64,000 nt of DNA from Anaerolinea sp. Lineage in GTDB: Bacteria > Chloroflexota > Limnocylindria > Limnocylindrales > CSP1-4. This document shows, piece by piece, positions 1 through 64,000 of this stretch. Under the pieces are notes generated by a model that worked only from the letters and a program-made list of their open reading frames with translations, was not told the origin of the DNA and did not search any database. A program made the position numbers and the translations under genes. The stretch lies in NCBI GenBank assembly GCA_013822395.1, contig PNKK01000010.1, positions 4,470 to 68,469 on the forward strand, read 5' to 3'. Within the stretch, counting starts at the first letter, position 1. Every line of letters begins with the position of its first letter.

Positions 1-1280
1 AGGCTGGCCGGATCCGGGATGGCCCATGGCTCGGCGCCGTTGGCGAGAAACGCGTCGCTGAGGAAGGCGACCGGGGTCATGTACTTCAGCGCGATCCGCC
101 AGGCCTCGATCGCCATGTCGAAGGACTCGGCCGGCGTCGCCGGGGCGACGACGGGGAGGGGTGAATCCGAGTTCCGCCCGAACAGGACCTGGAGCAGGTC
201 GCCCTGCTCGGTCTTCGTGGGCAGGCCGGTGGACGGGCCGCCCCGCTGAACGTCGATGAGGACGAGCGGCAGCTCCACCATGACGGCGAGCCCCAGTGCC
301 TCGCTCTTCAGGGCGACGCCGGGCCCGGACGTGCCGGTGATCCCGAGCGCGCCGCCGTAGGACGCGCCGATGGCCGCGCCGATGGCCGCGATCTCGTCCT
401 CCGCCTGGAACGTCTTGACCCCGAAGTTCTTGTAGCCGGCGAGCTGGTGCAGGATGTCCGATGCCGGGGTGATCGGGTAGGAGCTGTAGAACAGCGGCCG
501 ATCCGCCAGCTGGGAGGCGGCCACGAAGCCGAGTGCGGTCGCCTCGTTGCCGGTGATGTTCCGGTAGCGGCCGGGTGCGAGGCGGGCCGGCGGGACGATG
601 TACCGCTCGTGGAAGATCTCGGTGGTCTCGCCGAAGTTGTAGCCTGCCCGAAGCGCCCGCTTGTTGCCCTCGGCGATCACCGGCCGCTTCGAGAACTTCT
701 CGTCGATCCAGCGGATCGTGGGCTCCATGCTCCGCTCGTAGAGCCAGAACATGAGACCCAGGGCGAAGAAATTCTTCGTCAGGTCGACCTGCTTGTTGGT
801 GAGCTCCAAGCCCTCGAGGGCCCGAGCGTTGAGCGTGGAGACCGGGATCCGGAAGACGTTGTAGGCCGAGAGGGAGCCGTCGGCGAGGGGGTTGGCGGCG
901 TAGCCGACCTTGTTGAGGTTGGAGGCCGTGAACGCGTCCTCGTTGACGACGAGAGCGCCGCCGACCGGGAGGTCGGCGAGGTTCGCCTTCAGCGCCGCCG
1001 GGTTCATGGCCACGAGGACGTCCGGCTCGTCGCCCGGCGTGTGGATGTGCGTCGAGGAGAAGCTCAGCTGGAACCCGGACACGCCCGGGAGCGAGCCGGC
1101 AGGGGCGCGGATCTCCGCCGGAAAGTCCGGGTACGTGCTGATGTCGTTGCCGAAGACGGCGGCCGTCCGGGTGAACTGCGAGCCGGTGAGCTGCATCCCA
1201 TCACCGGAGTCGCCGGCGAAGCGGATCGTCACCCGCTCGAGCCGGCGCTCCTCCGTGACGCGCTCCCTGGCGATGGTCAC
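1..1280 (-). CDS. korA: 2-oxoacid:acceptor (ferredoxin) oxidoreductase alpha subunit; 3' end runs off the window
   Basis: Not in the ORF track. Reverse strand from GTG at 1280 reads MTIARERVTEERRLERVTIRFAGDSGDGMQLTGSQFT...YPDFPAEIRAPAG...SYPITPASDILH...QAEDEIAAIGAAIGASYGG...TSGPGVALKSE, hallmark KorA/OorA motifs. GTGA overlap with the upstream CBS gene. Confidence 0.93.
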   Translation of the reverse strand, partial: MTIARERVTEERRLERVTIRFAGDSGDGMQLTGSQFTRTAAVFGNDISTYPDFPAEIRAPAGSLPGVSGFQLSFSSTHIHTPGDEPDVLVAMNPAALKANLADLPVGGALVVNEDAFTASNLNKVGYAANPLADGSLSAYNVFRIPVSTLNARALEGLELTNKQVDLTKNFFALGLMFWLYERSMEPTIRWIDEKFSKRPVIAEGNKRALRAGYNFGETTEIFHERYIVPPARLAPGRYRNITGNEATALGFVAASQLADRPLFYSSYPITPASDILHQLAGYKNFGVKTFQAEDEIAAIGAAIGASYGGALGITGTSGPGVALKSEALGLAVMVELPLVLIDVQRGGPSTGLPTKTEQGDLLQVLFGRNSDSPLPVVAPATPAESFDMAIEAWRIALKYMTPVAFLSDAFLANGAEPWAIPDPAS

Positions 1281-1777
1281 GCGCCCTCCGATTCCTGCAT
1301 CCGCTGATGGGGCCGCGGCGGGAGGTTCAGGAGCTCCTCCGGGAAGGCCTCGGCCAGATACTTGAGGACGTCGACCGGGCGGATGACCCCGACGAGATTG
1401 CCCTCGTCGTCGACGAGCGGGACGTTCCGGTACCGGCCGGTCTGCATGAGGTCGATCGCGTGGCGGACGGGCTGGTCCAGGTGGAGCGTCCAGGGATGCT
1501 CCTTCATGAGCGACTCGACGGGCTGGTCCAGGTCCACCTCGTGGCCCACGAGGCGGGCGAAGATGTCGCGCTCCGTGAGGACGCCCCGCAGGCGGCCACC
1601 CGCGTCCGTGACGAAGACCGAATCGCCCGTCCCGGTCTCGCGGATCCGGGCGATGCAGTCGGCGAGGCTGGTGCCGGGGCGTACCGTCAGCGGGTCGCGG
1701 CGGGCAAGAACGCGGAGCTTCTCGTCGGCGAGCGACGGGACGCGGGACGCGACGGCGCGTTCGGTGAGTTCGGTCAC
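1277..1777 (-). CDS. CBS-domain pair protein
   Basis: C-terminal part of ORF 1277..2347 has two CBS repeats (GRLRGVLTERDI; YRNVPLVDDEGNLVGVIRPVDVL). Start re-assigned to GTG 1777, 8 nt downstream of TACACT. Confidence 0.85.
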   Translation of the reverse strand: MTELTERAVASRVPSLADEKLRVLARRDPLTVRPGTSLADCIARIRETGTGDSVFVTDAGGRLRGVLTERDIFARLVGHEVDLDQPVESLMKEHPWTLHLDQPVRHAIDLMQTGRYRNVPLVDDEGNLVGVIRPVDVLKYLAEAFPEELLNLPPRPHQRMQESEGA

Positions 1778-1890
1778 GAGACGGAAGTGTAGTGCGTTCC
1801 ACGGGATCCGACCCTCGGGCCGATCGGCCAGTGTTCGCCGGGCCGACTGGCACCTCACCGCCGTCGAACTCGTCCTGCTAGCCTCGCCGG

Positions 1891-2853
1891 GTGCCCCGGC
1901 CCGTCGCCATCGGTATTGCGCTGACCATCGTCTCGGCCTTCGGATTCGGGTCCGGGGCGCTGTTCGCCAAGCCGGTCTATGCCGCCGGGGTGGGTTGGCA
2001 CGTCCTGATGGCCTGGCGCTTCCTGATCGGAGCCGTCCTGGCATGGCTGTGGGTCGCGGGGAGTCCATCGGCGCGGCACGGCCTGCGGCGAATGGACCGG
2101 CGAGCGGTTGCGGTCGCCGTGGCGCTCGGGGTCCTCTATACGGGCAACTCGTCGACCTACTTCGCCGGCCTCGAGACGGTGTCGGCGTCCCTTGCCGCCC
2201 TGATCGTCTACATCTACCCGGCCCTCGTCGCGGTCCTGTCGCTCCGGTTCGGACGGCGGCTGGAGGGTCGGCGCGCGTGGGGAGCGCTCGGCCTGGCACT
2301 GGCCGGGGTGGCGCTCGCAGTCGGCAACATCGATGCGGCGGAGGCACCGCCGATCTCGGGGCTCCTCCTGATGGCGGCCTCGCCGGTCATCTACTCGGTC
2401 TGGATCGTCCTTGCCGCCCGGCTCTCGGGCGAGGGTCGCTCGGGGGTGGGACAAGGAGCCGGGGCCGGTGCGGATCCCACGGTCGCGGGCGCCGTGATGC
2501 TGACGGCGACCGCGGTGGCGTTCTGGCTGAGCGCGCTGGCGCTCGGGCGGCCGGTCCTGCCCGCCGAGATCCCCAGCTCGGCCTGGGGCGGGATGGCCGG
2601 CGTCGGGGTCGTCTCCACGTTCGTGGCAGTCCAGGCGTTCTATGCCGGCGCCCACCGGATCGGCGCGGCGCGGGCGTCCATCGTCAGCACGGTCGAACCG
2701 ATCTGGACGATCGTCCTCGCGAACCTGCTCTTCGCCGAGGTCCTGGGCCCGCTCCAGCTCGTCGGCGGCGCGATGATCCTCGCCGGCGTCGTCATCGCCC
2801 AGACGGGACCGTCTGCAGCGAGCGCGCCGGAGCTCAGACTGGCGGACGAATGA
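1891..2853 (+). CDS. EamA/DMT family membrane transporter
   Basis: About 10 hydrophobic segments in two repeats; motifs YIYPALVAVL and IGAARASIVSTVEPIWTIVLA. Confidence 0.9.
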   Translation: MPRPVAIGIALTIVSAFGFGSGALFAKPVYAAGVGWHVLMAWRFLIGAVLAWLWVAGSPSARHGLRRMDRRAVAVAVALGVLYTGNSSTYFAGLETVSASLAALIVYIYPALVAVLSLRFGRRLEGRRAWGALGLALAGVALAVGNIDAAEAPPISGLLLMAASPVIYSVWIVLAARLSGEGRSGVGQGAGAGADPTVAGAVMLTATAVAFWLSALALGRPVLPAEIPSSAWGGMAGVGVVSTFVAVQAFYAGAHRIGAARASIVSTVEPIWTIVLANLLFAEVLGPLQLVGGAMILAGVVIAQTGPSAASAPELRLADE

Positions 2854-3048
2854 GACCGGACCGGAGATCGGGGACGCCTGGTCGATCCGTCGACCCATCC
2901 GAGGAAGGAGCGCCGGCCCATGGGGGCCGAACCGGCAACCGGCGCCTCGGCCGCCGCTGGTCGATCCGTGGACCAGCCGAGCAGCCGGGGCGGGGCGGCG
3001 AGGGCGGTTGCGGGCCCGCATGGCCACGGTCAACCGCGTCGTCATGAA

Positions 3049-3834
3049 TCACAGCTGGCGGGCGGCGGCGCGGGCCACCTCGAGCGCGGCCTTCGCACCC
3101 TCGGCGACGAACGACCCCTCCGAGCCAACGCCGACGAACCGGAACCCCCGATCGAGGTGCGGTCCGAACGACGCGTGGTCGTAGAGGAGGATTCCGGGCG
3201 CCTTGCCGTGGCGGCGGCACGCGGCGAGCACCGTGTCCAGCGCCGCGAGGTACGTGGCGTTCCCGAATTGGCCGGGGATGCCGAGCGAGTGGGAGAGGTC
3301 CGCCGGGCCGACGAACAGGACGTCCACGCCGTCAATCGCGGCAATTGCGTCCGCCTCGCGGACCGCGCTGGGCGACTCGACCTGGACGATCCCCACGATC
3401 CCGGCGTTCAGTGTGCCGACCTCGTCGTGCCCCACCGTGCCCAGGCGGGCGCCCCGGGTCCGGAGCGCGACGCCGCGGACCCCGTCCGGCGGGTACCGCA
3501 GGAACGTGACCGCCTCGGCGGCCTGGGCCGCGGTGTCCAGCCGCGGAACCATGATCCCGGCCGCGCCGAGGTCCAGCGCCCGTCCGATCCGGAGCCGCTC
3601 TCCCGACTGCGGTCGGACGAACGCGGCCGCGCCGCTCGCCTCCGCGGCGAGGAGGACAGCGAGGAGGTCCGCCTCCGTCGGGGCACCGTGCTCTAGGTCT
3701 GCGATCAGCCAGTCATACCCCGCCCGGCCGGTGATCTCGGTCGCCAGCGGCGAGGCGAGGTCGGCCCAGGCGCCGAAGAGGGTGTCGCCATCAAGGATCC
3801 GGCGGCGAATCGAGTCGCGAGCGGTATTCGTCAT
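3049..3834 (-). CDS. HpcH/HpaI aldolase family protein
   Basis: AGYDWLIADLEHG, RALDLGAAGIMVP, RYPPDGVRG, VQVES, DVLFVGPADLS. Start chosen at ATG 3834; ATG 3846 is also possible. Confidence 0.9.
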   Translation of the reverse strand: MTNTARDSIRRRILDGDTLFGAWADLASPLATEITGRAGYDWLIADLEHGAPTEADLLAVLLAAEASGAAAFVRPQSGERLRIGRALDLGAAGIMVPRLDTAAQAAEAVTFLRYPPDGVRGVALRTRGARLGTVGHDEVGTLNAGIVGIVQVESPSAVREADAIAAIDGVDVLFVGPADLSHSLGIPGQFGNATYLAALDTVLAACRRHGKAPGILLYDHASFGPHLDRGFRFVGVGSEGSFVAEGAKAALEVARAAARQL

Positions 3835-4049
3835 GGCGGTAATCATGCCCGGCCGCATCCGGTCATATGGGGCTCCTCGTGGGGCTCCTCGCTGAATCGG
3901 GGTGGGTTGGCGGTGAGGCGAGCCGGTAATCGTGGCCATCCCAGGAAGCCGCACGAGAGGTGGTCCTGGATGCGCGACGTCGAGCCGTCGACGGACGTCG
4001 GCGCCTGGACGTGGAGCGCCGCTGTTGCCTGCCTGTGCTACGCGGCCGC

Positions 4050-4475
4050 CTACGCCGACGTGTCGAGCGGCAGGAGGCGGAAGGCTTCCGCACCGCTGAG
4101 CGGGCGGACGGCGCGGAAGTGTCGCTCATCGAACGTGGCGACATCCGCCGAACCGACGCGCGCGGCCAGGACGACCAGCGACGCATCCGTCAGGCCGATG
4201 CCGAGGTCGGCGTACCGATCGGCCAGCTCGGCGGCTTCCCGGGCGGCGGTCGGCCACCAGTCCACGAGGTAGGCGCCCGCGCTGACGTCGGCCCGGAATG
4301 CCCGAGCCGCGCGGGGGCCACCGCGCGTCGTGGCCAGGTGATCGGCCTCCGCGAGCACGAGCGGCGTCGTGACCAGCTCCTCGTCGAGCGCTTCGTACCA
4401 CTCGAGCGCCCCGCGGTGCCGGCTGTCGGCCGCATCGAGCAGCGCGTAGATGACCGACGTGTCGAGGATGATCAC
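4050..4475 (-). CDS. vapC: VapC PIN-domain toxin
   Basis: IILDTSVIYALLD...LAEADHL...GLTDASLVVLA...VATFDERHF, the PIN acidic residues; overlaps the antitoxin stop. Confidence 0.92.
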   Translation of the reverse strand: MIILDTSVIYALLDAADSRHRGALEWYEALDEELVTTPLVLAEADHLATTRGGPRAARAFRADVSAGAYLVDWWPTAAREAAELADRYADLGIGLTDASLVVLAARVGSADVATFDERHFRAVRPLSGAEAFRLLPLDTSA

Positions 4476-4699
4476 TCCCTGCCGAAGCCCGTCTCGGCGA
4501 GGTGGCGATCGACGTTGTCCGCCACGTCGCCCGGCCCGTGGGCCAGGCCGATCCCGCTGATCCGGGGCCGCTCGACGTGTCTGGCCGCATCCCGCAACGC
4601 GGCCCGGATCACCTCGGCCTTCGACACGCGCCGCTTCGCCGCCAGGCGATCGAGGGCGTGGTCCAGCTCGGGCTCGAGGTAGACGGTCGTCTTCTTCAC
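4472..4699 (-). CDS. vapB: VapB-type ribbon-helix-helix (CopG) antitoxin
   Basis: MKKTTVYLEPELDHALDRLAAKRRVSKAEVIRAAL RHH pattern; GTG start at 4699. Confidence 0.88.
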   Translation of the reverse strand: MKKTTVYLEPELDHALDRLAAKRRVSKAEVIRAALRDAARHVERPRISGIGLAHGPGDVADNVDRHLAETGFGRE

Positions 4700-4780
4700 T
4701 GCCCTATATGGTACCACCACCAGCGCCCACCCGGATCAGCGCGACGGCGTCCAGGGCTCCAGGGGCTACATCCGATGGGA

Positions 4781-5197
4781 TCAGGTCTCGGTCGCGGTCG
4801 GGTCGAGCCGGCGAATCTCGCGCACCTCGTCGAACCCGCGATCTGGGCTCACGATGGTCCCGATTCCCTCCTCCAGACAGGTGGCCACATGGATCAGGTC
4901 GCGGGCGACGAGCGACGGGTGGCGTTCGATCAGATCGGGCATCCGACGGACGACCCCGTGCGTGATCGGCAGGACCGGCTCGAACGCCGCGAGGACGTCG
5001 CGAGCCATCGCTGCGCCGAGCTCGGGGCGCCGGATCGCCACGAACCGATGAAGGATCTCCTGAACGACCTCCGCGGAGGTCGCCGCATCGAGCTCACCGG
5101 CGACCGCGCGCTCGAGGAGTGCCCGGCACGGGACCCGGAGCGGGTGCTCGCGCCCACCGGCGTACATGAAGACGGCCGTGTCGAGAAACACGGTCAT
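4781..5197 (-). CDS. vapC: VapC PIN-domain toxin
   Basis: [15 protein letters not shown]...TSAEVVQEILH...ARDLIHVATC...IVSPDRGFD; ATG 5197 overlaps the antitoxin stop. Confidence 0.92.
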   Translation of the reverse strand: MTVFLDTAVFMYAGGREHPLRVPCRALLERAVAGELDAATSAEVVQEILHRFVAIRRPELGAAMARDVLAAFEPVLPITHGVVRRMPDLIERHPSLVARDLIHVATCLEEGIGTIVSPDRGFDEVREIRRLDPTATET

Positions 5198-5436
5198 CCC
5201 TCGCCGGTCGCCCCCCGCAGGATCTCGCCCTTCATCGCCGCCCACTCGTCCACCGGCGCGTCGATTGCCATGAGGTGGCGGACAGCCGCCTGCCGTTGCT
5301 CGCGCGTGGCAGTCGCATAGGCATCCACCGCCGCACGGATCACCGCGCCAACCGAGCATCCTTCGCGCCGTGCGACCCGGCGCAGGCGGTCAGCCTGCTC
5401 CCTGGACAACAGGACCTGCGTTCGCTCAGTGAACAT
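5194..5436 (-). CDS. vapB: VapB-type RHH antitoxin
   Basis: [41 protein letters not shown] pattern, directly upstream of a PIN gene. Confidence 0.85.
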
Positions 5437-5989
5437 GTGCATACCATACCATGTCGCCGGACTCCAAACGCAGGCTGCACACGATGACGCGACGAACGAC
5501 GACGGCTTCAACTTCTAGCCCCGCTTCGAAGAACGCGGCTGAAGTCTTGGTGGCCGCGATCGCCCGCTCGGGCCCGGCCGCGATGTCGATCACCCACTCG
5601 GCGGCGACGGCCAGGGACGAGGATCGGTCGTTCGTGACGGCGAGGGTCAGCGCGCCCTGGCGGCGACCCTCCTCGACCACGCCCACGACGTCGGGGGAGC
5701 GGCCCGACTGTGAGATCCCGATCACGAGCGCGTGCCGCAGTTGCGGTCGTGCCCCGTAGATCGAGAGGAGCGACGGCGCCGCCAGCGCGACCGGCAGGTC
5801 GTTCCGCGTCCCGAAGACGTACTGGGCGTAGACGCCGGCGTGATCGGAGGTTCCCCGGCCGGCGATCACGACGAACTCGATCTCCCGCGACCGGATCGCC
5901 CGCGCGATCGCCTCGACCTCCGGCAGACCCGTCTCGAGCAACCCGGCCGCGATGGCCGGCTGCTCGAGGATCTCATCCCTCATCCCCAT
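5426..5989 (-). pseudogene. Truncated SIS-domain glucosamine-6-phosphate deaminase/isomerase (GlmS C-terminal-like, NagB-II type)
   Basis: [46 protein letters not shown] match the first SIS domain. After ATKT (~5545) the sequence diverges and the second SIS domain is missing. Confidence 0.75.
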
Positions 5990-5999
5990 CGGCCCGGCC

Positions 6000-7241
6000 T
6001 CATCTCGGCTGTGCGCCGACGTCGGTGAGGCGACCCGCGAGCGCGTCCGCGGCGTGGACGACCCGACCCCCGATGAACGTCGCGACGATCTCGAGCTCCG
6101 GCGTGAGGAGAACGGCGTCGAAGACGGCGCCCGGAGCGAGGACGCCATGCCGGTCGGCGACGTCCAGCAGCCGGGCTGGGACGGTCGTGACCGTGGCGAC
6201 GGCGTCGACCGCCGACCAGCCGAGGAAGCTCCGGACGTTGCGGATCGCCCGGTCGAGGCGGACCACGCTGCCGGCGAGCCGGCCGTCCCCGAGTCGGGCC
6301 GTGACCCCGTCGCTGGTCACCTCGAGGTCGCCGAGCGGGTAGGTGCCGGGGGGCATCCCCAGGGCGGCGATCGCGTCGGTGACCGTCGAGAACCGCCCCG
6401 GACGGACGACGCGCGCGGCGAGCGCGAGAACCTCCGGGGCGACGTGGACCCCGTCTGCGATGAACCCGGCTGTCACCCGCTCGTCGAGCAGAACGGCGGT
6501 GATCAGCCCGGGCTCGCGATGGTCGATCGCCGGCATCGCGTTGAACACGTGGGTCGCATAGCGGATCCCCGCCTCGATCCCGGCGATCCCTTCGGCCAGC
6601 GTGGCGGCGGAGTGGCCTGCCGAGACGACGATGCCACGCTCGGCGAGCGTACGGACGAGCGTGATCGCACCGGGCAGCTCGGGGGCAAGCGTGACCATCC
6701 GGATGCCGGTCCCGGGCGACCAGTCTGCGACGATCTGAAGATCGGGCAGCCGCAGGAGGGTCACGTCGTGCACGCCCCGCCGGGCCGGCGCCAGGAACGG
6801 ACCCTCGAGGTGCAGGCCGAGGGGCATTGCCCCGACGAAGCCCGGCGGCGGCCCCGTCAGCAGGGCTCGCCGCGCGGCCGCGATCGTGGACAACGGCGAG
6901 CTGACGATCGTCGGCAGGAACGCCGTCACGCCATGGCGCGGCAGCTCTGCCGCAGCCTCCCAGACCCGGTCGGGGGCGGCGGTGAAGTCGATCCCGAACG
7001 CGCCGTTGAGCTGCAGGTCGATGAAGCCCGGCGCGAGCACAAGCCCGGTCGCATCGAGCCTGCCCGCACCGGCGGGGCACAGGAGCTCGTCCTCGGCGTC
7101 GATCGACCGGATCCGACCTGCGTCGACCAGGACGGCACGGTCCTCAGACGACCCCGACGGACCGATGAGGGTCGCCCCGTGGACGCAGAGCAGCGACCCG
7201 GGCGGCGTCGGCGGGTGGCCGGCATCCCCGGTGCCGGTCAT
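6000..7241 (-). CDS. nagA: N-acetylglucosamine-6-phosphate deacetylase
   Basis: [52 protein letters not shown]; start ATG 7241. Confidence 0.95.
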
Positions 7242-7795
7242 GCCGCCCCGCCGTCGCTGCGGTCGTCGCTGCGGCGGTCGCGAAGCGTCCGACGCAGGCG
7301 CAACTCGGGCTCGCCGTACTGTGGCTCCACCCGCTCCCCGCCGTCCGGATGCCAGCCCAGCCGGGCGTAGAAGCCCAGCGCGGCGGCGTTCGCCGCGAAG
7401 ACCCACAGCGTGGCTTCGTGCACGCGATCGCGACGGAACCGGTCGTCGGCCGCGGCGAGCAGCCGGGTCCCCACGCCGAGTCCCTGCGTATCCGGATGCA
7501 CGTAGAGGCTGTGGACGTGCCCCGCCGCCGGCTCGTCGGGGTCCTTCCCGATCCGGATGACCCCGAGGACGCCGCGCCCCGTCTGCTCCGCCACGAAGAC
7601 GACGGCATCGGCGGGCGGGTCGCTCAGCGTGGGGTGCCACAGGGCCCGGACCCCGTCCTCGTCGTACATGCCGATGACGTCAGGGGGCAGGATGCCCACG
7701 TACGAGTCGCGCCAGCACGCGAGGAAGACCGAGGAAACAGCCGCGAGGTCGTCTGGCTGCGCCCTGCGGACGATGACGGCGGCTTCGGGGTTCAC
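7238..7795 (-). CDS. GNAT family N-acetyltransferase
   Basis: HVHSLYVHPDTQGLGVGTRLL (motif A) and LWVFAANAAALGFYARLGW; overlaps both neighbours. Confidence 0.88.
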   Translation of the reverse strand: MNPEAAVIVRRAQPDDLAAVSSVFLACWRDSYVGILPPDVIGMYDEDGVRALWHPTLSDPPADAVVFVAEQTGRGVLGVIRIGKDPDEPAAGHVHSLYVHPDTQGLGVGTRLLAAADDRFRRDRVHEATLWVFAANAAALGFYARLGWHPDGGERVEPQYGEPELRLRRTLRDRRSDDRSDGGAA

Positions 7796-8772
7796 GTCGC
7801 CACGGGACCTGACTGGCCCGCGGTGCGCGCCGCGACGTGGCAGGCGGCGGCATGGCCGGGCGCGAGATCGAGCAGCCGCGGCTCCACCGTCCGGCAGACG
7901 TCCTCGGCAAGGGGACAGCGCGGATGGAACGGACAACCGGATGGCGGCCTCGCCGGGTCCGGCACCTCGCCGGTCACGGTGGCCTCGATCGGTCCCGTGA
8001 TCCGCGGGTCGGGAACGGGCACCGCGTCCCGCAGGGCGCGCGTGTAGGGGTGCCGGGGGCGGTCCAGCACCTCGCTCCACGGCCCGACCTCGACGACCCG
8101 ACCGAGGTACATGACGGCGACCCGGTCGCTCAGGTGGCGGACCATCGCCACGTCGTGGCTGATGAAGAGGTAGCTCAGGCCCAGCTCGCCGCGGAGTCGC
8201 ACGAGGAGGTTCATGATCTCGGCCCGCACCGAGACATCCAGGGCAGAGACCGGCTCGTCAAGGAGCAGCACCTGCGGCTCGACGGCGAGGGCCCTGGCGA
8301 TGCCGATTCGCTGACGCTGGCCGCCGGACATCTCGTGCGGATATCTTTCCGCGAACCGCGGCGGCAGCCCCACCATGTCGAGCAGCTCGCTCACCCGGCG
8401 CGAGCGGCCACGCGCGTCCCCGGACAGGTGGTGGACCGTCAGGACCTCATCGAGCGTGCGGCCCGCGGTCTGCCGAGGGTTCAGCGAGGAGTAGGGATCC
8501 TGGAAGACCATCTGGATGCGGCGCCGCCGCTCCCGGAGTCGCCTGCCGGTCAGCGCGGTCAGCTCGACCCCGTCGAGCATCACCCGGCCGGACGTGGGTT
8601 CCTCCAGGCGCACGAGCAGCTTCGCCAGGGTCGACTTGCCGCAGCCGGACTCGCCGACGACGCCGAGGGTCTCGCCGGGACCGACCGTCAGCGAGACGCC
8701 GTTCAGGGCGTTGACGACCCGATCGCTTCCGCGGACGGGGTACTCCTTGACCAGGTCGATTGCCTCGAGCAT
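7792..8772 (-). CDS. oppF: Oligopeptide-type ABC transporter ATP-binding subunit
   Basis: GESGCGKST, QMVFQDPYSSLNP, MSGGQRQR, LLDEPVSALD, C-terminal GCPFHPRC. Confidence 0.93.
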   Translation of the reverse strand: MLEAIDLVKEYPVRGSDRVVNALNGVSLTVGPGETLGVVGESGCGKSTLAKLLVRLEEPTSGRVMLDGVELTALTGRRLRERRRRIQMVFQDPYSSLNPRQTAGRTLDEVLTVHHLSGDARGRSRRVSELLDMVGLPPRFAERYPHEMSGGQRQRIGIARALAVEPQVLLLDEPVSALDVSVRAEIMNLLVRLRGELGLSYLFISHDVAMVRHLSDRVAVMYLGRVVEVGPWSEVLDRPRHPYTRALRDAVPVPDPRITGPIEATVTGEVPDPARPPSGCPFHPRCPLAEDVCRTVEPRLLDLAPGHAAACHVAARTAGQSGPVAT

Positions 8773-9749
8773 CAGGGCCGCCACTCTGCAGGAGGTACCC
8801 AGCACGCCGCGCTGCCGGCCGACCGCGGTTGCAGGGTCGGCCGCACCCGGCACGCCTCCCGGGCCTGATCGCAGCGCGGACGAAAGGGGCAGCCCTCGAC
8901 CACGTCGGTCGGCAGGGGCGGACGGCCCGGGATCTGGACCAGCGCCGGCCGACTGTCGTCCGCGGGGTTGGGCAACGCGGCCAGCAGGCTTCGGGTGTAG
9001 GGATGCTGGGGTGCGTGGAAGAGTTGGTCGACCGGGGCGTTCTCCACGACGTGGCCGGCATACATCACGACCACGCGGTCGACCAGCCGGGCGACGACCC
9101 CCAGGTCGTGGGTGACCCAGATCGTGGCCATGCCCAGCTCGCGGCGGAGCTCGTTGACGAGGGCCAGGATCTGCTGCTGGATCGTGACGTCGAGGGCCGT
9201 CGTGGGCTCATCGGCGATGAGCAGCTTCGGACGCATGGCGAGGGCGATGGCGATCACGGCGCGCTGGCGCATCCCGCCCGAGAACTCGTGCGGGTAGGAC
9301 CGTGCGGTGCGCTCGGGGTCGGGGATCTCGACCCGGGCGAGGAGCTCCAGGGAGCGGCGCTGTGCCTCGCTCTTCGCGACGCCGTGCGCGGTCATGGCCT
9401 CGGCCACCTGTGCCCCGATGCGCATGAGCGGGTTGAGCGACGTCATCGGGTCCTGGTAGACCATCGCCATCTGGCTGCCGCGCAGCTCGCGCATGTCGCG
9501 CTCCGGCAGCGCCGTGAGGTCGCGGCCGTCGAAGGTCACCCGCCCGCGCGTGATGCCCAGCGGCGGTGACAGGAGCCGCATCAGGGCGAGCATCGTGAGC
9601 GACTTGCCCGAGCCCGTCTCCCCTACGACCGCCACCGTCTCACCCGGCCCCAGCTGCAGGCCTACGCCATGGACGATCTCGAGATCGCCCCGGCGCGATC
9701 GGGCCGCAACGGCGAGGTCCTCGACCTCCAGCAGCGCGGGCCCGCCCAT
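8772..9749 (-). CDS. oppD: Oligopeptide-type ABC transporter ATP-binding subunit
   Basis: [43 protein letters not shown]. Confidence 0.93.
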
Positions 9750-10927
9750 CAGCCGTCCGTCGACGAGGGAGAGAGGCGCAGCGCCCGGGGCGGCCGGGCG
9801 AGAGGCTCAGGGAGCCGCAGCGGCCCCGCCCCCGGCACGATCGCCCCCAGGATGCGCGCAGCGCGCGCGCCCGTGCAGCCGGGCACGACGGAGGAAAGTC
9901 CGTGCACGGTATGCCACCCGATGAGAGCGAAGGCGATGGCTTCCTTCGCGTCGGTCGGCGCCCCGAGCTCGGTCGACGGCCTGACCGTGACTCCGGGCAG
10001 CCGCTCGCGGAGCATCGCCATCAAGGTGGGGTTGGCGCAGCCTCCGCCGGAGACGACGAGCCCGTCGACCCCATGGCGCCGGACCTCGGCCGCGACCGTC
10101 TCCGCCGTGAGCGCCGTGACGGTCGCGACGAGGTCCGGGGTTCGCAACCCTGAGCGCCGGGCCAGGGCGGCCTGCAGGTAGGCCGCGTTGAACAGCTCCT
10201 TGCCGGTCGTCTTCGGGGCCGGCAGGGCGTAGAACGGCTCGCGCAGCAGCTCGGCCAGCAGCCCCGCGTCGATTCGGCCAGCTGCTGCGAGACGACCGTC
10301 CTCGTCGTAGCCCAGGGTGCCCCCGCCCGACGACACCACCGCCGCGTCGATGAGCGCGTTCGCCGGACCGATATCGTAGGCGAACGGACCCCTCGGACCG
10401 CGCAGCACCGTCATGTTCGCAATGCCGCCCAGGTTGAGCGCCGCCGGGTTGCCCGGCAGGTCGGCCAGGAGCAGCGTGTCCATCTGCGAGACGAGTGGTG
10501 CTCCCTGCCCGCCCGCGGTGATGTCACGGATCCGGACGTCGGCCACGACCGGGACGCCCGTCCGCTCGGCGATCCAGGCCGGCTGACCGAGCTGGAGCGT
10601 GCCCAGCGCCCGCTGTCCGTCGACCCAGTGGTAGACGGTCTGGCCGTGGGAGCAGATGAGGTCGACCGGACCGGCCCTGGCGATCGCCGCCGCGGCGACC
10701 TCGGCGAAGGCCTGCCCGATCAGCGTGTCCAGCCGGCAGACGTCGACGAACCGCAGCTCAGCCGGAGGCAGGGTTCGCAGCAGGTGGTTCCGCAGGTCCG
10801 CCTCATACGGCATCGTCGCCGTGTGGAGGACGGCTCCGTGGAGGACCTCCTCCCGCAGGTCGAGCTCGACCAGCGCGGCGTCGATCCCGTCGTGCGAGGT
10901 TCCGGAGATCATCCCGAGGACTCTCAT
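9749..10927 (-). CDS. anmK: Anhydro-N-acetylmuramic acid kinase
   Basis: MRVLGMISGTSHDGID, SHGQTVYH, GTLQLG, GGQGAPL, LNLGGIAN, DIGPAN, PKTTGKELF, AKEAIAFA. Confidence 0.96.
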   Translation of the reverse strand: MRVLGMISGTSHDGIDAALVELDLREEVLHGAVLHTATMPYEADLRNHLLRTLPPAELRFVDVCRLDTLIGQAFAEVAAAAIARAGPVDLICSHGQTVYHWVDGQRALGTLQLGQPAWIAERTGVPVVADVRIRDITAGGQGAPLVSQMDTLLLADLPGNPAALNLGGIANMTVLRGPRGPFAYDIGPANALIDAAVVSSGGGTLGYDEDGRLAAAGRIDAGLLAELLREPFYALPAPKTTGKELFNAAYLQAALARRSGLRTPDLVATVTALTAETVAAEVRRHGVDGLVVSGGGCANPTLMAMLRERLPGVTVRPSTELGAPTDAKEAIAFALIGWHTVHGLSSVVPGCTGARAARILGAIVPGAGPLRLPEPLARPPRALRLSPSSTDG

Positions 10928-11853
10928 CGGTCGGCCTCCAGCGCCGCGCGCAGCCGTCCCTGGGCCGCCGTGAGTCGGTGCTGCGCCTCGTCCACGTCGA
11001 GGTCGCGCCCGACGATCAGGATGGCGAGCTTCACGTCGAGGCCGGCCTGCTGCAGCGCCGCCTCCGCCCGGCCCCGGTCCGCCCCGGTGACGGCCTGGAC
11101 GATCCGCACCGCCCGCTCGCGCAACTTCGCGTTCGTGGCGCGCAGATCGACCATCAGGTTGCCGTACGTCTTGCCCAGCCGGACCATCGCGATCGTCGAG
11201 ATCATGTTGAGGACGAGCTTCTGCGCGGTGCCCGCCTTGAGCCGGGTGGACCCGGCCAGGACCTCGGGGCCGACGGGCACCTCGATCGGGTACTCGGCCT
11301 CGTCGCTCAGCGGCGTCGCCAGGTTGCAGGAGAGCGATACTGTGAGCGCGCCTCGGAGACGCGCGGCTCGGACGGCCGCGAGGACGAAGGGCGTCCTGCC
11401 GCTGGCCGCGATCCCGATGACCGCATCTGCCGCTGTGACCCCATGGTCTGCGATGGCCCGCGCCCCGGCATCGACGTCGTCCTCGGCGCCCTCGCTTGCG
11501 TTGAGGATCGCCTCGGGGCCGCCGGCGATGATTCCCTGCACCAGGTCGGGCGGTGTGCTGAAGGTCGGGACGCACTCCGACGCATCCAGCACGCCGATCC
11601 GGCCGGCCGTCCCCGCCCCGACGTAGAAGAGCCTGCCGCCTCGGGCGAGCCGGTCCGTGACGGCCTCGATGGCCGGCACGATCTGGCGCATCGCCGCGCG
11701 GACGGCCGCCGGGACCGTCGCGTCGGCCTCGTTCATGAGCCGGGCCAGCTCTTCGACGGAGGCGGCGTCGATCTCGCCGTAGCGCGGGTCGACCTGCTCG
11801 GTGAGCATCTCGTCCATCTGGTCGAGCCCCACGTCGTGGAGCGAGTGCCTCAT
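10924..11853 (-). CDS. murQ: N-acetylmuramic acid 6-phosphate etherase
   Basis: GRLFYVGAGTAGRIGVLDASECVPTF, EGAEDD, GIAASGRTP, GPEVLAGSTRLKAGTAQKLVLNMIST, YGNLMVD. Confidence 0.97.
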   Translation of the reverse strand: MRHSLHDVGLDQMDEMLTEQVDPRYGEIDAASVEELARLMNEADATVPAAVRAAMRQIVPAIEAVTDRLARGGRLFYVGAGTAGRIGVLDASECVPTFSTPPDLVQGIIAGGPEAILNASEGAEDDVDAGARAIADHGVTAADAVIGIAASGRTPFVLAAVRAARLRGALTVSLSCNLATPLSDEAEYPIEVPVGPEVLAGSTRLKAGTAQKLVLNMISTIAMVRLGKTYGNLMVDLRATNAKLRERAVRIVQAVTGADRGRAEAALQQAGLDVKLAILIVGRDLDVDEAQHRLTAAQGRLRAALEADR

Positions 11854-12740
11854 GCGCTGTCTCCATGTCGGGGGTCGAGGGCGTCGCGCAGGCCGTCGCC
11901 GAGCAGGTTCAGGCCGACGACGAAGGTCACGATCACGGCGCCCGGGGCGGCCATGGTCCACCAGGCCAGGTCGACGAGGGTCTTCGCGTCCAGCACCATC
12001 GATCCGAGCGAGGGCGCTGGCGGGGGCGTGCCGAGGCCGAGGAAGCTGAGGGATGCCTCGGTCAGCACCGCCCAGGACATCGACAGGGTCACCTGCACGA
12101 TGACGATCGGCAGGATGTTCGGCAGCACGTGGCGAAACAGGATCCGGCTCGTCGGGAACCCCAGGACGCGGGCCGCCTTGACGAAGTCGGACTCTCGCAG
12201 CGAGAGCACGGGTCCGCGCGTGACGCGCACGAAGATCGGGATGTACACGATCGCGATGGCCATCGCGATCGTGAGCCAGGTCCGAGCGAAGGCCGAGGCC
12301 AGCGCCAGGGCGAGGAGCAGCGGTGGGAAGGCGAAGAGCACGTTGGTGACCGCCAGAACGGGCGCCCGCACGCGACCCCCGAAGAACCCCGCGCTGACGC
12401 CCGCCAACGTCCCGATCACGGCCGACAGGGAGACGGCCACGACGGCCACGGTGAGCGAGTTCGCCACGCCGGCGATGCTGCGCGAGAAGATGTCCCGGCC
12501 GAACTGATCCGTGCCGAACCAGTAGGTCGGTGAGGGGCCCTGCAGCCGGTCGATCGGCGCCTGGGCGATCGGGTCGTGCGGCGTCAGTCCGAGCACCGCG
12601 GCTGCGGCCAACACGACGATGATCGCCGTGAGCAGGACCCCGATCAGGCCGCTGTGGCTGTGCAGGAGCCTGCGCCAGGCCGGCACCCGGGTGCGTCCGG
12701 TCGCCGCCGGGAGGCTTGGCGCTGCCACGTCCATCGTCAC
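11850..12740 (-). CDS. oppC: Opp/Dpp-type ABC permease
   Basis: FGTDQFGRDIFSR, EAA-loop FVKAARVLG, EASLSFLGLG. Confidence 0.92.
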   Translation of the reverse strand: MTMDVAAPSLPAATGRTRVPAWRRLLHSHSGLIGVLLTAIIVVLAAAAVLGLTPHDPIAQAPIDRLQGPSPTYWFGTDQFGRDIFSRSIAGVANSLTVAVVAVSLSAVIGTLAGVSAGFFGGRVRAPVLAVTNVLFAFPPLLLALALASAFARTWLTIAMAIAIVYIPIFVRVTRGPVLSLRESDFVKAARVLGFPTSRILFRHVLPNILPIVIVQVTLSMSWAVLTEASLSFLGLGTPPPAPSLGSMVLDAKTLVDLAWWTMAAPGAVIVTFVVGLNLLGDGLRDALDPRHGDSA

Positions 12741-13717
12741 GACGCACGCACCCGGGGGTCGATCAGCCGGTACAGCAGGTCCGTCACCAGGTTCACGAGG
12801 ACGAACGAGAGGGCGATGACGAGGACCGTGCTCTGGACGACCGCGTACTCCTTCTGCTGCAATCCGATGAGCACCTGCCGGCCGATGCCCGGGACGGAGA
12901 AGATCTGCTCGACGACCACCGCACCGCCGAGCAGATAGCCGAACTGGATGCCCGTCATCGTGACGATCGGCACCAGCGCGTTGTGGAGCACGTGCCGGAT
13001 CTGCACCTGGAGGGCTGCGACGCCCTTGCCGCGGGCCGTCCGCACGAAATCCTGGCTCTGGACCTCGAGCAGCGCGGAGCGGCCCGTGCGCATGATGGGG
13101 GCGGCGAGGCCGAACCCGAGCACCAGCGCCGGGAAGAGCATCTGCTGGAGGTTGAGCCCCGGGTCTTCGAGGAAGCGAGCGAACCCCTGGGCGCTCGGGT
13201 TGTAGCGGAAGTATTTCGATACGAGGGCCAGCAGGCCCGCGCCCAGCAGGAAGCCGGGGACGGAGAGGGCGGCGAGTCCCACCAGCTGGCCGGCCGCGTC
13301 GCGCGCTCCGTTGGGGCGGGACGCCGAGAGCATGGCGAGCGGGATCCCGATGAGCAGCCCGATCAGCGTCGCCAGGATCGCCAGCTCGATGGTGACCGGC
13401 AGCGCGGCCAGGGTCATGTCGAGCACGGACTGCCCCGTTCGCTGCGAGATTCCGAGGTTGCCAGTGAGCACGTTGCCGAGCCAGCCGAAGAATTGGACGA
13501 CCGGCGGCTGGTCCAGCCCGTAGTAGGCGCGCAGTGCCGCCAGCTGGCTTGGGGTGAGTGCTGCCGAGGCCTCCGTGCCCAACGACGCCGTGATCTGGTT
13601 GCCGGGGATGACCCGCAGCATGAGGAAGACCAGCACCGCGACGCCAAGCAGCGTGAGCGCCGCCTCGACGACCCGGCGAGTGACCCGGTGCCCGAGCACG
13701 GTCTGCACGTGGGACAT
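12737..13717 (-). CDS. oppB: Opp/Dpp-type ABC permease
   Basis: YGLDQP, GNLGIS, LPVTIEL, FVRTARGKG, GGAVVVEQIFSVPGIG, LIDPRVR; start ATG 13717. Confidence 0.92.
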   Translation of the reverse strand: MSHVQTVLGHRVTRRVVEAALTLLGVAVLVFLMLRVIPGNQITASLGTEASAALTPSQLAALRAYYGLDQPPVVQFFGWLGNVLTGNLGISQRTGQSVLDMTLAALPVTIELAILATLIGLLIGIPLAMLSASRPNGARDAAGQLVGLAALSVPGFLLGAGLLALVSKYFRYNPSAQGFARFLEDPGLNLQQMLFPALVLGFGLAAPIMRTGRSALLEVQSQDFVRTARGKGVAALQVQIRHVLHNALVPIVTMTGIQFGYLLGGAVVVEQIFSVPGIGRQVLIGLQQKEYAVVQSTVLVIALSFVLVNLVTDLLYRLIDPRVRAS

Positions 13718-13733
13718 CCCTTCGGCGTCGGTT

Positions 13734-13763
13734 CCCTGATGCCGCCCCGGGGCGGCATCAGGG
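13734..13763. promoter_or_regulatory. Perfect 30-bp palindrome/stem-loop between oppA and oppB (likely mRNA stabiliser or partial terminator)
   Basis: CCCTGATGCCGCCCCGGGGCGGCATCAGGG is its own reverse complement. Position after a binding-protein gene is typical for differential mRNA stability; function inferred. Confidence 0.7.
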
Positions 13764-13773
13764 GGAGTATGGG

Positions 13774-15366
13774 TCAGTTGACCGACGTGGTCCGCAGGTA
13801 CTGGAGCGACGCGTTCGGCATCGGGATGAAGCCGCTGACGCCCGCGGTCGTAGCCGTGTACGCGTAGCTGGAGAACGTCCAGACCCAGACGGCGTTGTCC
13901 TCGAGGTTCCTGGAGATCTGCGCGTAGATGTCCTTGCGCGCGGCCGGGTCGGTGGTCGTCTTGCCTGCAGCGAAGAGCTGGTCGAGCTCCGGCGAGGAGT
14001 AGCCGGCGACCTTGTTGAGATTGCCGGTGCTCGTGAAGTAGCGCCCGTACATGGTGTCCGGATCGGGTCGTCCGCCGTTGAGCGCCACGGCGGCGTCGAA
14101 GTCGGCGGCAAGCCAGCGGTCCACGTAGCCGCCGATCTCCATCACCTCCAACTCCAGGGTGATGCCTGCGTCCTTGAGCTGAGCCTGGAGGTTCTGCGCC
14201 TCGTTGACCGAGGTCGCGTACTCGCCCTGGGAGACGATCGTCTTGATCGTCACGCCGTCGGCGTAGCCAGCCTCCGCGAGGAGCGCCTTGGCCCTGGCCA
14301 CGTCGCGGGTCGGGCACGGCCGGGCGCTGGGGTCGCTGCGGTACGCCGGCGACGTGATCGGTCCGGTCACCTCGCCCTCACCCAGGGCGGCCGTATCGAG
14401 AACCTGCTGGCGGTCGATCGCGCAGGCGATGGCGAGCCGCACGTTCAGGTTGTCCAGCGGTGCGCGCCGGGCGTTGAGCTGGAGCACGTGATAGGCGAGC
14501 TGCGGCGTCTTGGTGACGGTGATGCCGTTACCGGCGGCGCTCCTCGCGACGAGCGGGTCATCGAGCACCGCGAGCTGGACATTGCCCGATTGCAGGGCGG
14601 CCACGATGGAGGTCTCGTCCGGGATGATCCGGAACTCGACGGTCGCGAGCTTTGGCGCGTCGCCCCAGTAGTCGGGGTTTGCCACCAGCGTGATCGACTC
14701 GTTCGCCGTGCGGGTCTTGAATTCAAAGGGACCCGTGCCATTGGGCGTCGTGTTGAGCGACGCCTCGGTGTCGTCCCTGGACAGCATCGCCAGGTTGACC
14801 GAGGCGAGTGACGCGAGGATGGCGGCGTCCGCGTTCTTGAGCTTCAGGACGACGGTCTGGGGATCCGGTGCCTGCACCTCCTCGATCGAGCCGAGGGATG
14901 CGGCCGCGACCGCTGCGGTGGCCTCCTCCCGGATCTTGTCGAGGGAGAACTTCACGTCGGCGGAGCTGAACCCCTTGCCATCATGGAACTTGACGCCCGC
15001 CCGCAGCGTGAACGTCAGGATCTTGCCGTCATCGGACGACTGCCACGACTCCGCCAGACCCGGGACCACGTTGAGCTTGTCGTCGAGCTCGGTCAGCGTC
15101 CCGTAGATCGTCCCGAGGATCGCCACAGCCTGAAACTGGGTGGCCTTCCACGGGAAGAGCGTGTCCGCGTCGCTGGTGATCCCCGCGACGAGGTCTCCGC
15201 GGGGGGCCTCCGTCACTTCAGCGCTCGCCGCCGGGCTGGGGGCCGCCGAGCTGGTGGCGGCCGGGCTGCCGGTGGAGGTGCCGCACGCCGCGGCCAGGAG
15301 CCCGATGACGGCGACGGCGACCAGGAGCCTGCCCCAGGCTGCCGTCCATGATCTGCGTGGATCCAT
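13774..15366 (-). CDS. oppA: ABC transporter substrate-binding lipoprotein (family 5), probably for muropeptides or amino sugars
   Basis: Lipobox LLAAAC, Ala/Ser/Pro linker, PGLAESW, TFTLRAGVKFHDG, GTGPF, NPDYWG; GGAGG SD. Substrate inferred from context. Confidence 0.92.
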   Translation of the reverse strand: MDPRRSWTAAWGRLLVAVAVIGLLAAACGTSTGSPAATSSAAPSPAASAEVTEAPRGDLVAGITSDADTLFPWKATQFQAVAILGTIYGTLTELDDKLNVVPGLAESWQSSDDGKILTFTLRAGVKFHDGKGFSSADVKFSLDKIREEATAAVAAASLGSIEEVQAPDPQTVVLKLKNADAAILASLASVNLAMLSRDDTEASLNTTPNGTGPFEFKTRTANESITLVANPDYWGDAPKLATVEFRIIPDETSIVAALQSGNVQLAVLDDPLVARSAAGNGITVTKTPQLAYHVLQLNARRAPLDNLNVRLAIACAIDRQQVLDTAALGEGEVTGPITSPAYRSDPSARPCPTRDVARAKALLAEAGYADGVTIKTIVSQGEYATSVNEAQNLQAQLKDAGITLELEVMEIGGYVDRWLAADFDAAVALNGGRPDPDTMYGRYFTSTGNLNKVAGYSSPELDQLFAAGKTTTDPAARKDIYAQISRNLEDNAVWVWTFSSYAYTATTAGVSGFIPMPNASLQYLRTTSVN

Positions 15367-15499
15367 GATCGCCTACCTCCGGTCGACCGCGGGCGATCCT
15401 CGACCGCGGGGTGGTCGGGCACCTCCGGCCCGGCTGGGGTCTGCGCCTTCATCGCCGAGCGCAGCACGCGGCATCGTTGCACCTGGCGCCGTCCAAGTC

Positions 15500-15545
15500 A
15501 AGAGTTGACACATATAGTAGATACTGCGTAAGGAACTGACATACG
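15500..15545. promoter_or_regulatory. AT-rich divergent promoter region (oppA / serine hydrolase-murR), probable MurR operator
   Basis: Clearly AT-rich patch with TTGACA on + (15505-15510) and ATGTCA-N17-TACTAT on the minus strand. Confidence 0.5.
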
Positions 15546-15563
15546 CCGCAGGGAAGGGCCCAC

Positions 15564-16694
15564 ATGCATCGCCTGCGCGAGGCGCTGACCGCCGGGCTCA
15601 CCGGGAGCCCACGGCCGCTCTACCCGGGCGCCGTGGCGCTGGTGGTGCGCGACGGATCCAGGCAGCCCACGGTCGCGGTGGGGGACGCGCTGCGCTACGA
15701 AGACGCCGACGGGACGGAGCTTCCGATCGGAATGCGGGTCGCGATGCGCAAGGAGACCGTCTTCGACGTGGCCTCTCTCACCAAGCTGTTCACCGCCACC
15801 GTGCTCATGACCCTGGTGGAAGACGGTCTGCTCGCCCTCGACGGGCCGATCGCCGAGCACCTTCCGTCGTTCGCAGCCGGGGACCGCCGGGCGGTCACGC
15901 TGCGGCACCTGCTCAGCCACACGTCGGGCCTGCCCGATCTGCTCCGGTTGTGGACCGACTGGCCGAACCCGGCTGCCCGCCGAAGGGCGGTCCTCGAGGC
16001 CCCGCTGAAAAGCCCACCCGGCACCGCCTTCGAGTATTCGTGCATCGGCTACGTCGTGGCCGGCTTCCTCGCCGAGCGCGTCAGCCGCCGGACGCTGCCC
16101 GAACTGGTCCAGGAGCGGATCTGCCGGCCACTCGGCCTTGCTGACACCGGGTACCTTCCTTCTGTTGATCGGGTCGCGCGGGCTGCCGCCACGGAGTACC
16201 AACCCCACCTGGGTCGGGGCATGGTTCGGGGCAGCGTGCATGACGAGAGCTCGTGGTCACTGGGAGGAACCGTGGGCAACGCCGGGATCTTCAGCACGGC
16301 CGCCGACCTGGCGAGGTTCGGCGAGACGCTGCGTCGCGGCGGCGAGGTGGACGGCACCCGGATCCTGCGGGACGCGACGGTCTCGGAGATGCTCCGCGAC
16401 CAGCTGCCGGAGGAGATCGACCCCGGGTTCCGACACGGGCTCGGCTTCCGCATCGGTGACGCCACGTTCATGGGAGGGCTCGCCGCGTCGGGAGCCGTCG
16501 GCCACACGGGCTTCACCGGCACGTCCCTGATGATCGATCCCACTCGCAGCCTCGTGGTGGTCCTGCTGACCAACCGGGTCCACCCGAGCCGGGACTGGTC
16601 CGACATCGCCGCCGTGCGACGCCGCGTCGCCGAGGTCGCCGCAACCGACGGCGCCGCAACCGACGGTGCCGCAACGAAGGAGAGACCCGCATGA
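15564..16694 (+). CDS. Serine hydrolase of the beta-lactamase class C/PBP fold, AmiE-like (putative MurNAc-L-Ala amidase)
   Basis: FDVASLTK (SxxK), LLSHTSGL, FEYSC, GHTGFTGT, LTNRVHP; no signal peptide. AmiE role inferred from the murQ/anmK context. Confidence 0.8.
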   Translation: MHRLREALTAGLTGSPRPLYPGAVALVVRDGSRQPTVAVGDALRYEDADGTELPIGMRVAMRKETVFDVASLTKLFTATVLMTLVEDGLLALDGPIAEHLPSFAAGDRRAVTLRHLLSHTSGLPDLLRLWTDWPNPAARRRAVLEAPLKSPPGTAFEYSCIGYVVAGFLAERVSRRTLPELVQERICRPLGLADTGYLPSVDRVARAAATEYQPHLGRGMVRGSVHDESSWSLGGTVGNAGIFSTAADLARFGETLRRGGEVDGTRILRDATVSEMLRDQLPEEIDPGFRHGLGFRIGDATFMGGLAASGAVGHTGFTGTSLMIDPTRSLVVVLLTNRVHPSRDWSDIAAVRRRVAEVAATDGAATDGAATKERPA

Positions 16695-17644
16695 CGCGAC
16701 CGGCAGCACCATTCCCAGCGCCGCCCGCCGATGGCGGCCGGGGTGTGCTGGTCACCATCCGCGCCGCTCTCCCGACCCTCCGTCCGGCCGAGCGCCGCGT
16801 CGCCGAGGCCGTGCTCGACGACCCTGCCGCGGTCGCCGGACGCTCGATCAGCGCACTCGCCAGCCAGTGCAGCACCTCCGGGGCGACGGTGCTCCGGTTC
16901 TGCCGCGCGGTGGGCTTCCGGCACTACCCGGACCTGCGCCTCGCCCTGGCCAGGGAGACCGGTCGCGAGGAAGCGGACAACGGCTCTGGCGTGCACCTCA
17001 CCGGTGACATCAGCCCGACCGACAGCCTCGAGCAGATCGTCGCGAAGATCACTTACAGCGACGCGCGGGCGATCGAGGACACGGCGGCCACCCTCGATCT
17101 CGGCGCGCTTGCGCGGGCGATCGATGCGGTGGCCGGCGCCGAGCGCGTCGACATCTACGGGATCGGCGCCAGCGGCTTCGTCGCCCAGGACCTCCACCAG
17201 AAGCTGCACCGGATCGGGTTGCTCTCGTCCGTCTGGCCGGACCCGCACGCGGCGCTGACCTCGGCCGCACTGCTGGGACCCCGCGACGTCGCCATCGCGA
17301 TCTCGCATACGGGGACGACGATCGACACGATCGAGGCCCTGCGGCTCGCGGAGGCTGGCGGAGCCACGACGATCGCGATCACGAACTTCGGCCACTCGCC
17401 CCTGACCGGGCACGCCCGGCACGTCCTGACCACGGCGGCCCGCGAGACGACGTTCCGGTCGGGCGCGATGGCCAGCCGGATCGCCCAGCTGGCGGTCATC
17501 GACTGCCTGTTCGTCGGCGTCGCCCAACGCTCGTACGAGCGGACGATGCAGGCGCTGGAGCGGACCTACGCCGCCGTGCAGGGCCGGCGCGTGCCCAGGC
17601 GTGAGTCGCGGCGGCGCAACCCGCCGTCCGCGCCTCGGGCGTGA
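16691..17644 (+). CDS. murR: MurR/RpiR family transcriptional regulator
   Basis: LRPAERRVAEAVL, SGATVLRFCRAVGF (RpiR HTH) plus SIS domain (YGIGAS, ISHTG, SRIAQLAVIDCLF). Confidence 0.93.
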   Translation: MTRPAAPFPAPPADGGRGVLVTIRAALPTLRPAERRVAEAVLDDPAAVAGRSISALASQCSTSGATVLRFCRAVGFRHYPDLRLALARETGREEADNGSGVHLTGDISPTDSLEQIVAKITYSDARAIEDTAATLDLGALARAIDAVAGAERVDIYGIGASGFVAQDLHQKLHRIGLLSSVWPDPHAALTSAALLGPRDVAIAISHTGTTIDTIEALRLAEAGGATTIAITNFGHSPLTGHARHVLTTAARETTFRSGAMASRIAQLAVIDCLFVGVAQRSYERTMQALERTYAAVQGRRVPRRESRRRNPPSAPRA

Positions 17645-17717
17645 GCCCCGGGTCAGGCACGAGGGCCGGTCCAGGTACAACTACTACATATGCTGACTGT
17701 GCTGTAGCATGAGGGTC

Positions 17718-18056
17718 ATGGCGGCAGCAGGACGAACCGGGAACGAGAGCGATCTGCTCGAGGTACGGCACGCGGCCATGCTCGTCGGCCGACATCCAGA
17801 GACGGTTCGGCGCTGGGTGTGGTCAGGCCGATTGGCGGCCCGTCGCTCGGGCAATCGTCTGCTGGTGGCGCGCTCTGACCTCGAAGCCCTTGTCCGGGAG
17901 CAGGGAGTCGTGCCCACCTTGGCCGAGTGGGCCGATCGGGTCCGGACGGCGCGCGGCAGATGGCGGGACCGAGGCTCCGGCCGCAGCGCCGCGGATCTGG
18001 TCATCGAGGATCGCCCGCGGCGCTCGCAGGCGGCAGCGTCGCATGCCGGTCGTTGA
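17718..18056 (+). CDS. Excisionase/MerR-like HTH antitoxin
   Basis: LLEVRHAAMLVGRHPETVRRWVWSGRLAA (HTH_17-like) with C-terminal SAADLVIEDR; overlaps the PIN gene. Confidence 0.75.
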   Translation: MAAAGRTGNESDLLEVRHAAMLVGRHPETVRRWVWSGRLAARRSGNRLLVARSDLEALVREQGVVPTLAEWADRVRTARGRWRDRGSGRSAADLVIEDRPRRSQAAASHAGR

Positions 18057-18471
18057 CGCCAGTGTGGTCGTGGACTGGGTCGCTCCGGGCGTCGATCCAG
18101 GGCTGCCGGCGGTCGCCTTGCTCGCCCAACTGGCGGCCGACGGAGCGGAGGTGGTGGCGCCTCGCCTGCTGATGGAGGAGGTGTCCAGTGCCCTGTTGAC
18201 GGGAGTGCGCCGAGGGCGCTGGAGCGGCGTGGCGGCCGACACCGCGCACGCTCTCCTTCGTGACCTGCCGGTGCGACTCGTCGACGAGCCCCGCGATCTC
18301 GACCGGGCCTGGGATCTCGCTCGCCGGTACGACAACCATCCGATCTACGACATGGTCTACGTGGCGCTTGCCCAGCGACGCCGCACGCAGCTCGTGACCG
18401 CTGACGGGGCGCTTCGGGAAGTGCTCGCCGGATTCGAGTGGATCGTCGCCCCCGAGCACCTCTTGCGCTGA
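18043..18471 (+). CDS. vapC: VapC PIN-domain toxin
   Basis: MPVVDASVVVDW, APRLLMEEV, IYDMVYVALA, LVTAD. Confidence 0.9.
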   Translation: MPVVDASVVVDWVAPGVDPGLPAVALLAQLAADGAEVVAPRLLMEEVSSALLTGVRRGRWSGVAADTAHALLRDLPVRLVDEPRDLDRAWDLARRYDNHPIYDMVYVALAQRRRTQLVTADGALREVLAGFEWIVAPEHLLR

Positions 18472-18515
18472 CCCGCCAGCCTGGAGGGCGCCTGATCCAG
18501 AGGCGGTTCGTCGTC

Positions 18516-18824
18516 CTACGGTTTCTTGAAGACGGCGTGACCGCCGATGCGTCGCCAGCGCACCGCCAACTGGCCTTCGATCCGGATCCACTCGAACGTC
18601 GCCCGGCCATCAGGGCCGCTGAAGCTCCACGTCATCTCCAGGATGCCCGGGGCATTCTCGACAGCTCTCACTCGAAGTGCGGCCGGCCACGCGTTGGTCG
18701 GGTCGATCGCATACCGATCGCATGATCTGATGAAGTCGCGAAGCGCCGCCTTGAAGAGATCCTGCTCGGACGCTGAGAGGCGCTTGTAGTCGGCCTTGAA
18801 CGAGGCGAGGACGGCGAAACTCAC
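18516..18824 (-). CDS. RelE/ParE-like toxin family protein
   Basis: SFKADYKRL...GILEMTWS...DGRATFEW...WRRIGGHAVFKKP resembles small RelE-fold toxins. Confidence 0.6.
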   Translation of the reverse strand: MSFAVLASFKADYKRLSASEQDLFKAALRDFIRSCDRYAIDPTNAWPAALRVRAVENAPGILEMTWSFSGPDGRATFEWIRIEGQLAVRWRRIGGHAVFKKP

Positions 18825-18827
18825 CGA

Positions 18828-18935
18828 CTATGCGTCGAGATGGGCGATCAGCTCGTCCGCACCTTCGACGACGACCTGTCCGGCAGCGATATCAGGGTCT
18901 GCTTCGCGTTCCATCGCCTGCCAGCGATCGGTCCG
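18828..18935 (-). pseudogene. C-terminal remnant of an AbrB/MazE-type antitoxin
   Basis: Reads RTDRWQAMEREADPDIAAGQVVVEGADELIAHLDA*, resembling the 'WFWTxxWQxxEREADxDIAAG' tail of AbrB antitoxins. Upstream there is no start codon before an in-frame TAG. Confidence 0.6.
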
Positions 18936-19042
18936 CTCGACCGACCTCCGCTGGAGGATCGCGAGGTCCTCGTGTATCCCGTGCGAGACGGGAAGGTCTC
19001 CGAGGTCCTGGGAGCACCCGGGAGACCTCTATGCGTAACTCG

Positions 19043-20206
19043 TCAATCGGGAGGAGCGAGACGGCGGATGACGATCAGTCCGGCAGCCAGCACGATGACG
19101 AAGATCACCACCGCGCCTCCGGCCGGGATCGAGCCTTCCGTGGAGGCTCTCGACCGGTCCGGGAGCGTGGATGTCGCCGGTGGCCGAGCTGATGACGCAC
19201 CCCGGGCCGACCCGGCGCTCGCCAACCCGGCGCCCGCGGAGAGTGAGCTTGGGGCGGGGAAGGCAGCTAATCCCAGGACTCGATCCGAGCCCTGGAGCCT
19301 GATGGACTGCCTGAGCCCGGCGGTCCGATCGAAGGCGAGCACGCGGTCAGGCGTGCCAAGGTAGACGATGCTCCCGTCGTCGCTCGCGGTGAGGATCCCC
19401 GTCGGTGTCCCCTGGTTCGCCCATACGGCGAGCGTGCGGCCGTCGGTGGCCCACAGCTCGTCTGAACCCGAGACGATGGGACCGAATGACGTTGACGTAA
19501 CGGCCGTCGGCTGCTCGGGAAGCGGCACGCTCCACAGAACGGCCGGATCGTCGAACCGGATCCGGGCGACTCGGTTCGGGGATCTCGTGACGACGAATCC
19601 CGCGCCGCCTGCGCGATCGACCGCCAGGCCAACGACCGCGCCCTTCAGGTTGAGCCTGGACACCGTCCGGGCTCCGACGTCGAGGATCGCCACCCATGCC
19701 GAACCGGATCGAGCGGCGATCGCATACGGGTCGCGTCGGTCGGCGGCCAGCAGATCCGGCGCGGCCGGCAGGCGCTCGGACTCCGAGATCGTCCCGTTCT
19801 CGAGATCCGCGAGCAGGAGTCGCGCGCGGGCCGGTCCCGCGGTGACCGCCGTCTGGCCGAGTGGGACAGCGACCGCCGCGACATTGATGGGCAGGGTGAT
19901 CGAGTCCGCGAGCTCGATCACTTCGATATCGATGCGACCGATCTGTGGCAACCCGCTCGCCAGGTAGAGCGACCGGCCGCTGTTGCTGAAGGCGGCCGCC
20001 GACGGGCTAGTGGCCACGTCCACCCGCGTGATGACCTTGCCCGAGGCGACGTGCAGCTCCAGCACTCCGCCGCTCGTGGTGGCGTACAGGTCGCCGACGG
20101 TTTCGGCGGAGGTTGGCCACGGCGCGGTGAGGGCGAGCACGACCAGGAGAAGGACGGCAGGAGCAACGGCCCGCGCACCAGAGACGCGGGGGGGCGGTGC
20201 AGTCAT
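19043..20206 (-). CDS. Secreted, C-terminally anchored beta-propeller-like protein
   Basis: Signal peptide ending PTSA/E, beta-repeat motifs (AFSNSGRSLYLAS, LAVDRAGGAGFVV, TASDDGSIVYLG), PPATST motif, C-terminal TM plus RR. Confidence 0.65.
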   Translation of the reverse strand: MTAPPPRVSGARAVAPAVLLLVVLALTAPWPTSAETVGDLYATTSGGVLELHVASGKVITRVDVATSPSAAAFSNSGRSLYLASGLPQIGRIDIEVIELADSITLPINVAAVAVPLGQTAVTAGPARARLLLADLENGTISESERLPAAPDLLAADRRDPYAIAARSGSAWVAILDVGARTVSRLNLKGAVVGLAVDRAGGAGFVVTRSPNRVARIRFDDPAVLWSVPLPEQPTAVTSTSFGPIVSGSDELWATDGRTLAVWANQGTPTGILTASDDGSIVYLGTPDRVLAFDRTAGLRQSIRLQGSDRVLGLAAFPAPSSLSAGAGLASAGSARGASSARPPATSTLPDRSRASTEGSIPAGGAVVIFVIVLAAGLIVIRRLAPPD

Positions 20207-20212
20207 GCCAGG

Positions 20213-20240
20213 GTATCGGCAGCCGGAAGGACCGGCTCAA
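20213..20240 (-). promoter_or_regulatory. Putative sigma28 promoter of the beta-propeller gene
   Basis: TTGAG-N15-GCCGATAC, 6 nt before ATG 20206; same spacing as the fliC and fliD promoters. Confidence 0.55.
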
Positions 20241-20267
20241 GTCGGCCGGCCCTTCCGAGCGCCAACG

Positions 20268-20301
20268 GTGAGGACGGCCGGGGGTGCCCGGCCGTCCTCA
20301 C
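20268..20301 (-). terminator. Stem-loop immediately after the flgE stop
   Basis: GTGAGGACGGCCGGG-ggtg-CCCGGCCGTCCTCAC, 15-bp stem; no U-tract. Confidence 0.65.
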
Positions 20302-20303
20302 GC

Positions 20304-21575
20304 TCAACGCTTGAGGTTGACGAGCTCCTGGAGCATCTCGTCAGAGGTGGTGATGACCCGGCCGTTGGCCTGGAAGCCGCGCTGGGCCGTGATCATCCCC
20401 GTGAACTGGGTGGCGAGGTCGACGTTGGACATCTCCAGGGCGCCGGTGGTGACGTTCCCGCGGTTGCCCTGGCCCGGCCGGCCTATGGACGGAGTGCCCG
20501 ACGCCGACGAGGTCTGGAAGGTGTTCTGGCCGGCGCGCAGGAGTCCGGCCGGGTTGAGGAAGCTGGCCATTGCGATCTGGCCGAGGATCTGGGTCTGGCC
20601 ATTTGAATAGACCCCGGTGATCTCGCCGCCGTTACCGACCGCGAAGGTCACCAGTGTGCCGCTGGTGAACCCATCGGCCTGGGAAACCGGCTCACTGGCG
20701 CCGCTGAACTGGGTCATCTGCAGGAAGTCCAGCTCGGGCGGTGTCGCGGCCGCGTCAAGCGCCATCGGAGAGGTGGCACCGTTGGTGAGGTCGATCGAAA
20801 GCGCCCCGGTCGGGAGCGTGGGGGTGATCGTGTCGATCAGGCCGTCACTCGTGAACGTGAGCTGACCGGTGCTCGTGCCGGCGGTGATCGCCGCCTCCGT
20901 ATCGGCTGGGTCTGTGCTGGCCGCCCAGTCCCAGACGTTGGCGGCCGTCTTGGTGAAGGTGATCTTGATCGAGTGGCTCACCCCCAGACTGTCGAACACG
21001 GTCAGCGTCGTGCTGGCCGTGGCGCCGATTGCCGAGGCGGCGTCGAGGTTGCCGCGCAGGCTGGCGTTCGACGTTGGGAGTGCCGTCGTTCGCTGCCCGA
21101 TCGGGATCGTCAGATTGCCTGGCGTGACGGTCGTATCCACCGCGCCGGCGGCATCGGCCTGCCAGCCCTGGACCTTGAGGCCACTGGCGGCGTTGACGAC
21201 CGTTCCGTCGAGCGAGATGTCGAACGACCCGTCGCGCGTGTAGTACTGCTGGATGCCATTGGCGAGGACGAAGAATCCGTCGCCCTGGATGGCCATGTCG
21301 GTGAGCTTGCCGGTCGACTGGAGGTTGCCCTGCGTCTGCAGGACGTCGATCCCGGCGACCACCATGCCCAGCCCGATCTGGGCCGGGTTGATGCTGCCCA
21401 GGCCGCCATTCGGGGAGGTGGCCCCGCGCAGGTTCTGGGACAGGATGTCCTGGAAATTGACCCGGCCGGACTTGAAGCCGACCGTGTTGACGTTGGCGAT
21501 GTTGTTGCCGATGACGTCCATCATGATCTGATGGCCACGGAGGCCCGAGATCGCGGAGAACATGGATCGAAGCAC
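20304..21575 (-). CDS. flgE: Flagellar hook protein
   Basis: MLRSMFSAISGL...MDVIGNNIANVNTVGFK, DMAIQGDGFF, YTRDG, VFDSLG, GALEMSNVDLA...AQRGFQANGRVITTSDEML. Confidence 0.97.
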   Translation of the reverse strand: MLRSMFSAISGLRGHQIMMDVIGNNIANVNTVGFKSGRVNFQDILSQNLRGATSPNGGLGSINPAQIGLGMVVAGIDVLQTQGNLQSTGKLTDMAIQGDGFFVLANGIQQYYTRDGSFDISLDGTVVNAASGLKVQGWQADAAGAVDTTVTPGNLTIPIGQRTTALPTSNASLRGNLDAASAIGATASTTLTVFDSLGVSHSIKITFTKTAANVWDWAASTDPADTEAAITAGTSTGQLTFTSDGLIDTITPTLPTGALSIDLTNGATSPMALDAAATPPELDFLQMTQFSGASEPVSQADGFTSGTLVTFAVGNGGEITGVYSNGQTQILGQIAMASFLNPAGLLRAGQNTFQTSSASGTPSIGRPGQGNRGNVTTGALEMSNVDLATQFTGMITAQRGFQANGRVITTSDEMLQELVNLKR

Positions 21576-21706
21576 GATCAGACTCCCTGTCGTAGCGAGC
21601 GGTGGCTCGCGCGTTCGAGGCCCGAGATCCGATCGCCCCCTACAGGAGGTCCGGCGAGTGGTCGGCGGCTCGAGCTGGATGGGCGACGACGGGGCTGCCG
21701 TCGTCG

Positions 21707-22090
21707 TCAGGCGATGACGACGCTGTCGATGCTCGTGAAGACGGACTCCTTTCCTACCCGTGGTTCAACGGCCGTGACGACGGTGGCCGATGGGATGTTG
21801 ACGACAAGCGCCAGGCGGTCGAGCAGCACGACGGAGTGCTGCGCTCCCCTGCGGGCTAGCGCATCGACCGCGCCGCGCAGACGCGAGAGATCCTCCGGCC
21901 CGAGATCGATGTTCCGCTGCTCCAGCCGTTGCTGGGCGTGCCGCGAGATCTGGACCGGCCGAGCGGCCATCTCCAGCTCGGCCTCGAAGCTGGCACGCCG
22001 TGCGTCGGTCGGCGTCGGTCGGCTCCTCGCCGATGGCGCCGTCCCGGCCGCCGGGCCCAGCGGGTTCGTGGATCTGATCTGGTCGACCGT
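21707..22090 (-). CDS. Flagellar operon protein (TIGR02530-like); probable ACG start
   Basis: QISRHAQQRLEQRNI...LVVNIPSATVVTAV...VFTSIDSVVI; located between flgD and flgE. The frame is open to 22090, where ACG follows AAAGGAGG by 7 nt. Confidence 0.85.
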   Translation of the reverse strand, partial: TVDQIRSTNPLGPAAGTAPSARSRPTPTDARRASFEAELEMAARPVQISRHAQQRLEQRNIDLGPEDLSRLRGAVDALARRGAQHSVVLLDRLALVVNIPSATVVTAVEPRVGKESVFTSIDSVVIA

Positions 22091-22117
22091 GGTCCTGCCT
22101 CCTTTCGATCGAGCCCG

Positions 22118-22621
22118 TCAGGCGGCCGGGCCGGCGCTGTCGGGCGAGGCTTCGACGACGCTGACGGGCGAGGCTTCGACGACGTTGACGCCGTCAGGGC
22201 TGACGGCGCGGCCATCGACCATGAGCAGCAGGCGCCCGCCCGTCTGGACCACCCGCTCCACCGCGCCCTCTACTGCGGTGCCCGCGGCGTCGACGCCCTG
22301 AATGGTCCTGCCGAGCAGGCTGGATGCCTGGGCCAGCTGGGTGTCGGCCAGCGCGGTCTTCACGGCCTGGAGCGTGTCGATCATGCTGAACTGGGCGAGC
22401 TGGCCGATGAGCTCCCTGTTGTCGACAGGTTTCGTCGGGTCCTGGTTCGCGAGCTGGGCCAGGAACAGCCTGAAGAAGTCGTCTCGGCCAAGTCCGAACG
22501 CGGCCGAGATGTCGTCCTTGGGTTTCCCGGCCAGCTGGGTGCCGGCAGTTCCATCCACCCCGGACGCGCCGCCGCTCCCGGTCAGCAGCCCCGTATCTCC
22601 TGCAAGCGCGCGAATGTCCAT
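22118..22621 (-). CDS. flgD: Flagellar hook capping protein
   Basis: LGRDDFFRLFLAQLANQDPTKPVDNRELIGQLAQFS, ASSLLGRTI. Confidence 0.95.
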   Translation of the reverse strand: MDIRALAGDTGLLTGSGGASGVDGTAGTQLAGKPKDDISAAFGLGRDDFFRLFLAQLANQDPTKPVDNRELIGQLAQFSMIDTLQAVKTALADTQLAQASSLLGRTIQGVDAAGTAVEGAVERVVQTGGRLLLMVDGRAVSPDGVNVVEASPVSVVEASPDSAGPAA

Positions 22622-22636
22622 GGCGTCTCCTTCGTG

Positions 22637-24220
22637 TCAGGCAGTGCGGTCGATCGTCCGGCCGAGCCGCGACGTTCCGGGCGGAACGTGTCCACCCTTG
22701 TCACGGCCGGCACGAGACGGCCGATCAACCATTGACGGGAGGTCGGGCACCCCCGCGGGTGGGTCGCCGTCCGGCCGTCGCCAATCGCGCCGACCCCCGA
22801 GATCCCCGGCAGTACCCGGCGGCGCATCGTGGTTCGGTCCCAGCTGGCGCCCACCGTCCGCTTCGGGCCGGATTCGAAGGTCGACGCCGGCCAGTTCGCC
22901 GGCGGCGCGGTGGCGGTCGGCAGCCAGTTGGAGGAGCTTGACGGAGACCGGGTCGTCCGCGGTGAGCACGGCCCTGATCAGCCCATCCGCACCCTGCGTC
23001 ACGGCGAGCCTCATCGAGCCGAGCGACGGATCATCGACGTCGGTGGTGAGGCTCGTTCCGCTCTCGCCGACCATCAGGCGAGCTCGGTCGATCACGCGGG
23101 TCAGAAGCCCGTCGGCATCCACGTCGGTGGCCGGGAAAGCGGCTGGAGTGGCCGCGTCGGTGGGGCGACCGACGGCTTCCGGGCGATGGCCGTCGGCAGG
23201 AACCGCCATGCTCGCCGCCGCGTCCGCTTGCCCGGCGACGGCCGTTCGCTCGGAGGACACGCCGGGCTCACGTGCCGGTTCGGCGAGGATCGGTCCCTCC
23301 CTGTGCGCGGCGGTCGGACCGGTGGCCCTCCAATCGAATGACCCTGCCTCCCCGCCCGGGCCGCGGGCGCCGCCGGACAGTCGCCCGTCCGTTGGGATGT
23401 CCGCGGATTCGATCGCCCCGGTCGTGGCCGGCACGGCCGGGGTCGCCGGGGTCGCCGCCGTTGCCGGCACGGCCGGGGTTGCCGTCGTTGCCGGCACGGC
23501 CGGGGTTGCCGCCGTCGCCGGGGTCGCCGCCGTTGCCGGCACGGCCGGTGTTGCCGTCGTTGCCGGCACGGCCGGGGTTGCCGGCGCGGCCGGGGTTGCC
23601 GGGGTTGCCGGCGCGGCCGGGGTTGCCGGGGTTGCCGGCGCGGCCGGGGTTGCCGGGGTTGCCGGCGCGGCCGGGGTTGCCGGGGTTGCCGGCACGGCCG
23701 GGGTTGCCGCCGTTGCCGGCACGGCCGGGGTTGCCGGGGTCGTCGGGGTCGTCGGGGTTGCCGGCACGGCCCGGGTCGCCGGGGTTGCCGCCGTTGCCGG
23801 CACGGCCGGGGTCGCACGCTGCGTCGGCGCGCGATCCGGGAGCATCACGTCTCCGTTGACGTCCGACTGCCCGAGCGATCCAATCGGCACGACCGCCGTT
23901 GCGATCGGCTGAACGGCGGTCGCAACCGGCGCCGCGATCGCAACTTCGGCCGGCTCGCCCGGGACACGCCGGGTGGGCTTTCCGGGCTTGGCATCTGATC
24001 CGTCGCTCGAATCGCCGCCGCTGCCGGAACTGCCGGATCCGGTGCGGGCATCGGGCTCCGCCCGCGTCGGCGCGGCACTCGCCTCGCGAGCCGCCTCGAC
24101 CGTGTCCTCGAATGTCCCGGACGGCTCGCTCGAGTCGGCCGTGGGCAAGTCCTTCAGCATCCCGCCCGTGCCGGCTTGTGGCTCGATCGACGAGAGGCGA
24201 GGCGCTCCAATGGTCAGCAT
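22637..24220 (-). CDS. fliK: Flagellar hook-length control protein, divergent
   Basis: Directly upstream of flgD; long Pro/Ala/Thr disordered region followed by a T3S4-like segment (DDPSLGSMRLAVTQGADGLIRAVLTAD). Confidence 0.72.
   Translation of the reverse strand: MLTIGAPRLSSIEPQAGTGGMLKDLPTADSSEPSGTFEDTVEAAREASAAPTRAEPDARTGSGSSGSGGDSSDGSDAKPGKPTRRVPGEPAEVAIAAPVATAVQPIATAVVPIGSLGQSDVNGDVMLPDRAPTQRATPAVPATAATPATRAVPATPTTPTTPATPAVPATAATPAVPATPATPAAPATPATPAAPATPATPAAPATPATPAAPATPAVPATTATPAVPATAATPATAATPAVPATTATPAVPATAATPATPAVPATTGAIESADIPTDGRLSGGARGPGGEAGSFDWRATGPTAAHREGPILAEPAREPGVSSERTAVAGQADAAASMAVPADGHRPEAVGRPTDAATPAAFPATDVDADGLLTRVIDRARLMVGESGTSLTTDVDDPSLGSMRLAVTQGADGLIRAVLTADDPVSVKLLQLAADRHRAAGELAGVDLRIRPEADGGRQLGPNHDAPPGTAGDLGGRRDWRRPDGDPPAGVPDLPSMVDRPSRAGRDKGGHVPPGTSRLGRTIDRTA
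23424..23812. repeat. Coding tandem repeat in fliK (9-bp PAT-type units; four exact 27-bp copies at 23581-23688)
   Basis: CCGGCGCGGCCGGGGTTGCCGGGGTTG x4, within ~390 bp of variant units. Confidence 0.95.
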
Positions 24221-24657
24221 CAGCGACCTCCGGTGATTGCGTCGCGAAGCATTGCGAGACGCCCGGTCATGAGTCGCCCGACGGCGGCGAACCGGAGCTG
24301 GGTCTCGGCCAGGGCGGCCATCTCCGACTCGAGGTCGACTCCATTGCCATCGTTCCGGATGGAACCGGCGAACATCGATGCCCCCGGCCCGTCACGCTCC
24401 GGCGGCCTGGCCGAGTCCAGGTGTCGCGGATCCGTTCGGAGCATCCCGCCCTGGATGGGCGGAGTGGACGCCCCACGGACCGGGGTTCCGTCCCGGGCAA
24501 GCTCCGCCCGGAGGACGCCCTCGAAGTCGACCGACTTCGGGCTGTACCCAGGAGTGTCGATGTTCGCGAGATTGCCGGCGACCAGCGACTCGCGCAGCGC
24601 GAGGCCGTTGAGGGCGCCCGACAGCGTTCGGTGGATCGGATCCTGCAGCCAGCTCAT
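24220..24657 (-). CDS. flgB: Flagellar basal-body rod protein FlgB
   Basis: LSGALNGLALRESLVAGNLANIDTPGY, RNDGNGVDLESEM; start ATG 24657. Confidence 0.93.
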   Translation of the reverse strand: MSWLQDPIHRTLSGALNGLALRESLVAGNLANIDTPGYSPKSVDFEGVLRAELARDGTPVRGASTPPIQGGMLRTDPRHLDSARPPERDGPGASMFAGSIRNDGNGVDLESEMAALAETQLRFAAVGRLMTGRLAMLRDAITGGR

Positions 24658-25886
24658 GGGTTGCCCTCCAGATAGCCTGCCCACGTCTTGAGGACCACGT
24701 CGATGTACCCACGCGTCGTGGGTGAGTCGGGGATCCCACCGGCGGCCCGGACGGCACCCTTGCCGGCCTGGTAGGCCGCCAGGGCGAGATCGACGCGCCC
24801 GTAGAGTTGAAGATTTCCGGCGAGGTACTTCGCACCCCCGCGCAGGTTCTGCGCGGGGTCGAACGGATCGTCGACCTGCAGGCTCCTGGCTGTGGCCGGC
24901 ATGAGCTGGGTGAGGCCCATGGCTCCGGCCGACGAGACCGCGTTCGCGCGGAAGTTCGATTCGGCGCGGACCAGCGAGGCGAGGAGGAACGGGTCGATCC
25001 CGGCCTCGGCCGCCGCGGCGCGGATCTCCTGTCCGTACGGGATGCGGCCGGCGATGCTGTCGAACCGTGCCAGCGTCGCCGCACCGTCCGGCAGGGGGTT
25101 CGGGGCCGCGGTCCCCAGCCCGGTCCCGAACGCCGCCGGCGAGTGGCTATCGGGCAATCGGCCCGCCTTGATCCAGAGAGCGGGATCCACGAGCTGGCCG
25201 TCGTGCCGCAGCTCGAAATGAAGGTGCGGACCCGTCGTCTTGCCGGTCATGCCGATCTCGCCGATCTGCTCCCCGGCCACCACCCGGTCTCCGGCACGAA
25301 CCTTGAGATCCGTGCCGAGATGGCCGTACAGCGTCTCGCTGCCGTCGTCATGGACGATCCGCACGACGACGGCGCCGTCCGCGACCGGGCCAGCGAAGGC
25401 GACTCGACCGTCCGCGGCGGCGAAGACCGGCTGTCCAACCGGTGCGGCGAGGTCCAGGCCGTCGTGGAAGTTCGCGTAGCGAACCCCGTTCACGGTGGCG
25501 GGCGGCTCGAATGCGAACTGAGATGGCCCGAACGGCTGCGTGGTCCGCGCACCGACCACGGGTGCCACGAAGCCGCCCTTGAGCTGCCCGGTAGGCCCGC
25601 CGGCCGCCGCCGTGGGCGCACCGACGGAGACCGCAGACAGGGCCGCCGCCGTGGGCGCACCGACGGAGACCGCAGACAGGGCCGCCGCGAATCCCTCCGG
25701 CGCCGTTCGGATCGGTGACAGGGGCTCCCCGTTCAGACTTGCCGACGTGCCCCAAGCGGGAATGGCCCGGCTATCGAGGACGCCGTCCAGGCTCCACAGG
25801 GTGGGGTCGATCTGCCGGACCCGGGCCTTGATCTGCTCGATCCGATCGAGCGTCAGGGCCATGGCCTCCGACATGATCGGTGTCAT
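24654..25886 (-). CDS. M23 endopeptidase - lytic transglycosylase (SLT) fusion
   Basis: M23 motifs HDGLD, YGHL, TTGPHLHFE; SLT motifs LVRAESNF, GAMGLTQLMPAT, ALAAYQAG. Confidence 0.9.
   Translation of the reverse strand: MTPIMSEAMALTLDRIEQIKARVRQIDPTLWSLDGVLDSRAIPAWGTSASLNGEPLSPIRTAPEGFAAALSAVSVGAPTAAALSAVSVGAPTAAAGGPTGQLKGGFVAPVVGARTTQPFGPSQFAFEPPATVNGVRYANFHDGLDLAAPVGQPVFAAADGRVAFAGPVADGAVVVRIVHDDGSETLYGHLGTDLKVRAGDRVVAGEQIGEIGMTGKTTGPHLHFELRHDGQLVDPALWIKAGRLPDSHSPAAFGTGLGTAAPNPLPDGAATLARFDSIAGRIPYGQEIRAAAAEAGIDPFLLASLVRAESNFRANAVSSAGAMGLTQLMPATARSLQVDDPFDPAQNLRGGAKYLAGNLQLYGRVDLALAAYQAGKGAVRAAGGIPDSPTTRGYIDVVLKTWAGYLEGNP
25603..25686. repeat. 39-bp in-frame tandem duplication (AAALSAVSVGAPT x2)
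   Basis: GCCGCCGCCGTGGGCGCACCGACGGAGACCGCAGACAGG occurs twice. Confidence 0.9.
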
Positions 25887-26341
25887 CGGTCCGACTCCAT
25901 GACCGCCAGCCAGACGTGACGCGTCGTCGCCAGGTCGTTCGCGGCGGCCTGCTCGCGTCGGTCGGCCGCCAGGTGCTCCTCGGCGAGGATCCGGTCGCGC
26001 AGCCGCTCCACGGCCTCCCGTCGCCGGCTGGCATCGGCGAGCCGCCCACGGCGATCCAGCAGGACGCGGGCGGCCGATTCCACCGCACTCTCGGCGGCTT
26101 CGCGCCGCTCTTCGGCCAGAACCAGCGTTCGTGCGGCGGCGATGAGCCGGTCCGCCGAGCCGCCGTCGAGCTGGACTTCGGCCAGGATGGTCGACCGCTC
26201 GGCGAGCCGTTCCGTCGCTTCGTCGCAGGTTCTGACGGCCACTCGGTGCGCATCGAGCGCGGTGGCCAGATGTGCACGGGCTGCCTCCTCCTCCAGCTCC
26301 CGCAGGCGCAGGACGACGCCCAGCCGAACGTGCCGGTTCAT
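25883..26341 (-). CDS. fliJ: Flagellar export protein FliJ
   Basis: Coiled coil with LGVVLRLRELEEEAAR and RRREAVERLRDR; follows fliI. Confidence 0.85.
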   Translation of the reverse strand: MNRHVRLGVVLRLRELEEEAARAHLATALDAHRVAVRTCDEATERLAERSTILAEVQLDGGSADRLIAAARTLVLAEERREAAESAVESAARVLLDRRGRLADASRRREAVERLRDRILAEEHLAADRREQAAANDLATTRHVWLAVMESDR

Positions 26342-27669
26342 GCGGCGACTCCGGCGCGGGCCGTGTCGAGGCCGATCGCCGTCAACGCGCCCAGCGCAGT
26401 CTCGAGCGTGCCGGTCTCGTCGGGCGTCTGGCGGAGGTACGCCTCGATGGCCGGACGGAGCGTGATCGCGGTATCGATCGCACGACTGGAGCCAGGCGCG
26501 TAGGCCCCGACTTCAATGAGATCCCGAGCGTTCTCATACTCGGCCAGGGAAGCGCGCAGGATGCTGGCGAGCTTGAGGTGCTCCGGCTCCACCAGGGTCG
26601 GCATGACCCGCGAGACGGAGGAGAGAATGTCGATCGCGGGATAGTGGTTGCGCTCGGCGAGCGAGCGTGACAGGACGACGTGGCCGTCGAGGATGGAGCG
26701 GACGGTGTCGGCGATCGGCTCGTTCATGTCATCACCCTCCACCAGCACGGTGTAGAAGCCCGTGATCGTCCCGGCCTCGCCGCTGCCGGTCCGCTCCAGG
26801 AGCCTCGGCAGGTAGGAGAAGACCGACGGGGGGTAGCCGCGCAGGGCAGGCGGCTCGCCCGCCCCGAGGCCGATCTCGCGCTGGGCCATGGCGAGGCGGG
26901 TGACCGAGTCCATCAGGAAGAGGACGTGGTGGCCCTTGTCGCGGAATTCCTCGGCGATCGTCGTCGCCACCTCGGCCGCCTTCATCCGCAGCAGGGCGGG
27001 TTGATCGGAGGTCGCCACGATCACGACCGAGCGAGCCAGGCTCTGCTGCCCGAGCTGCTCTTCGACGAACTCGCGGACCTCACGGCCCCGCTCGCCGATC
27101 AGCGCGATGACGTTGACGTCCGAGGCCGCGTTCCGGGCGATCATGGCCAGGAGCGTGGACTTGCCCACGCCCGAGCCGGCGAAGATCCCCAGGCGCTGGC
27201 CTCGGCCCGCGGTCAGGAGCCCGTCGATCGCCCGCACCCCGGTCGCCAGCGGTTCCAGGACGCGAGCCCGGTCCAGCGGGGCGGGAGACCCGGATGCCAC
27301 GACGCGTTGCCTCGCGACCAACCTCCCCTTGCCGTCCATGGGTCGTCCGAATCCGTCGAGGACCCGACCGAGCACACCCGGCCCGACCGGCGCGTGAAAC
27401 TGCTCCTCCCGGATCCGCACGCGTGAGCCGGGGCGGATTCCGGACAGTCCGCCGAACGGCACCAGGCTGATGCGGCCGTCTCGGAAGCCCACGACCTCGG
27501 CGCTCACGCTCCGCGTGGAATCGATGTCGATCCAGCAGGTCGACCCGACCTGGACGACGAGCCCGGCGGCCTCGATCGTCGTTCCCACGACCCGGACAAC
27601 CTCACCGTGGGGGCGCAGCAGCGTGGCTCGCCCCACGGCGTCGATGAGCGCCGAGCGCGTGTCGCTCAT
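26338..27669 (-). CDS. fliI: Flagellar export ATPase
   Basis: GIFAGSGVGKSTL, IGERGREVREF, LMDSVTR, GEPPALRGYPPS, DGHVVLSR. Confidence 0.97.
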   Translation of the reverse strand: MSDTRSALIDAVGRATLLRPHGEVVRVVGTTIEAAGLVVQVGSTCWIDIDSTRSVSAEVVGFRDGRISLVPFGGLSGIRPGSRVRIREEQFHAPVGPGVLGRVLDGFGRPMDGKGRLVARQRVVASGSPAPLDRARVLEPLATGVRAIDGLLTAGRGQRLGIFAGSGVGKSTLLAMIARNAASDVNVIALIGERGREVREFVEEQLGQQSLARSVVIVATSDQPALLRMKAAEVATTIAEEFRDKGHHVLFLMDSVTRLAMAQREIGLGAGEPPALRGYPPSVFSYLPRLLERTGSGEAGTITGFYTVLVEGDDMNEPIADTVRSILDGHVVLSRSLAERNHYPAIDILSSVSRVMPTLVEPEHLKLASILRASLAEYENARDLIEVGAYAPGSSRAIDTAITLRPAIEAYLRQTPDETGTLETALGALTAIGLDTARAGVAA

Positions 27670-28433
27670 GAGACGGGATCCAGCTCGACGGTCCGATCGC
27701 TGCCATGGATCGCCGCAGCGACGGCCGAGGTGATCGCATCGAGGTGGGCCTCGATGCCGGCATCGACCAGACCATGCTGATACCGAACGACACAGCCGGT
27801 CGGGGGCAGCGTCGGGTCCGCTCCGAAGCTCCAGCGCTTTCCGAGGTAGCCGGCGCCGTGCCTGGCGTCCCATGCATCGCGGACCCGCTCGACCGCCTGC
27901 GGGTGGAGCTGAATCTGCACGTCGGGCGACCCGTTGGCCACGGTGATCGCCCGCTCGATGGCGGCCACCATGAGCGCAGGATCGGCCTGGATGGCGTCGC
28001 CCAGGATGCGTCGGGTGATCGCCAGGCTGAGGTCCGTGACCCAGCGTGCCAGGGCGGCCCGTTGGGTGGGGGCATCGGCCTCCAACTGGGCCGCGACGGC
28101 TCCCGCGGCCGCAACGGCGGACGCAAGCTCACGCTCGGCCCGGGCCATGCCCGCCTTGAACCCGCGCTTCTCGGCGATGTCGTGCAGTCGGCGCAGGTCG
28201 TCGTCCGCCGGAGGCGCCGGTTCTGCCGCCCGCTCCGTCCGTCCCCGAACGGCGCCCGGCCCGTGCCCGTGGGCGGATGCGGCCCGCCGCGCCGCCCCGC
28301 TCGCCCCGGGGCGCAGGCCGCGCAGGACGACGCCCTCGGCAGGTGCTCGGGATTCCGCCGGCGTGGCCTGGGCTGTGAAACGTTCCCGCGAAGCCGCGCC
28401 GGCGCCCGACAGCACCCGCTCAGATGAGAGCAT
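27666..28433 (-). CDS. fliH: Flagellar assembly protein FliH
   Basis: Between fliG and fliI; AEKRGFKAG (AxxxGxxxG), IQLHPQ, ADPTLPPTGCVV. Confidence 0.85.
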   Translation of the reverse strand: MLSSERVLSGAGAASRERFTAQATPAESRAPAEGVVLRGLRPGASGAARRAASAHGHGPGAVRGRTERAAEPAPPADDDLRRLHDIAEKRGFKAGMARAERELASAVAAAGAVAAQLEADAPTQRAALARWVTDLSLAITRRILGDAIQADPALMVAAIERAITVANGSPDVQIQLHPQAVERVRDAWDARHGAGYLGKRWSFGADPTLPPTGCVVRYQHGLVDAGIEAHLDAITSAVAAAIHGSDRTVELDPVS

Positions 28434-29433
28434 CGTCGCCACCCCCGCCGCGGTTGATGACGATCTCGTCCTTGTCCTCGAGCTCCCTGATGACGCCGAC
28501 GATTCGACCCTGCGCCTCCTCGACGTGCTTGAGGCGAACCTGCCCGGACAGCGACATCTCCTCGCGGAGGGTCTCCGCGGCGCGCTGGGACATGTTCCCG
28601 AAGAACTTCTCACGGACCGCCTCCGTCGCCGATCGGAGGGCCAGGGCCATGTCCTTCTGGTCGAGCTCGCGAATGACGCGCTGCATCGAGCGGTCGTCGA
28701 GCATGACCACGTCCTCGAAGACGAACATGAACCGGCGAACCTCCTCTGCGAGCTCGGAGTCAAGCTCTCCGAGCGCGGCAAGGATCTGCTTCTCGGTGCT
28801 TCGGTCGACCTGATTGAGCACATGCGCCAGCGGTCGCGCTCCGCCCATGACGGCGGTCTCGGTCTTCACGCTGGAGATGCGCCGACGCAGGCCGTCCTCC
28901 ACGACCGCCAGGGCTTCGGGGCTGGTCTGCTCGGTGAGTGCGATCCGTCGCGCCACGTCGACCTGCAGGTCGGCCTCAAGGCCGATCAGCACGGCGGCTG
29001 CCGGGCGCGGTGGCAGGTGGGCGAGGACCAGCGCGATCGTCTGCGGGTGCTCGGTCGTCAGCATCTCGGCGAGCTGGACCGGATCGGCGCCGATGAGGAA
29101 CTCGAAGGGCACGATCCGCTGCGCGAGGTTCACGCGATCGAGCATCTCGCGTCCCCGGCCCTCACCGAAGGCCTGGACGAACAGCTGCGCCGCGTACTCC
29201 TCGCCGCCGGGCAGAACGCCGCCATGTGCCAGCAGGCCGGCATAGGTCTCCTCGAGGACCGCATCCCGAACCTCGGGGTCGAGCAGCGGGGTCCGCATGA
29301 GCTCGGTCGCGACCCGTTCGATGGCGTCCTGGGGCAGGCGCGACAGCAGCTTGGCCGCCGCGTCGGTCCCCAGGGCGATCAGCAGCGCGGCGACTTTTCG
29401 CGATCCCGGTTGGGCAATCGCCTGGTCGGTCAT
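28420..29433 (-). CDS. fliG: Flagellar motor switch protein FliG
   Basis: GSRKVAALLIALG, GGEEYA, EHPQTIALVLAHL, MFVFEDV, NMSQRAAETLREE. Confidence 0.97.
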   Translation of the reverse strand: MTDQAIAQPGSRKVAALLIALGTDAAAKLLSRLPQDAIERVATELMRTPLLDPEVRDAVLEETYAGLLAHGGVLPGGEEYAAQLFVQAFGEGRGREMLDRVNLAQRIVPFEFLIGADPVQLAEMLTTEHPQTIALVLAHLPPRPAAAVLIGLEADLQVDVARRIALTEQTSPEALAVVEDGLRRRISSVKTETAVMGGARPLAHVLNQVDRSTEKQILAALGELDSELAEEVRRFMFVFEDVVMLDDRSMQRVIRELDQKDMALALRSATEAVREKFFGNMSQRAAETLREEMSLSGQVRLKHVEEAQGRIVGVIRELEDKDEIVINRGGGGDDALI

Positions 29434-31133
29434 CGGCGGGAGCCGTCTTCTCGGAGCCAGCCGTGCATCAGCCCGACGAGGGCGTCCGGCTTCTCGTCGG
29501 CCACGCGCCGCAGGCGCTCCTGGATCTGCGCCTGAGCGCTGTCATCCGGCGCTGGCGCCGCGAGCATCGAGCGGCGGTCGTCTACGCCCGCGAGCTCTCT
29601 CTGGGCGCCCGCCTGGAGGGGATGGGCATGCCGACGGGGTGGCTCGGCCAGGAGCAGCGCCTCCTCGGAGCGTCGGCCAAGAGCCCGCAGGTTGCGCCAG
29701 AGCAGGAGCAACAGGACGAGTCCGATGATGATGGCCACGGCGGTCGTGAGGATCTGGGGCAGGACCTCGGCGGCCTGGGACAGCGGATCGCTGACCGCTT
29801 CGAGTGCGGGCGAGGCGAAGGCGACGGCGGTCACTGAGACGACGTCGCCCCGGGTCGCATCGGCACCGATTGCCGCCTCGATGGCTGCCTGCAGCTTGGT
29901 GGTCGAGATTCCCGCCGCGGCTTTCTCATCGACGAGAACCGCGACGCTCAGGCGCTCCAGCAGGCCGGGTTCGCGCACGATCTTCTCGACCCTCTGGGAC
30001 AGGCTGTAGTTGACGGTCACATCCTCGCGGCCGTACGCGGCCGGGGACGGTGACGGAGAGGCGCTTGAACCCGGCGACGCGCTCGGCGCGGGCGACGAAC
30101 CCGGCGACGCGCTCGGCGCGGGCGACGAACCCGGCGACGCGCTCGGCGCGGGCGACGAACCCGGCGCGGGCGACGAACCCACGAGCGGGTAGGTCGGCAG
30201 GCCCGGGATGTTCGACGAGACGCCAGGGATCCCGCCGGTCCCGGTGGTTGCCTCTCCGCTGAGCGTTTCGCGATTCCAGCTCACGCTCACGGGAGTCCAG
30301 GCACCCTCGGAGATCGGGGTATAGGTGGTGATCTGCTGCTCGATCTTGGAGCTGTCGAGTCTCGCCGAGACGGCGACCGAGGCGCTCCCCGGGCCGATCG
30401 CCCGGTCGACGAGCGCCCTGACCTTGGCCTCGATCGCGCGCTCGACCGCATCCTGGGCGACCATGACCTCGGACCCGTCGCCCAGCTGTGGGCCGGCCAG
30501 GATCCGGCCGTACTCGTCGATGACGGTGACGTTGTCTGACGAAAGCCCGGTCACCGAGCTGGCGATCGTGCTGACGATGCCGCGAACCATGGCGCGATCG
30601 GGTTGACCGCCGTCCTTCATCGCGATGACGACGGAGGCCGTTGCCGGGCGGTCGTTCTCCGACAGGAGTCCAAGCTGCTCGGCGACGATCGTCACCCTGG
30701 CGCTGGCGACGCCATCGAGCGATTGGAGGGTGCGCGCGAGCTCGCCCTCCTGCGCCCGCTGGTAGGTGACCTGCTGGTCGAACTCGGTCATGCCGAAGTT
30801 GCTCTTGTCGAACAGCTCCATGCCGGGAGCACCGCCGCCCGGCAGGACGCCGGCCTGGCTCGCGGCGACACGCGCCTGGGCGAGCGACGAGGCCGGGACG
30901 AGGACGGTGGCCCCCGCGTCGGCGATCTGGAAGTCGATCTTGGCCGAACGCAGGGCGTCGCTGATCGCCCCGGCCTCCGCCGCCGACAGCCTGGTGAAGG
31001 CGGGCTGAAAGTCCGGAGCAGCGGCCACGCTGACGAAGACGACGAGCGCCACGGCGGATGCCACGGCGGCGCCCGCGATCCAGACGCGCTGGATGGGCGA
31101 GAGCTGACGGAGGACGGCCTCGAGAGCGTTCAC
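29430..31133 (-). CDS. fliF: Flagellar MS-ring protein
   Basis: GMELFDKSNFGMTEFDQQVTYQRAQEGELARTL, ATASVVI, ERLSVAVLVD; two TM segments. Confidence 0.95.
   Translation of the reverse strand: MNALEAVLRQLSPIQRVWIAGAAVASAVALVVFVSVAAAPDFQPAFTRLSAAEAGAISDALRSAKIDFQIADAGATVLVPASSLAQARVAASQAGVLPGGGAPGMELFDKSNFGMTEFDQQVTYQRAQEGELARTLQSLDGVASARVTIVAEQLGLLSENDRPATASVVIAMKDGGQPDRAMVRGIVSTIASSVTGLSSDNVTVIDEYGRILAGPQLGDGSEVMVAQDAVERAIEAKVRALVDRAIGPGSASVAVSARLDSSKIEQQITTYTPISEGAWTPVSVSWNRETLSGEATTGTGGIPGVSSNIPGLPTYPLVGSSPAPGSSPAPSASPGSSPAPSASPGSSPAPSASPGSSASPSPSPAAYGREDVTVNYSLSQRVEKIVREPGLLERLSVAVLVDEKAAAGISTTKLQAAIEAAIGADATRGDVVSVTAVAFASPALEAVSDPLSQAAEVLPQILTTAVAIIIGLVLLLLLWRNLRALGRRSEEALLLAEPPRRHAHPLQAGAQRELAGVDDRRSMLAAPAPDDSAQAQIQERLRRVADEKPDALVGLMHGWLREDGSRR
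30067..30180. repeat. 30-bp coding tandem repeat in fliF (SPGSSPAPSA, three copies plus a partial)
   Basis: GAACCCGGCGACGCGCTCGGCGCGGGCGAC x3. Confidence 0.93.
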
Positions 31134-31143
31134 GGGTCAGTCC

Positions 31144-31530
31144 TCAGACCTGCAGCCGCATGATGTCCTGGTACGCTTCGAGGAGCCGATCCCGGATCTG
31201 GACGCCCAGCTTCACCTGGAGCGAGGCTTCCTGCATCTGCAGGATCACCGTCTGGAGGTCGGCGGATCCACCGGCGGCAAAGGTGGCCATCGCCTTGTCG
31301 GCGCTCACCAGGTCGGCGTTGAGCTGGGCGGTCGCCGCGCCGATGGCGTCGAGGAACGAGCCTCCCCCGCCCGCCTGCGTGGGTCCGCCGGCGCCGCCAC
31401 CGGCCGCGCCGGTGCCGATGGCGGGCGCGCCGATCGAGCTGCTGCCGGACAGCGACGACCCGACCGTACCGCCAGCGCTGCTCCCACGCCACAGGTCGGC
31501 CGGGATGCCCCCGATCGGTCCGATGCTCAT
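31144..31530 (-). CDS. fliE: Flagellar hook-basal body protein FliE
   Basis: SFLDAIG...ASLQVKLGVQIRDRLLEAYQDIMRLQV. Confidence 0.95.
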   Translation of the reverse strand: MSIGPIGGIPADLWRGSSAGGTVGSSLSGSSSIGAPAIGTGAAGGGAGGPTQAGGGGSFLDAIGAATAQLNADLVSADKAMATFAAGGSADLQTVILQMQEASLQVKLGVQIRDRLLEAYQDIMRLQV

Positions 31531-31535
31531 CGCTC

Positions 31536-31943
31536 TTACCGACCGATCTCGAGCGCGTCGAGGGCCGTCTGCTTGGCCGCCGCCGCGACTGTGGCGTTGA
31601 CCTGGTAGGCACGGGCCGCCCCCATGATGTCCGTCAGCTCGGCGGCGACGTCCACGTTCGGGTAGGCCACATAGCCCTGGGCGTCGGCATCCGGGTGGGT
31701 CGGATCGAAGACTCGGACATCGCCGCCCCCGGGTGCCACGATGGCCATGCCGCGCACGCCGGTTGCGGACGGGCTTGAGCCCACCTGCACCGGTCCGAAG
31801 ACGACGCGTTCGGCCCGATAGGGCCCGCCGGCCACCGTCCGCGTCGTCTGGGCGTTGGCGAGGTTGCTCGCAGCGATATCCATCCGCAGGCGTTGGGCGG
31901 TCAGGCCCGAGCTCGCAATCCGGAGGGTGTCGAAGACGCTCAT
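31536..31943 (-). CDS. flgC: Flagellar basal-body rod protein FlgC
   Basis: IASSGLTAQRLRMDIAASNLANAQTT, FDPTHPDADAQGYVAYPNVD, ARAYQVN. Confidence 0.96.
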   Translation of the reverse strand: MSVFDTLRIASSGLTAQRLRMDIAASNLANAQTTRTVAGGPYRAERVVFGPVQVGSSPSATGVRGMAIVAPGGGDVRVFDPTHPDADAQGYVAYPNVDVAAELTDIMGAARAYQVNATVAAAAKQTALDALEIGR

Positions 31944-32103
31944 GGCCGGTTCATTCCTTGGTGTGGCTCGCTGACGAGGCCAATCCTCGGTCGAGTCCTG
32001 GCGGTTCGGTATCGGGGAACACCAGTAGATGGCGCACCCGAACCGCCGCTCCGTTGCCCTCTGGCGACAGCGTCGCCTGGTGGAGGCGGGGTACACTGCC
32101 TCG

Positions 32104-33552
32104 GTGAGCCCGTCTGCCGTCGAGCGCATCTTGGCCGCTGCCGAGATCTGGCGCTCCGGCGCAGATCCGGCCGGTGGCCCGGTCGGATCCATGGCCGGCA
32201 CGCCGCACCGGAGCTCGTCCGAACCGGGGCCCGTCGCAGCGCGACTCGTGGTCGGCTGGGAGGCGGCCTACCCGTTCTGTGCGGCGATCTGCTCGACCGC
32301 CGCCGGACTCGACTTCTGCCGTCGGTGTCCCGAGGTCGTCGTCGCGTCGGTCCTCGCAACGCGCCGCCCGGCCGGTGGAACATGCGGGGCGGGTGTCCGC
32401 CTGCTGGCCTTTCCGGTGCCGACGGATGATCGCCGTTCGGCCGAGGTCGTCGTCCTCCGCGTGGGCCATCCGACTGCCCGGCAGGTGGCAAAGATGGGCT
32501 CGATCGCCCACGTTCCGCCCGCTTCGCTCCGTCGGGCCGCCCACGAGTCCCCCCCGAGCCGCGGGGGCGACGTCCTGCGCGCCGCCCATCGACTCCGATC
32601 GGCCGCCGGGAGGCTGGAATGGCAGGTGGTCGAACGCGAGCGTAGCGCGGACCGCCAGCGTGCCGCCTCCGCGACCCTCGCCCAGTTCATCGTCGCGACG
32701 GAGGAGTTCCAGGCCCTCTATCGCAGCGCGGACCGCCAGCGGCGCGAGCTTCAACGGGCTCGCGACACGGCCGATCGGCTTGCCCGCGAAGCCGTTCGTG
32801 TCCGCCAGCGCGAGCACGCGCGCATTGCGCACCAGATCCACGACACGGCCGCCCAGTCGATGGTCAGCGCGGTCCGCTTCCTTGACGCGGCAGTCAGCGA
32901 ACTGCGTGCCTGGGAAGCGTCTCGATCGCACCAGGCCGGGCAGAGCGAAGCCGGGCAAGCCGTTCGGCACGGCGCGGACAAGGGCGGGCTGGCGCTCGTG
33001 GCCGGCCATCTCGACCTGGCGCAGGAGCGTCTCCGAGCGGCCATCCACGAGATTCGCATGACCCTGGATGAGCTCACCCCGGCCGGCCTCGAGCAGGGGC
33101 TGGATCAGGCCGTCCGCTTTCGCCACCGGGACCTGCTCGTGGAAACAGGCCTGAACGGAAGCGTCCAGGGGACCCTGCCCCGCCTGGAGCCGTGGGTCGA
33201 GCAGGTGGTCTACGGGATGGTCACCGAGGCGATGACCAACGCGGCGCGGCACTCGGGCGGGCAGAGCCTCTCGGTTGACTGCTCGACGGTGCGCGATCGG
33301 GTCGTGATCGTGGTCCGTGATGACGGGATCGGGACGTCCGGCTGGGGCGATCGCTCCGCCGCTCGTCGCCGGGGCGGCGGTGGCGGGCTGGGCATCGCCG
33401 GCCTTGTACGCCAGACGCGCTGGCTGGGCGGCACGGTCGCGTTCCGGGACCGATCGGGGGGCGGAACCGCGGTCAGGATCTCCGTTCCGCTCTCGCGCCA
33501 CCTTCCGAAGCGACCGGGAGCGGACGACGGGCCGGTGGAGACGTCGGCATGA
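32104..33552 (+). CDS. Cytoplasmic HisKA_3 histidine kinase with N-terminal PocR-like Cys-rich sensor
   Basis: PFCAAIC...DFCRRC...GTCGAGVRLLAFPV; RIAHQIHDTAAQ; EAMTNAARHS, VRDDGIG, GLGIAG. Start GTG 32104 (TACACT 6 nt upstream); the ORF track starts at 32029. Confidence 0.85.
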   Translation: MSPSAVERILAAAEIWRSGADPAGGPVGSMAGTPHRSSSEPGPVAARLVVGWEAAYPFCAAICSTAAGLDFCRRCPEVVVASVLATRRPAGGTCGAGVRLLAFPVPTDDRRSAEVVVLRVGHPTARQVAKMGSIAHVPPASLRRAAHESPPSRGGDVLRAAHRLRSAAGRLEWQVVERERSADRQRAASATLAQFIVATEEFQALYRSADRQRRELQRARDTADRLAREAVRVRQREHARIAHQIHDTAAQSMVSAVRFLDAAVSELRAWEASRSHQAGQSEAGQAVRHGADKGGLALVAGHLDLAQERLRAAIHEIRMTLDELTPAGLEQGLDQAVRFRHRDLLVETGLNGSVQGTLPRLEPWVEQVVYGMVTEAMTNAARHSGGQSLSVDCSTVRDRVVIVVRDDGIGTSGWGDRSAARRRGGGGGLGIAGLVRQTRWLGGTVAFRDRSGGGTAVRISVPLSRHLPKRPGADDGPVETSA

Positions 33553-34223
33553 GCGGACGGCGCGTCTCCGTCCTGCTGATCGATGACCACGAGCTGGCAC
33601 GACGCGGCCTCGAGGCGATGCTGGCGACGGCCGGCTGGATCACCGTTCTCGGCGGGGCGCCCGACTGTCTCAGTGGCCTGGAAGCCGTGGAGCGTCTTCG
33701 GCCGGATATCGTGGTGCTGGACATCAAGATGCCCGAGATCAACGGGCTGGAGTGCCTGGAGCGCCTGAAGGGGCTCGGCAGGCCCGTCGCCGTGGTCATC
33801 CTGACCCTCTACGACGATCGCCGCTACGTGATCGAGGCGATCCGCCGCGGGGCAGCCGGCTACCTGCTCAAGGACGCCGTGGCCGCGGAGGTCATCGCGA
33901 CGCTCCGCGATGTCGCGGATGGCCGCCTGGCGATCGAGCCGACGCTGTTGCGCGAGGCGCTTGCCGGGGACCTGGAGCCTCGTCCCGAGGGGAGCGTGGC
34001 CCGCACGCGCGCGGCCGAATTGTCGATCACCCCGCGGGAGCTCGAGGTGCTGGGCGCTCTTGCCGAGGGCATGACGAACAAGGAGATCGGCGGGGGCCTC
34101 GGGATCTCCGAGGACACCGTCAAGAAGCACGTCCAGAACCTGATCTGGAAGCTTCGCGCCGCCGATCGGACTCAGGCCGCGGTCATTGCCATCCGGACGG
34201 GGCTCCTCGACCTCGACCAGTGA
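33549..34223 (+). CDS. NarL/LuxR family response regulator
   Basis: LIDDH, VVLDIKMP, GYLLK, ITPRELEVL...GMTNKEIG...TVKKHV. Confidence 0.95.
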   Translation: MSGRRVSVLLIDDHELARRGLEAMLATAGWITVLGGAPDCLSGLEAVERLRPDIVVLDIKMPEINGLECLERLKGLGRPVAVVILTLYDDRRYVIEAIRRGAAGYLLKDAVAAEVIATLRDVADGRLAIEPTLLREALAGDLEPRPEGSVARTRAAELSITPRELEVLGALAEGMTNKEIGGGLGISEDTVKKHVQNLIWKLRAADRTQAAVIAIRTGLLDLDQ

Positions 34224-34255
34224 GCCGCCCCGACTACCGGGGAATGCCCTCAAAT

Positions 34256-34283
34256 TCAAGGCGAGATGAGAGGTTGCCGACAC
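34256..34283 (+). promoter_or_regulatory. Putative sigma28 promoter (flaG)
   Basis: TCAAG-N15-GCCGACAC. Confidence 0.65.
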
Positions 34284-34293
34284 CTCGATCACC

Positions 34294-34587
34294 ATGGCGG
34301 ACCTGCTCAGCCCGATCAGCACCGAAGCCCCGGTCGTGTCCGGACCAGGGCGTCCGGCACGGGTGCGGCCCGGAGGGGGTGCGCCGGACGCGTTCCTGAA
34401 GCAGGCGGGCCCCGATGTTCGAGTGAACGGGCCCGCCGGTCCCCTGGCGCTGTTCGCGGTCTTCACCGTGGACCCGGAGACGGACGAGGTTCAGGTCGCG
34501 GTCTTCGATGAGCGGGGGCTGGTCCGGTTGATCCCGCCGGACAGCGTGTCCGAGATGATCGCCGCGATGAGGGCCTACCGGCCCTGA
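34294..34587 (+). CDS. flaG: FlaG-like flagellar protein
   Basis: FTVDPETDEVQVAVFDERGLVRLIPPD resembles the FlaG core. Confidence 0.75.
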   Translation: MADLLSPISTEAPVVSGPGRPARVRPGGGAPDAFLKQAGPDVRVNGPAGPLALFAVFTVDPETDEVQVAVFDERGLVRLIPPDSVSEMIAAMRAYRP

Positions 34588-34634
34588 CCGAGACTGGCCG
34601 GCGCCGGCGCCGCGGCCCCCGGTCGACGAGCGGC

Positions 34635-34662
34635 TCCAGTCTCGGTCAGGCGCGCCCGATAC
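34635..34662 (+). promoter_or_regulatory. Putative sigma28 promoter (cheC operon)
   Basis: TCCAG-N15-CCCGATAC. Confidence 0.6.
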
Positions 34663-34726
34663 CCAGGAGGGACCCGGCGGTGCAGATCATCCCGCCGCCA
34701 GGTCCCGCCACCGCGAAAGGGCTCCC

Positions 34727-35371
34727 ATGACGCTCACCACCGGATCGCCCGTTGGGCAGACGATCCTGGCCACGATCTTCCTCAACGCCATGGCGCGCGC
34801 GGGCGACGCCCTCGCAGGAATGAGCGGCCATGACATCGTGGTCCGGGCGGCCGAGGTGCGGATGCGTCGAGCCAACGAGGTCGTCGATGATTGCGGCGGG
34901 CCCGATGCAGTCGTTGCCGGTGTCTATGTCGGGATCACCGGACCCCTGCATGGGCACGCCCTGATGCTTCTCTCCCCGGATGGCGCCCGGCGGTTCGCCG
35001 CGCTCCTCCTGGAGGGGGTCCTCGAGCCGGGCGAGGCCCTTCCCGGGCCGGACGGCGAGCTCGCCCTCGGGCCGCTCGAGGCATCGGCCCTCCAGGAGTT
35101 GGGCAATGTCACGATCTCAGCCTGTCTGAACGAGCTCGGGACGTACTTCGAGGAACCGGTCCACCCCACGGTGCCGCAAGCCATCGTGGAGCTTGCCGGC
35201 GCGATCCTCGATGCCGTGCTGGCGGACCTGATCGCCGAGGTCGATCAGGTCCTCTCGGCGCGCACGTCCTTCACGATCGGTGGTGAGTCGATCGACGGCA
35301 CGATCCTGATCCTCCCCGATGCGCCATCCCTCGAGCGCCTCGCCGAGGCCGTCGCCTCGCAGCATCGATGA
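34727..35371 (+). CDS. cheC: CheY-P phosphatase CheC
   Basis: GVYVGITGPLHGHALMLL, SALQELGN, PTVP, GAILDAVL; adjacent to cheD. Confidence 0.85.
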   Translation: MTLTTGSPVGQTILATIFLNAMARAGDALAGMSGHDIVVRAAEVRMRRANEVVDDCGGPDAVVAGVYVGITGPLHGHALMLLSPDGARRFAALLLEGVLEPGEALPGPDGELALGPLEASALQELGNVTISACLNELGTYFEEPVHPTVPQAIVELAGAILDAVLADLIAEVDQVLSARTSFTIGGESIDGTILILPDAPSLERLAEAVASQHR

Positions 35372-35877
35372 CGCTGACGATCCCGGGCGGCGCCCCGGCC
35401 TCGACGATCCCCGGATTGTCGGTCGCCGGCATCGGCGAGATGGTGAGCTCCGCCGATCCCGACCACACCCTGGTCTGCTACGGGCTCGGCTCGTGCGTGG
35501 CCCTCAGCGCCTGGGACCCACGCGTGCGGGCGGCGGCCCTGGCCCATTTCATGTTGCCCTCGGGCAGCAGCAGCGGTCCGCCGGTGAAGTTCGTGGACGA
35601 GGGCTTCGAGCGACTCCTCGACGCCTTTCGGGTGATCGGAGGGTCGCCCGGGCGCGCAGAGTTCAAGGCGGCCGGCGGCGCATCGATGCTGGCGGTCATG
35701 GCCAGCACGCTGGACATCGGCCGCCGGAACATCCAGGCCGTCGAGACCCGCCTGGCCGGCGCCGGACTGCGCATGACCGCGTCCGATCTGGGTGGCTCGG
35801 CCGGGCGAACGGTTCAACTCGCGGTCGGCACCGGCCGACTGCTCATCAAGAGCGTCTCGGGTACGAAGGCGCTATAG
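35368..35877 (+). CDS. cheD: Chemoreceptor glutamine deamidase CheD
   Basis: YGLGSCVAL, AHFMLP, KAAGGASM, DIGRRN, DLGGSAGRTV. Confidence 0.95.
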   Translation: MTLTIPGGAPASTIPGLSVAGIGEMVSSADPDHTLVCYGLGSCVALSAWDPRVRAAALAHFMLPSGSSSGPPVKFVDEGFERLLDAFRVIGGSPGRAEFKAAGGASMLAVMASTLDIGRRNIQAVETRLAGAGLRMTASDLGGSAGRTVQLAVGTGRLLIKSVSGTKAL

Positions 35878-35925
35878 GCAGACCCGGCGGGGCTCGACGC
35901 CGCCATCTCCCGGAGGTCGAACAGC

Positions 35926-36282
35926 ATGGCCAAGATCCTCGTCGTGGACGATGCCGCGTTCATGCGGCTTCGTGCGACCAAGCTCCTGGCGGACGCGGGC
36001 CACGTCGTATACGAGGCGGAGAATGGCCGGCTCGCGGTCGAGGTCTATGCCCGGGAGCGGCCGGACGCGGTCCTGATGGACATCACGATGCCGGAGATGG
36101 ACGGCATGGAGGCGCTCGACGCGATCCGTGGGTCGGATCCCTCGGCCAAGGTCGTCATGCTGACCGCGATGGGCCAGCAGTCGATCGTGATGGACGCGAT
36201 CAAGCGAGGCGCTCGGGACTTCATCGTCAAGCCGTTCACCCCGGACCGGGTCCTGGCCGCGGTCGCAAAGCTCACCGCCTGA
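35926..36282 (+). CDS. cheY: Chemotaxis response regulator CheY
   Basis: MAKILVVDDAAFMR, MDITMPEMDG, TAMGQQSIV, DFIVKPF (Bacillus/Thermotoga-type CheY). Confidence 0.93.
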   Translation: MAKILVVDDAAFMRLRATKLLADAGHVVYEAENGRLAVEVYARERPDAVLMDITMPEMDGMEALDAIRGSDPSAKVVMLTAMGQQSIVMDAIKRGARDFIVKPFTPDRVLAAVAKLTA

Positions 36283-36313
36283 GCCGTCACCCGGTCGACA
36301 GGGACACGCTCGG

Positions 36314-37447
36314 ATGATCGCCATCGAGCCGATCCGGGTTCTCGTGGTCGACGACTCGGCGTTCATGCGACACGCGGTGACCCGCCTCCTCGGCGAGTCC
36401 CCCGGGATCGAGGTCGTGGGCGCAGCGGCGAACGGCGAGGCGGGACTCGAGCTGGCACGACAGCTCCGACCGGACGTCATCACCCTCGATGTCGAGATGC
36501 CCGTCCTGGATGGACTCGGCATGCTCCACAGAGTGATGGCCGAGCAACCGGCACGGGTGATCATGCTGTCCAGCCTGACGACCGATGGCGCGGCGGTCAC
36601 CATGGATGCCCTGGCGTCGGGCGCCATCGATTTCGTGGCCAAGCCCTCAGGCTCGTTGTCGATCGACATCGGTCGGGTTGGTCTGGATCTCGTCGCCAAG
36701 ATCCAGGCTGCCGCCAGCATGTCCCAGGCCTCGTTCCTGGTCCATGCTCGCCGGGCGGCCATGCGGGTGGACCACGGTTCCGCGGCGATGCTCCCGCGTG
36801 GCGCCGCACCGGGAGGGATGCCCGATGCCCGGCAGGCTCGCGACGCGGGGAAGCCTCGGCCACCACGGACGGTGGCTCGGAAGATCGTCGTCATCGCGTC
36901 GTCGACCGGTGGACCGAGCGCGCTCCAGGCAGTGGTGGGTGGTCTTCCGGAACGACTCGGCGGTGCCGTCCTCATCGTCCAGCACATGCCGGCCGGCTTC
37001 ACGTCCTCCCTCGCGAGGCGCCTGGATTCGTCCGGCCGTCTCGAGGTGGTTGAAGCCGCTGCCGACGATCTCATCAGCGACGAACGGATCCTCGTGGCGC
37101 CGGGGGACTACCATCTCGTCAGCTCGGCAAGCGGTCGGATCCAGCTGGTCCGGCTGCCGCCCGTGAATGGGGTCCGCCCCGCGGCCGACGTCACGCTCCA
37201 ATCCCTGGCTCCCGTCTGGCGGGACCGGATGCTCAGTGTTGTCCTGACCGGCATGGGGAGCGACGGAACGGAGGGCGCCCGGGCGGTCAGGAAGCACGGT
37301 GGCGCGGTCTTCGCCCAGGACGAGGCAACCGCCACGATCTATGGGATGCCGAGGGCCGTCGTCGAGGCCGGGCTCGCCGATCGGGTGCTGCCGCTGGATC
37401 GGATGGCGGACGCCATCGCGGCCTGGGCCGATCCGGCGGTGCACTGA
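36314..37447 (+). CDS. cheB: Chemotaxis methylesterase CheB
   Basis: REC domain plus ASSTGGP, VQHMP, RPAAD, LTGMGSDG, IYGMP. Confidence 0.96.
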   Translation: MIAIEPIRVLVVDDSAFMRHAVTRLLGESPGIEVVGAAANGEAGLELARQLRPDVITLDVEMPVLDGLGMLHRVMAEQPARVIMLSSLTTDGAAVTMDALASGAIDFVAKPSGSLSIDIGRVGLDLVAKIQAAASMSQASFLVHARRAAMRVDHGSAAMLPRGAAPGGMPDARQARDAGKPRPPRTVARKIVVIASSTGGPSALQAVVGGLPERLGGAVLIVQHMPAGFTSSLARRLDSSGRLEVVEAAADDLISDERILVAPGDYHLVSSASGRIQLVRLPPVNGVRPAADVTLQSLAPVWRDRMLSVVLTGMGSDGTEGARAVRKHGGAVFAQDEATATIYGMPRAVVEAGLADRVLPLDRMADAIAAWADPAVH

Positions 37448-37645
37448 GCCAGGCGCTCTGCCGGGGCGGCGGCTCCCTCCCCGACCGTGCGGTGGCGGCC
37501 CCTCACATGGGTACTCCACCGGTCCATCGACGGCTGGTATGTTCCGATCCCGGACCTCCGATGCGGTCGACGAGCGATCTCGCAGGGTGCGTCCCTGGGT
37601 CCCGCTTCTTCAGTGGCTGGGGGAGAAGGACGACCGAGCGTACAG

Positions 37646-39037
37646 ATGACCATCCCAGCCGACGTCACCTCGCGGCCCCGACGGGGCGCCATCGGTGATC
37701 CAGCGGTCCTTCTGCCCGCGGTCCTGCATTCCCCGGAGCTCGCTCCCGCGACGGCTTCGACGGGCCACCCACCTCGACGCTTTGCGCCCATCGTGGCGGT
37801 CTCGGCACCACCTGCATCTCCCCACCGCGGTGCCGGGTCGGCCGAGCGCCGGCTCGACGAGGTGGAGGCCATCGCCCGGATCGGCTCGTACTCGCTCCAT
37901 GTCCCGTCGGGACGATGGGTCAGCTCGAAGGGCCTCGACGCGATCCTCGGGATCGACGGCGCCTTCGATCGATCGATCGAGAGGTGGATCTCGCTCGTCC
38001 ATCCGACTGATCGCGAGGCCGTGCGCGGCCACCTCGTCGTCGACGTCCTCGGCGGAGGGCACCCGTTCGACCGGCGCTACCGGATCGTCCGAGCCGACAC
38101 GGGCGAGGAGCGGTGGGTCCACGGGCGCGGCACGCTCGAGCTCGACGGCTTCGGCCGGCCGCAGCGGTTGCTCGGAACGATCGCCGACATCACCGAGCTC
38201 CACCGGAGCGAGGACCGGGACGACGAGCTGGTTCGCGAGCGCATCCGCGACGCTCTGGCGGACGGCGGCCTGCGGCCCGTCTTCCAGCCGGTGGTCGCGC
38301 TGGCGTCGGGCGAGGTCATCGGCTACGAGGCGCTCACCCAGTTCGCGAACGGGACCCCTCCCGATCAGCTGATCAACGAGGCGCACGGGGTTGGTCTCGG
38401 CATCGAGCTCGAAACCGCCTGTCTCACAGCTGCGCTCGGGGCCACCGAGGCGCTCCCGGCGGGCACCTGGCTCAGCCTGAACGTCTCGCCGGCACTGATC
38501 CTCCGGGAAGGCACGCTGTCTGGGCTCCTCGCCGGTCGGTCACGCCGGATCGTTCTCGAGATCACCGAGCACGCGGAGGTCAACGACTACGATGCGGTCC
38601 GCCGGGCGATCGCGGGCCTCGGACCCACGGTCGGTCTCGCGGTCGATGACGTCGGCGCCGGATTCGCCAGTCTCCGCCACGTGATCGAGCTCCGGCCCCG
38701 GTTCGTCAAGCTCGACATGAGCCTCATCCGCCACGTGGATCGCGATCTGACCCGCCAGGCGATGGTCGCCGGCATGCGGCAGTTTGCGGCTCGCGCCGAC
38801 TGCGAGGTCATCGCCGAGGGAATCGAGGAGCCCGGTGAGCTCGAGGTGCTGCGCGAGATCCAGCTGTCCCTCGGCCAGGGGTTTCTGCTCGGTCGGCCGA
38901 AAGGCCGCGGCCAGTTCGACGACCCCGAACTGAGAGCCCCGGCGGCTCCGCTCCGTACCGGTAGTGGCGATCCCGTACCTCGTCTCGGCGGCGATCCCCC
39001 TCGACCGGTTACTCGCCCAACCGCGGCGTGTCGTTGA
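37646..39037 (+). CDS. PAS-EAL c-di-GMP phosphodiesterase-like protein
   Basis: PAS (LVHPTDR, YRIVRADTGEERWV); EAL motifs FQPVV, YEAL, LNVSP, LEITE, DDVGAG, VKLD, AEGIE, QGFLLGRP. Start uncertain. Confidence 0.88.
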   Translation: MTIPADVTSRPRRGAIGDPAVLLPAVLHSPELAPATASTGHPPRRFAPIVAVSAPPASPHRGAGSAERRLDEVEAIARIGSYSLHVPSGRWVSSKGLDAILGIDGAFDRSIERWISLVHPTDREAVRGHLVVDVLGGGHPFDRRYRIVRADTGEERWVHGRGTLELDGFGRPQRLLGTIADITELHRSEDRDDELVRERIRDALADGGLRPVFQPVVALASGEVIGYEALTQFANGTPPDQLINEAHGVGLGIELETACLTAALGATEALPAGTWLSLNVSPALILREGTLSGLLAGRSRRIVLEITEHAEVNDYDAVRRAIAGLGPTVGLAVDDVGAGFASLRHVIELRPRFVKLDMSLIRHVDRDLTRQAMVAGMRQFAARADCEVIAEGIEEPGELEVLREIQLSLGQGFLLGRPKGRGQFDDPELRAPAAPLRTGSGDPVPRLGGDPPRPVTRPTAACR

Positions 39038-39074
39038 CCGTTGCGTCCACGGGGCCGAAAGCGAGAGGATACCG

Positions 39075-39653
39075 ATGACACTCTGGCGCGCGAACCAGGT
39101 TGGCCGCTCGGTGGCGCCCCTGCCGCCGTTGCAGTCGCCGACCCCCATCGGGTCGGCTGTGGAGCAGTTCCTGCGAGCTTGGACAGAGGACCTGTACGTC
39201 AGCGGCTTCATCTCGGGCTGGGGTCGCCTGTCCGATGCCCTGAACCAGCGGGAGCCGTTGAGGATCGAACAGGCGCGGGTGCACGGCCTGCGCTCGGCCA
39301 GCTGGCTGCCCCGGCCGGATGGTGAGATGGTGATCGATCCCTTCGACCTGGAGCTCGCGCTCGGCTACGCCATCGTGGGGTCGGACGCCGAGCGAGCGGC
39401 CAAGCGGATCCACAAGGTCAGATATCCGGTGCTGATCGAGGGCCAGGAATTCGAGGTCCTCGGCACGATGCATGTCTTCCCGGGCAACGCGCCGGAGTAC
39501 GCGACGCATCGCAGCGGCCTGCTGTTCCTGCCGATCACGGAACCGTCCGTGCGTCGCCGGCAGCGCCTGGTGAGCGACCGCTACACCGATGTCGCCCTCG
39601 TGAATCGATACGCGATCCGGCGCATCCGTCAGCTCGACAGCCGGCCCAGCTGA
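39075..39653 (+). CDS. Conserved hypothetical protein
   Basis: Globular-looking ORF with SD GAGGA; motifs GRLSDALN, EVLGTMHV, FLPITE, VALVNR. Confidence 0.7.
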   Translation: MTLWRANQVGRSVAPLPPLQSPTPIGSAVEQFLRAWTEDLYVSGFISGWGRLSDALNQREPLRIEQARVHGLRSASWLPRPDGEMVIDPFDLELALGYAIVGSDAERAAKRIHKVRYPVLIEGQEFEVLGTMHVFPGNAPEYATHRSGLLFLPITEPSVRRRQRLVSDRYTDVALVNRYAIRRIRQLDSRPS

Positions 39654-39823
39654 GCCGGCCACTCGGCCGCCGCTGGTACTTCCGGCGTCACCCGCGCCCG
39701 GACCTTCGACCCTCCACGGTCCGGCGACCCATCCCGGTCCTTCCGCAGTCGAGCGGATCGAACCGACAATCGGGCCCGCCAACGGCCCTGCCGAGATGGA
39801 CCGAAGCAGTCGAGGAACACAGC

Positions 39824-40522
39824 ATGTCGCTTGTCGTCAGTCGACCGACGCAGACTCGACGGTCGTTCGCATTCACGTCGCCGTCTCGCCCGCGGCAGCT
39901 GCTGCACGCGATCGTGGCCCATCCGGTCGCCGTGATCCGTGCAGGGCTCGGGGTGCTCCTGAGTGATGAAGCCTTCGGTCAGGTGACGGGCGCCCCCTCC
40001 ACCTTCGACGCCCTGCGGATCGCGGGGATCCATCATCCGGATGTCGTTCTGTTTGACTTCTCGGCAGGCGGGGGTCCGGCCGTCGGTCGGCTGTTCGCCG
40101 GCCTCTGGCCGCGCCCGGTCCTTGTCGGCCTGGTGGGACCCGGCTCCACGATCGGCGCCCGCGAGTGCCTGGACGCCGGTCTGGACGCCGCCATCGCGCT
40201 CGAGGGCGCCACCGGCGAATCGATCCTCGACGCCGTCCGGGTCGCCATGGACGGCAGAGGTCCAGTCGTATCCGGGTTCCGCCCTGACCAGATCGGCGAT
40301 CAAGCCGTCGTGATCGACGATCACCAGACGTCGGTGCTCACCCGGCGGGAGCGCGAGATGCTGCATCTCATCGGAGAGGGTCTCTCCAATCGGGAGATCG
40401 CCGAGGTCCTGGGCCTCTCGGTCAAGACGGTCGAGGCGCATCGAGGCAATCTGAGCCGCAAGCTCAACATCCGCACGCGCTCAGGCCTGATGCGCGTCGC
40501 CATGGGCACGCTCGTCAGCTAG
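39824..40522 (+). CDS. LuxR-type regulator with degenerate receiver domain
   Basis: LTRREREMLHLIGEGLSNREIAEVLGLSVKTVEAHR HTH; the receiver lacks the acidic pair and the Lys. Confidence 0.87.
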   Translation: MSLVVSRPTQTRRSFAFTSPSRPRQLLHAIVAHPVAVIRAGLGVLLSDEAFGQVTGAPSTFDALRIAGIHHPDVVLFDFSAGGGPAVGRLFAGLWPRPVLVGLVGPGSTIGARECLDAGLDAAIALEGATGESILDAVRVAMDGRGPVVSGFRPDQIGDQAVVIDDHQTSVLTRREREMLHLIGEGLSNREIAEVLGLSVKTVEAHRGNLSRKLNIRTRSGLMRVAMGTLVS

Positions 40523-40545
40523 ACGGCGACCAGAAGGTCCCGGCC

Positions 40546-40857
40546 ATGATCCCGCTGACCCGCCCTGACGGCTCCACCCTGCTCGTGAACCCGAACAGGA
40601 TCGAGACGGTCGAGCAGACGCCCGACACCGTCATCACGCTGGCCGATGGCAAGAAGCTCCTCGTGCGCGAGAGTGCCGCGGAGGTGTCGGCACGCTTCCT
40701 GGCGCATCAACGTGCGGTCCACGCCATGTCCGAGGGACTGCGCGATCCTGCCGAGGGCGAGGCGACCGGCGACGGCGATCCTGCCGAGGGCGACGGCGAG
40801 GCGACCGGCGAGGGCGAGGACGGGACCGTCGACCTCGACTCGTTCGCAATCCGATGA
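40546..40857 (+). CDS. flbD: Flagellar protein FlbD/SwrD
   Basis: MIPLTRPDGSTLLVNPNRIETVEQTPDTVITLADGKKLLVRES. Confidence 0.93.
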   Translation: MIPLTRPDGSTLLVNPNRIETVEQTPDTVITLADGKKLLVRESAAEVSARFLAHQRAVHAMSEGLRDPAEGEATGDGDPAEGDGEATGEGEDGTVDLDSFAIR

Positions 40858-41669
40858 TCGGCGTCGTCTTCGCGCTCGCGGCGGTGCTCCTGACGCTCGT
40901 GCTCAAGGGCGTCAGCCCGATGGTCCTCGTCAACCTGCCGGCGATCTCGATCGTCATGCTCGGGACGTTCGGCGCGACGATGGCGTCGTTCGGTCTCCCT
41001 GCGTTCCTGAAGCTTCCGAAGCTGATGAGCGTCGCCATGCGGGCGCCGGCAGCGGAATCGCGAACGATGCGGGACCAGCTCGTCACCTTCGCGGAGCGAG
41101 CCCGGCGCGAAGGACTGCTGGCGCTCGAATCCGACATCGAGGAAGTCAGGGACTCCTTCGTCCGCCGCGGTCTCCAGATGGTCATCGACGGCCTCGAGCC
41201 CGAGACGGTGGAGGAGGTCCTGGAGCTCGAGGTCGAAGCGATGTCCAGGCGCCACGCCCATGGCGCGATGATGCTGGCGGCGATGGCGGGCTACGCCCCG
41301 ACCTTCGGCATCCTGGGCGCCGTCATGGGCCTGATCGCCGTGATGGCCAAGCTGTCCCAGCCGGAGAAGCTGGGCGAGGGAATCCAGGTCGCCTTCATCG
41401 CCACGCTGCTGGCCGTCGGCGTCGCCAATATCGTGTTCATGCCCCTGAGCGTCAGTCTCAAGGGACACTCGGCCACCGAGGCCGCCGGCCGTCGGATGGC
41501 CATGGCCGGGATTCTGGCGATCCAGGCCGGCGACAACCCGCGCATGGTCGCGCGAAAGCTCGACACGTTCCTCGACCCCGGCGTCAAGGCGACCACGAGC
41601 GATGCCCGGCCAGAGGCCGGAGTGGCCACCAGGCTGGCTGACGGCGTCCCCCAGGCGGGAGCGTCCTGA
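40854..41669 (+). CDS. motA: Flagellar stator protein MotA
   Basis: ARREGLLALE, GLQMVIDG, GYAPTFGILGAVMGLI, AFIATL, IQAGDNP. Confidence 0.96.
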   Translation: MIGVVFALAAVLLTLVLKGVSPMVLVNLPAISIVMLGTFGATMASFGLPAFLKLPKLMSVAMRAPAAESRTMRDQLVTFAERARREGLLALESDIEEVRDSFVRRGLQMVIDGLEPETVEEVLELEVEAMSRRHAHGAMMLAAMAGYAPTFGILGAVMGLIAVMAKLSQPEKLGEGIQVAFIATLLAVGVANIVFMPLSVSLKGHSATEAAGRRMAMAGILAIQAGDNPRMVARKLDTFLDPGVKATTSDARPEAGVATRLADGVPQAGAS

Positions 41670-42448
41670 TGCAGCGCCGCCGGCGAGCCAGCGACCACGG
41701 AGAGTTCCATGCCGACGAGCGCTGGCTCATCACCTACGCCGACATGATCACGCTGCTCCTCGCGGTCTTCATCGTGCTCTACGCGTTGTCCGACCAGAAC
41801 GTCCGGAAGTTCACGGCATTCGCGCAATCCGTCGCCGCCGCGTTCAGCACGGAGGTCTTCCAGGGCACCGAGGCAATCACCGTGACGAGCGGGCAGCAGA
41901 GCGCGCCGAGCACGGACACGTTCGACGCCGGTTCGGGGGTGCTGTCCACGGACCTGCGAACCGTCGAGGCCACCGTCAGAGACTTCGCCGTGGAGAACGG
42001 CGTCGGTGGACAGGTCTCCGTCGACCGCGTGCCGGAGGGGATCGCCATCCGGATCAGCGACGCGCTCCTGTTCTCGAGCGGGCGGGCCAGCCTCGACGCC
42101 CGCTCGAAGCGCCTGCTCGATCGAGTGATCGTGGTCGTCGGACCGCTGCCCAACCGGCTGAGGATCGAGGGACACACGGACGATGAGCCTCCTGCCGGCC
42201 CCTTCTACACCGACAACTGGAGTCTCTCGGTTGCCCGCGCCCTCGCCGTTCTCAGGGCGATGGTGGAGGGCGGCGTGGACCGGTCCCGGCTGGCCGCCGC
42301 GGGATATGCGGAATTTCAACCGATCGTCCCGATGACCGACGACGCGTCGCGGGCGCGCAACCGCCGCGTGGACGTGCTGATCCTGTATCCGGACACCAGC
42401 TCTCAGCCGTTCGCACCCGTCAGCTCGCCCCAGGGGATCCTGCCGTGA
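41669..42448 (+). CDS. motB: Flagellar stator protein MotB (H+-type FIVLYA motif)
   Basis: ERWLITYADMITLLLAVFIVLYALS, IEGHTD, NWSLSVARA, NRRVDV. Confidence 0.96.
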   Translation: MQRRRRASDHGEFHADERWLITYADMITLLLAVFIVLYALSDQNVRKFTAFAQSVAAAFSTEVFQGTEAITVTSGQQSAPSTDTFDAGSGVLSTDLRTVEATVRDFAVENGVGGQVSVDRVPEGIAIRISDALLFSSGRASLDARSKRLLDRVIVVVGPLPNRLRIEGHTDDEPPAGPFYTDNWSLSVARALAVLRAMVEGGVDRSRLAAAGYAEFQPIVPMTDDASRARNRRVDVLILYPDTSSQPFAPVSSPQGILP

Positions 42449-42936
42449 AGCGGCCGAAGGGACGCCGGACGATCCTGTTCGGCGTCGTCCTGGGCCTCGC
42501 CCTGTCGGGCGGTCTGGCCTACGTCCGGCTGACGACGGCCGAGGGGCCGCCCGAGCCCGTGCCGGATCCGGGGGCTGGCCAGTACGGTCCGATGATCGCC
42601 CTCGAGGAGCGTGTCGTGAACCTGCAGGCGGGCGGCGCGTTCCGCTACGCCAAGATCGGCGTGACCGTGGAGATCCGCCCCCTCGACGCGTCGTTCTACA
42701 CGCTGGTCGGCGAGGAGAGGGCCGCCGCCGACGAGCTGGCGCGCAAGGAGTACGAGCCGATGGTGCCGCTCCTGCTGGACGCGCTCGGGACCGTCGTCTC
42801 CTCTCGAACCTCCTCCGACCTCGTGGCCGTCGACGGCCGAGCACGGCTCAAGGAGGAGCTCATCGGCGCCATGGGCGTGGTGCTCGGCGAGCAGGCGGTG
42901 CTGAACGTCTACTTCACCGACCTGGTCATGCAGTAG
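42445..42936 (+). CDS. fliL: Flagellar basal body-associated protein FliL
   Basis: N-terminal TM, VVNL, GRARLKEEL, VYFTDLVMQ. Confidence 0.92.
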   Translation: MKRPKGRRTILFGVVLGLALSGGLAYVRLTTAEGPPEPVPDPGAGQYGPMIALEERVVNLQAGGAFRYAKIGVTVEIRPLDASFYTLVGEERAAADELARKEYEPMVPLLLDALGTVVSSRTSSDLVAVDGRARLKEELIGAMGVVLGEQAVLNVYFTDLVMQ

Positions 42937-42946
42937 GACCCACGAG

Positions 42947-43930
42947 ATGCTATCGCAGGCCGAGATCGACGCCATCCTCCGGACCAGCCCCGTGTCCGAC
43001 GACGCGGATGCGCTGCCGCTGCACGCCATCGCCCCGGGCAGGACCGTGAAGACCTACGACTTCAGGCGTCCCGACAAGTTCTCCAAGGATCAGCTTCGAA
43101 CGCTCCAGGCCATCCACGAGAACGTCGCCCGGATCGCCGGCGCGCGACTTGGCGCGTCCCTTCGGAGCCCGGTCTCGATCCAGCTCGCCACGTGCGAGCA
43201 GACGGTCTTCGATGAGTACATCGCCGGCCTGGACCTGCCGACCCAGCTGGTGGTGCTCCGAGCGGGACCGCTGGCCGGGCCCATGCTCCTCGAGCTTGAC
43301 CTGAGGTTCGCCTTCGCCGGGATCGAACGGATGCTCGGCGGCCACGGAACACTGCCAACCGAGCGGCGCGAGCCGACGGCGATCGAAGGCGTCCTCATCC
43401 GGCGCCTCGTCGATGAGATCGTGCCCGCCATCGCCGAGGCGTGGGCCCATCTGACGACCTTCCCGATCGAGATCATCGAAACGGCGCTCGGCCCGGCTCT
43501 CCTGCGGGTCGCCGCGCCGTCCGAGGTGGCCGCGGTTCTGGCCTTCGAGATCCGCTTCGGTGGACGGGCCGCCACCTTCACGGTGATCTATCCGCATGCG
43601 GCCGTCGAGCCGATCCTGCCCCGGCTGTCGGCCACGGCCTGGTACGCCCAGACGGACCGCGACGGCGAAAGCGAGGCAAGCCGGCCGCTCCTCGAGGAGG
43701 CGCTCGACCATATCGAGATCGCGGTGACGGCGGTCCTGGGCGCCGTCGAGCTCCCCGTGGACACGCTCGCGGATCTCCAGCTGGGCGACGTCATCCGGCT
43801 CGACGAGCGGATCGCCGACCCGATCAGGATCTGGATCAGCGACCAGGTCCGTGCCTGGGGGATCCCCGGCCGGATCGACGACCGCCTTGCCGTGCAGCTC
43901 GTCGCACCCCTCACACCCGTGGAGGCCTGA
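42947..43930 (+). CDS. fliM: Flagellar motor switch protein FliM
   Basis: MLSQAEIDAIL, YDFRRPDKFSKDQLRTL, RMLGGHG, REPTAIE. Confidence 0.96.
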   Translation: MLSQAEIDAILRTSPVSDDADALPLHAIAPGRTVKTYDFRRPDKFSKDQLRTLQAIHENVARIAGARLGASLRSPVSIQLATCEQTVFDEYIAGLDLPTQLVVLRAGPLAGPMLLELDLRFAFAGIERMLGGHGTLPTERREPTAIEGVLIRRLVDEIVPAIAEAWAHLTTFPIEIIETALGPALLRVAAPSEVAAVLAFEIRFGGRAATFTVIYPHAAVEPILPRLSATAWYAQTDRDGESEASRPLLEEALDHIEIAVTAVLGAVELPVDTLADLQLGDVIRLDERIADPIRIWISDQVRAWGIPGRIDDRLAVQLVAPLTPVEA

Positions 43931-43933
43931 CCG

Positions 43934-45004
43934 ATGGATTGGACCGAGCTCGAATGGTCATCTCCGGGAGCCGAGGGGGACTCGCTCACGGCGTTCCTGG
44001 CCACCCACGGACCGCTCATCCGGTCAGCCCTCGACGAGGCCGCGGCGGCCACGATCCTGGGCCCGGCGTCGGTCGTCGGCGTACAGACGGCCGTGTGCTC
44101 CGCGGCGGATCTGCCCGACGGGTTCGTCCCGCTCGCAACGTTGGAGCTGCTGGGCACCAGCCGGCGGGCGGTCGGCGCGGCCCTCGACCCGACGCTCGGG
44201 AGCGAGCTGGGCGGCGCGGCCGTCGCCATTGAGGGCATCGCACGCGGGCTCCTGGAGGCGCTGGACGCGGTCCTCGGCGCGCTGGTCGGCGAAGGGCTGA
44301 GCCTCGGCCCGGCCGATGGCCTGCCCCGCGACGACGAGCTCCTCCTGGTGCGCCTCGGTGTGAGCTCGGGGACGGATCAGGAGGCCGCGCCGGAGGTTGC
44401 CGTGGTCGCCGTCGCGGCCCTCGCAGCGAGGGCGGAGCTGGCGACCCACATCCGGGCGCTCGAGACCCTCGGAGCGGCGACCTCCGACGAGCTCGCCACA
44501 GCCCCGGATGGTGCCCCGGGCATGACAGACGCAGACCTCCCCGAGGACGGGGCTCCGGCGCCCGCCGGGCCGGCCGCCGGGCCGGCCATCCCCGGCCCGG
44601 AGCCGACCGTTCCCGTCGACGGTGCGACGGCAGCGCCGGGCGTCGATTCCGGGTCGGAGATCGCAGCGCCGCCGGCCGCCCCGATCCGTGCCGTCCAGTT
44701 CCCTGTGCTGTCGGCCGCCCCGGCCCCGGCCGGACGGCAGAGCCTGGATCTCCTCCTGGGCGTGAACCTCGAGGTCTCCGTCGAGATCGGCCGGGCCCGC
44801 ATGATGATCCGTGACGTGCTCCGGCTGACCCCGGGCTCCATCGTGGAGCTCGACAAGCTCGCCGGCGAGAAGGTGGACGTCCTGGTGAACCGTCACCACG
44901 TCGCGACCGGCGAAGTGGTCGTCGTGGATGAGAACTTCGGCGTCCGGATCACCGAGATCGTCTCCCGAGACCGCAGGCTCGCCCCGTTCGAGGGACGGCC
45001 ATGA
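43934..45004 (+). CDS. fliN: FliN/FliY-like switch protein with divergent N-terminal domain
   Basis: C-terminal SpoA domain LDLLLGVNLEVSVEIGR...GSIVELDKLAGE...GEVVVVDENFGVRITEI. Confidence 0.88.
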   Translation: MDWTELEWSSPGAEGDSLTAFLATHGPLIRSALDEAAAATILGPASVVGVQTAVCSAADLPDGFVPLATLELLGTSRRAVGAALDPTLGSELGGAAVAIEGIARGLLEALDAVLGALVGEGLSLGPADGLPRDDELLLVRLGVSSGTDQEAAPEVAVVAVAALAARAELATHIRALETLGAATSDELATAPDGAPGMTDADLPEDGAPAPAGPAAGPAIPGPEPTVPVDGATAAPGVDSGSEIAAPPAAPIRAVQFPVLSAAPAPAGRQSLDLLLGVNLEVSVEIGRARMMIRDVLRLTPGSIVELDKLAGEKVDVLVNRHHVATGEVVVVDENFGVRITEIVSRDRRLAPFEGRP

Positions 45005-45666
45005 CCCATCTGTCGCGCGCAGTCGCGTGGCTCACCGAAACCGTCGAGCGGCTCCGCTCGGGACGATCGTCGGTGCGACTGGTCGCGGTGGCTCTCCTGA
45101 TCGGGTCGATCGCGCTCGGCGCGATCGGGCTGGCCGGCTCGCCGCCATCCGTCTCCTCGCCCGACCAGGCAACCGGTCCCGCCTCGGTCAGCGTGGGCTC
45201 GACCTCCCGCGACGATGGGTCGAGCGTGCCCGTCACGGGGCTCGGCGGAACGCCGGACCTGGGACTCGGAGGCACGCTGGACTCGGGGCTCGGCCGCGTC
45301 CTCGACATGGCCGGCAAGGGCGTCCTGGTCCTGGTCATGCTGCTGCTCACGCTGCGGCTCCTCAATCGCATGTCGTCCGCGGGCGGATCCGCCGCGGCCC
45401 ACCTGGTCGTCCTGGAGTCGCGCCCGCTCGCCCAGCGGGCCTCTCTGCACCTGGTCGCCGTCGGCGATCGCCGCCTGGTCGTCGGCCTGACACCCAGCGG
45501 TCTCGTCCCGCTGGCCGAGCTGACCGCCGACGAGCTGCCGGATCCCGCGGCCACGGACGGAGCGAACCGGCCGGTGACCGGTGTCGACCTGGGGAGGGGT
45601 GGACCGATCGAGGGGTTCGCCCGGGTGGCAGCTGACCTGGCGCGGCGCGGGGGCATCGTGCGATGA
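45001..45666 (+). CDS. fliO: Flagellar biosynthesis protein FliO
   Basis: TM plus LVVLESRPLAQRASLHLVAVGDRRLVVG; directly before fliP. Confidence 0.85.
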   Translation: MTHLSRAVAWLTETVERLRSGRSSVRLVAVALLIGSIALGAIGLAGSPPSVSSPDQATGPASVSVGSTSRDDGSSVPVTGLGGTPDLGLGGTLDSGLGRVLDMAGKGVLVLVMLLLTLRLLNRMSSAGGSAAAHLVVLESRPLAQRASLHLVAVGDRRLVVGLTPSGLVPLAELTADELPDPAATDGANRPVTGVDLGRGGPIEGFARVAADLARRGGIVR

Positions 45667-46439
45667 CATGGCGGCGAATCCGGCCGCCGTGGGCCCTTCC
45701 GCTCGGCCTGCTCATGCTGACGCTGATCGCTGCCGGGTGCGGCGGACAGGGCGCGCCCGAGGTGAGCGTCCGTGTCGGGGACGGGGAGGCCACCACGGGC
45801 GGGGGACAGTTCGCCCTCTCGCTCCAGCTGCTCATCGGGCTGACCGTCCTGTCGGTCGCGCCGGCCATCATCCTGCTGGCCACGAGCTTCACCCGAATCA
45901 TCATCGTCCTGTCGCTGCTTCGAAGCGCCGTCGGCATCCCGCAGCTGCCCCCGAACCAGGTCCTGCTCGGGCTTGCCCTGTTCCTGACCCTGTTCGTCAT
46001 GGCTCCGGTCTGGAGCAGGGTCAATGCCGACGCCGTGCAGCCGTACCTGAACGGAGCGATCACCCAGGAGGTCGCCATCGAGCGGGGCATCGAGCCCCTG
46101 CGGCGATTCATGCTGGCCCAGACGAAAGAGCGTGAGCTCGGCGTCTTCCTGGAGCTGGCCGACTCGCCCCGACCGGCGAGCGCCGCCGAGATTCCCACCG
46201 AAGTCCTGCTGCCCGCCTTCGTCGTGAGCGAGCTCAAGACCGCCTTCACGATGGGCTTCCTGCTGTACATCCCATTCCTCGTGATCGACCTCGTCGTGGC
46301 CGCCGCGTTGATGGCGATGGGCATGATCCTGGTCTCGCCGGTCCAGATCGCCCTGCCCTTCAAGCTCCTCCTGTTCGTCCTCATCGACGGCTGGGTCCTC
46401 GTGGTCCAGTCGCTCGTGCGCAGCTTCGCGGTGGTCTGA
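45663..46439 (+). CDS. fliP: Flagellar export gate FliP
   Basis: TSFTRIIIVLSLLR, QLPPNQVL, PAFVVSELKTAF, LPFKLLLFVLIDGW. Confidence 0.97.
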   Translation: MTWRRIRPPWALPLGLLMLTLIAAGCGGQGAPEVSVRVGDGEATTGGGQFALSLQLLIGLTVLSVAPAIILLATSFTRIIIVLSLLRSAVGIPQLPPNQVLLGLALFLTLFVMAPVWSRVNADAVQPYLNGAITQEVAIERGIEPLRRFMLAQTKERELGVFLELADSPRPASAAEIPTEVLLPAFVVSELKTAFTMGFLLYIPFLVIDLVVAAALMAMGMILVSPVQIALPFKLLLFVLIDGWVLVVQSLVRSFAVV

Positions 46440-46442
46440 CCG

Positions 46443-46712
46443 ATGTCCGCCTCGGAAGTCTCGGTCGTGATGCAGCAGGCCCTCGTCGCCGTCCTCGTCG
46501 TCGGCGGACCGATCCTCATCTCCACCCTGCTCGTCGGTCTCGCGATCTCCGTCCTCCAGGCGGCGACCCAGATCAACGAAGCGACCCTGACCTTTGTTCC
46601 GAAGCTGCTTGTGGTCGCCGCCACCCTCATGGTCCTGGGTCCGGACATGCTGGAGCGGCTGATTGCCCTCTCCCGGCTGGTCTTCCAGACCGCCTCCCAG
46701 GTGGCACGATGA
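46443..46712 (+). CDS. fliQ: Flagellar export gate FliQ
   Basis: VGLAISVLQAATQINEATLTFVPKL. Confidence 0.97.
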   Translation: MSASEVSVVMQQALVAVLVVGGPILISTLLVGLAISVLQAATQINEATLTFVPKLLVVAATLMVLGPDMLERLIALSRLVFQTASQVAR

Positions 46713-47470
46713 CGACCGCTCCGCTGATCGTCCTGACGGGCGGCCAGGTGACCGCCTTTCTCCTCGTGCTGCTCCGCTGCACCGGCTTCGTCGTCACGGC
46801 GCCACTGCTCGGGCATCGGGCGCTGCCACGGACGGTCAAGGCCGCCCTGGCGGTCGGCTTCAGCGCGTTGCTGCTCCCGCGCGCGACGGTGGCTCCCGGT
46901 GCAGACGCCGTCGCCCTGGCGGCGCCGATCGAGCTGCTCCTCGGCCTCAGCCTCGGCTTCCTGCTGTCGCTCGGCTTCCATGCGATCGAGCTGGCCGGCC
47001 GGCTCCTCGCGCTCCAGCTCGGGCTGTCGCTGGAGGCGGTCCTGAACCCGCTGAACCAGGATCCCTCGACGGCCCTCGATCCGTTCTTCGGCGTCCTGGC
47101 GGGGCTCCTCTTCCTCGCGCTCGGCCTGCATGTGGAGACCGTCAGGATCCTGGCCGGATCATTCGCGGCGTTCCCGATCGGCGGGGGCTGGCCGGCGGAC
47201 CTCGGCCTCGTGGCCGGCCAGCTCATCCTGCTCGCGCTGGAGCTGGGCACTCGTGTCGCCCTGCCCCTGGCATTGGTGCTCCTGCTGGTCGAGCTCGTGG
47301 TGGGCCTCATCGGACGCGCCATCCCCCAGGTCAACGTGTTCATCCTGGGCCTCTCCGCGAAGCTCATGATCGGGACGGCGGCCCTCGCCCTTGCGATCCC
47401 GACGCTGGTCGCCGGCGCCGCCCGGATCCTCGACGGATTGTTCCGCGCCGTGGCGAGACTCGCGAGCTGA
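46709..47470 (+). CDS. fliR: Flagellar export gate FliR
   Basis: AIELAGRLLALQLGL, GLIGRAIPQVNVFILG. Confidence 0.93.
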   Translation: MTTAPLIVLTGGQVTAFLLVLLRCTGFVVTAPLLGHRALPRTVKAALAVGFSALLLPRATVAPGADAVALAAPIELLLGLSLGFLLSLGFHAIELAGRLLALQLGLSLEAVLNPLNQDPSTALDPFFGVLAGLLFLALGLHVETVRILAGSFAAFPIGGGWPADLGLVAGQLILLALELGTRVALPLALVLLLVELVVGLIGRAIPQVNVFILGLSAKLMIGTAALALAIPTLVAGAARILDGLFRAVARLAS

Positions 47471-47474
47471 TGCC

Positions 47475-48554
47475 ATGACCGACCAGCGAACCGAGGAGCC
47501 CACGCCACGCCGGCGCGACGAGGCGCGTCGGATGGGCGAGGGTGTCGGCCGGAGCCAGGAGCTGACCATGGCCGCCACCCTCGCGATGGCCGCGCTGGCA
47601 CTGCCCGCGCTGCTGCCGGCGATGGTGGGCACGCTGGCGACGCTGCTGCGGACGGCGATCGTGGAGATGGGCGACGGGCGGCTCCCGGACGGGCGGCTCC
47701 TTGACCGCGCTGGCCAGGGCTTCGGCCAGGGCGTCGCGATCGTCCTCCCCCTGGCGGTCGCCATCGCCCTGGCCGCGATCCTCGCGAATCTCGCCGCGGG
47801 CGGGTTCGTCCTGTCGAGTGCCGCCGTCCGGTTCAACTCGAGTCGCCTGAACCCCATCGCGGGACTGCGCCGGATCATGGATCGGCAGGCCCTCATGCGC
47901 CTTGGGCTGGCCGTGGCCAAGCTGGTCCTGCTGCTGCTGATCGGCTGGGTCACCCTGAGCGACAGCGCGCCACGCGTGCTGGTCCTGGGCGGGGCTGAGG
48001 CATCGGAGACGCTCCGGGTAGCCCTGGCGGCCATCGGCAACCTCAGCTTCGCCATCGTGATCTTCATGGGTGTCGTGGCGCTGGCGGACTTCGTCGTGCA
48101 GCGGCGCCGTGCCCAGGGCCAGCTGCGGATGACCAGAGATGCGGTCCGTCGCGAGACTCGGGAGAGCGAAGGCGACCCCAGCCTCCGTGTCCTTCGCCGG
48201 CGCCGCGCCCGAGAGCTGGCCTTCTCGCGGATGATGGCCGCCGTCGAGACGGCCGATGTCGTCGTCGTGAACCCCATCCATCTTGCCGTCGCCCTCAAGT
48301 ACGACTCCCTGACGATGCGGGCGCCGCGGATCGTGGCCAAGGGCCAGCACCTGATGGCCGGCCGGATCCGCGAGGTCGCCCTCCGTCATCGGGTGCCGAT
48401 CGTGCAGGACGTGCCGCTCGCCCGAGCGCTGTACGGACGTCCGCTCGGCGCCGAGGTGCCGCCGCAGCTCTACCGGGCGGTCGCCCGGATCCTCATCGTC
48501 GTTCACACTGCCCGGTTCGGGCGCCGCGTGGCGGCCGCGAGGGCCGGCCGATGA
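47475..48554 (+). CDS. flhB: Flagellar export switch protein FlhB
   Basis: RTEEPTPRR, RLNPIAGL, EGDP, VVNPIHLAVALKY, PLARALY. Confidence 0.95.
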   Translation: MTDQRTEEPTPRRRDEARRMGEGVGRSQELTMAATLAMAALALPALLPAMVGTLATLLRTAIVEMGDGRLPDGRLLDRAGQGFGQGVAIVLPLAVAIALAAILANLAAGGFVLSSAAVRFNSSRLNPIAGLRRIMDRQALMRLGLAVAKLVLLLLIGWVTLSDSAPRVLVLGGAEASETLRVALAAIGNLSFAIVIFMGVVALADFVVQRRRAQGQLRMTRDAVRRETRESEGDPSLRVLRRRRARELAFSRMMAAVETADVVVVNPIHLAVALKYDSLTMRAPRIVAKGQHLMAGRIREVALRHRVPIVQDVPLARALYGRPLGAEVPPQLYRAVARILIVVHTARFGRRVAAARAGR

Positions 48555-50623
48555 TGAACCCGGCCCGGCGGCCCGCCGCCCGTACGACGGGCGTTGTGTC
48601 GCGCAGCGACATGCTCCTCGCCGGAGCCGTCGTGGGCGTGATCGCGATGATGATCATCCCGCTGCCGGCGGACCTGCTCGATGTTCTGATCATCCTCAAC
48701 ATCACCCTGTCGCTGACCGTGCTCCTGGTCAGCCTCAACGTGCGCGAGCCGCTCGAGTTCGGGGCATTCCCGCCGCTCCTCCTCCTGGCCACCCTGTTCC
48801 GCCTCGGGCTCAACGTGTCCGCGGCTCGCCTCATCCTGCTCGAAGCCGACGCCGGCGACGTCATCAATGCATTCGGGAATGTCGTCGTCGGCGGCAACAC
48901 GGTCGTCGGCGTGGTCGTCTTCCTGATCCTCGTGATCATCCAGTTCGTGGTCATCACGAACGGTGCCGGACGGGTCAGCGAAGTGTCCGCCCGGTTCACC
49001 CTCGACGCGATGCCCGGCAAGCAGATGAGCATCGACGCCGACCTGAATGCGGGCCTCATCACCGCCGAGGAGGCGCGGTCCCGGCGACGCGCGATCGAGC
49101 GCGAGGCGGACTTCTACGGCGCCATGGACGGCGCCAGCAAGTTCGTCAAGGGCGACGCGATCGCGGCCATCGTCATCATCATCGTCAACATCGTCGGCGG
49201 CCTGACGATCGGGATCGTGCAGTTGGGGTTCGAGGTGGGGGACGCGATCACGACGTACACGGTGCTGACCGTGGGCGAGGGGCTGGTCAGCCAGATCGGT
49301 GCCCTGCTGATGTCGGTGGCGACCGGCATCCTCGTGACCCGCGGCAGCTCGGACGATGGGTTGGGGTCTGATCTGGCGGGCTCGCTTCTCGCCTGGCCAA
49401 GGCTGTTCACGATCAGCGGCGGGATCATCGCCCTCATCGGGCTCGTGCCGGGGTTCCCGATCATCGTGATGCTGGCCTCCGGCGCTTCCGTGGCGGGCCT
49501 CGGTGTCGTTCTGTCGAGACGACGGCGCCCAGCCCCCATCGTGGAGCCGCCGGCAACGCCGCTGCTCAGCGGACCGGTCGAGGTACCGACCGACGGCTTG
49601 CACCTCGAGACCCTGGAGCTCGAGCTGGGCTACGGGCTCGTCGGGCTGGTCGATGCCTCGGACAGCTCCGGCGGCGGTCTCGTGGAACGGGTCGGCCTGG
49701 TCCGCCGGCAGATCGCGGCCGAGCTGGGCTTGATCGTCCCGACGGTGCGGATCCGCGACGACCTCGCGTTGGAGCCGGACGCCTACGTGATCCGCCTGCG
49801 CGGCGCCGAGATCGCCCGAGGTCGCATCGATCCCGCCCGCCTGCTCGCCATGCCGCCAGGCGGGGGCGAGGTGGCCGTCGACGGCATTCCGGCGACGGAG
49901 CCGGTGTTCGGCCTGCCGGCCGCCTGGATCGGCTACGCCGACCGCGAGCGGGCAGACTCGCTCGGCTACACCGTGGTGGACCCGGCATCCGTCCTGGCCA
50001 CACACCTGGCCGAGACGATCCGGCGGCATGCCTACGAGATCCTGGGTCGCCACGAGACGAACCAGATGCTCGAGCGGCTCAAGGAGAGCCAGCCGAGCCT
50101 CGTCGAGGAGCTGATCCCGGCCGTCGTCAGCGTCGGCGACGTTCAGAAGGTCTTCCAGGGTCTCCTGGAGGAACGTATCTCGATCCGCGACCTGGCCACG
50201 ATCTGCGAGGCGATCGGCGACGCGGGACGCACCATCAAGGAACCCCTGCTCCTGACCGAGGCCGCCCGGCATGCGCTCGCACGCTCGATCTCGATGCGTC
50301 ACCGATCGGCCGACGGGACTCTTCACGCGATCGCGCTGGCCCCTCACCTGGACACCCGGCTCGGCGGTTCGCTCCTGATCCAACCCGGGTATATCGGGCT
50401 CGACCAGAACGCGGACGGCACACGCTCGCTGCTCGGTGCGATCGAACGCGAGGTGGCCGGCCTGACCGCCCTCGGGCACCAACCTGTGCTGCTCTGCACG
50501 AGCCGCATCCGGCGAGCCGTGCGCGGTCTCACCCAACGTCGACTGCCTCAGCTCAGCGTGCTCGCGTACGAGGAGATCGTGCCCAGCGTCCCGGTCAACA
50601 TCCACGCCCAGGTCGAGGCCTGA
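48551..50623 (+). CDS. flhA: Flagellar export apparatus FlhA
   Basis: EVSARFTLDAMPGKQMSIDADL, DFYGAMDGASKFVKGDA, EPVFGLPA, LLEERISIRDL. Confidence 0.98.
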   Translation: MMNPARRPAARTTGVVSRSDMLLAGAVVGVIAMMIIPLPADLLDVLIILNITLSLTVLLVSLNVREPLEFGAFPPLLLLATLFRLGLNVSAARLILLEADAGDVINAFGNVVVGGNTVVGVVVFLILVIIQFVVITNGAGRVSEVSARFTLDAMPGKQMSIDADLNAGLITAEEARSRRRAIEREADFYGAMDGASKFVKGDAIAAIVIIIVNIVGGLTIGIVQLGFEVGDAITTYTVLTVGEGLVSQIGALLMSVATGILVTRGSSDDGLGSDLAGSLLAWPRLFTISGGIIALIGLVPGFPIIVMLASGASVAGLGVVLSRRRRPAPIVEPPATPLLSGPVEVPTDGLHLETLELELGYGLVGLVDASDSSGGGLVERVGLVRRQIAAELGLIVPTVRIRDDLALEPDAYVIRLRGAEIARGRIDPARLLAMPPGGGEVAVDGIPATEPVFGLPAAWIGYADRERADSLGYTVVDPASVLATHLAETIRRHAYEILGRHETNQMLERLKESQPSLVEELIPAVVSVGDVQKVFQGLLEERISIRDLATICEAIGDAGRTIKEPLLLTEAARHALARSISMRHRSADGTLHAIALAPHLDTRLGGSLLIQPGYIGLDQNADGTRSLLGAIEREVAGLTALGHQPVLLCTSRIRRAVRGLTQRRLPQLSVLAYEEIVPSVPVNIHAQVEA

Positions 50624-50626
50624 TCG

Positions 50627-50860
50627 ATGGAGCTGCTCGTCGCCGTCTGGGCCGTCCGGCTCGCCGCGCTGGCAGCGCTGGCGGTCGGCGCGATCTCCGT
50701 GTCCGTCGGAGCGCCGCCGCTCGAGGCGGTCCTGCGCGCCGCCGCCGCCGCCTTCGCCTTCACCCTCGGCGGCCGCGTGCTCCTCGCACGCCTCGAGACA
50801 CCCGAGCAGCGGTTGCGACGACTCCTGACCCGACGGGCGCAGAAGGACGGTGGGTCGTGA
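50627..50860 (+). CDS. Small hypothetical membrane protein (two hydrophobic helices, basic tail)
   Basis: Fills the flhA-fliA gap; its stop overlaps the fliA GTG. Confidence 0.65.
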   Translation: MELLVAVWAVRLAALAALAVGAISVSVGAPPLEAVLRAAAAAFAFTLGGRVLLARLETPEQRLRRLLTRRAQKDGGS

Positions 50861-51726
50861 CCGCGATGCCGGAGAACGTCCCGATCCCCTCACCCACGGC
50901 GCCCGTCTCGGACCGGAGCGGCGTGCCGGCGAGGCCGGCGTGGGTCGGTCGGGATGACCCTCGGGAGTCGGTGGGGACCGCCCCGGCGGGACCGCCCCGG
51001 GACGAGCTGGTGGCACGCTACGCCCATCTCGTGAAGTACGTCGTGGGCCGGCTCGGCGTAGCTGTCGGCGGCGTATCCGACCACGAGGATGCGATGCAGG
51101 TCGGGACCATCGGCCTGCTCAAGGCGATCGACGGCTACGACGCGCGCCACGCGGCATCCTTCGAGTCATACGCCATCACCCGGATCCGGGGGACGATCCT
51201 CGATTCGATCCGCAGCCTCGACACCGTCGGCCGGACCGGGCGGGAGGCCGGTCGGGCCATCCAGGCGGCGATCGGCGAGCTGACCGGCCAACTCGGTCGG
51301 ATGCCCGACGAAGCGGAGGTCGCCGAACGGCTCGGGGTGAGCGTGGCCCGCTATCGTGAGCAGCTGCAGGTGGCGAGCCTGGTCATCCTGTCGCTCAACG
51401 AGCTCCGTCTCCATGACGATGACGAGGGCGTCGGGCTGGAGGACCTGACCGCGGACTCGCTCGCCGTGGACCCGGAGGCCGCCGCGGTTCAGAACGACCT
51501 CGTGGCATCGCTGGGGAAGGAGATCCGGCGGCTCGACGAGCGTCAGCAGCTCATCCTCTCGCTCTACTACCGGGACGGGTTGACCTTCCGCGAGATCGGC
51601 GAGGTCCTGCGGATCACCGAATCGCGCGTCTGCCAGATCCACGCTGAGCTGGTGCTGGCGCTGCGCGCCCGCCTCGCCGAACCGGACGTCGCGCAGCGTC
51701 TCAACCGTCGAAGGAGCCGTCGATGA
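50857..51726 (+). CDS. fliA: RNA polymerase sigma28 factor (FliA/WhiG)
   Basis: YAHLVKYVV, GTIGLLKAIDGYD, FESYAITRIRGTILDSIR, LTFREIGEVLRITESRVCQIH. Confidence 0.96.
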   Translation: MTAMPENVPIPSPTAPVSDRSGVPARPAWVGRDDPRESVGTAPAGPPRDELVARYAHLVKYVVGRLGVAVGGVSDHEDAMQVGTIGLLKAIDGYDARHAASFESYAITRIRGTILDSIRSLDTVGRTGREAGRAIQAAIGELTGQLGRMPDEAEVAERLGVSVARYREQLQVASLVILSLNELRLHDDDEGVGLEDLTADSLAVDPEAAAVQNDLVASLGKEIRRLDERQQLILSLYYRDGLTFREIGEVLRITESRVCQIHAELVLALRARLAEPDVAQRLNRRRSRR

Positions 51727-52433
51727 TCAGGGGTCTCTACACTGCCGTCTCGGGCATCCTGGCGTCCACCACGCGCCAGTCGATCGTGGCCGACAACATC
51801 GCCAACCTGAATACCGTGGGCTTCCGCCAGTCGCGCTCGACGACCACCGACTTCGGCCGCGAGGTGGTCCTGTCGGGCGGCGGGCCGATCGGCCGGCTTG
51901 GCACGGCGACCATCGTGACCGGCCTGACCATCGATCGCTCGCAGGGTGTGCTCGAGCAGACCGGCCGCCCGACCGACCTCGCGATCGAGGGAGATGGGCT
52001 GTTCGTCATCGGGACGCCGGCCGGGATCGCGTACACGCGCGCGGGCGACTTCGGGATCGACGCGCAGGGCATCCTCGTGACGGCCCAAGGCTACCCGGTC
52101 CTTGACACGGCGGGCCGGCCCATCGTGACCACGGGCTCGCTCGAGGTGGGGCCGGACGGCACCGTCGCCGGGACCAACCAGCGGATCGCACTCGTGGGCT
52201 GGCCGGCTGCGGAGCCGACCCGCGTCGGCGAGACGCTGATGGTCGCCACCGGATCGCTCGCCCCAGCCGGCGGATCCATCCGCCAGAGCACCCTGGAGCG
52301 GAGCACGACCGACGTGGCGTCCGCGATGACCGAGCTCATCTCGCTCCAGCGCCAGTTCACCCTCTCGGCGCGCGCCCTCACGATCCAGGATGGGACGCTC
52401 GAGGACGCGGTCCAGCTGGGTCGGCTGCGATGA
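51723..52433 (+). CDS. flgF: Flagellar basal-body rod protein (FlgF/FlhO-like)
   Basis: MIRGLYTAVSG, DNIANLNTVGF, DLAIEGDGLF, YTRAGDF, LERSTTDV; 236 aa. FlgF vs FlgG not certain. Confidence 0.78.
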   Translation: MIRGLYTAVSGILASTTRQSIVADNIANLNTVGFRQSRSTTTDFGREVVLSGGGPIGRLGTATIVTGLTIDRSQGVLEQTGRPTDLAIEGDGLFVIGTPAGIAYTRAGDFGIDAQGILVTAQGYPVLDTAGRPIVTTGSLEVGPDGTVAGTNQRIALVGWPAAEPTRVGETLMVATGSLAPAGGSIRQSTLERSTTDVASAMTELISLQRQFTLSARALTIQDGTLEDAVQLGRLR

Positions 52434-52463
52434 CCGCCGGCCGGGTCCGCCGGGAATTGGCCC

Positions 52464-52491
52464 TTCATCCCGCCGGGCCATCGACCGACTC
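52464..52491 (+). promoter_or_regulatory. Possible sigma28 promoter (flgM)
   Basis: TTCAT-N15-ACCGACTC; weaker match. Confidence 0.4.
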
Positions 52492-52515
52492 CTCTCCTGA
52501 CGCAAGGAGGAACGC

Positions 52516-52830
52516 GTGAAGATCGACGACGTCAACCCCACGGCGTCCGGTACCGGCCAGGTCGGCCGCCCGGTCGTGCCCGTGCGCCCGGCCAGATCCG
52601 GCGCCGGGCCGGACCCGGCAATCACCGGGGCCCCCGCCGGCGCGCCGCCGGCGGCCACGGTCGAGCTGTCGATCCGCGTCCTCGAGCTGCATGCGGCGCG
52701 GCGCGCCGTCGAAGAAGCGCCGGACGTTCGGGCGGACGTCGTTGACGATGTCCGCAGCCGCCTGGCGGACGGCCGCTACCGACTGGATGCCGACGTGACC
52801 GCCCGCGGCATCCTGGACCGACGGGCATGA
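52516..52830 (+). CDS. flgM: Anti-sigma28 factor FlgM
   Basis: TVELS, APDVRADVVDDVRSRLADGRYRLD; strong SD AAGGAGG. Confidence 0.9.
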   Translation: MKIDDVNPTASGTGQVGRPVVPVRPARSGAGPDPAITGAPAGAPPAATVELSIRVLELHAARRAVEEAPDVRADVVDDVRSRLADGRYRLDADVTARGILDRRA

Positions 52831-53231
52831 CGGCGCAGCGGGCCACCGATGGGCCGATGCCGGGCGACCTTCAGGCGACCCTGCGGGAGGTTGCCGAGAT
52901 CCTCGACGCGGTCGCGGCCGCCGTCCTCGCTCACGATCGAATCCGCCTGGATTCGGCCAACGCGCGCGCCACGGCGCTCCTCACGACGCTGGCCGCGCAG
53001 ATCACCGAGCTCGATGGCACCGGCGGGCAGGTTCCCGCCGACGGCCGAGTGACCGGGCTCGTCCGCCGCCTTCGCGCCGCAGTCAGGCGCAACTCCATGC
53101 TGATCGAGCGCGCCTGGGCGATGGACGCCGCCACGACGCGGCTGCTGCTCAGCCTGGGCCGAGGACCCGTAGAGTCGCCAGCCGGCGCGTACGCCACGGT
53201 CCCGATCCTCAGCATCGAGCGGAACGCATGA
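52827..53231 (+). CDS. flgN: Flagellar chaperone FlgN-like protein
   Basis: Helical protein between flgM and flgK, with RRNSMLIE and a C-terminal GAY. Confidence 0.75.
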   Translation: MTAQRATDGPMPGDLQATLREVAEILDAVAAAVLAHDRIRLDSANARATALLTTLAAQITELDGTGGQVPADGRVTGLVRRLRAAVRRNSMLIERAWAMDAATTRLLLSLGRGPVESPAGAYATVPILSIERNA

Positions 53232-53232
53232 C

Positions 53233-54642
53233 ATGAGCTCCGCCTGGTTCGGCCTCAACACGGCGCTGCGCGGCCTGGTCGCCAGCCAGGTCATGATGGA
53301 TATCGGTGCGCACAACACGGCCAACGCGAACACGGCCGGCTACTCCAGGCAGCGCGTCACGCTGGTCGCGTCCACCCCGTTCTCCTACCCGGCCTTCAAC
53401 CGGAGCGGGCTGCCGGGCCAGGTCGGGACCGGCGTCTCGATCGCAACGATCGCGCGCGTCCGCGATGCGTTCGTCGACCTGCAGCTGCGTGGACAGATTC
53501 CGCTCGAAGGCGCCTGGACGGCGCGACGCGACGAGCTGTCCAAGGTCGAGGTGATCTTCCCGGAGCCGGACCCGTCCGGTCTGGGCTCGGTCCTCGGCCG
53601 ATTCTGGGACTCCTGGTCAGACCTGTCCGCGGACCCGATGTCGGCGACCGCGCGGGCGGCCGTCGTGGAGGTCGCGGCCACGCTCGCCGGCCGGCTCAAC
53701 GGCACGGCGGCCCAGCTGGCGTCGCTCGCCGACGGCATCGACCTCCAGGTCGGGCAGGATGTCGCCGCGATCAACGATCTGGCGGCCCGGATCGCCTCGC
53801 TCAATTCGCAGATCCAGCGGGTCCGCATCAGCGGTGACCGCCCCAACGACCTGGAGGATCAGCGGGACGCCCTGTTCGATGACCTGGCCGCCATCATCCC
53901 GGCGCGTCTCGAGCCCCAGGCTGACGGAACCGTGACCGTCCTCGTGGGCGGCACGGACCTGGTCAACGGTGGCCGAGCACGATCGCTCACCACGGTCCCC
54001 GATCTCGCCGGCCGCCTGACTCCGGCCTGGCCGGACGGCTCAGCGGTCCCCCTCGGCGAGGCCCGACTCGGCGCGCTCGTCGCCTTCCGCGACGTCCAGC
54101 TGGCGAGCTACCGGGCGAAGCTGGACACGCTGGCCGCGACCGTCGCCGACGCGGTCAACGCCGTCCACGCGACCGGCTTCGACGCCAACGGAACCGCCGG
54201 CGGAGCGGTCTTCACCTATACGGCCGGGGATGCGGCCGCCACGCTTGCCGTCGCCGCGCCGATTGCCGCGGACGCGCGCCGGCTCGCCGCCGCCGGCGCC
54301 ACGGGCCAGCCGGGCAACGGCGCCATTGCCGGCGCCATCGCCGACCTGCGCCTGGCGCGCCTGTTCGGCGGCGGCTCCCAGACGGCGACCGACGCGTACG
54401 CGGGCATGATCGGTCAGATCGGAAGCGACACGCGCCAGGCGATCGAGATGGCCCGTAATCAGGCCCTCGTGACCGACCAGCTGCGCCAGCGCCGCGAGTC
54501 GACGAGCGGTGTCTCCCTGGACGAGGAAGCTGCCGACATGATCCGTTTCCAGCGCTCGTACCAGGCGTCCGCGCGGGTGATCACGGTGATGGATGAGATG
54601 CTCGACACGCTGATCAACCGGACCGGCCTGGTCGGCCTGTAG
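53233..54642 (+). CDS. flgK: Hook-associated protein 1
   Basis: GLNTALRGL, HNTANANTAGYSRQRV, NDLEDQRD, SGVSLDEEAADMIRFQRSYQASARVI. Confidence 0.97.
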   Translation: MSSAWFGLNTALRGLVASQVMMDIGAHNTANANTAGYSRQRVTLVASTPFSYPAFNRSGLPGQVGTGVSIATIARVRDAFVDLQLRGQIPLEGAWTARRDELSKVEVIFPEPDPSGLGSVLGRFWDSWSDLSADPMSATARAAVVEVAATLAGRLNGTAAQLASLADGIDLQVGQDVAAINDLAARIASLNSQIQRVRISGDRPNDLEDQRDALFDDLAAIIPARLEPQADGTVTVLVGGTDLVNGGRARSLTTVPDLAGRLTPAWPDGSAVPLGEARLGALVAFRDVQLASYRAKLDTLAATVADAVNAVHATGFDANGTAGGAVFTYTAGDAAATLAVAAPIAADARRLAAAGATGQPGNGAIAGAIADLRLARLFGGGSQTATDAYAGMIGQIGSDTRQAIEMARNQALVTDQLRQRRESTSGVSLDEEAADMIRFQRSYQASARVITVMDEMLDTLINRTGLVGL

Positions 54643-54655
54643 GAGGGATGCCGGG

Positions 54656-55540
54656 ATGCGGATCACGAACCGGATGCTGCACGATCGGGCGCTCGCCAAT
54701 CTTGGCCGAAACCTGGAGGCGCTCGCCCGGGTGCAGGAACAGGTCTCGACGACGAAGCGACTGCTGCGACCGTCGGACAGTCCCATCGATGTCCGCCTCG
54801 CGGTCAAGGCGAGCGACGCGAAGGCCGAGATCGCGCAGTACCAGCGCAACGTGGCCGCCGCGACCCGCGCGACGTCTGCGGCCGACACCGCCCTGGGATC
54901 GGCCGGGGACCTCGTCCAGCGCGCCCGGGAGCTCGCCATCCAGGCCGCCAACGGGACCCTCTCGGCGCAGGATCGCCAGAGCATCGCGCTCGAGGTGGAG
55001 GAGCTCACGCGCCAGCTGGTCGGCACTGCCGCCGCCAGGATCGGTGACGGGTATCTGTTCAGCGGTTACATGACGGATACCGCGCCGTACGCGCCGCCTC
55101 CGCCCGGCAGCGCTGCCGTCGGCCCGTATCTGGGCGATTCGGGCACGATCCTGATCCGGGTCGGCCCGACGGCCCAGATCGGCGTCAACGTGACGGCCGA
55201 CGCCGTGTTCGGGCCGGCTTTCGCGGCCCTCGGCCAGCTCCATGCCGAGCTGATCGGCGGCGGTCCGGTCAGCGGGGCGACGATCGCCCTGCTCGACGGT
55301 GGCCAGAACGCGCTGCTGACAGGTCGCTCCGTGCTCGGGGCTCGGCAGAACCGGCTGGAGGCCGAAGCCGGCACGCTGGAGGAGCTGACGCTGGCGTCCC
55401 AGCGACTGCTGTCCGAGCTCGTGGACGTCGACCTGACCGAGGCGATCACCGAGCTGGCCCAGCGTGAGGCCGTCTACCAGGCCGCGCTGGAGGTCAACGC
55501 GCGAATCCTCCAGCCGAGCCTGATCGATCGGCTGCGCTGA
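54656..55540 (+). CDS. flgL: Hook-associated protein 3
   Basis: MRITNRM, QEQVSTTKRLLRPSDSP, YLFSG, GARQNRL, YQAALEVNARILQPSLID. Confidence 0.95.
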   Translation: MRITNRMLHDRALANLGRNLEALARVQEQVSTTKRLLRPSDSPIDVRLAVKASDAKAEIAQYQRNVAAATRATSAADTALGSAGDLVQRARELAIQAANGTLSAQDRQSIALEVEELTRQLVGTAAARIGDGYLFSGYMTDTAPYAPPPPGSAAVGPYLGDSGTILIRVGPTAQIGVNVTADAVFGPAFAALGQLHAELIGGGPVSGATIALLDGGQNALLTGRSVLGARQNRLEAEAGTLEELTLASQRLLSELVDVDLTEAITELAQREAVYQAALEVNARILQPSLIDRLR

Positions 55541-55554
55541 AGCGGGAGACTGAC

Positions 55555-55932
55555 GTGATCGACTCGCCGGAACTGACCCTGACGCTCCCCAAGGGTCTCG
55601 TCGGCCTTCCGGAGGAGAGGGGATTCGCGCTCCGCACCGACGCGGGATCGGGCCTCATGGAGCTGTGCTCGACCCGGCCCGGTGGCCTCGACTTCTATGC
55701 CGCGCAGATCGATCGGATCCGGCCCGGCCTGCGCGAGCTCCTGGTCAGCCAGGGCCATGTCGGCGCGAACGATCTCGTCCTCGTCCTGCTGGCCGTCCAC
55801 GGGGAGCCGCCGGTCCTGACCGCGAATCTGGCTGGCCCGATCGTCATCGATCCGAACGAGCGGGTTGGCCGGCAGATCGTGCTCGAGGGCGACGAGTTCC
55901 CGCTGCGGGCTCCGCTCTCGATCGCCGACTGA
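55555..55932 (+). CDS. fliW: Flagellar assembly factor FliW (divergent)
   Basis: LPKGLVGL, TANLAGPIVID, GRQIVL, FPLRAPL; directly before csrA. Confidence 0.88.
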   Translation: MIDSPELTLTLPKGLVGLPEERGFALRTDAGSGLMELCSTRPGGLDFYAAQIDRIRPGLRELLVSQGHVGANDLVLVLLAVHGEPPVLTANLAGPIVIDPNERVGRQIVLEGDEFPLRAPLSIAD

Positions 55933-56153
55933 TGCTCGTCCTCACTCGTCGCCAGGGTCAGGTCCTGCGGGTGGGTGATTCCATCGAGCTCCGCGTGATC
56001 CGCGTGGAGGGTGACCGGGCGGTGCTGGGCATCGTCGCCCCGGCGAGCATCCGCGTCGTCCGGGGCGAGCTGGTCGATGCCGTCTCCGATGAGGTCCGGC
56101 GGGCGGCCGGGGCACGCAGCCAGGTCCGCGACCTCCTCGAACCGCGACGCTGA
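55932..56153 (+). CDS. csrA: Carbon storage regulator CsrA
   Basis: MLVLTRRQGQVLRVGDSIEL...LGIVAPASIRVVRGEL; ATG 55932 overlaps the fliW stop. Confidence 0.93.
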   Translation: MLVLTRRQGQVLRVGDSIELRVIRVEGDRAVLGIVAPASIRVVRGELVDAVSDEVRRAAGARSQVRDLLEPRR

Positions 56154-56256
56154 GGGCCGCGGTGCGCCGGCCGGACACGGCCAGGACGCGCTGTCGGATC
56201 GGCCGAGCGGCAGGTCACGGAGCCGCTGTACGCGAGCTCTTCGTGTGAGCAAGCGC

Positions 56257-56284
56257 TTCAGCGGACCGGGCTCACGTCCGATAC
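56257..56284 (+). promoter_or_regulatory. Putative sigma28 promoter (fliC)
   Basis: TTCAG-N15-TCCGATAC. Confidence 0.75.
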
Positions 56285-56310
56285 CCATTGGGACGGGCAT
56301 TCGCTCCGTC

Positions 56311-56350
56311 GGCGGCATGGATGCCGCCACACAGATCCAAGGCTAGGAGG
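56311..56350 (+). promoter_or_regulatory. CsrA-binding hairpin and GGA-containing SD in the fliC leader
   Basis: GGCGGC-ATGGAT-GCCGCC contains CATGGATG (CANGGANG); a second GGA lies in the SD TAGGAGG. Confidence 0.75.
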
Positions 56351-56359
56351 CCTACTTCA

Positions 56360-57538
56360 ATGGGTGTCCGGATCAACACCAACATCGAGGCGCTGAACGC
56401 GCAGCGGAACCTCGGCGCCACGGCCACGGCATTCAGCAAGAGCGTGGAAAAGCTGTCGAGCGGCCTGCGGATCAACCGCGCCGCCGACGACGCGGCAGGC
56501 CTCGCGATCAGTGAGAAGCTGCGGGCGCAGGTGCGTGGCCTCAACCAGGCCCTCCGCAACGCGCAGGACGGCATCTCGATGATCCAGACGGCTGAAGGCG
56601 CGCTGAACGCAGTCCAGAACATGCTCCAGCGGGTGCGCGAGCTGGCGGTCCAGTCGTCGAACAGCACCCTGAGCGCGGGTGACCTCACCAGCGTCAACAC
56701 CGAGATCCAGGCCCTCCGGGCGGAGATCGACCGGATCTCCGGCGCGACCGAGTTCAACGGCCAGAAGCTCCTGAACGGCACGCTCGTCGGCTCGCTCGGC
56801 GGCGCGACCGCGACCGACCTGGTGGTCGGCGACCAACTGGCGACGACCGCCGTCGCCGCTGTCACGAAGATCGAGGTCGAAGGCGCGAAGGCCCAGACCT
56901 ACACGTTCTCGGGCTCCGGCACGAGCCTGACGCTCACCGGCGCGGACGGTGCTGCACAGACCATCACCGTCGGCGCCGCGGCGGCGAACGGGACGAGCGT
57001 GCTCAACTTCGGCAACCTCGGCATCAGGATCACGATCCAGGCCAACGCGTCCGGCAAGGCCGCGGCGGACATCGTGACCGACCTGACCGCGGCGGCCGAC
57101 GACACGATCATCGTCAGCGGCAGCGCGGCCAACTTCCAGATCGGAGCGAACGCCTCCGACTTCCTCACCGTCAGCTTCACGAAGATGGACGTCGCCGGCC
57201 TCGGCCTGACGACAGCCCTCAACAACTTCGGCACGACCCAGTCGGTGGCCAACGCGCAGGCGCTCATCACGGCGCTCGACACGAGCGGCCAGGGCCTCGC
57301 TCGCGTCAGCACCGAGCGCGGCGCCTTCGGCGCGGTCCAGAACCGTCTCGAGCAAACGATCGCCAACCTCGGCGTCGCGGCAGAGAACCTGGCGGCGTCC
57401 GAGTCCCGAGTCCGCGACCTCGACGTCGCGGCCGAGATGGTCAGCTTCACCAAGACCCAGATCCTCCAGCAGGCCGGCACGGCGATCCTCGCCCAGGCCA
57501 ACTCCGCCCCGCAGTCGGTCCTCTCCCTCCTCCGGTAG
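56360..57538 (+). CDS. fliC: Flagellin
   Basis: MGVRINTNIEALNAQRNL, LSSGLRINRAADDAAGLAISEK, GAVQNRLE, QANSAPQSVLSLLR. Confidence 0.98.
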   Translation: MGVRINTNIEALNAQRNLGATATAFSKSVEKLSSGLRINRAADDAAGLAISEKLRAQVRGLNQALRNAQDGISMIQTAEGALNAVQNMLQRVRELAVQSSNSTLSAGDLTSVNTEIQALRAEIDRISGATEFNGQKLLNGTLVGSLGGATATDLVVGDQLATTAVAAVTKIEVEGAKAQTYTFSGSGTSLTLTGADGAAQTITVGAAAANGTSVLNFGNLGIRITIQANASGKAAADIVTDLTAAADDTIIVSGSAANFQIGANASDFLTVSFTKMDVAGLGLTTALNNFGTTQSVANAQALITALDTSGQGLARVSTERGAFGAVQNRLEQTIANLGVAAENLAASESRVRDLDVAAEMVSFTKTQILQQAGTAILAQANSAPQSVLSLLR

Positions 57539-57559
57539 GCGAGCCCGACGTCCAGTGAC

Positions 57560-57591
57560 GGACGGGCCGGGGCGTGAGCCCCGGCCCGTCC
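57560..57591 (+). terminator. Stem-loop after fliC
   Basis: GGACGGGCCGGGGC-GTGA-GCCCCGGCCCGTCC: 14-bp stem, GNRA loop, no U-tract. Confidence 0.7.
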
Positions 57592-57612
57592 GACAGCACG
57601 AGGAGCGTTTCC

Positions 57613-58080
57613 ATGTATGACGCCGTCTCGCTGTACCGGACCGCGCAGGTGGTCACCGGCAACCCGGTCGAGCGGGTCGTGCTCCTCTATGAGGGGGCCG
57701 TCCGTTTCGCGGTCCGCCACGTCGATGCCCTGGAGCGCGGCGACTTCGATGCCGCCCACACGGCCTCCATCCGCTGCCAGGAGATCGTCGCCGAGCTCCA
57801 AGAGGTCCTCGACCTCTCGGCCGGCCCGATCGCTCACCAGCTCGACGCCGTCTATGGCTTCATCCTCGATCGCCTCGTGGCCGGCAATCTGAGCCGCACG
57901 CCACGCCCCACCGTCGAGGTCCTGGACCTGCTGCGCGAGCTCCTCGCCGCCTGGCAGGAGGTGAGTCGCCGGACGCGGATGAGCGATCTCGCCCTCGCGA
58001 ATCGCCCAGTGCACGGCGGCGATCCAGGCCACGCCGCCGCGGCAGCCGGACTGGCCGGCGCCCGACCTGCCCTCGCGTGA
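57613..58080 (+). CDS. fliS: Flagellin chaperone FliS
   Basis: YRTAQVVTGNPVERVVLLYEGA, IVAELQEVLD, LDAVYGFI, LRELLAAW. Confidence 0.93.
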   Translation: MYDAVSLYRTAQVVTGNPVERVVLLYEGAVRFAVRHVDALERGDFDAAHTASIRCQEIVAELQEVLDLSAGPIAHQLDAVYGFILDRLVAGNLSRTPRPTVEVLDLLRELLAAWQEVSRRTRMSDLALANRPVHGGDPGHAAAAAGLAGARPALA

Positions 58081-58274
58081 CGCGCATCCACGCCGTGCGT
58101 TCCGCCCCCTCGGCTCGCGGCGCAGTCCTCCGGACCGACGGGATCGCTGTTGCGGCCCTGCCGCGATCCCTCGGCGCGAGCCTCGATCGCCTGCTCGAGG
58201 GCGATGCCGCCATGCGGATCGGGTTGCGCTGCCAGGCCGAGGATGCTCGGCGCGGCGATTCGCCGATCGGCGAC

Positions 58275-58302
58275 TCAAGATGCGGGCATCCCCGGCCGAT
58301 AC
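58275..58302 (+). promoter_or_regulatory. Putative sigma28 promoter (fliD)
   Basis: TCAAG-N15-GCCGATAC. Confidence 0.78.
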
Positions 58303-58358
58303 CTCGGTACAGCCCGGCTGGGTCACAGCCGGTACACCGGTAAGGCGAGAGATTTCGC

Positions 58359-60155
58359 ATGGCTGCAATCCAGTTCGGCGGCGTCTCGTCCGGCTTCGAT
58401 CCGAAGACCATCATCACGGCCCTCATGGACGCCGAGCGCCAGCCGCTGCTGCGGCTGCAATCCCGTGCCACGGTCCTCACGGCACGCAGGTCAGCCTTCG
58501 GGACCCTCGAGACGGCCGTTCGAGATCTCCTCGTGAAGGCCCAGGCGTTCACGCTCGGCAGTGCCGGAAGCGCCCGGTCGGTCACGTCGGCCGATCCGCT
58601 CCGGCTCACCGCGGTCGCCAACAGCGCGGCCATCCCGGGCCAGTACTCGGTGAGCGTCGATCGACTGGCGACATCGACGAAGGCCACCTCGACGACCGCC
58701 CTGGGGACCGCGATCACGGATGCGACGGCAACGGGACTCATGAGCGCCCTGCCCCTCCCCGGAACCGTCACCGCCGGGCGGATCGGGCTGGTGGTCGACG
58801 GCACGATCGTGACACTGACCGTCGGCGATCCGTCCAGCACGAGCCTCAAGACCGTCATCGACGCGATCGCCGACGCCGTTCAGACGCAGGCCCGGGTGAC
58901 CGATCCCGGCGCCACCGTGACGGCCTCCATCGTCGCGAACAAGGTCCGCTTCACCGTCGCCGGGGCCGCCGGTGACCATGACGTCCGGTTCGGCGTGGGT
59001 GGCGACACGAGCACCGCGCTTGCCCTCTTCGGCCTCGCCGGCCAGCGTGTCGCCAATTTCGGGATCGGCGCCACGACGATCGACGGAACGAGTCTGCTGG
59101 GCGTCACCCAGGCGACGGTCGCCCTGGATTCGGCGGGCCTGACGGGTCTGGCATCGACCGCCACCGGCGTCCTGACGGTCAACGGCGTCGCCATCTCGTA
59201 CGACACCACGGTCGACTCTCTGAACACCGTGCTCACCAGGATCAACGACTCGGATGCCGGCGTGATCGCCAGTGTCGACCGGACCAACGACCGGATCGTG
59301 CTCGCGCGGAAGGCCGCCGGCGCGACCGCCATCGACATCCGCGACACGAACGGGACCATCGGCACGGCCCTGGCCCTCGCGCCCGGGACGACGAACGCCC
59401 AGGTGATCGGTCAGACCGCGCAGATCACGATCGACGGGAGCCGGGTCGTGACGAGCGACACGAACACCGTGACGGGCGCGATCGACGGCGTCGTCCTCAC
59501 CCTGCTCGACCGGACGTCCAGCGCGGCCACCCTCACCGTCGGCGTCGACGGCGCGGCGATCCAGAGATCCGTCACGGACCTGGTCACGTCCTACAACGCG
59601 CTGGCCGACACGGTCGACAAGCTGGCCAAGCAGGCCCCGGGCGCCACGCCCGGCCCGCTCGCGGGAGATCCCGGCGTTCGGGAGCTCGCCCTGTCGATCC
59701 GCTCGCTTCTCCTGGCCATGTCGCCGTCCGCCGCCAGCAGCAGTCTCCGCTCGCTCGGGGACCTCGGGGTCAACTCCGGCGCCCTGGGCGCAAAGCCCGG
59801 GTCCACGACCCGTCTGAGCCTCGATGCCGCGAAGCTGACCGCAGCGCTGGGAAGCAACCCGAGCGCGGTCGCGTCGCTGCTCGGAACGGGCGGTGGGATC
59901 ATCGGGCCGATCATCGACCGTCTCAAGGCCGTCACGGGCGTCGGCGGGGTCGTCCAGGCCGGACAGGCCGGCGCCGATAGCGAGCTCAGGACCAACAGCC
60001 AGGCACAGGCGCGCCTCCAGCAGCGCCTGGACCTCCGGCAGGCGGCGCTCGACCGCAAGTTCACGGCGCTGGAGATCTCGCTCAGTCGCCTCCAGTCCCA
60101 GCAGGCGTCGATCGGCGCCCAGGTGAGCTCGCTCAGCGGCAATAGCCGGGGCTAG
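58359..60155 (+). CDS. fliD: Flagellar filament cap protein
   Basis: FGGVSSGFDPKTIITALMDAERQP, VDRLA, SDTNTVTGAIDGVVLTL, LVTSYN, KFTALE. Confidence 0.95.
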   Translation: MAAIQFGGVSSGFDPKTIITALMDAERQPLLRLQSRATVLTARRSAFGTLETAVRDLLVKAQAFTLGSAGSARSVTSADPLRLTAVANSAAIPGQYSVSVDRLATSTKATSTTALGTAITDATATGLMSALPLPGTVTAGRIGLVVDGTIVTLTVGDPSSTSLKTVIDAIADAVQTQARVTDPGATVTASIVANKVRFTVAGAAGDHDVRFGVGGDTSTALALFGLAGQRVANFGIGATTIDGTSLLGVTQATVALDSAGLTGLASTATGVLTVNGVAISYDTTVDSLNTVLTRINDSDAGVIASVDRTNDRIVLARKAAGATAIDIRDTNGTIGTALALAPGTTNAQVIGQTAQITIDGSRVVTSDTNTVTGAIDGVVLTLLDRTSSAATLTVGVDGAAIQRSVTDLVTSYNALADTVDKLAKQAPGATPGPLAGDPGVRELALSIRSLLLAMSPSAASSSLRSLGDLGVNSGALGAKPGSTTRLSLDAAKLTAALGSNPSAVASLLGTGGGIIGPIIDRLKAVTGVGGVVQAGQAGADSELRTNSQAQARLQQRLDLRQAALDRKFTALEISLSRLQSQQASIGAQVSSLSGNSRG

Positions 60156-60730
60156 AGGGTCCGCGCAGAAATAACGTAGGCGCTGACTGATCTTCCCTGG
60201 TGGAGACGAGATTCCCTCAGGCGGCGAGGATTGCGTCGAGGAGTCCGGCCACGACCGCGAGCGCCGGGACGCTCGCGAAGCCGCGATCGGTGAACGGCGT
60301 TCCGTCAGCGCCCTGTCCGCGCTCCCAGCCGCCCGAACCTGCCGTCGTCGCGCCTGCCCCCGCTCACCGCCCCCGCTACCGCTACCGCCCGCGCCCCCGC
60401 GCCCGCGCCCGCGCCGCCCTCGCGCCCGCGCCGCCCCCGCTACCGCCCGCGCCCGCCACCGCCACCGCTGCGATCGATCCGCCGATCAGCCGGACGTCGA
60501 CCGCGCTCGTCAGGGAGCCCAGATTGACGGCCCGAGCGGTCTGACGAACATGGTCAAGCGCCAGGTGATCGCTCGGATCGATGGCGCGAGGCGTCCCCGA
60601 TCCCCGGGGTGCACGGTAGCCAGCCACCTGCATCGGGGAGCTTCAGCGACCCGCAGGGCCGAAGCTGGGTCGCGTCATCCGGGTCACCGGCTCGCGGATG
60701 GCCCGGGACAGAGGGGACGCCGCGTCGGTC

Positions 60731-60784
60731 TCCCGGCGCCTACGACGTTCCCGGCGCCTACGACGTTCCCGGCGCCTACGACGC
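60731..60784. repeat. 18-bp tandem repeat x3 that includes the kinase stop codon
   Basis: TCCCGGCGCCTACGACGT x3 (third copy 17/18). Confidence 0.9.
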
Positions 60785-62779
60785 GAGCAGGCCGGTCACG
60801 GCGTCCCGGAGCATGGTCACGTCGAACGGCTTGGGCAGGAACGCCACCCGCGGATCGAGCTCCAGATCCGGGATCGGCGCGACGCCAGGGTAGCCGGAGA
60901 TCAGCAGGACCCGCCGCACCCGGCCCTCATCGAGCAGGCGGTCCGCAAGCGCCGGACCGGTCACGCCGGGCATCACCACGTCGGTGACGAGCAGATCGAT
61001 GCCAGCCGTGCCATGGGCGAGGCTGAGCGCCTCCAGGCCGTCGGCGGCGACCAGCGTGCGGAATCCGCCGCCGGCCAGAATCCGGGTCAGGACCGATCGG
61101 ACTGCCGGGTCGTCCTCGGCGATCAGGATCGTCGGCGGCTCGGCGGTCTCTGGGCTGCGTGTGTCGCGGCCGGTGCTCGATCCGCCGGCTCGGCCGGACG
61201 CAGCGCCCTGCGCCTCCTCCTCGGGCTCCGTGGCCGGCTCGGCCAGCGCCGGTTCCGGTGGCTCGATCCCCGGCACGAGGATGACGAAGCGCGACCCCTG
61301 TCCGGGCTCGCTGTCCACCGCGATGGACCCGCCCAGCTGCTGCACCGTGCCGTACGCGGTGGCTAAACCGAGGCCGGTACCGCGTCCCTGGGGCTTGGTC
61401 GTGAAGAAGGGATCGAAGATGCGCGCCTTGGTCGCCGTGTCCATGCCCGTCCCCGTGTCGATCACCTCGAGGCGCACGTACCGCCCCGGCACCACCGACG
61501 AGGCGTCCGTCTCAGGCCCGACCTGCTCATGCCCGATCCGGATCGTGATCCTGCCTCCGTCAGGAAGCGCGTCGCGAGCATTGACCACGAGGTTGACGAT
61601 GACCTGCTCGAGCTGAGCCCGATCCGCGAACACCGTCGCCGGGACGTGGGTGGCCTCCACCGCCAGGACGATATGGCTGCCGAGCGGCCGCCGAAGGATC
61701 GAATCAAGGCTGTCCACGACGTCGCGGACGTCGACCACCGTGGGCTGCAACCACTGCTGGCGGCCGAAGGCCAGGATCTTCCGGACCAGGTCGGACGCGT
61801 GATCGGCCGCGTGCAGGATCGCGTCGATCTCCGCCCGCCCGGGACCGTCCGGCGGCATCTCGGCCAGGGCCAGCTCGGCGAACGTGACGATCGCCGCCAG
61901 GATGTTGTTGAAGTCGTGCGCGATCCCGCCGGCGAGCCGGCCCACGCTCTCCAGCCGATGTCGCTCCAGGGCATCCACGAGGAGCGCCCGCTGGACCGTC
62001 ACGTCGTGCAGGACGACCAGGTGCCGATCCGCCAGCAACCCTCGGTCCGCCGTGTACTCGAGGATCCGCCGTCCGCTGTCGCGATCCTCGACCTCGACCT
62101 CGCCGCGCGTGGAGTCCCCCCGGCCCACCCGCCGGAACAGGTCCTGAAGCATGTTCACCGCGTGATCCTGTGCGCCGTCGGGCCGCTCGACCGGCGTTTC
62201 GCAGAGGCGCCTCGCCGCGGAGTTGAGCTCGACGATCCGACCGTCGTCGTCGACCACCACGATGGGGTCCGCGGCGGTCTCGAAGACGGCCTGCAGCAGT
62301 CCGGCCCGGTCGCGGAAGGCGGCCTCGGATCGGTGCATCGCCGTTCGGTGTCGATGATCGTCCAGCGCGCGCTGGATGGCGGATACCAGCCGTGCGGGGC
62401 GGTCCTTCAGGAGATAGTCCACCGCGCCACGGCGCAGGCACTCGATCGCCTCGTCGTCGGCGAGCGCACCGCTCACGACGATCAGCGGGATGTCGAGGGA
62501 TCGATCGCGAAGGAGGTCGAGCGCCTCGAACGCGTCGAAACCCGGCAGCGCAAAGTCGCACAGGATCAGATCCGGCGGGTCCGCAAGCGCGGCCTCGAAG
62601 GTCGCCCGATCGTCGGCAACCCGAATCGAGGCGGCCAGATCCGCGCGCCGGAGTCGGGCCACGATCAGGGCCGCGTCGGGTGGATGATCCTCGACGATCA
62701 GGAGCCGGCAGCCGGTTCCCTCGGAGGAGGCCATCGAATGGACGATCGGATCGGCGACCCCGCCGCCGGTCGCCGTCAC
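60776..62779 (-). CDS. Hybrid sensor histidine kinase (REC-PAS-HisKA-HATPase-REC)
   Basis: LLIVEDH, GRLAGGIAHDFNN, QVIVNLVVNARDA, FDPFFTTK, GTGLGL, LLVTDVVMP. Confidence 0.95.
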   Translation of the reverse strand: MTATGGGVADPIVHSMASSEGTGCRLLIVEDHPPDAALIVARLRRADLAASIRVADDRATFEAALADPPDLILCDFALPGFDAFEALDLLRDRSLDIPLIVVSGALADDEAIECLRRGAVDYLLKDRPARLVSAIQRALDDHRHRTAMHRSEAAFRDRAGLLQAVFETAADPIVVVDDDGRIVELNSAARRLCETPVERPDGAQDHAVNMLQDLFRRVGRGDSTRGEVEVEDRDSGRRILEYTADRGLLADRHLVVLHDVTVQRALLVDALERHRLESVGRLAGGIAHDFNNILAAIVTFAELALAEMPPDGPGRAEIDAILHAADHASDLVRKILAFGRQQWLQPTVVDVRDVVDSLDSILRRPLGSHIVLAVEATHVPATVFADRAQLEQVIVNLVVNARDALPDGGRITIRIGHEQVGPETDASSVVPGRYVRLEVIDTGTGMDTATKARIFDPFFTTKPQGRGTGLGLATAYGTVQQLGGSIAVDSEPGQGSRFVILVPGIEPPEPALAEPATEPEEEAQGAASGRAGGSSTGRDTRSPETAEPPTILIAEDDPAVRSVLTRILAGGGFRTLVAADGLEALSLAHGTAGIDLLVTDVVMPGVTGPALADRLLDEGRVRRVLLISGYPGVAPIPDLELDPRVAFLPKPFDVTMLRDAVTGLLAS

Positions 62780-63222
62780 CGGGGCATCCAGCCGGGATGG
62801 GAGCGGTTCGCCTTCACCCAGTAGTCGAGGATCGCCCGGATCCGGTGAGACAGCAGGTCGAACGACGTCGGCTTGACCACGTAGCCGCTGGTGCCCAGCT
62901 GGTAGCTCGTCGCGACGTCGGATTCGAGGTCGGAGGAGGTGAGGACGACGATCGGCAACCAGGCCGTCGATTCCTGCGCTCTGGCCTGCCGGAGAACATC
63001 GAATCCGTCCACGCGCGGCATCTTGAGGTCCAGGACGACGACCCGCGGACGGAGGGTGTCGGCATGTCCGTCGGTGCCGTGCAGGAGCTCGATCGCCTCC
63101 AGGCCGTCCCGCGCGCGGCTGACGGTCCCGTCGAAGCCCGACTGGCGGATGGCCGCCATGATCAGGGCGATGTCCGTCGGGTTGTCGTCAACGAGGAGCA
63201 CGTCAACGAGGCGCTCGGTCAT
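62776..63222 (-). CDS. Single-domain response regulator (Rcp1-like)
   Basis: VLLVDDNPTD, VVLDLKMPRVDG, VLTSSDLESDV, GYVVKP, C-terminal DYW. Confidence 0.92.
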   Translation of the reverse strand: MTERLVDVLLVDDNPTDIALIMAAIRQSGFDGTVSRARDGLEAIELLHGTDGHADTLRPRVVVLDLKMPRVDGFDVLRQARAQESTAWLPIVVLTSSDLESDVATSYQLGTSGYVVKPTSFDLLSHRIRAILDYWVKANRSHPGWMPR

Positions 63223-64000
63223 GGCGCGCCGCTCGGGAGGGTGAACCAGAACGTGGCACCCACGCCCACCTCGCCGTGCGCCCAGATTCGACCCCCGAGG
63301 CGATCGATGATCCGGTGGACGATCGCGAGCCCGACGCCCGTCCCTTCGAACTCGTCGGCGCGGTGCAGCCGCTGGAACATGCCGAAGAGCCGGGGTGCGT
63401 GCCGGTTGTCGAACCCCACGCCGTTGTCGCGGACGAAGTAGTGCATCCGGGGGTCGCCGTTCTCGTCGAGTCCCGCCTCCGCGCCGATATGGATCCGGGC
63501 CGGCCGCCGATCGCGGCTGAACTTCCGGGCGTTCTCCAGCAGGTTGGCATACACCTGCCGCAGGAGCAGGGGGTCGGCGACGCATGGCGGGAGCGGATCC
63601 ACCAAGATCTCGACGCCCGGGTCTGTCGCGATGCCGTGCTCCTCGAGGACCGCACGGACCATGTCCGCAGGCTCCACGACCTCCGGCTGAACCGCCTCTC
63701 GTCCGATGCGCGACAACTGGAGCAGGCCCTCGATCAGGCCGTTCATGTGACGGGCGCTCTGGCGGATCGTCGTGAGGTACGCGCGACTCTCCGGGTCCGT
63801 GGTCGTGGCCGGCCTCTCCTCCAGCAGCTGGGCGAACCCATCGATCGCCCGCAACGGTGCCCTCAGGTCGTGTGACACCGAGTAGGTGAACGAATCCAGG
63901 TCGCGGATCTGGTCCTGCAGCTCTTCGTTCAGCCGGGCGATCTCGTCGGCCGCCTCGCGGGTCGTCCGGAAGCGATTGAGGGTCTCCGTGAGGGCGTCGA
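63219..64000 (-). CDS. Sensor histidine kinase (Cph1/BphP-like HisKA subfamily); 5' end beyond the window
   Basis: DLDSFTYSVSHDLRAPLRAIDGF, NLLENARKF, VRDNGVGFD, FQRLH, GTGVGLA; frame open to the window edge. Confidence 0.93.
   Translation of the reverse strand, partial: DALTETLNRFRTTREAADEIARLNEELQDQIRDLDSFTYSVSHDLRAPLRAIDGFAQLLEERPATTTDPESRAYLTTIRQSARHMNGLIEGLLQLSRIGREAVQPEVVEPADMVRAVLEEHGIATDPGVEILVDPLPPCVADPLLLRQVYANLLENARKFSRDRRPARIHIGAEAGLDENGDPRMHYFVRDNGVGFDNRHAPRLFGMFQRLHRADEFEGTGVGLAIVHRIIDRLGGRIWAHGEVGVGATFWFTLPSGAP

Follow-up and report, generated by a model that had tools for sequence, protein, structure and literature searches.

The kinase DegS of Bacillus subtilis is soluble, belongs to the HisKA_3 family and is paired with a NarL-type regulator, DegU, a combination shared by the system analyzed here. 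To our knowledge DegS has neither a PocR nor a cysteine sensor, and degSU is encoded outside the flagellar cluster. DegS-DegU is described as acting at the promoter that drives the large flagellar operon and as forming, together with SwrA, the master flagellar activator (PMC12826050, PMC3874003, 10.1101/2023.08.04.552067). The NreB-NreC system of Staphylococcus and Bacillus licheniformis also consists of a soluble HisKA_3 kinase, with an N-terminal PAS-type sensor, and a NarL-type regulator; an Fe-S cluster is reported to be ligated by cysteines of the PAS-type domain of NreB, in the spacing CX2CX11C or CX2CX11CX2C (PMC13478379). AirS of the AirS-AirR (YhcSR) system in Staphylococcus aureus, which we compared by description only, is likewise a cytoplasmic kinase with an N-terminal sensor, a [2Fe-2S] redox sensor whose cluster oxidation state is said to set kinase activity (PMC8774646). 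PocR domains (PF10114), named for the Salmonella regulator PocR, also occur in histidine kinases, among them P0158 and kinases described from Methanosarcina (10.1101/2024.10.04.616672). Flagella in Chloroflexota are reported to be rare and patchy in distribution (PMC13212565). In the accessible parts of the literature on PocR domains and kinases and on Limnocylindria flagella, neither the kinase family of this study nor a metal-binding PocR domain is described; such loci may be among those in Supplementary Data S11 of PMC13212565.

The DNA analyzed is a stretch of 64,000 nucleotides (the window) of contig PNKK01000010.1, assembly GCA_013822395.1. The host is an uncultured freshwater Chloroflexota lineage of the Limnocylindria type. 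Mis-binning of the contig was considered and rejected since the contig agrees with the genome in GC content (70.8% versus 70.6%) and in tetranucleotide distance, where it ranks 29 of 37 large contigs. A kinase/regulator bicistron lies between a flgC-led flagellar operon and flaG-like and che genes (Table 1), at the pivot of the cluster, where the original prediction had placed it. The window also encodes FliW and a PAS-EAL protein. The kinase open reading frame spans positions 32029-33552 (507 aa), and its true start is likely to be the GTG at 32104, giving 482 aa, because homologues begin there and a TA(C/T/G)ACT box stands 6-10 nt upstream in 28 of 29 intergenic regions. With this start, the divergent gap to flgC, predicted to be about 160 bp, becomes exactly 160 bp. 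The ATG of the regulator overlaps the stop codon of the kinase (ATGA), by which the two genes would be translationally coupled as a bicistron of their own. The FlaG-like gene follows the regulator in flagellated loci and is missing from flgC-less loci.

Table 1. Features of the locus, in positions of the window
Feature	Position	Strand	Basis and remarks
FliE	31144-31530		Pfam scan
flgC	31536-31943	-	Pfam Flg_bb_rod and Flg_bbr_C; heads leftward flagellar operon flgC-fliE-fliF-fliG...
Divergent intergenic region, 160 bp	31944-32103		Sequence and alignment with 25 related intergenic regions
CCGATACC box, sigma-28 -10-like	32008-32015	-	64 nt upstream of flgC ATG
Palindrome GGCGAC-agc-GTCGCC	32063-32077	.	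Located where the -35 of a kinase promoter would fall
TACACT -10-like box	32092-32097	+	6 nt before the GTG start; equivalent in 28/29 intergenic regions
Sensor histidine kinase, 482 aa, cytoplasmic	32104-33552	+	
Sensor core of PocR type (predicted PAS-like), bearing C59, C63, C72, C75, C94	32239-32598	+	AF2 model, hhalign
HisKA_3 H-box region (HQIHD), phospho-acceptor candidate H246	32812-32913	+	Pfam E 0.011, below cut-off
HATPase_c catalytic domain	33211-33495	+	Pfam E 5.8e-12
NarL/FixJ-type response regulator	33549-34223	+	Pfam; REC 8-119, GerE HTH 159-214
Sigma-28-like promoter pattern (CCGACACC variant) upstream of flaG-like gene	34256-34284	+	Equivalent in L013: CCGATACC
Small FlaG-like gene	34294-34587	+	Pfam FlaG below cut-off (E 0.0063)
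Sigma-28-like promoter pattern upstream of cheC/X-like gene	34635-34663	+	
cheC/X-like, cheD, cheY, cheB	34727-37447	+	CheX E 0.011 (weak); CheD by Pfam; cheY and cheB labels from ORF size, sequence and synteny
Second LuxR-type (GerE) protein, faint REC-like N-terminus	39824-40522	+	Upstream of flbD-motA-motB
Sigma-28-like sigma factor	50857-51726	+	Sigma70_r2, r3, r4
FlgM anti-sigma factor	52516-52830	+	Pfam FlgM E 1.1e-11

The ATPase domain of the kinase is clear, at 46.5 bits against a Pfam cut-off of 26.4 bits. The HisKA_3 region of the kinase itself scored 16.7 bits, below the cut-off of 24 bits. PF07730 is annotated on nearly all homologues from P0006 onward, the histidine of HQIHD is invariant across 31 homologues, and the best NCBIfam matches of the kinase are MctS, MadS, NarQ, LiaS and UhpB; on these three lines the kinase is assigned to the HisKA_3 type. 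No transmembrane segment was found in it (highest Kyte-Doolittle 19-residue mean, 1.31). The regulator contains Response_reg (E 1.7e-23) and GerE (E 4.1e-18) domains, with an acidic pocket and phospho-Asp (D12, D13, D58, T86 and K108 are all present), and NCBIfam NarL matched it at E 6.8e-45, below the cut-off of that model. By its receiver and GerE/LuxR helix-turn-helix domains it is classed as a canonical NarL-type regulator. Both the soluble HisKA_3 kinase and the adjoining NarL-type partner of the original prediction are thus borne out, the former with its own HisKA_3 score below the cut-off.

A PocR-like sensor motif had also been proposed, with HMM and HHpred comparison as the check. Profile comparison upheld the homology; the Pfam threshold was not reached. 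PocR scored 15.9 bits (E 0.012) for the 507-aa open reading frame, 16.8 bits for the sensor, 16.9 bits in a six-frame search of the genome and 17.4 bits for a fragment, all under the gathering cut-off of 23.9 bits. Alignment of the sensor family with 19 bona fide PocR domains by hhalign gave a probability of 79.9% and an E-value of 1.4e-5 over 106 columns. PocR and no other Pfam family is matched by 26 of 43 family members (best E 5.9e-5), and 23 of 30 ESM Atlas matches belong to PocR sets. A search of 1.84 billion proteins with the sensor profile returned only 39 matches; five of the six weakest were PocR proteins above the Pfam cut-off, aligned inside the PocR domain. These profile methods identify the sensor as a divergent member of the PocR (PAS-like) domains, and by its 39 representatives it forms a narrow PocR subfamily of its own.

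The AF2 model of the sensor (pLDDT 89.2) predicts a PAS-like five-stranded sheet with intervening helices, followed by a helix of 50 residues. Foldseek against the PDB returned nothing at E <= 1e-3, and its weak rows were mostly PAS, LOV or GAF domains. Of 48,161 chains compared by VIA-align, 73 reached Z >= 5 but no chain reached Z >= 8, and in most rows only the long helix was matched; the top matches to the globular part were PAS-like domains with a Z of only 5.3-5.5 (7jl6_B: rmsd 3.9 over 84 residues). Searching PDB sequences with the sensor profile gave no match at E up to 10, in a set from which the NreB PAS entry may be missing.

All five cysteines of the predicted motif were located in the sensor (C59, C63, C72, C75 and C94 in the 482-aa numbering), spaced C-x3-C-x8-C-x2-C-x18-C. 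Among 43 sensors, 42 have C59, C72, C75 and C94, and 37 have C63. The four invariant cysteines and the common fifth would lie on the pocket-side helices and strand. In having conserved cysteines, candidate ligands, in an N-terminal sensor, the kinase resembles the Fe-S sensor kinases of the NreB/AirS type. In alignment, the motif FC...C(xx)C...C-x-G...P and a C-terminal helical part are common to the sensor and the PocR family, and the predicted fold is PAS-like as in that family. The sensor departs from the family in falling below the Pfam cut-off, in its extra cysteine C63, in its fusion to HisKA_3 instead of AraC or HisKA, and in its setting, a flagellar/che cluster and not the neighbourhood of catabolic genes. 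It differs from NreB in the spacing of its cysteines and in that its cluster is putative; NreBC is described as controlling nitrate respiration or sulfide oxidation rather than motility (PMC13478379), and the AirSR regulon differs as well. Unlike DegS-DegU, the pair has no SwrA-like partner identified here, and no common DNA motif was found.

Conservation of the pair beside flgC in relatives, on which the original prediction had been staked, was found. In 28 of the 40 related loci that could be assessed, the gene diverging from the pair is flgC. The kinase is followed by the regulator in 43 of 44 loci, and the pair by cheC/D/Y/B in 34 of 44; these counts, like the phyletic ones, overstate independence because related genomes are kin. 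In a draw of 301 genomes of the class, the kinase sensor was found in 12, FliG in 9 and both in 8. The ninth FliG genome has a kinase fragment at the start of a contig, so that all nine FliG-positive genomes carry the kinase. Four of the 12 kinase-positive genomes have neither FliG nor FlhA. All ten genomes reached through flgC-less loci lack FlhA and retain the pair; these ten overlap the four, because three share identical sensor sequences. The pair is intact with four cysteines in 11 of 12 flgC-less loci, the che operon is still attached in 7 of the 12, and five loci (L028, L040, L045, L047 and L054) have neither flgC nor che beside the pair. Neither FliG nor a full-length relative of the kinase was found in any of 24 same-genus and 16 same-order genomes. 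In gene structure, domain homology, conservation, synteny and phyletic pattern, the kinase and the regulator are a real pair, conserved among Limnocylindria-type MAGs.

The original prediction had drawn attention to the palindrome in the intergenic region. The palindrome exists; its significance did not hold up. Perfect palindromes with 6-nt arms and a spacer of 0-8 nt occur 456 times in the window, or 1.14 per 160 bp, and at least one is contained in 209 of 399 tiles of 160 bp. In the closest relative, L013, and in every other locus, the aligned position lacks this palindrome. It was rejected as an operator on account of its chance-level frequency and its lack of conservation. Conservation upstream of flgC is highest in the sigma-28-like CCGATACC box, not in a regulator-type repeat common to other promoters: all 28 loci keep C[CT]GATA[CT]C there or, in 2 of them, CCGATGTT. 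No -35 element matching this box was found upstream of flgC. The sole strongly conserved repeat upstream of flgC, GGGTCC-N6-GGACCC, occurs in the main clade only, once per locus. It was rejected as a regulon motif: allowing one mismatch, 16 of 28 loci have it at the flgC site, only 4 further copies lie elsewhere, and the window has none. No conserved candidate operator for the regulator was found in the flgC-upstream regions. On the kinase side, the bicistron would have its own sigma-70-like -10 box, so near the start codon that the transcript would be leaderless or nearly so. A sigma-70 consensus scan of positions 31500-35000 gave no promoter and one terminator-like site, within the regulator gene and on the wrong strand. 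Among 20 public runs, all in the form of contigs, two from RNA libraries contained short, near-identical pieces covering 34612-35053 and 33997-34236; contigs do not reveal the start, strand or level of a transcript, and these pieces may stem from carried-over DNA.

The original prediction also proposed a top-level switch for flagellar genes. As a class-I master regulator, the pair would act through the shared 160-bp region to turn on flgC-fliE-fliF and, through these genes and the sigma-28-like factor, the whole regulon. The conserved divergent arrangement with flgC and the presence of the kinase in every FliG-positive genome of the class draw agree with such a role. So does the failure to find FlhC or FleQ in the source genome (69.7% complete), the original prediction having noted their absence from the window; Sigma54_activat matches are weak and lie off the contig of the window. 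DegS-DegU, a soluble HisKA_3/NarL-type pair, is reported to be part of the Bacillus master activator (PMC12826050, PMC3874003). Against this, the palindrome is unconserved and at chance level, the conserved element upstream of flgC looks like a sigma-28 -10 box, the pair is retained in genomes that lack FliG or FlhA, and the window encodes other candidate regulators, namely the LuxR-type protein near flbD-motAB, sigma-28/FlgM, FliW and the PAS-EAL protein. The claim of a top-level switch was not sustained by these results; we consider it unlikely, and the pair is unproven as a flagellar master regulator. It is more doubtful still that the pair is a top-level oxygen- or redox-gated motility switch in flagellated Limnocylindria, working through an Fe-S or other metal centre on the four cysteines of a PocR domain and kept by flagellum-less relatives for a residual che/sigma-28 module.

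At the other extreme, the pair may be a general redox or metabolic regulator with targets outside motility, whose place beside flgC and che is inherited gene order of no regulatory meaning. The flgC-less loci that keep the pair and its four cysteines, the five loci free of flagellar or che neighbours, and a promoter of its own, set off from the neighbours by sigma-28-like promoters, all speak for this; the known Cys/Fe-S HisKA_3 systems NreBC and AirSR are described as governing respiration and redox genes (PMC13478379, PMC8774646). However, the kinase was not found in 289 of 292 FliG-negative genomes of the class draw, and therefore its distribution follows the motility/che module rather than general metabolism. 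The che operon also stays attached in most of the flgC-less loci, and we judge a general regulator improbable. A separate question is what the sensor binds. It could bind a small organic ligand (a diol, alcohol or aldehyde) as PocR does, with the cysteines structural, for instance as a zinc site. The sensor is homologous to PocR domains, which are reported to sense small hydrocarbon derivatives such as 1,2-propanediol (PMC13602510, PMC13725321), and three or four of its cysteine positions are common to many ordinary PocR domains. Yet no ligand-metabolising genes adjoin the pair, and the four invariant cysteines, PAS-like pocket and soluble HisKA_3 kinase resemble NreB and AirS as described (PMC13478379, PMC8774646). 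We regard the small-ligand reading as possible, with the balance against it, and by analogy with these kinases we lean slightly towards a metal or iron-sulfur/redox centre over a small-alcohol-type ligand.

We believe that the pair is probably a lineage-specific regulator, redox- or metal-sensing, associated with motility. With about even confidence, we prefer to explain the pair as a cytoplasmic two-component system, specific to a lineage of Limnocylindria-type Chloroflexota, that tunes motility and chemotaxis genes after sensing at a cysteine centre. The kinase would consist, in order, of the divergent PocR sensor, a long signalling helix, the HisKA_3 phospho-acceptor domain and the ATPase domain. 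For cofactor, signal, phosphotransfer and targets we infer that an intracellular cue is sensed at a cysteine-ligated centre within the PocR pocket and controls autophosphorylation at H246, that D58 in the regulator then receives the phosphate, and that the phosphorylated regulator binds DNA and adjusts the transcription of motility and chemotaxis genes, probably of other genes too.

If the pair were an ordinary redox regulator, the finding would amount to the routine annotation of a divergent two-component system. If it were a top-level redox switch, it would have no described precedent, either as a metal-cluster PocR sensor or, in Chloroflexota, as a flagellar class-I regulator. As the one regulator to accompany the flagellar/chemotaxis module throughout the lineage, the pair is the obvious first target for DAP-seq or biochemistry. 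The four invariant cysteines align with those frequent in ordinary PocR domains, which raises the idea that PocR domains generally hold a metal centre; if true, this would be a new reading of a family now annotated as a small-hydrocarbon sensor.

The kinase and regulator genes form one unit because the regulator ATG overlaps the kinase TGA (as ATGA). Since 30 kinase homologues begin to align at the long ORF's residue 26, where several have their initial Met, and a TA(C/T/G)ACT hexamer lies 6-10 nt before the kinase start in 28 of 29 flgC-kinase intergenic regions, GTG 32104 was taken as the start. This start would give a 482-aa protein and, in agreement with the divergence across ~160 bp in the original prediction, an intergenic region of 160 bp; the kinase transcript is then predicted to be leaderless or nearly so. 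HATPase_c is clear in the kinase (Pfam, E 5.8e-12). HisKA_3 is under the Pfam cut-off for the window sequence (E 0.011), though it is precomputed in almost all kinase homologues from P0006 of the homologue listing on, and the HQIHD histidine (H246) is invariant; the predicted HisKA_3 assignment thus holds via the homologues. The best NCBIfam matches are MctS, MadS, NarQ, LiaS and UhpB. Kyte-Doolittle averages over 19 residues peak at 1.31, so the kinase is cytoplasmic, as predicted. In the regulator, Pfam finds Response_reg at E 1.7e-23 and GerE at E 4.1e-18, and D12, D13, D58, T86 and K108 are all in place. The pair itself, its domain make-up and its conservation are firmly established.

Features of the window and their positions
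Feature	Position	Strand	Remark
154-aa ORF	24220-24684	-	fifth Flg_bb_rod match, E 2.2e-4
527-aa ORF	22637-24220	-	inside flagellar cluster; no Pfam family at E <= 0.1
flgC	31536-31943	-	heads run fliE, fliF, fliG
Inverted repeat CGAGG-ccaat-CCTCG	31975-31989		presumed flgC 5' leader
C[CT]GATA[CT]C / CCGATACC-type box	32008-32015	-	64 nt upstream of flgC
Kinase ORF, long form	32029-33552	+	ORF call
Palindrome GGCGAC-agc-GTCGCC	32063-32077
TACACT box	32092-32097	+	6 nt before GTG 32104
Regulator ORF	33549-34223	+	ORF call
PAS-EAL protein (c-di-GMP phosphodiesterase type)	37487-39037	+	inside motility cluster, right after cheB
229-aa ORF	38964-39653	+	inside flagellar cluster; no Pfam at E <= 0.1 save stray DUF6812
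LuxR-type (GerE) protein	39824-40522	+	N-terminus only faint receiver match, E 0.02
Sigma-28-like factor	50857-51726	+
Sigma-28-like pattern	20212-20240	-	upstream of unannotated 387-aa ORF 19043-20206
Sigma-28-like pattern, CCGACACC variant	34256-34284	+	upstream of flaG-like gene
Sigma-28-like pattern	34635-34663	+	upstream of cheC/X-like gene
Sigma-28-like pattern	56257-56285	+	upstream of flagellin
Sigma-28-like pattern	58275-58303	+	upstream of fliD

The N-terminal sensor of the kinase scored 15.9-17.4 bits against Pfam PocR versus a cut-off of 23.9, which by itself would not be enough for family membership. Four further tests (family scan, profile-profile comparison, library profile search and ESM Atlas) agree with each other. 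Scanned singly, 26 of 43 family sensors matched PocR at E <= 0.01 (best E 5.9e-5), and none of the 43 matched another Pfam family. The sensor was also compared, profile against profile, with 19 genuine PocR domains taken from genomes of Chloroflexota, all of which exceed the Pfam cut-off; the probability was 79.9% (E 1.4e-5) across 106 columns, with FC, CxxC, C-x-G...P and the later helical part paired. Using the sensor profile against 1.84 billion representatives, we found only 39 proteins at E <= 1e-3. The six weakest lie outside the family, and five of these are PocR proteins above the cut-off, matched inside the PocR domain, including an AraC-PocR protein and a REC-PAS-PocR-HisKA kinase. 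PocR sets account for 23 of 30 ESM Atlas feature hits. The predicted five-Cys PocR-like sensor is thus borne out in its homology, though below the Pfam cut-off, and in its five cysteines: C59, C72, C75 and C94 occur in 42/43 sensors and C63 in 37/43. Many ordinary PocR domains have Cys at three or four of these positions as well. The one sensor of the 43 that lacks the four, L056 (10065-10631), a locus lacking flgC beside the kinase, translates as if out of frame and has lost the cysteine motif; it may be a decaying copy. An AlphaFold2 model from the 43-sequence alignment (mean pLDDT 89.2, pTM 0.79) starts with two N-terminal strands flanking a variable, disordered insert; after these come three short helices, another three strands, a further three helices and a ~50-residue helix toward the H-box. 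Against known structures, Foldseek returned no match for the model at E <= 1e-3, and the best fits to its globular part were PAS-like domains at Z 5.3-5.5.

A scan of one genome per species located the kinase orthologue, complete or partial, at 44 loci, all titled as Chloroflexi/Chloroflexota, Chloroflexia, Anaerolineaceae or Candidatus Limnocylindrales MAGs. Their neighbours were identified with the window's own proteins as probes. The proposed conservation beside flgC was found: the divergent neighbour is flgC in 28 of 40 assessable loci, ABC-transporter-like genes lie upstream in the other 12, and the kinase is at a contig end in 4 more. The regulator follows in 43/44 (the contig of the exception, L050, ends inside the kinase), and then a cheC-like gene, usually with cheD, cheY and cheB, in 34/44. 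A small flaG-like gene separates regulator and cheC in flagellated loci and is absent from those without flgC. In a class draw of 301 genomes the sensor occurred in 12, FliG in 9 and both in 8; the ninth FliG genome (G079) has part of the kinase where one of its contigs begins. Both FliG and FlhA were missing from four sensor-positive genomes of this draw, and FlhA from 10/10 genomes reached via the flgC-less loci, while the same query matched G079 at E = 0. These ten overlap the four (three share identical sensor sequences), and as the genomes are kin, the counts describe a pattern rather than a statistical test.

The 24 genomes drawn from the same genus and the 16 from the same order all lack both FliG and any full-length kinase relative. 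Among the 25 of the genus draw the window's genome alone has the two, although its contig (C10) resembles the rest of that genome in G+C and tetranucleotide composition; this suggests that the motility island as a whole was retained or acquired patchily. A 2026 paper describes flagellar and chemotaxis loci as rare in Chloroflexota and confined to a single family of Limnocylindria, in its freshwater members (PMC13212565).

The intergenic palindrome of the original prediction exists, but 160 bp of the window (70.8% G+C) hold on average 1.14 palindromes of like quality, and it is missing at the aligned position of L013, the closest relative (69% kinase identity), and of every other locus. It was rejected as an operator for the regulator because of this background frequency and non-conservation. 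Two intergenic elements are conserved, the TACACT box of the kinase and the flgC-side box, which occurs in all 28 loci ~100 nt upstream of flgC (64 nt in L013 and in the window). The latter has no matching sigma-28-like -35 element, and the intergenic comparisons identified no candidate regulator site. Directly beside the flgC box, loci of the main clade carry a GGGTCC-N6-GGACCC palindrome (exact in 10/28 loci, one mismatch in 6 more); it is absent from the window and L013. The inverted repeat in the presumed flgC leader, which may form an RNA hairpin, is kept in L013 as CGAGG-tccat-CCTCG, and the main clade has CCGAA...TTCGG at that place.

Elsewhere in the window, CCGATACC at N15-17 after T[CT][CA]A makes a sigma-28-like pattern (overall T[CT][CAG]A-N15/16-N1/2-CCGA[TC]ACC), probably read by the window's sigma-28-like factor. 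The octamer has 76 copies in the genome, with ~1.7 expected per window. FlgM, FliW and the PAS-EAL protein are encoded as well. In line with what was predicted for the window, neither FlhC nor FleQ was found in the window's genome, a 2.93-Mb MAG (69.7% complete). The LuxR-type protein, directly upstream of flbD-motA-motB-fliL-fliM and matched only in L013 among 44 related loci, is a second candidate motility regulator. The 154-aa ORF is probably flgB, displaced ~7 kb from flgC, so the flgC operon here would not start with flgB, unlike that of Bacillus. CheA-, CheR- and MCP-like genes and a further receiver gene lie just past the window (C10, ~68.9-73.7 kb), and a CheW-like gene is on contig C143.

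With regard to the signal, four invariant cysteines in a predicted PAS-like pocket suggest by analogy a cysteine-ligated centre. NreB is likewise a soluble HisKA_3 kinase with Cys in a PAS-like pocket, where CX2CX11C(X2C) holds a cluster of the [2Fe-2S] or [4Fe-4S] type (PMC13478379), and AirS, also a kinase with a cysteine-based sensor, has a [2Fe-2S] cluster (PMC8774646). A small ligand is a possible alternative signal because of the homology to PocR (PMC13602510, PMC13725321).

The Bacillus DegS-DegU/SwrA system shows that a pair of the NarL type can stand at the top of a flagellar hierarchy (PMC12826050, PMC3874003, 10.1101/2023.08.04.552067); by this analogy such a role is only putative here. 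The predicted flagellar master switch fits the placement beside flgC, but the pair persists without FliG and FlhA. Its link to motility rests on gene context, which is strong when flagellar and chemotaxis genes are taken together as one module and weaker for flagella alone, since the pair outlives the loss of flagellar genes.
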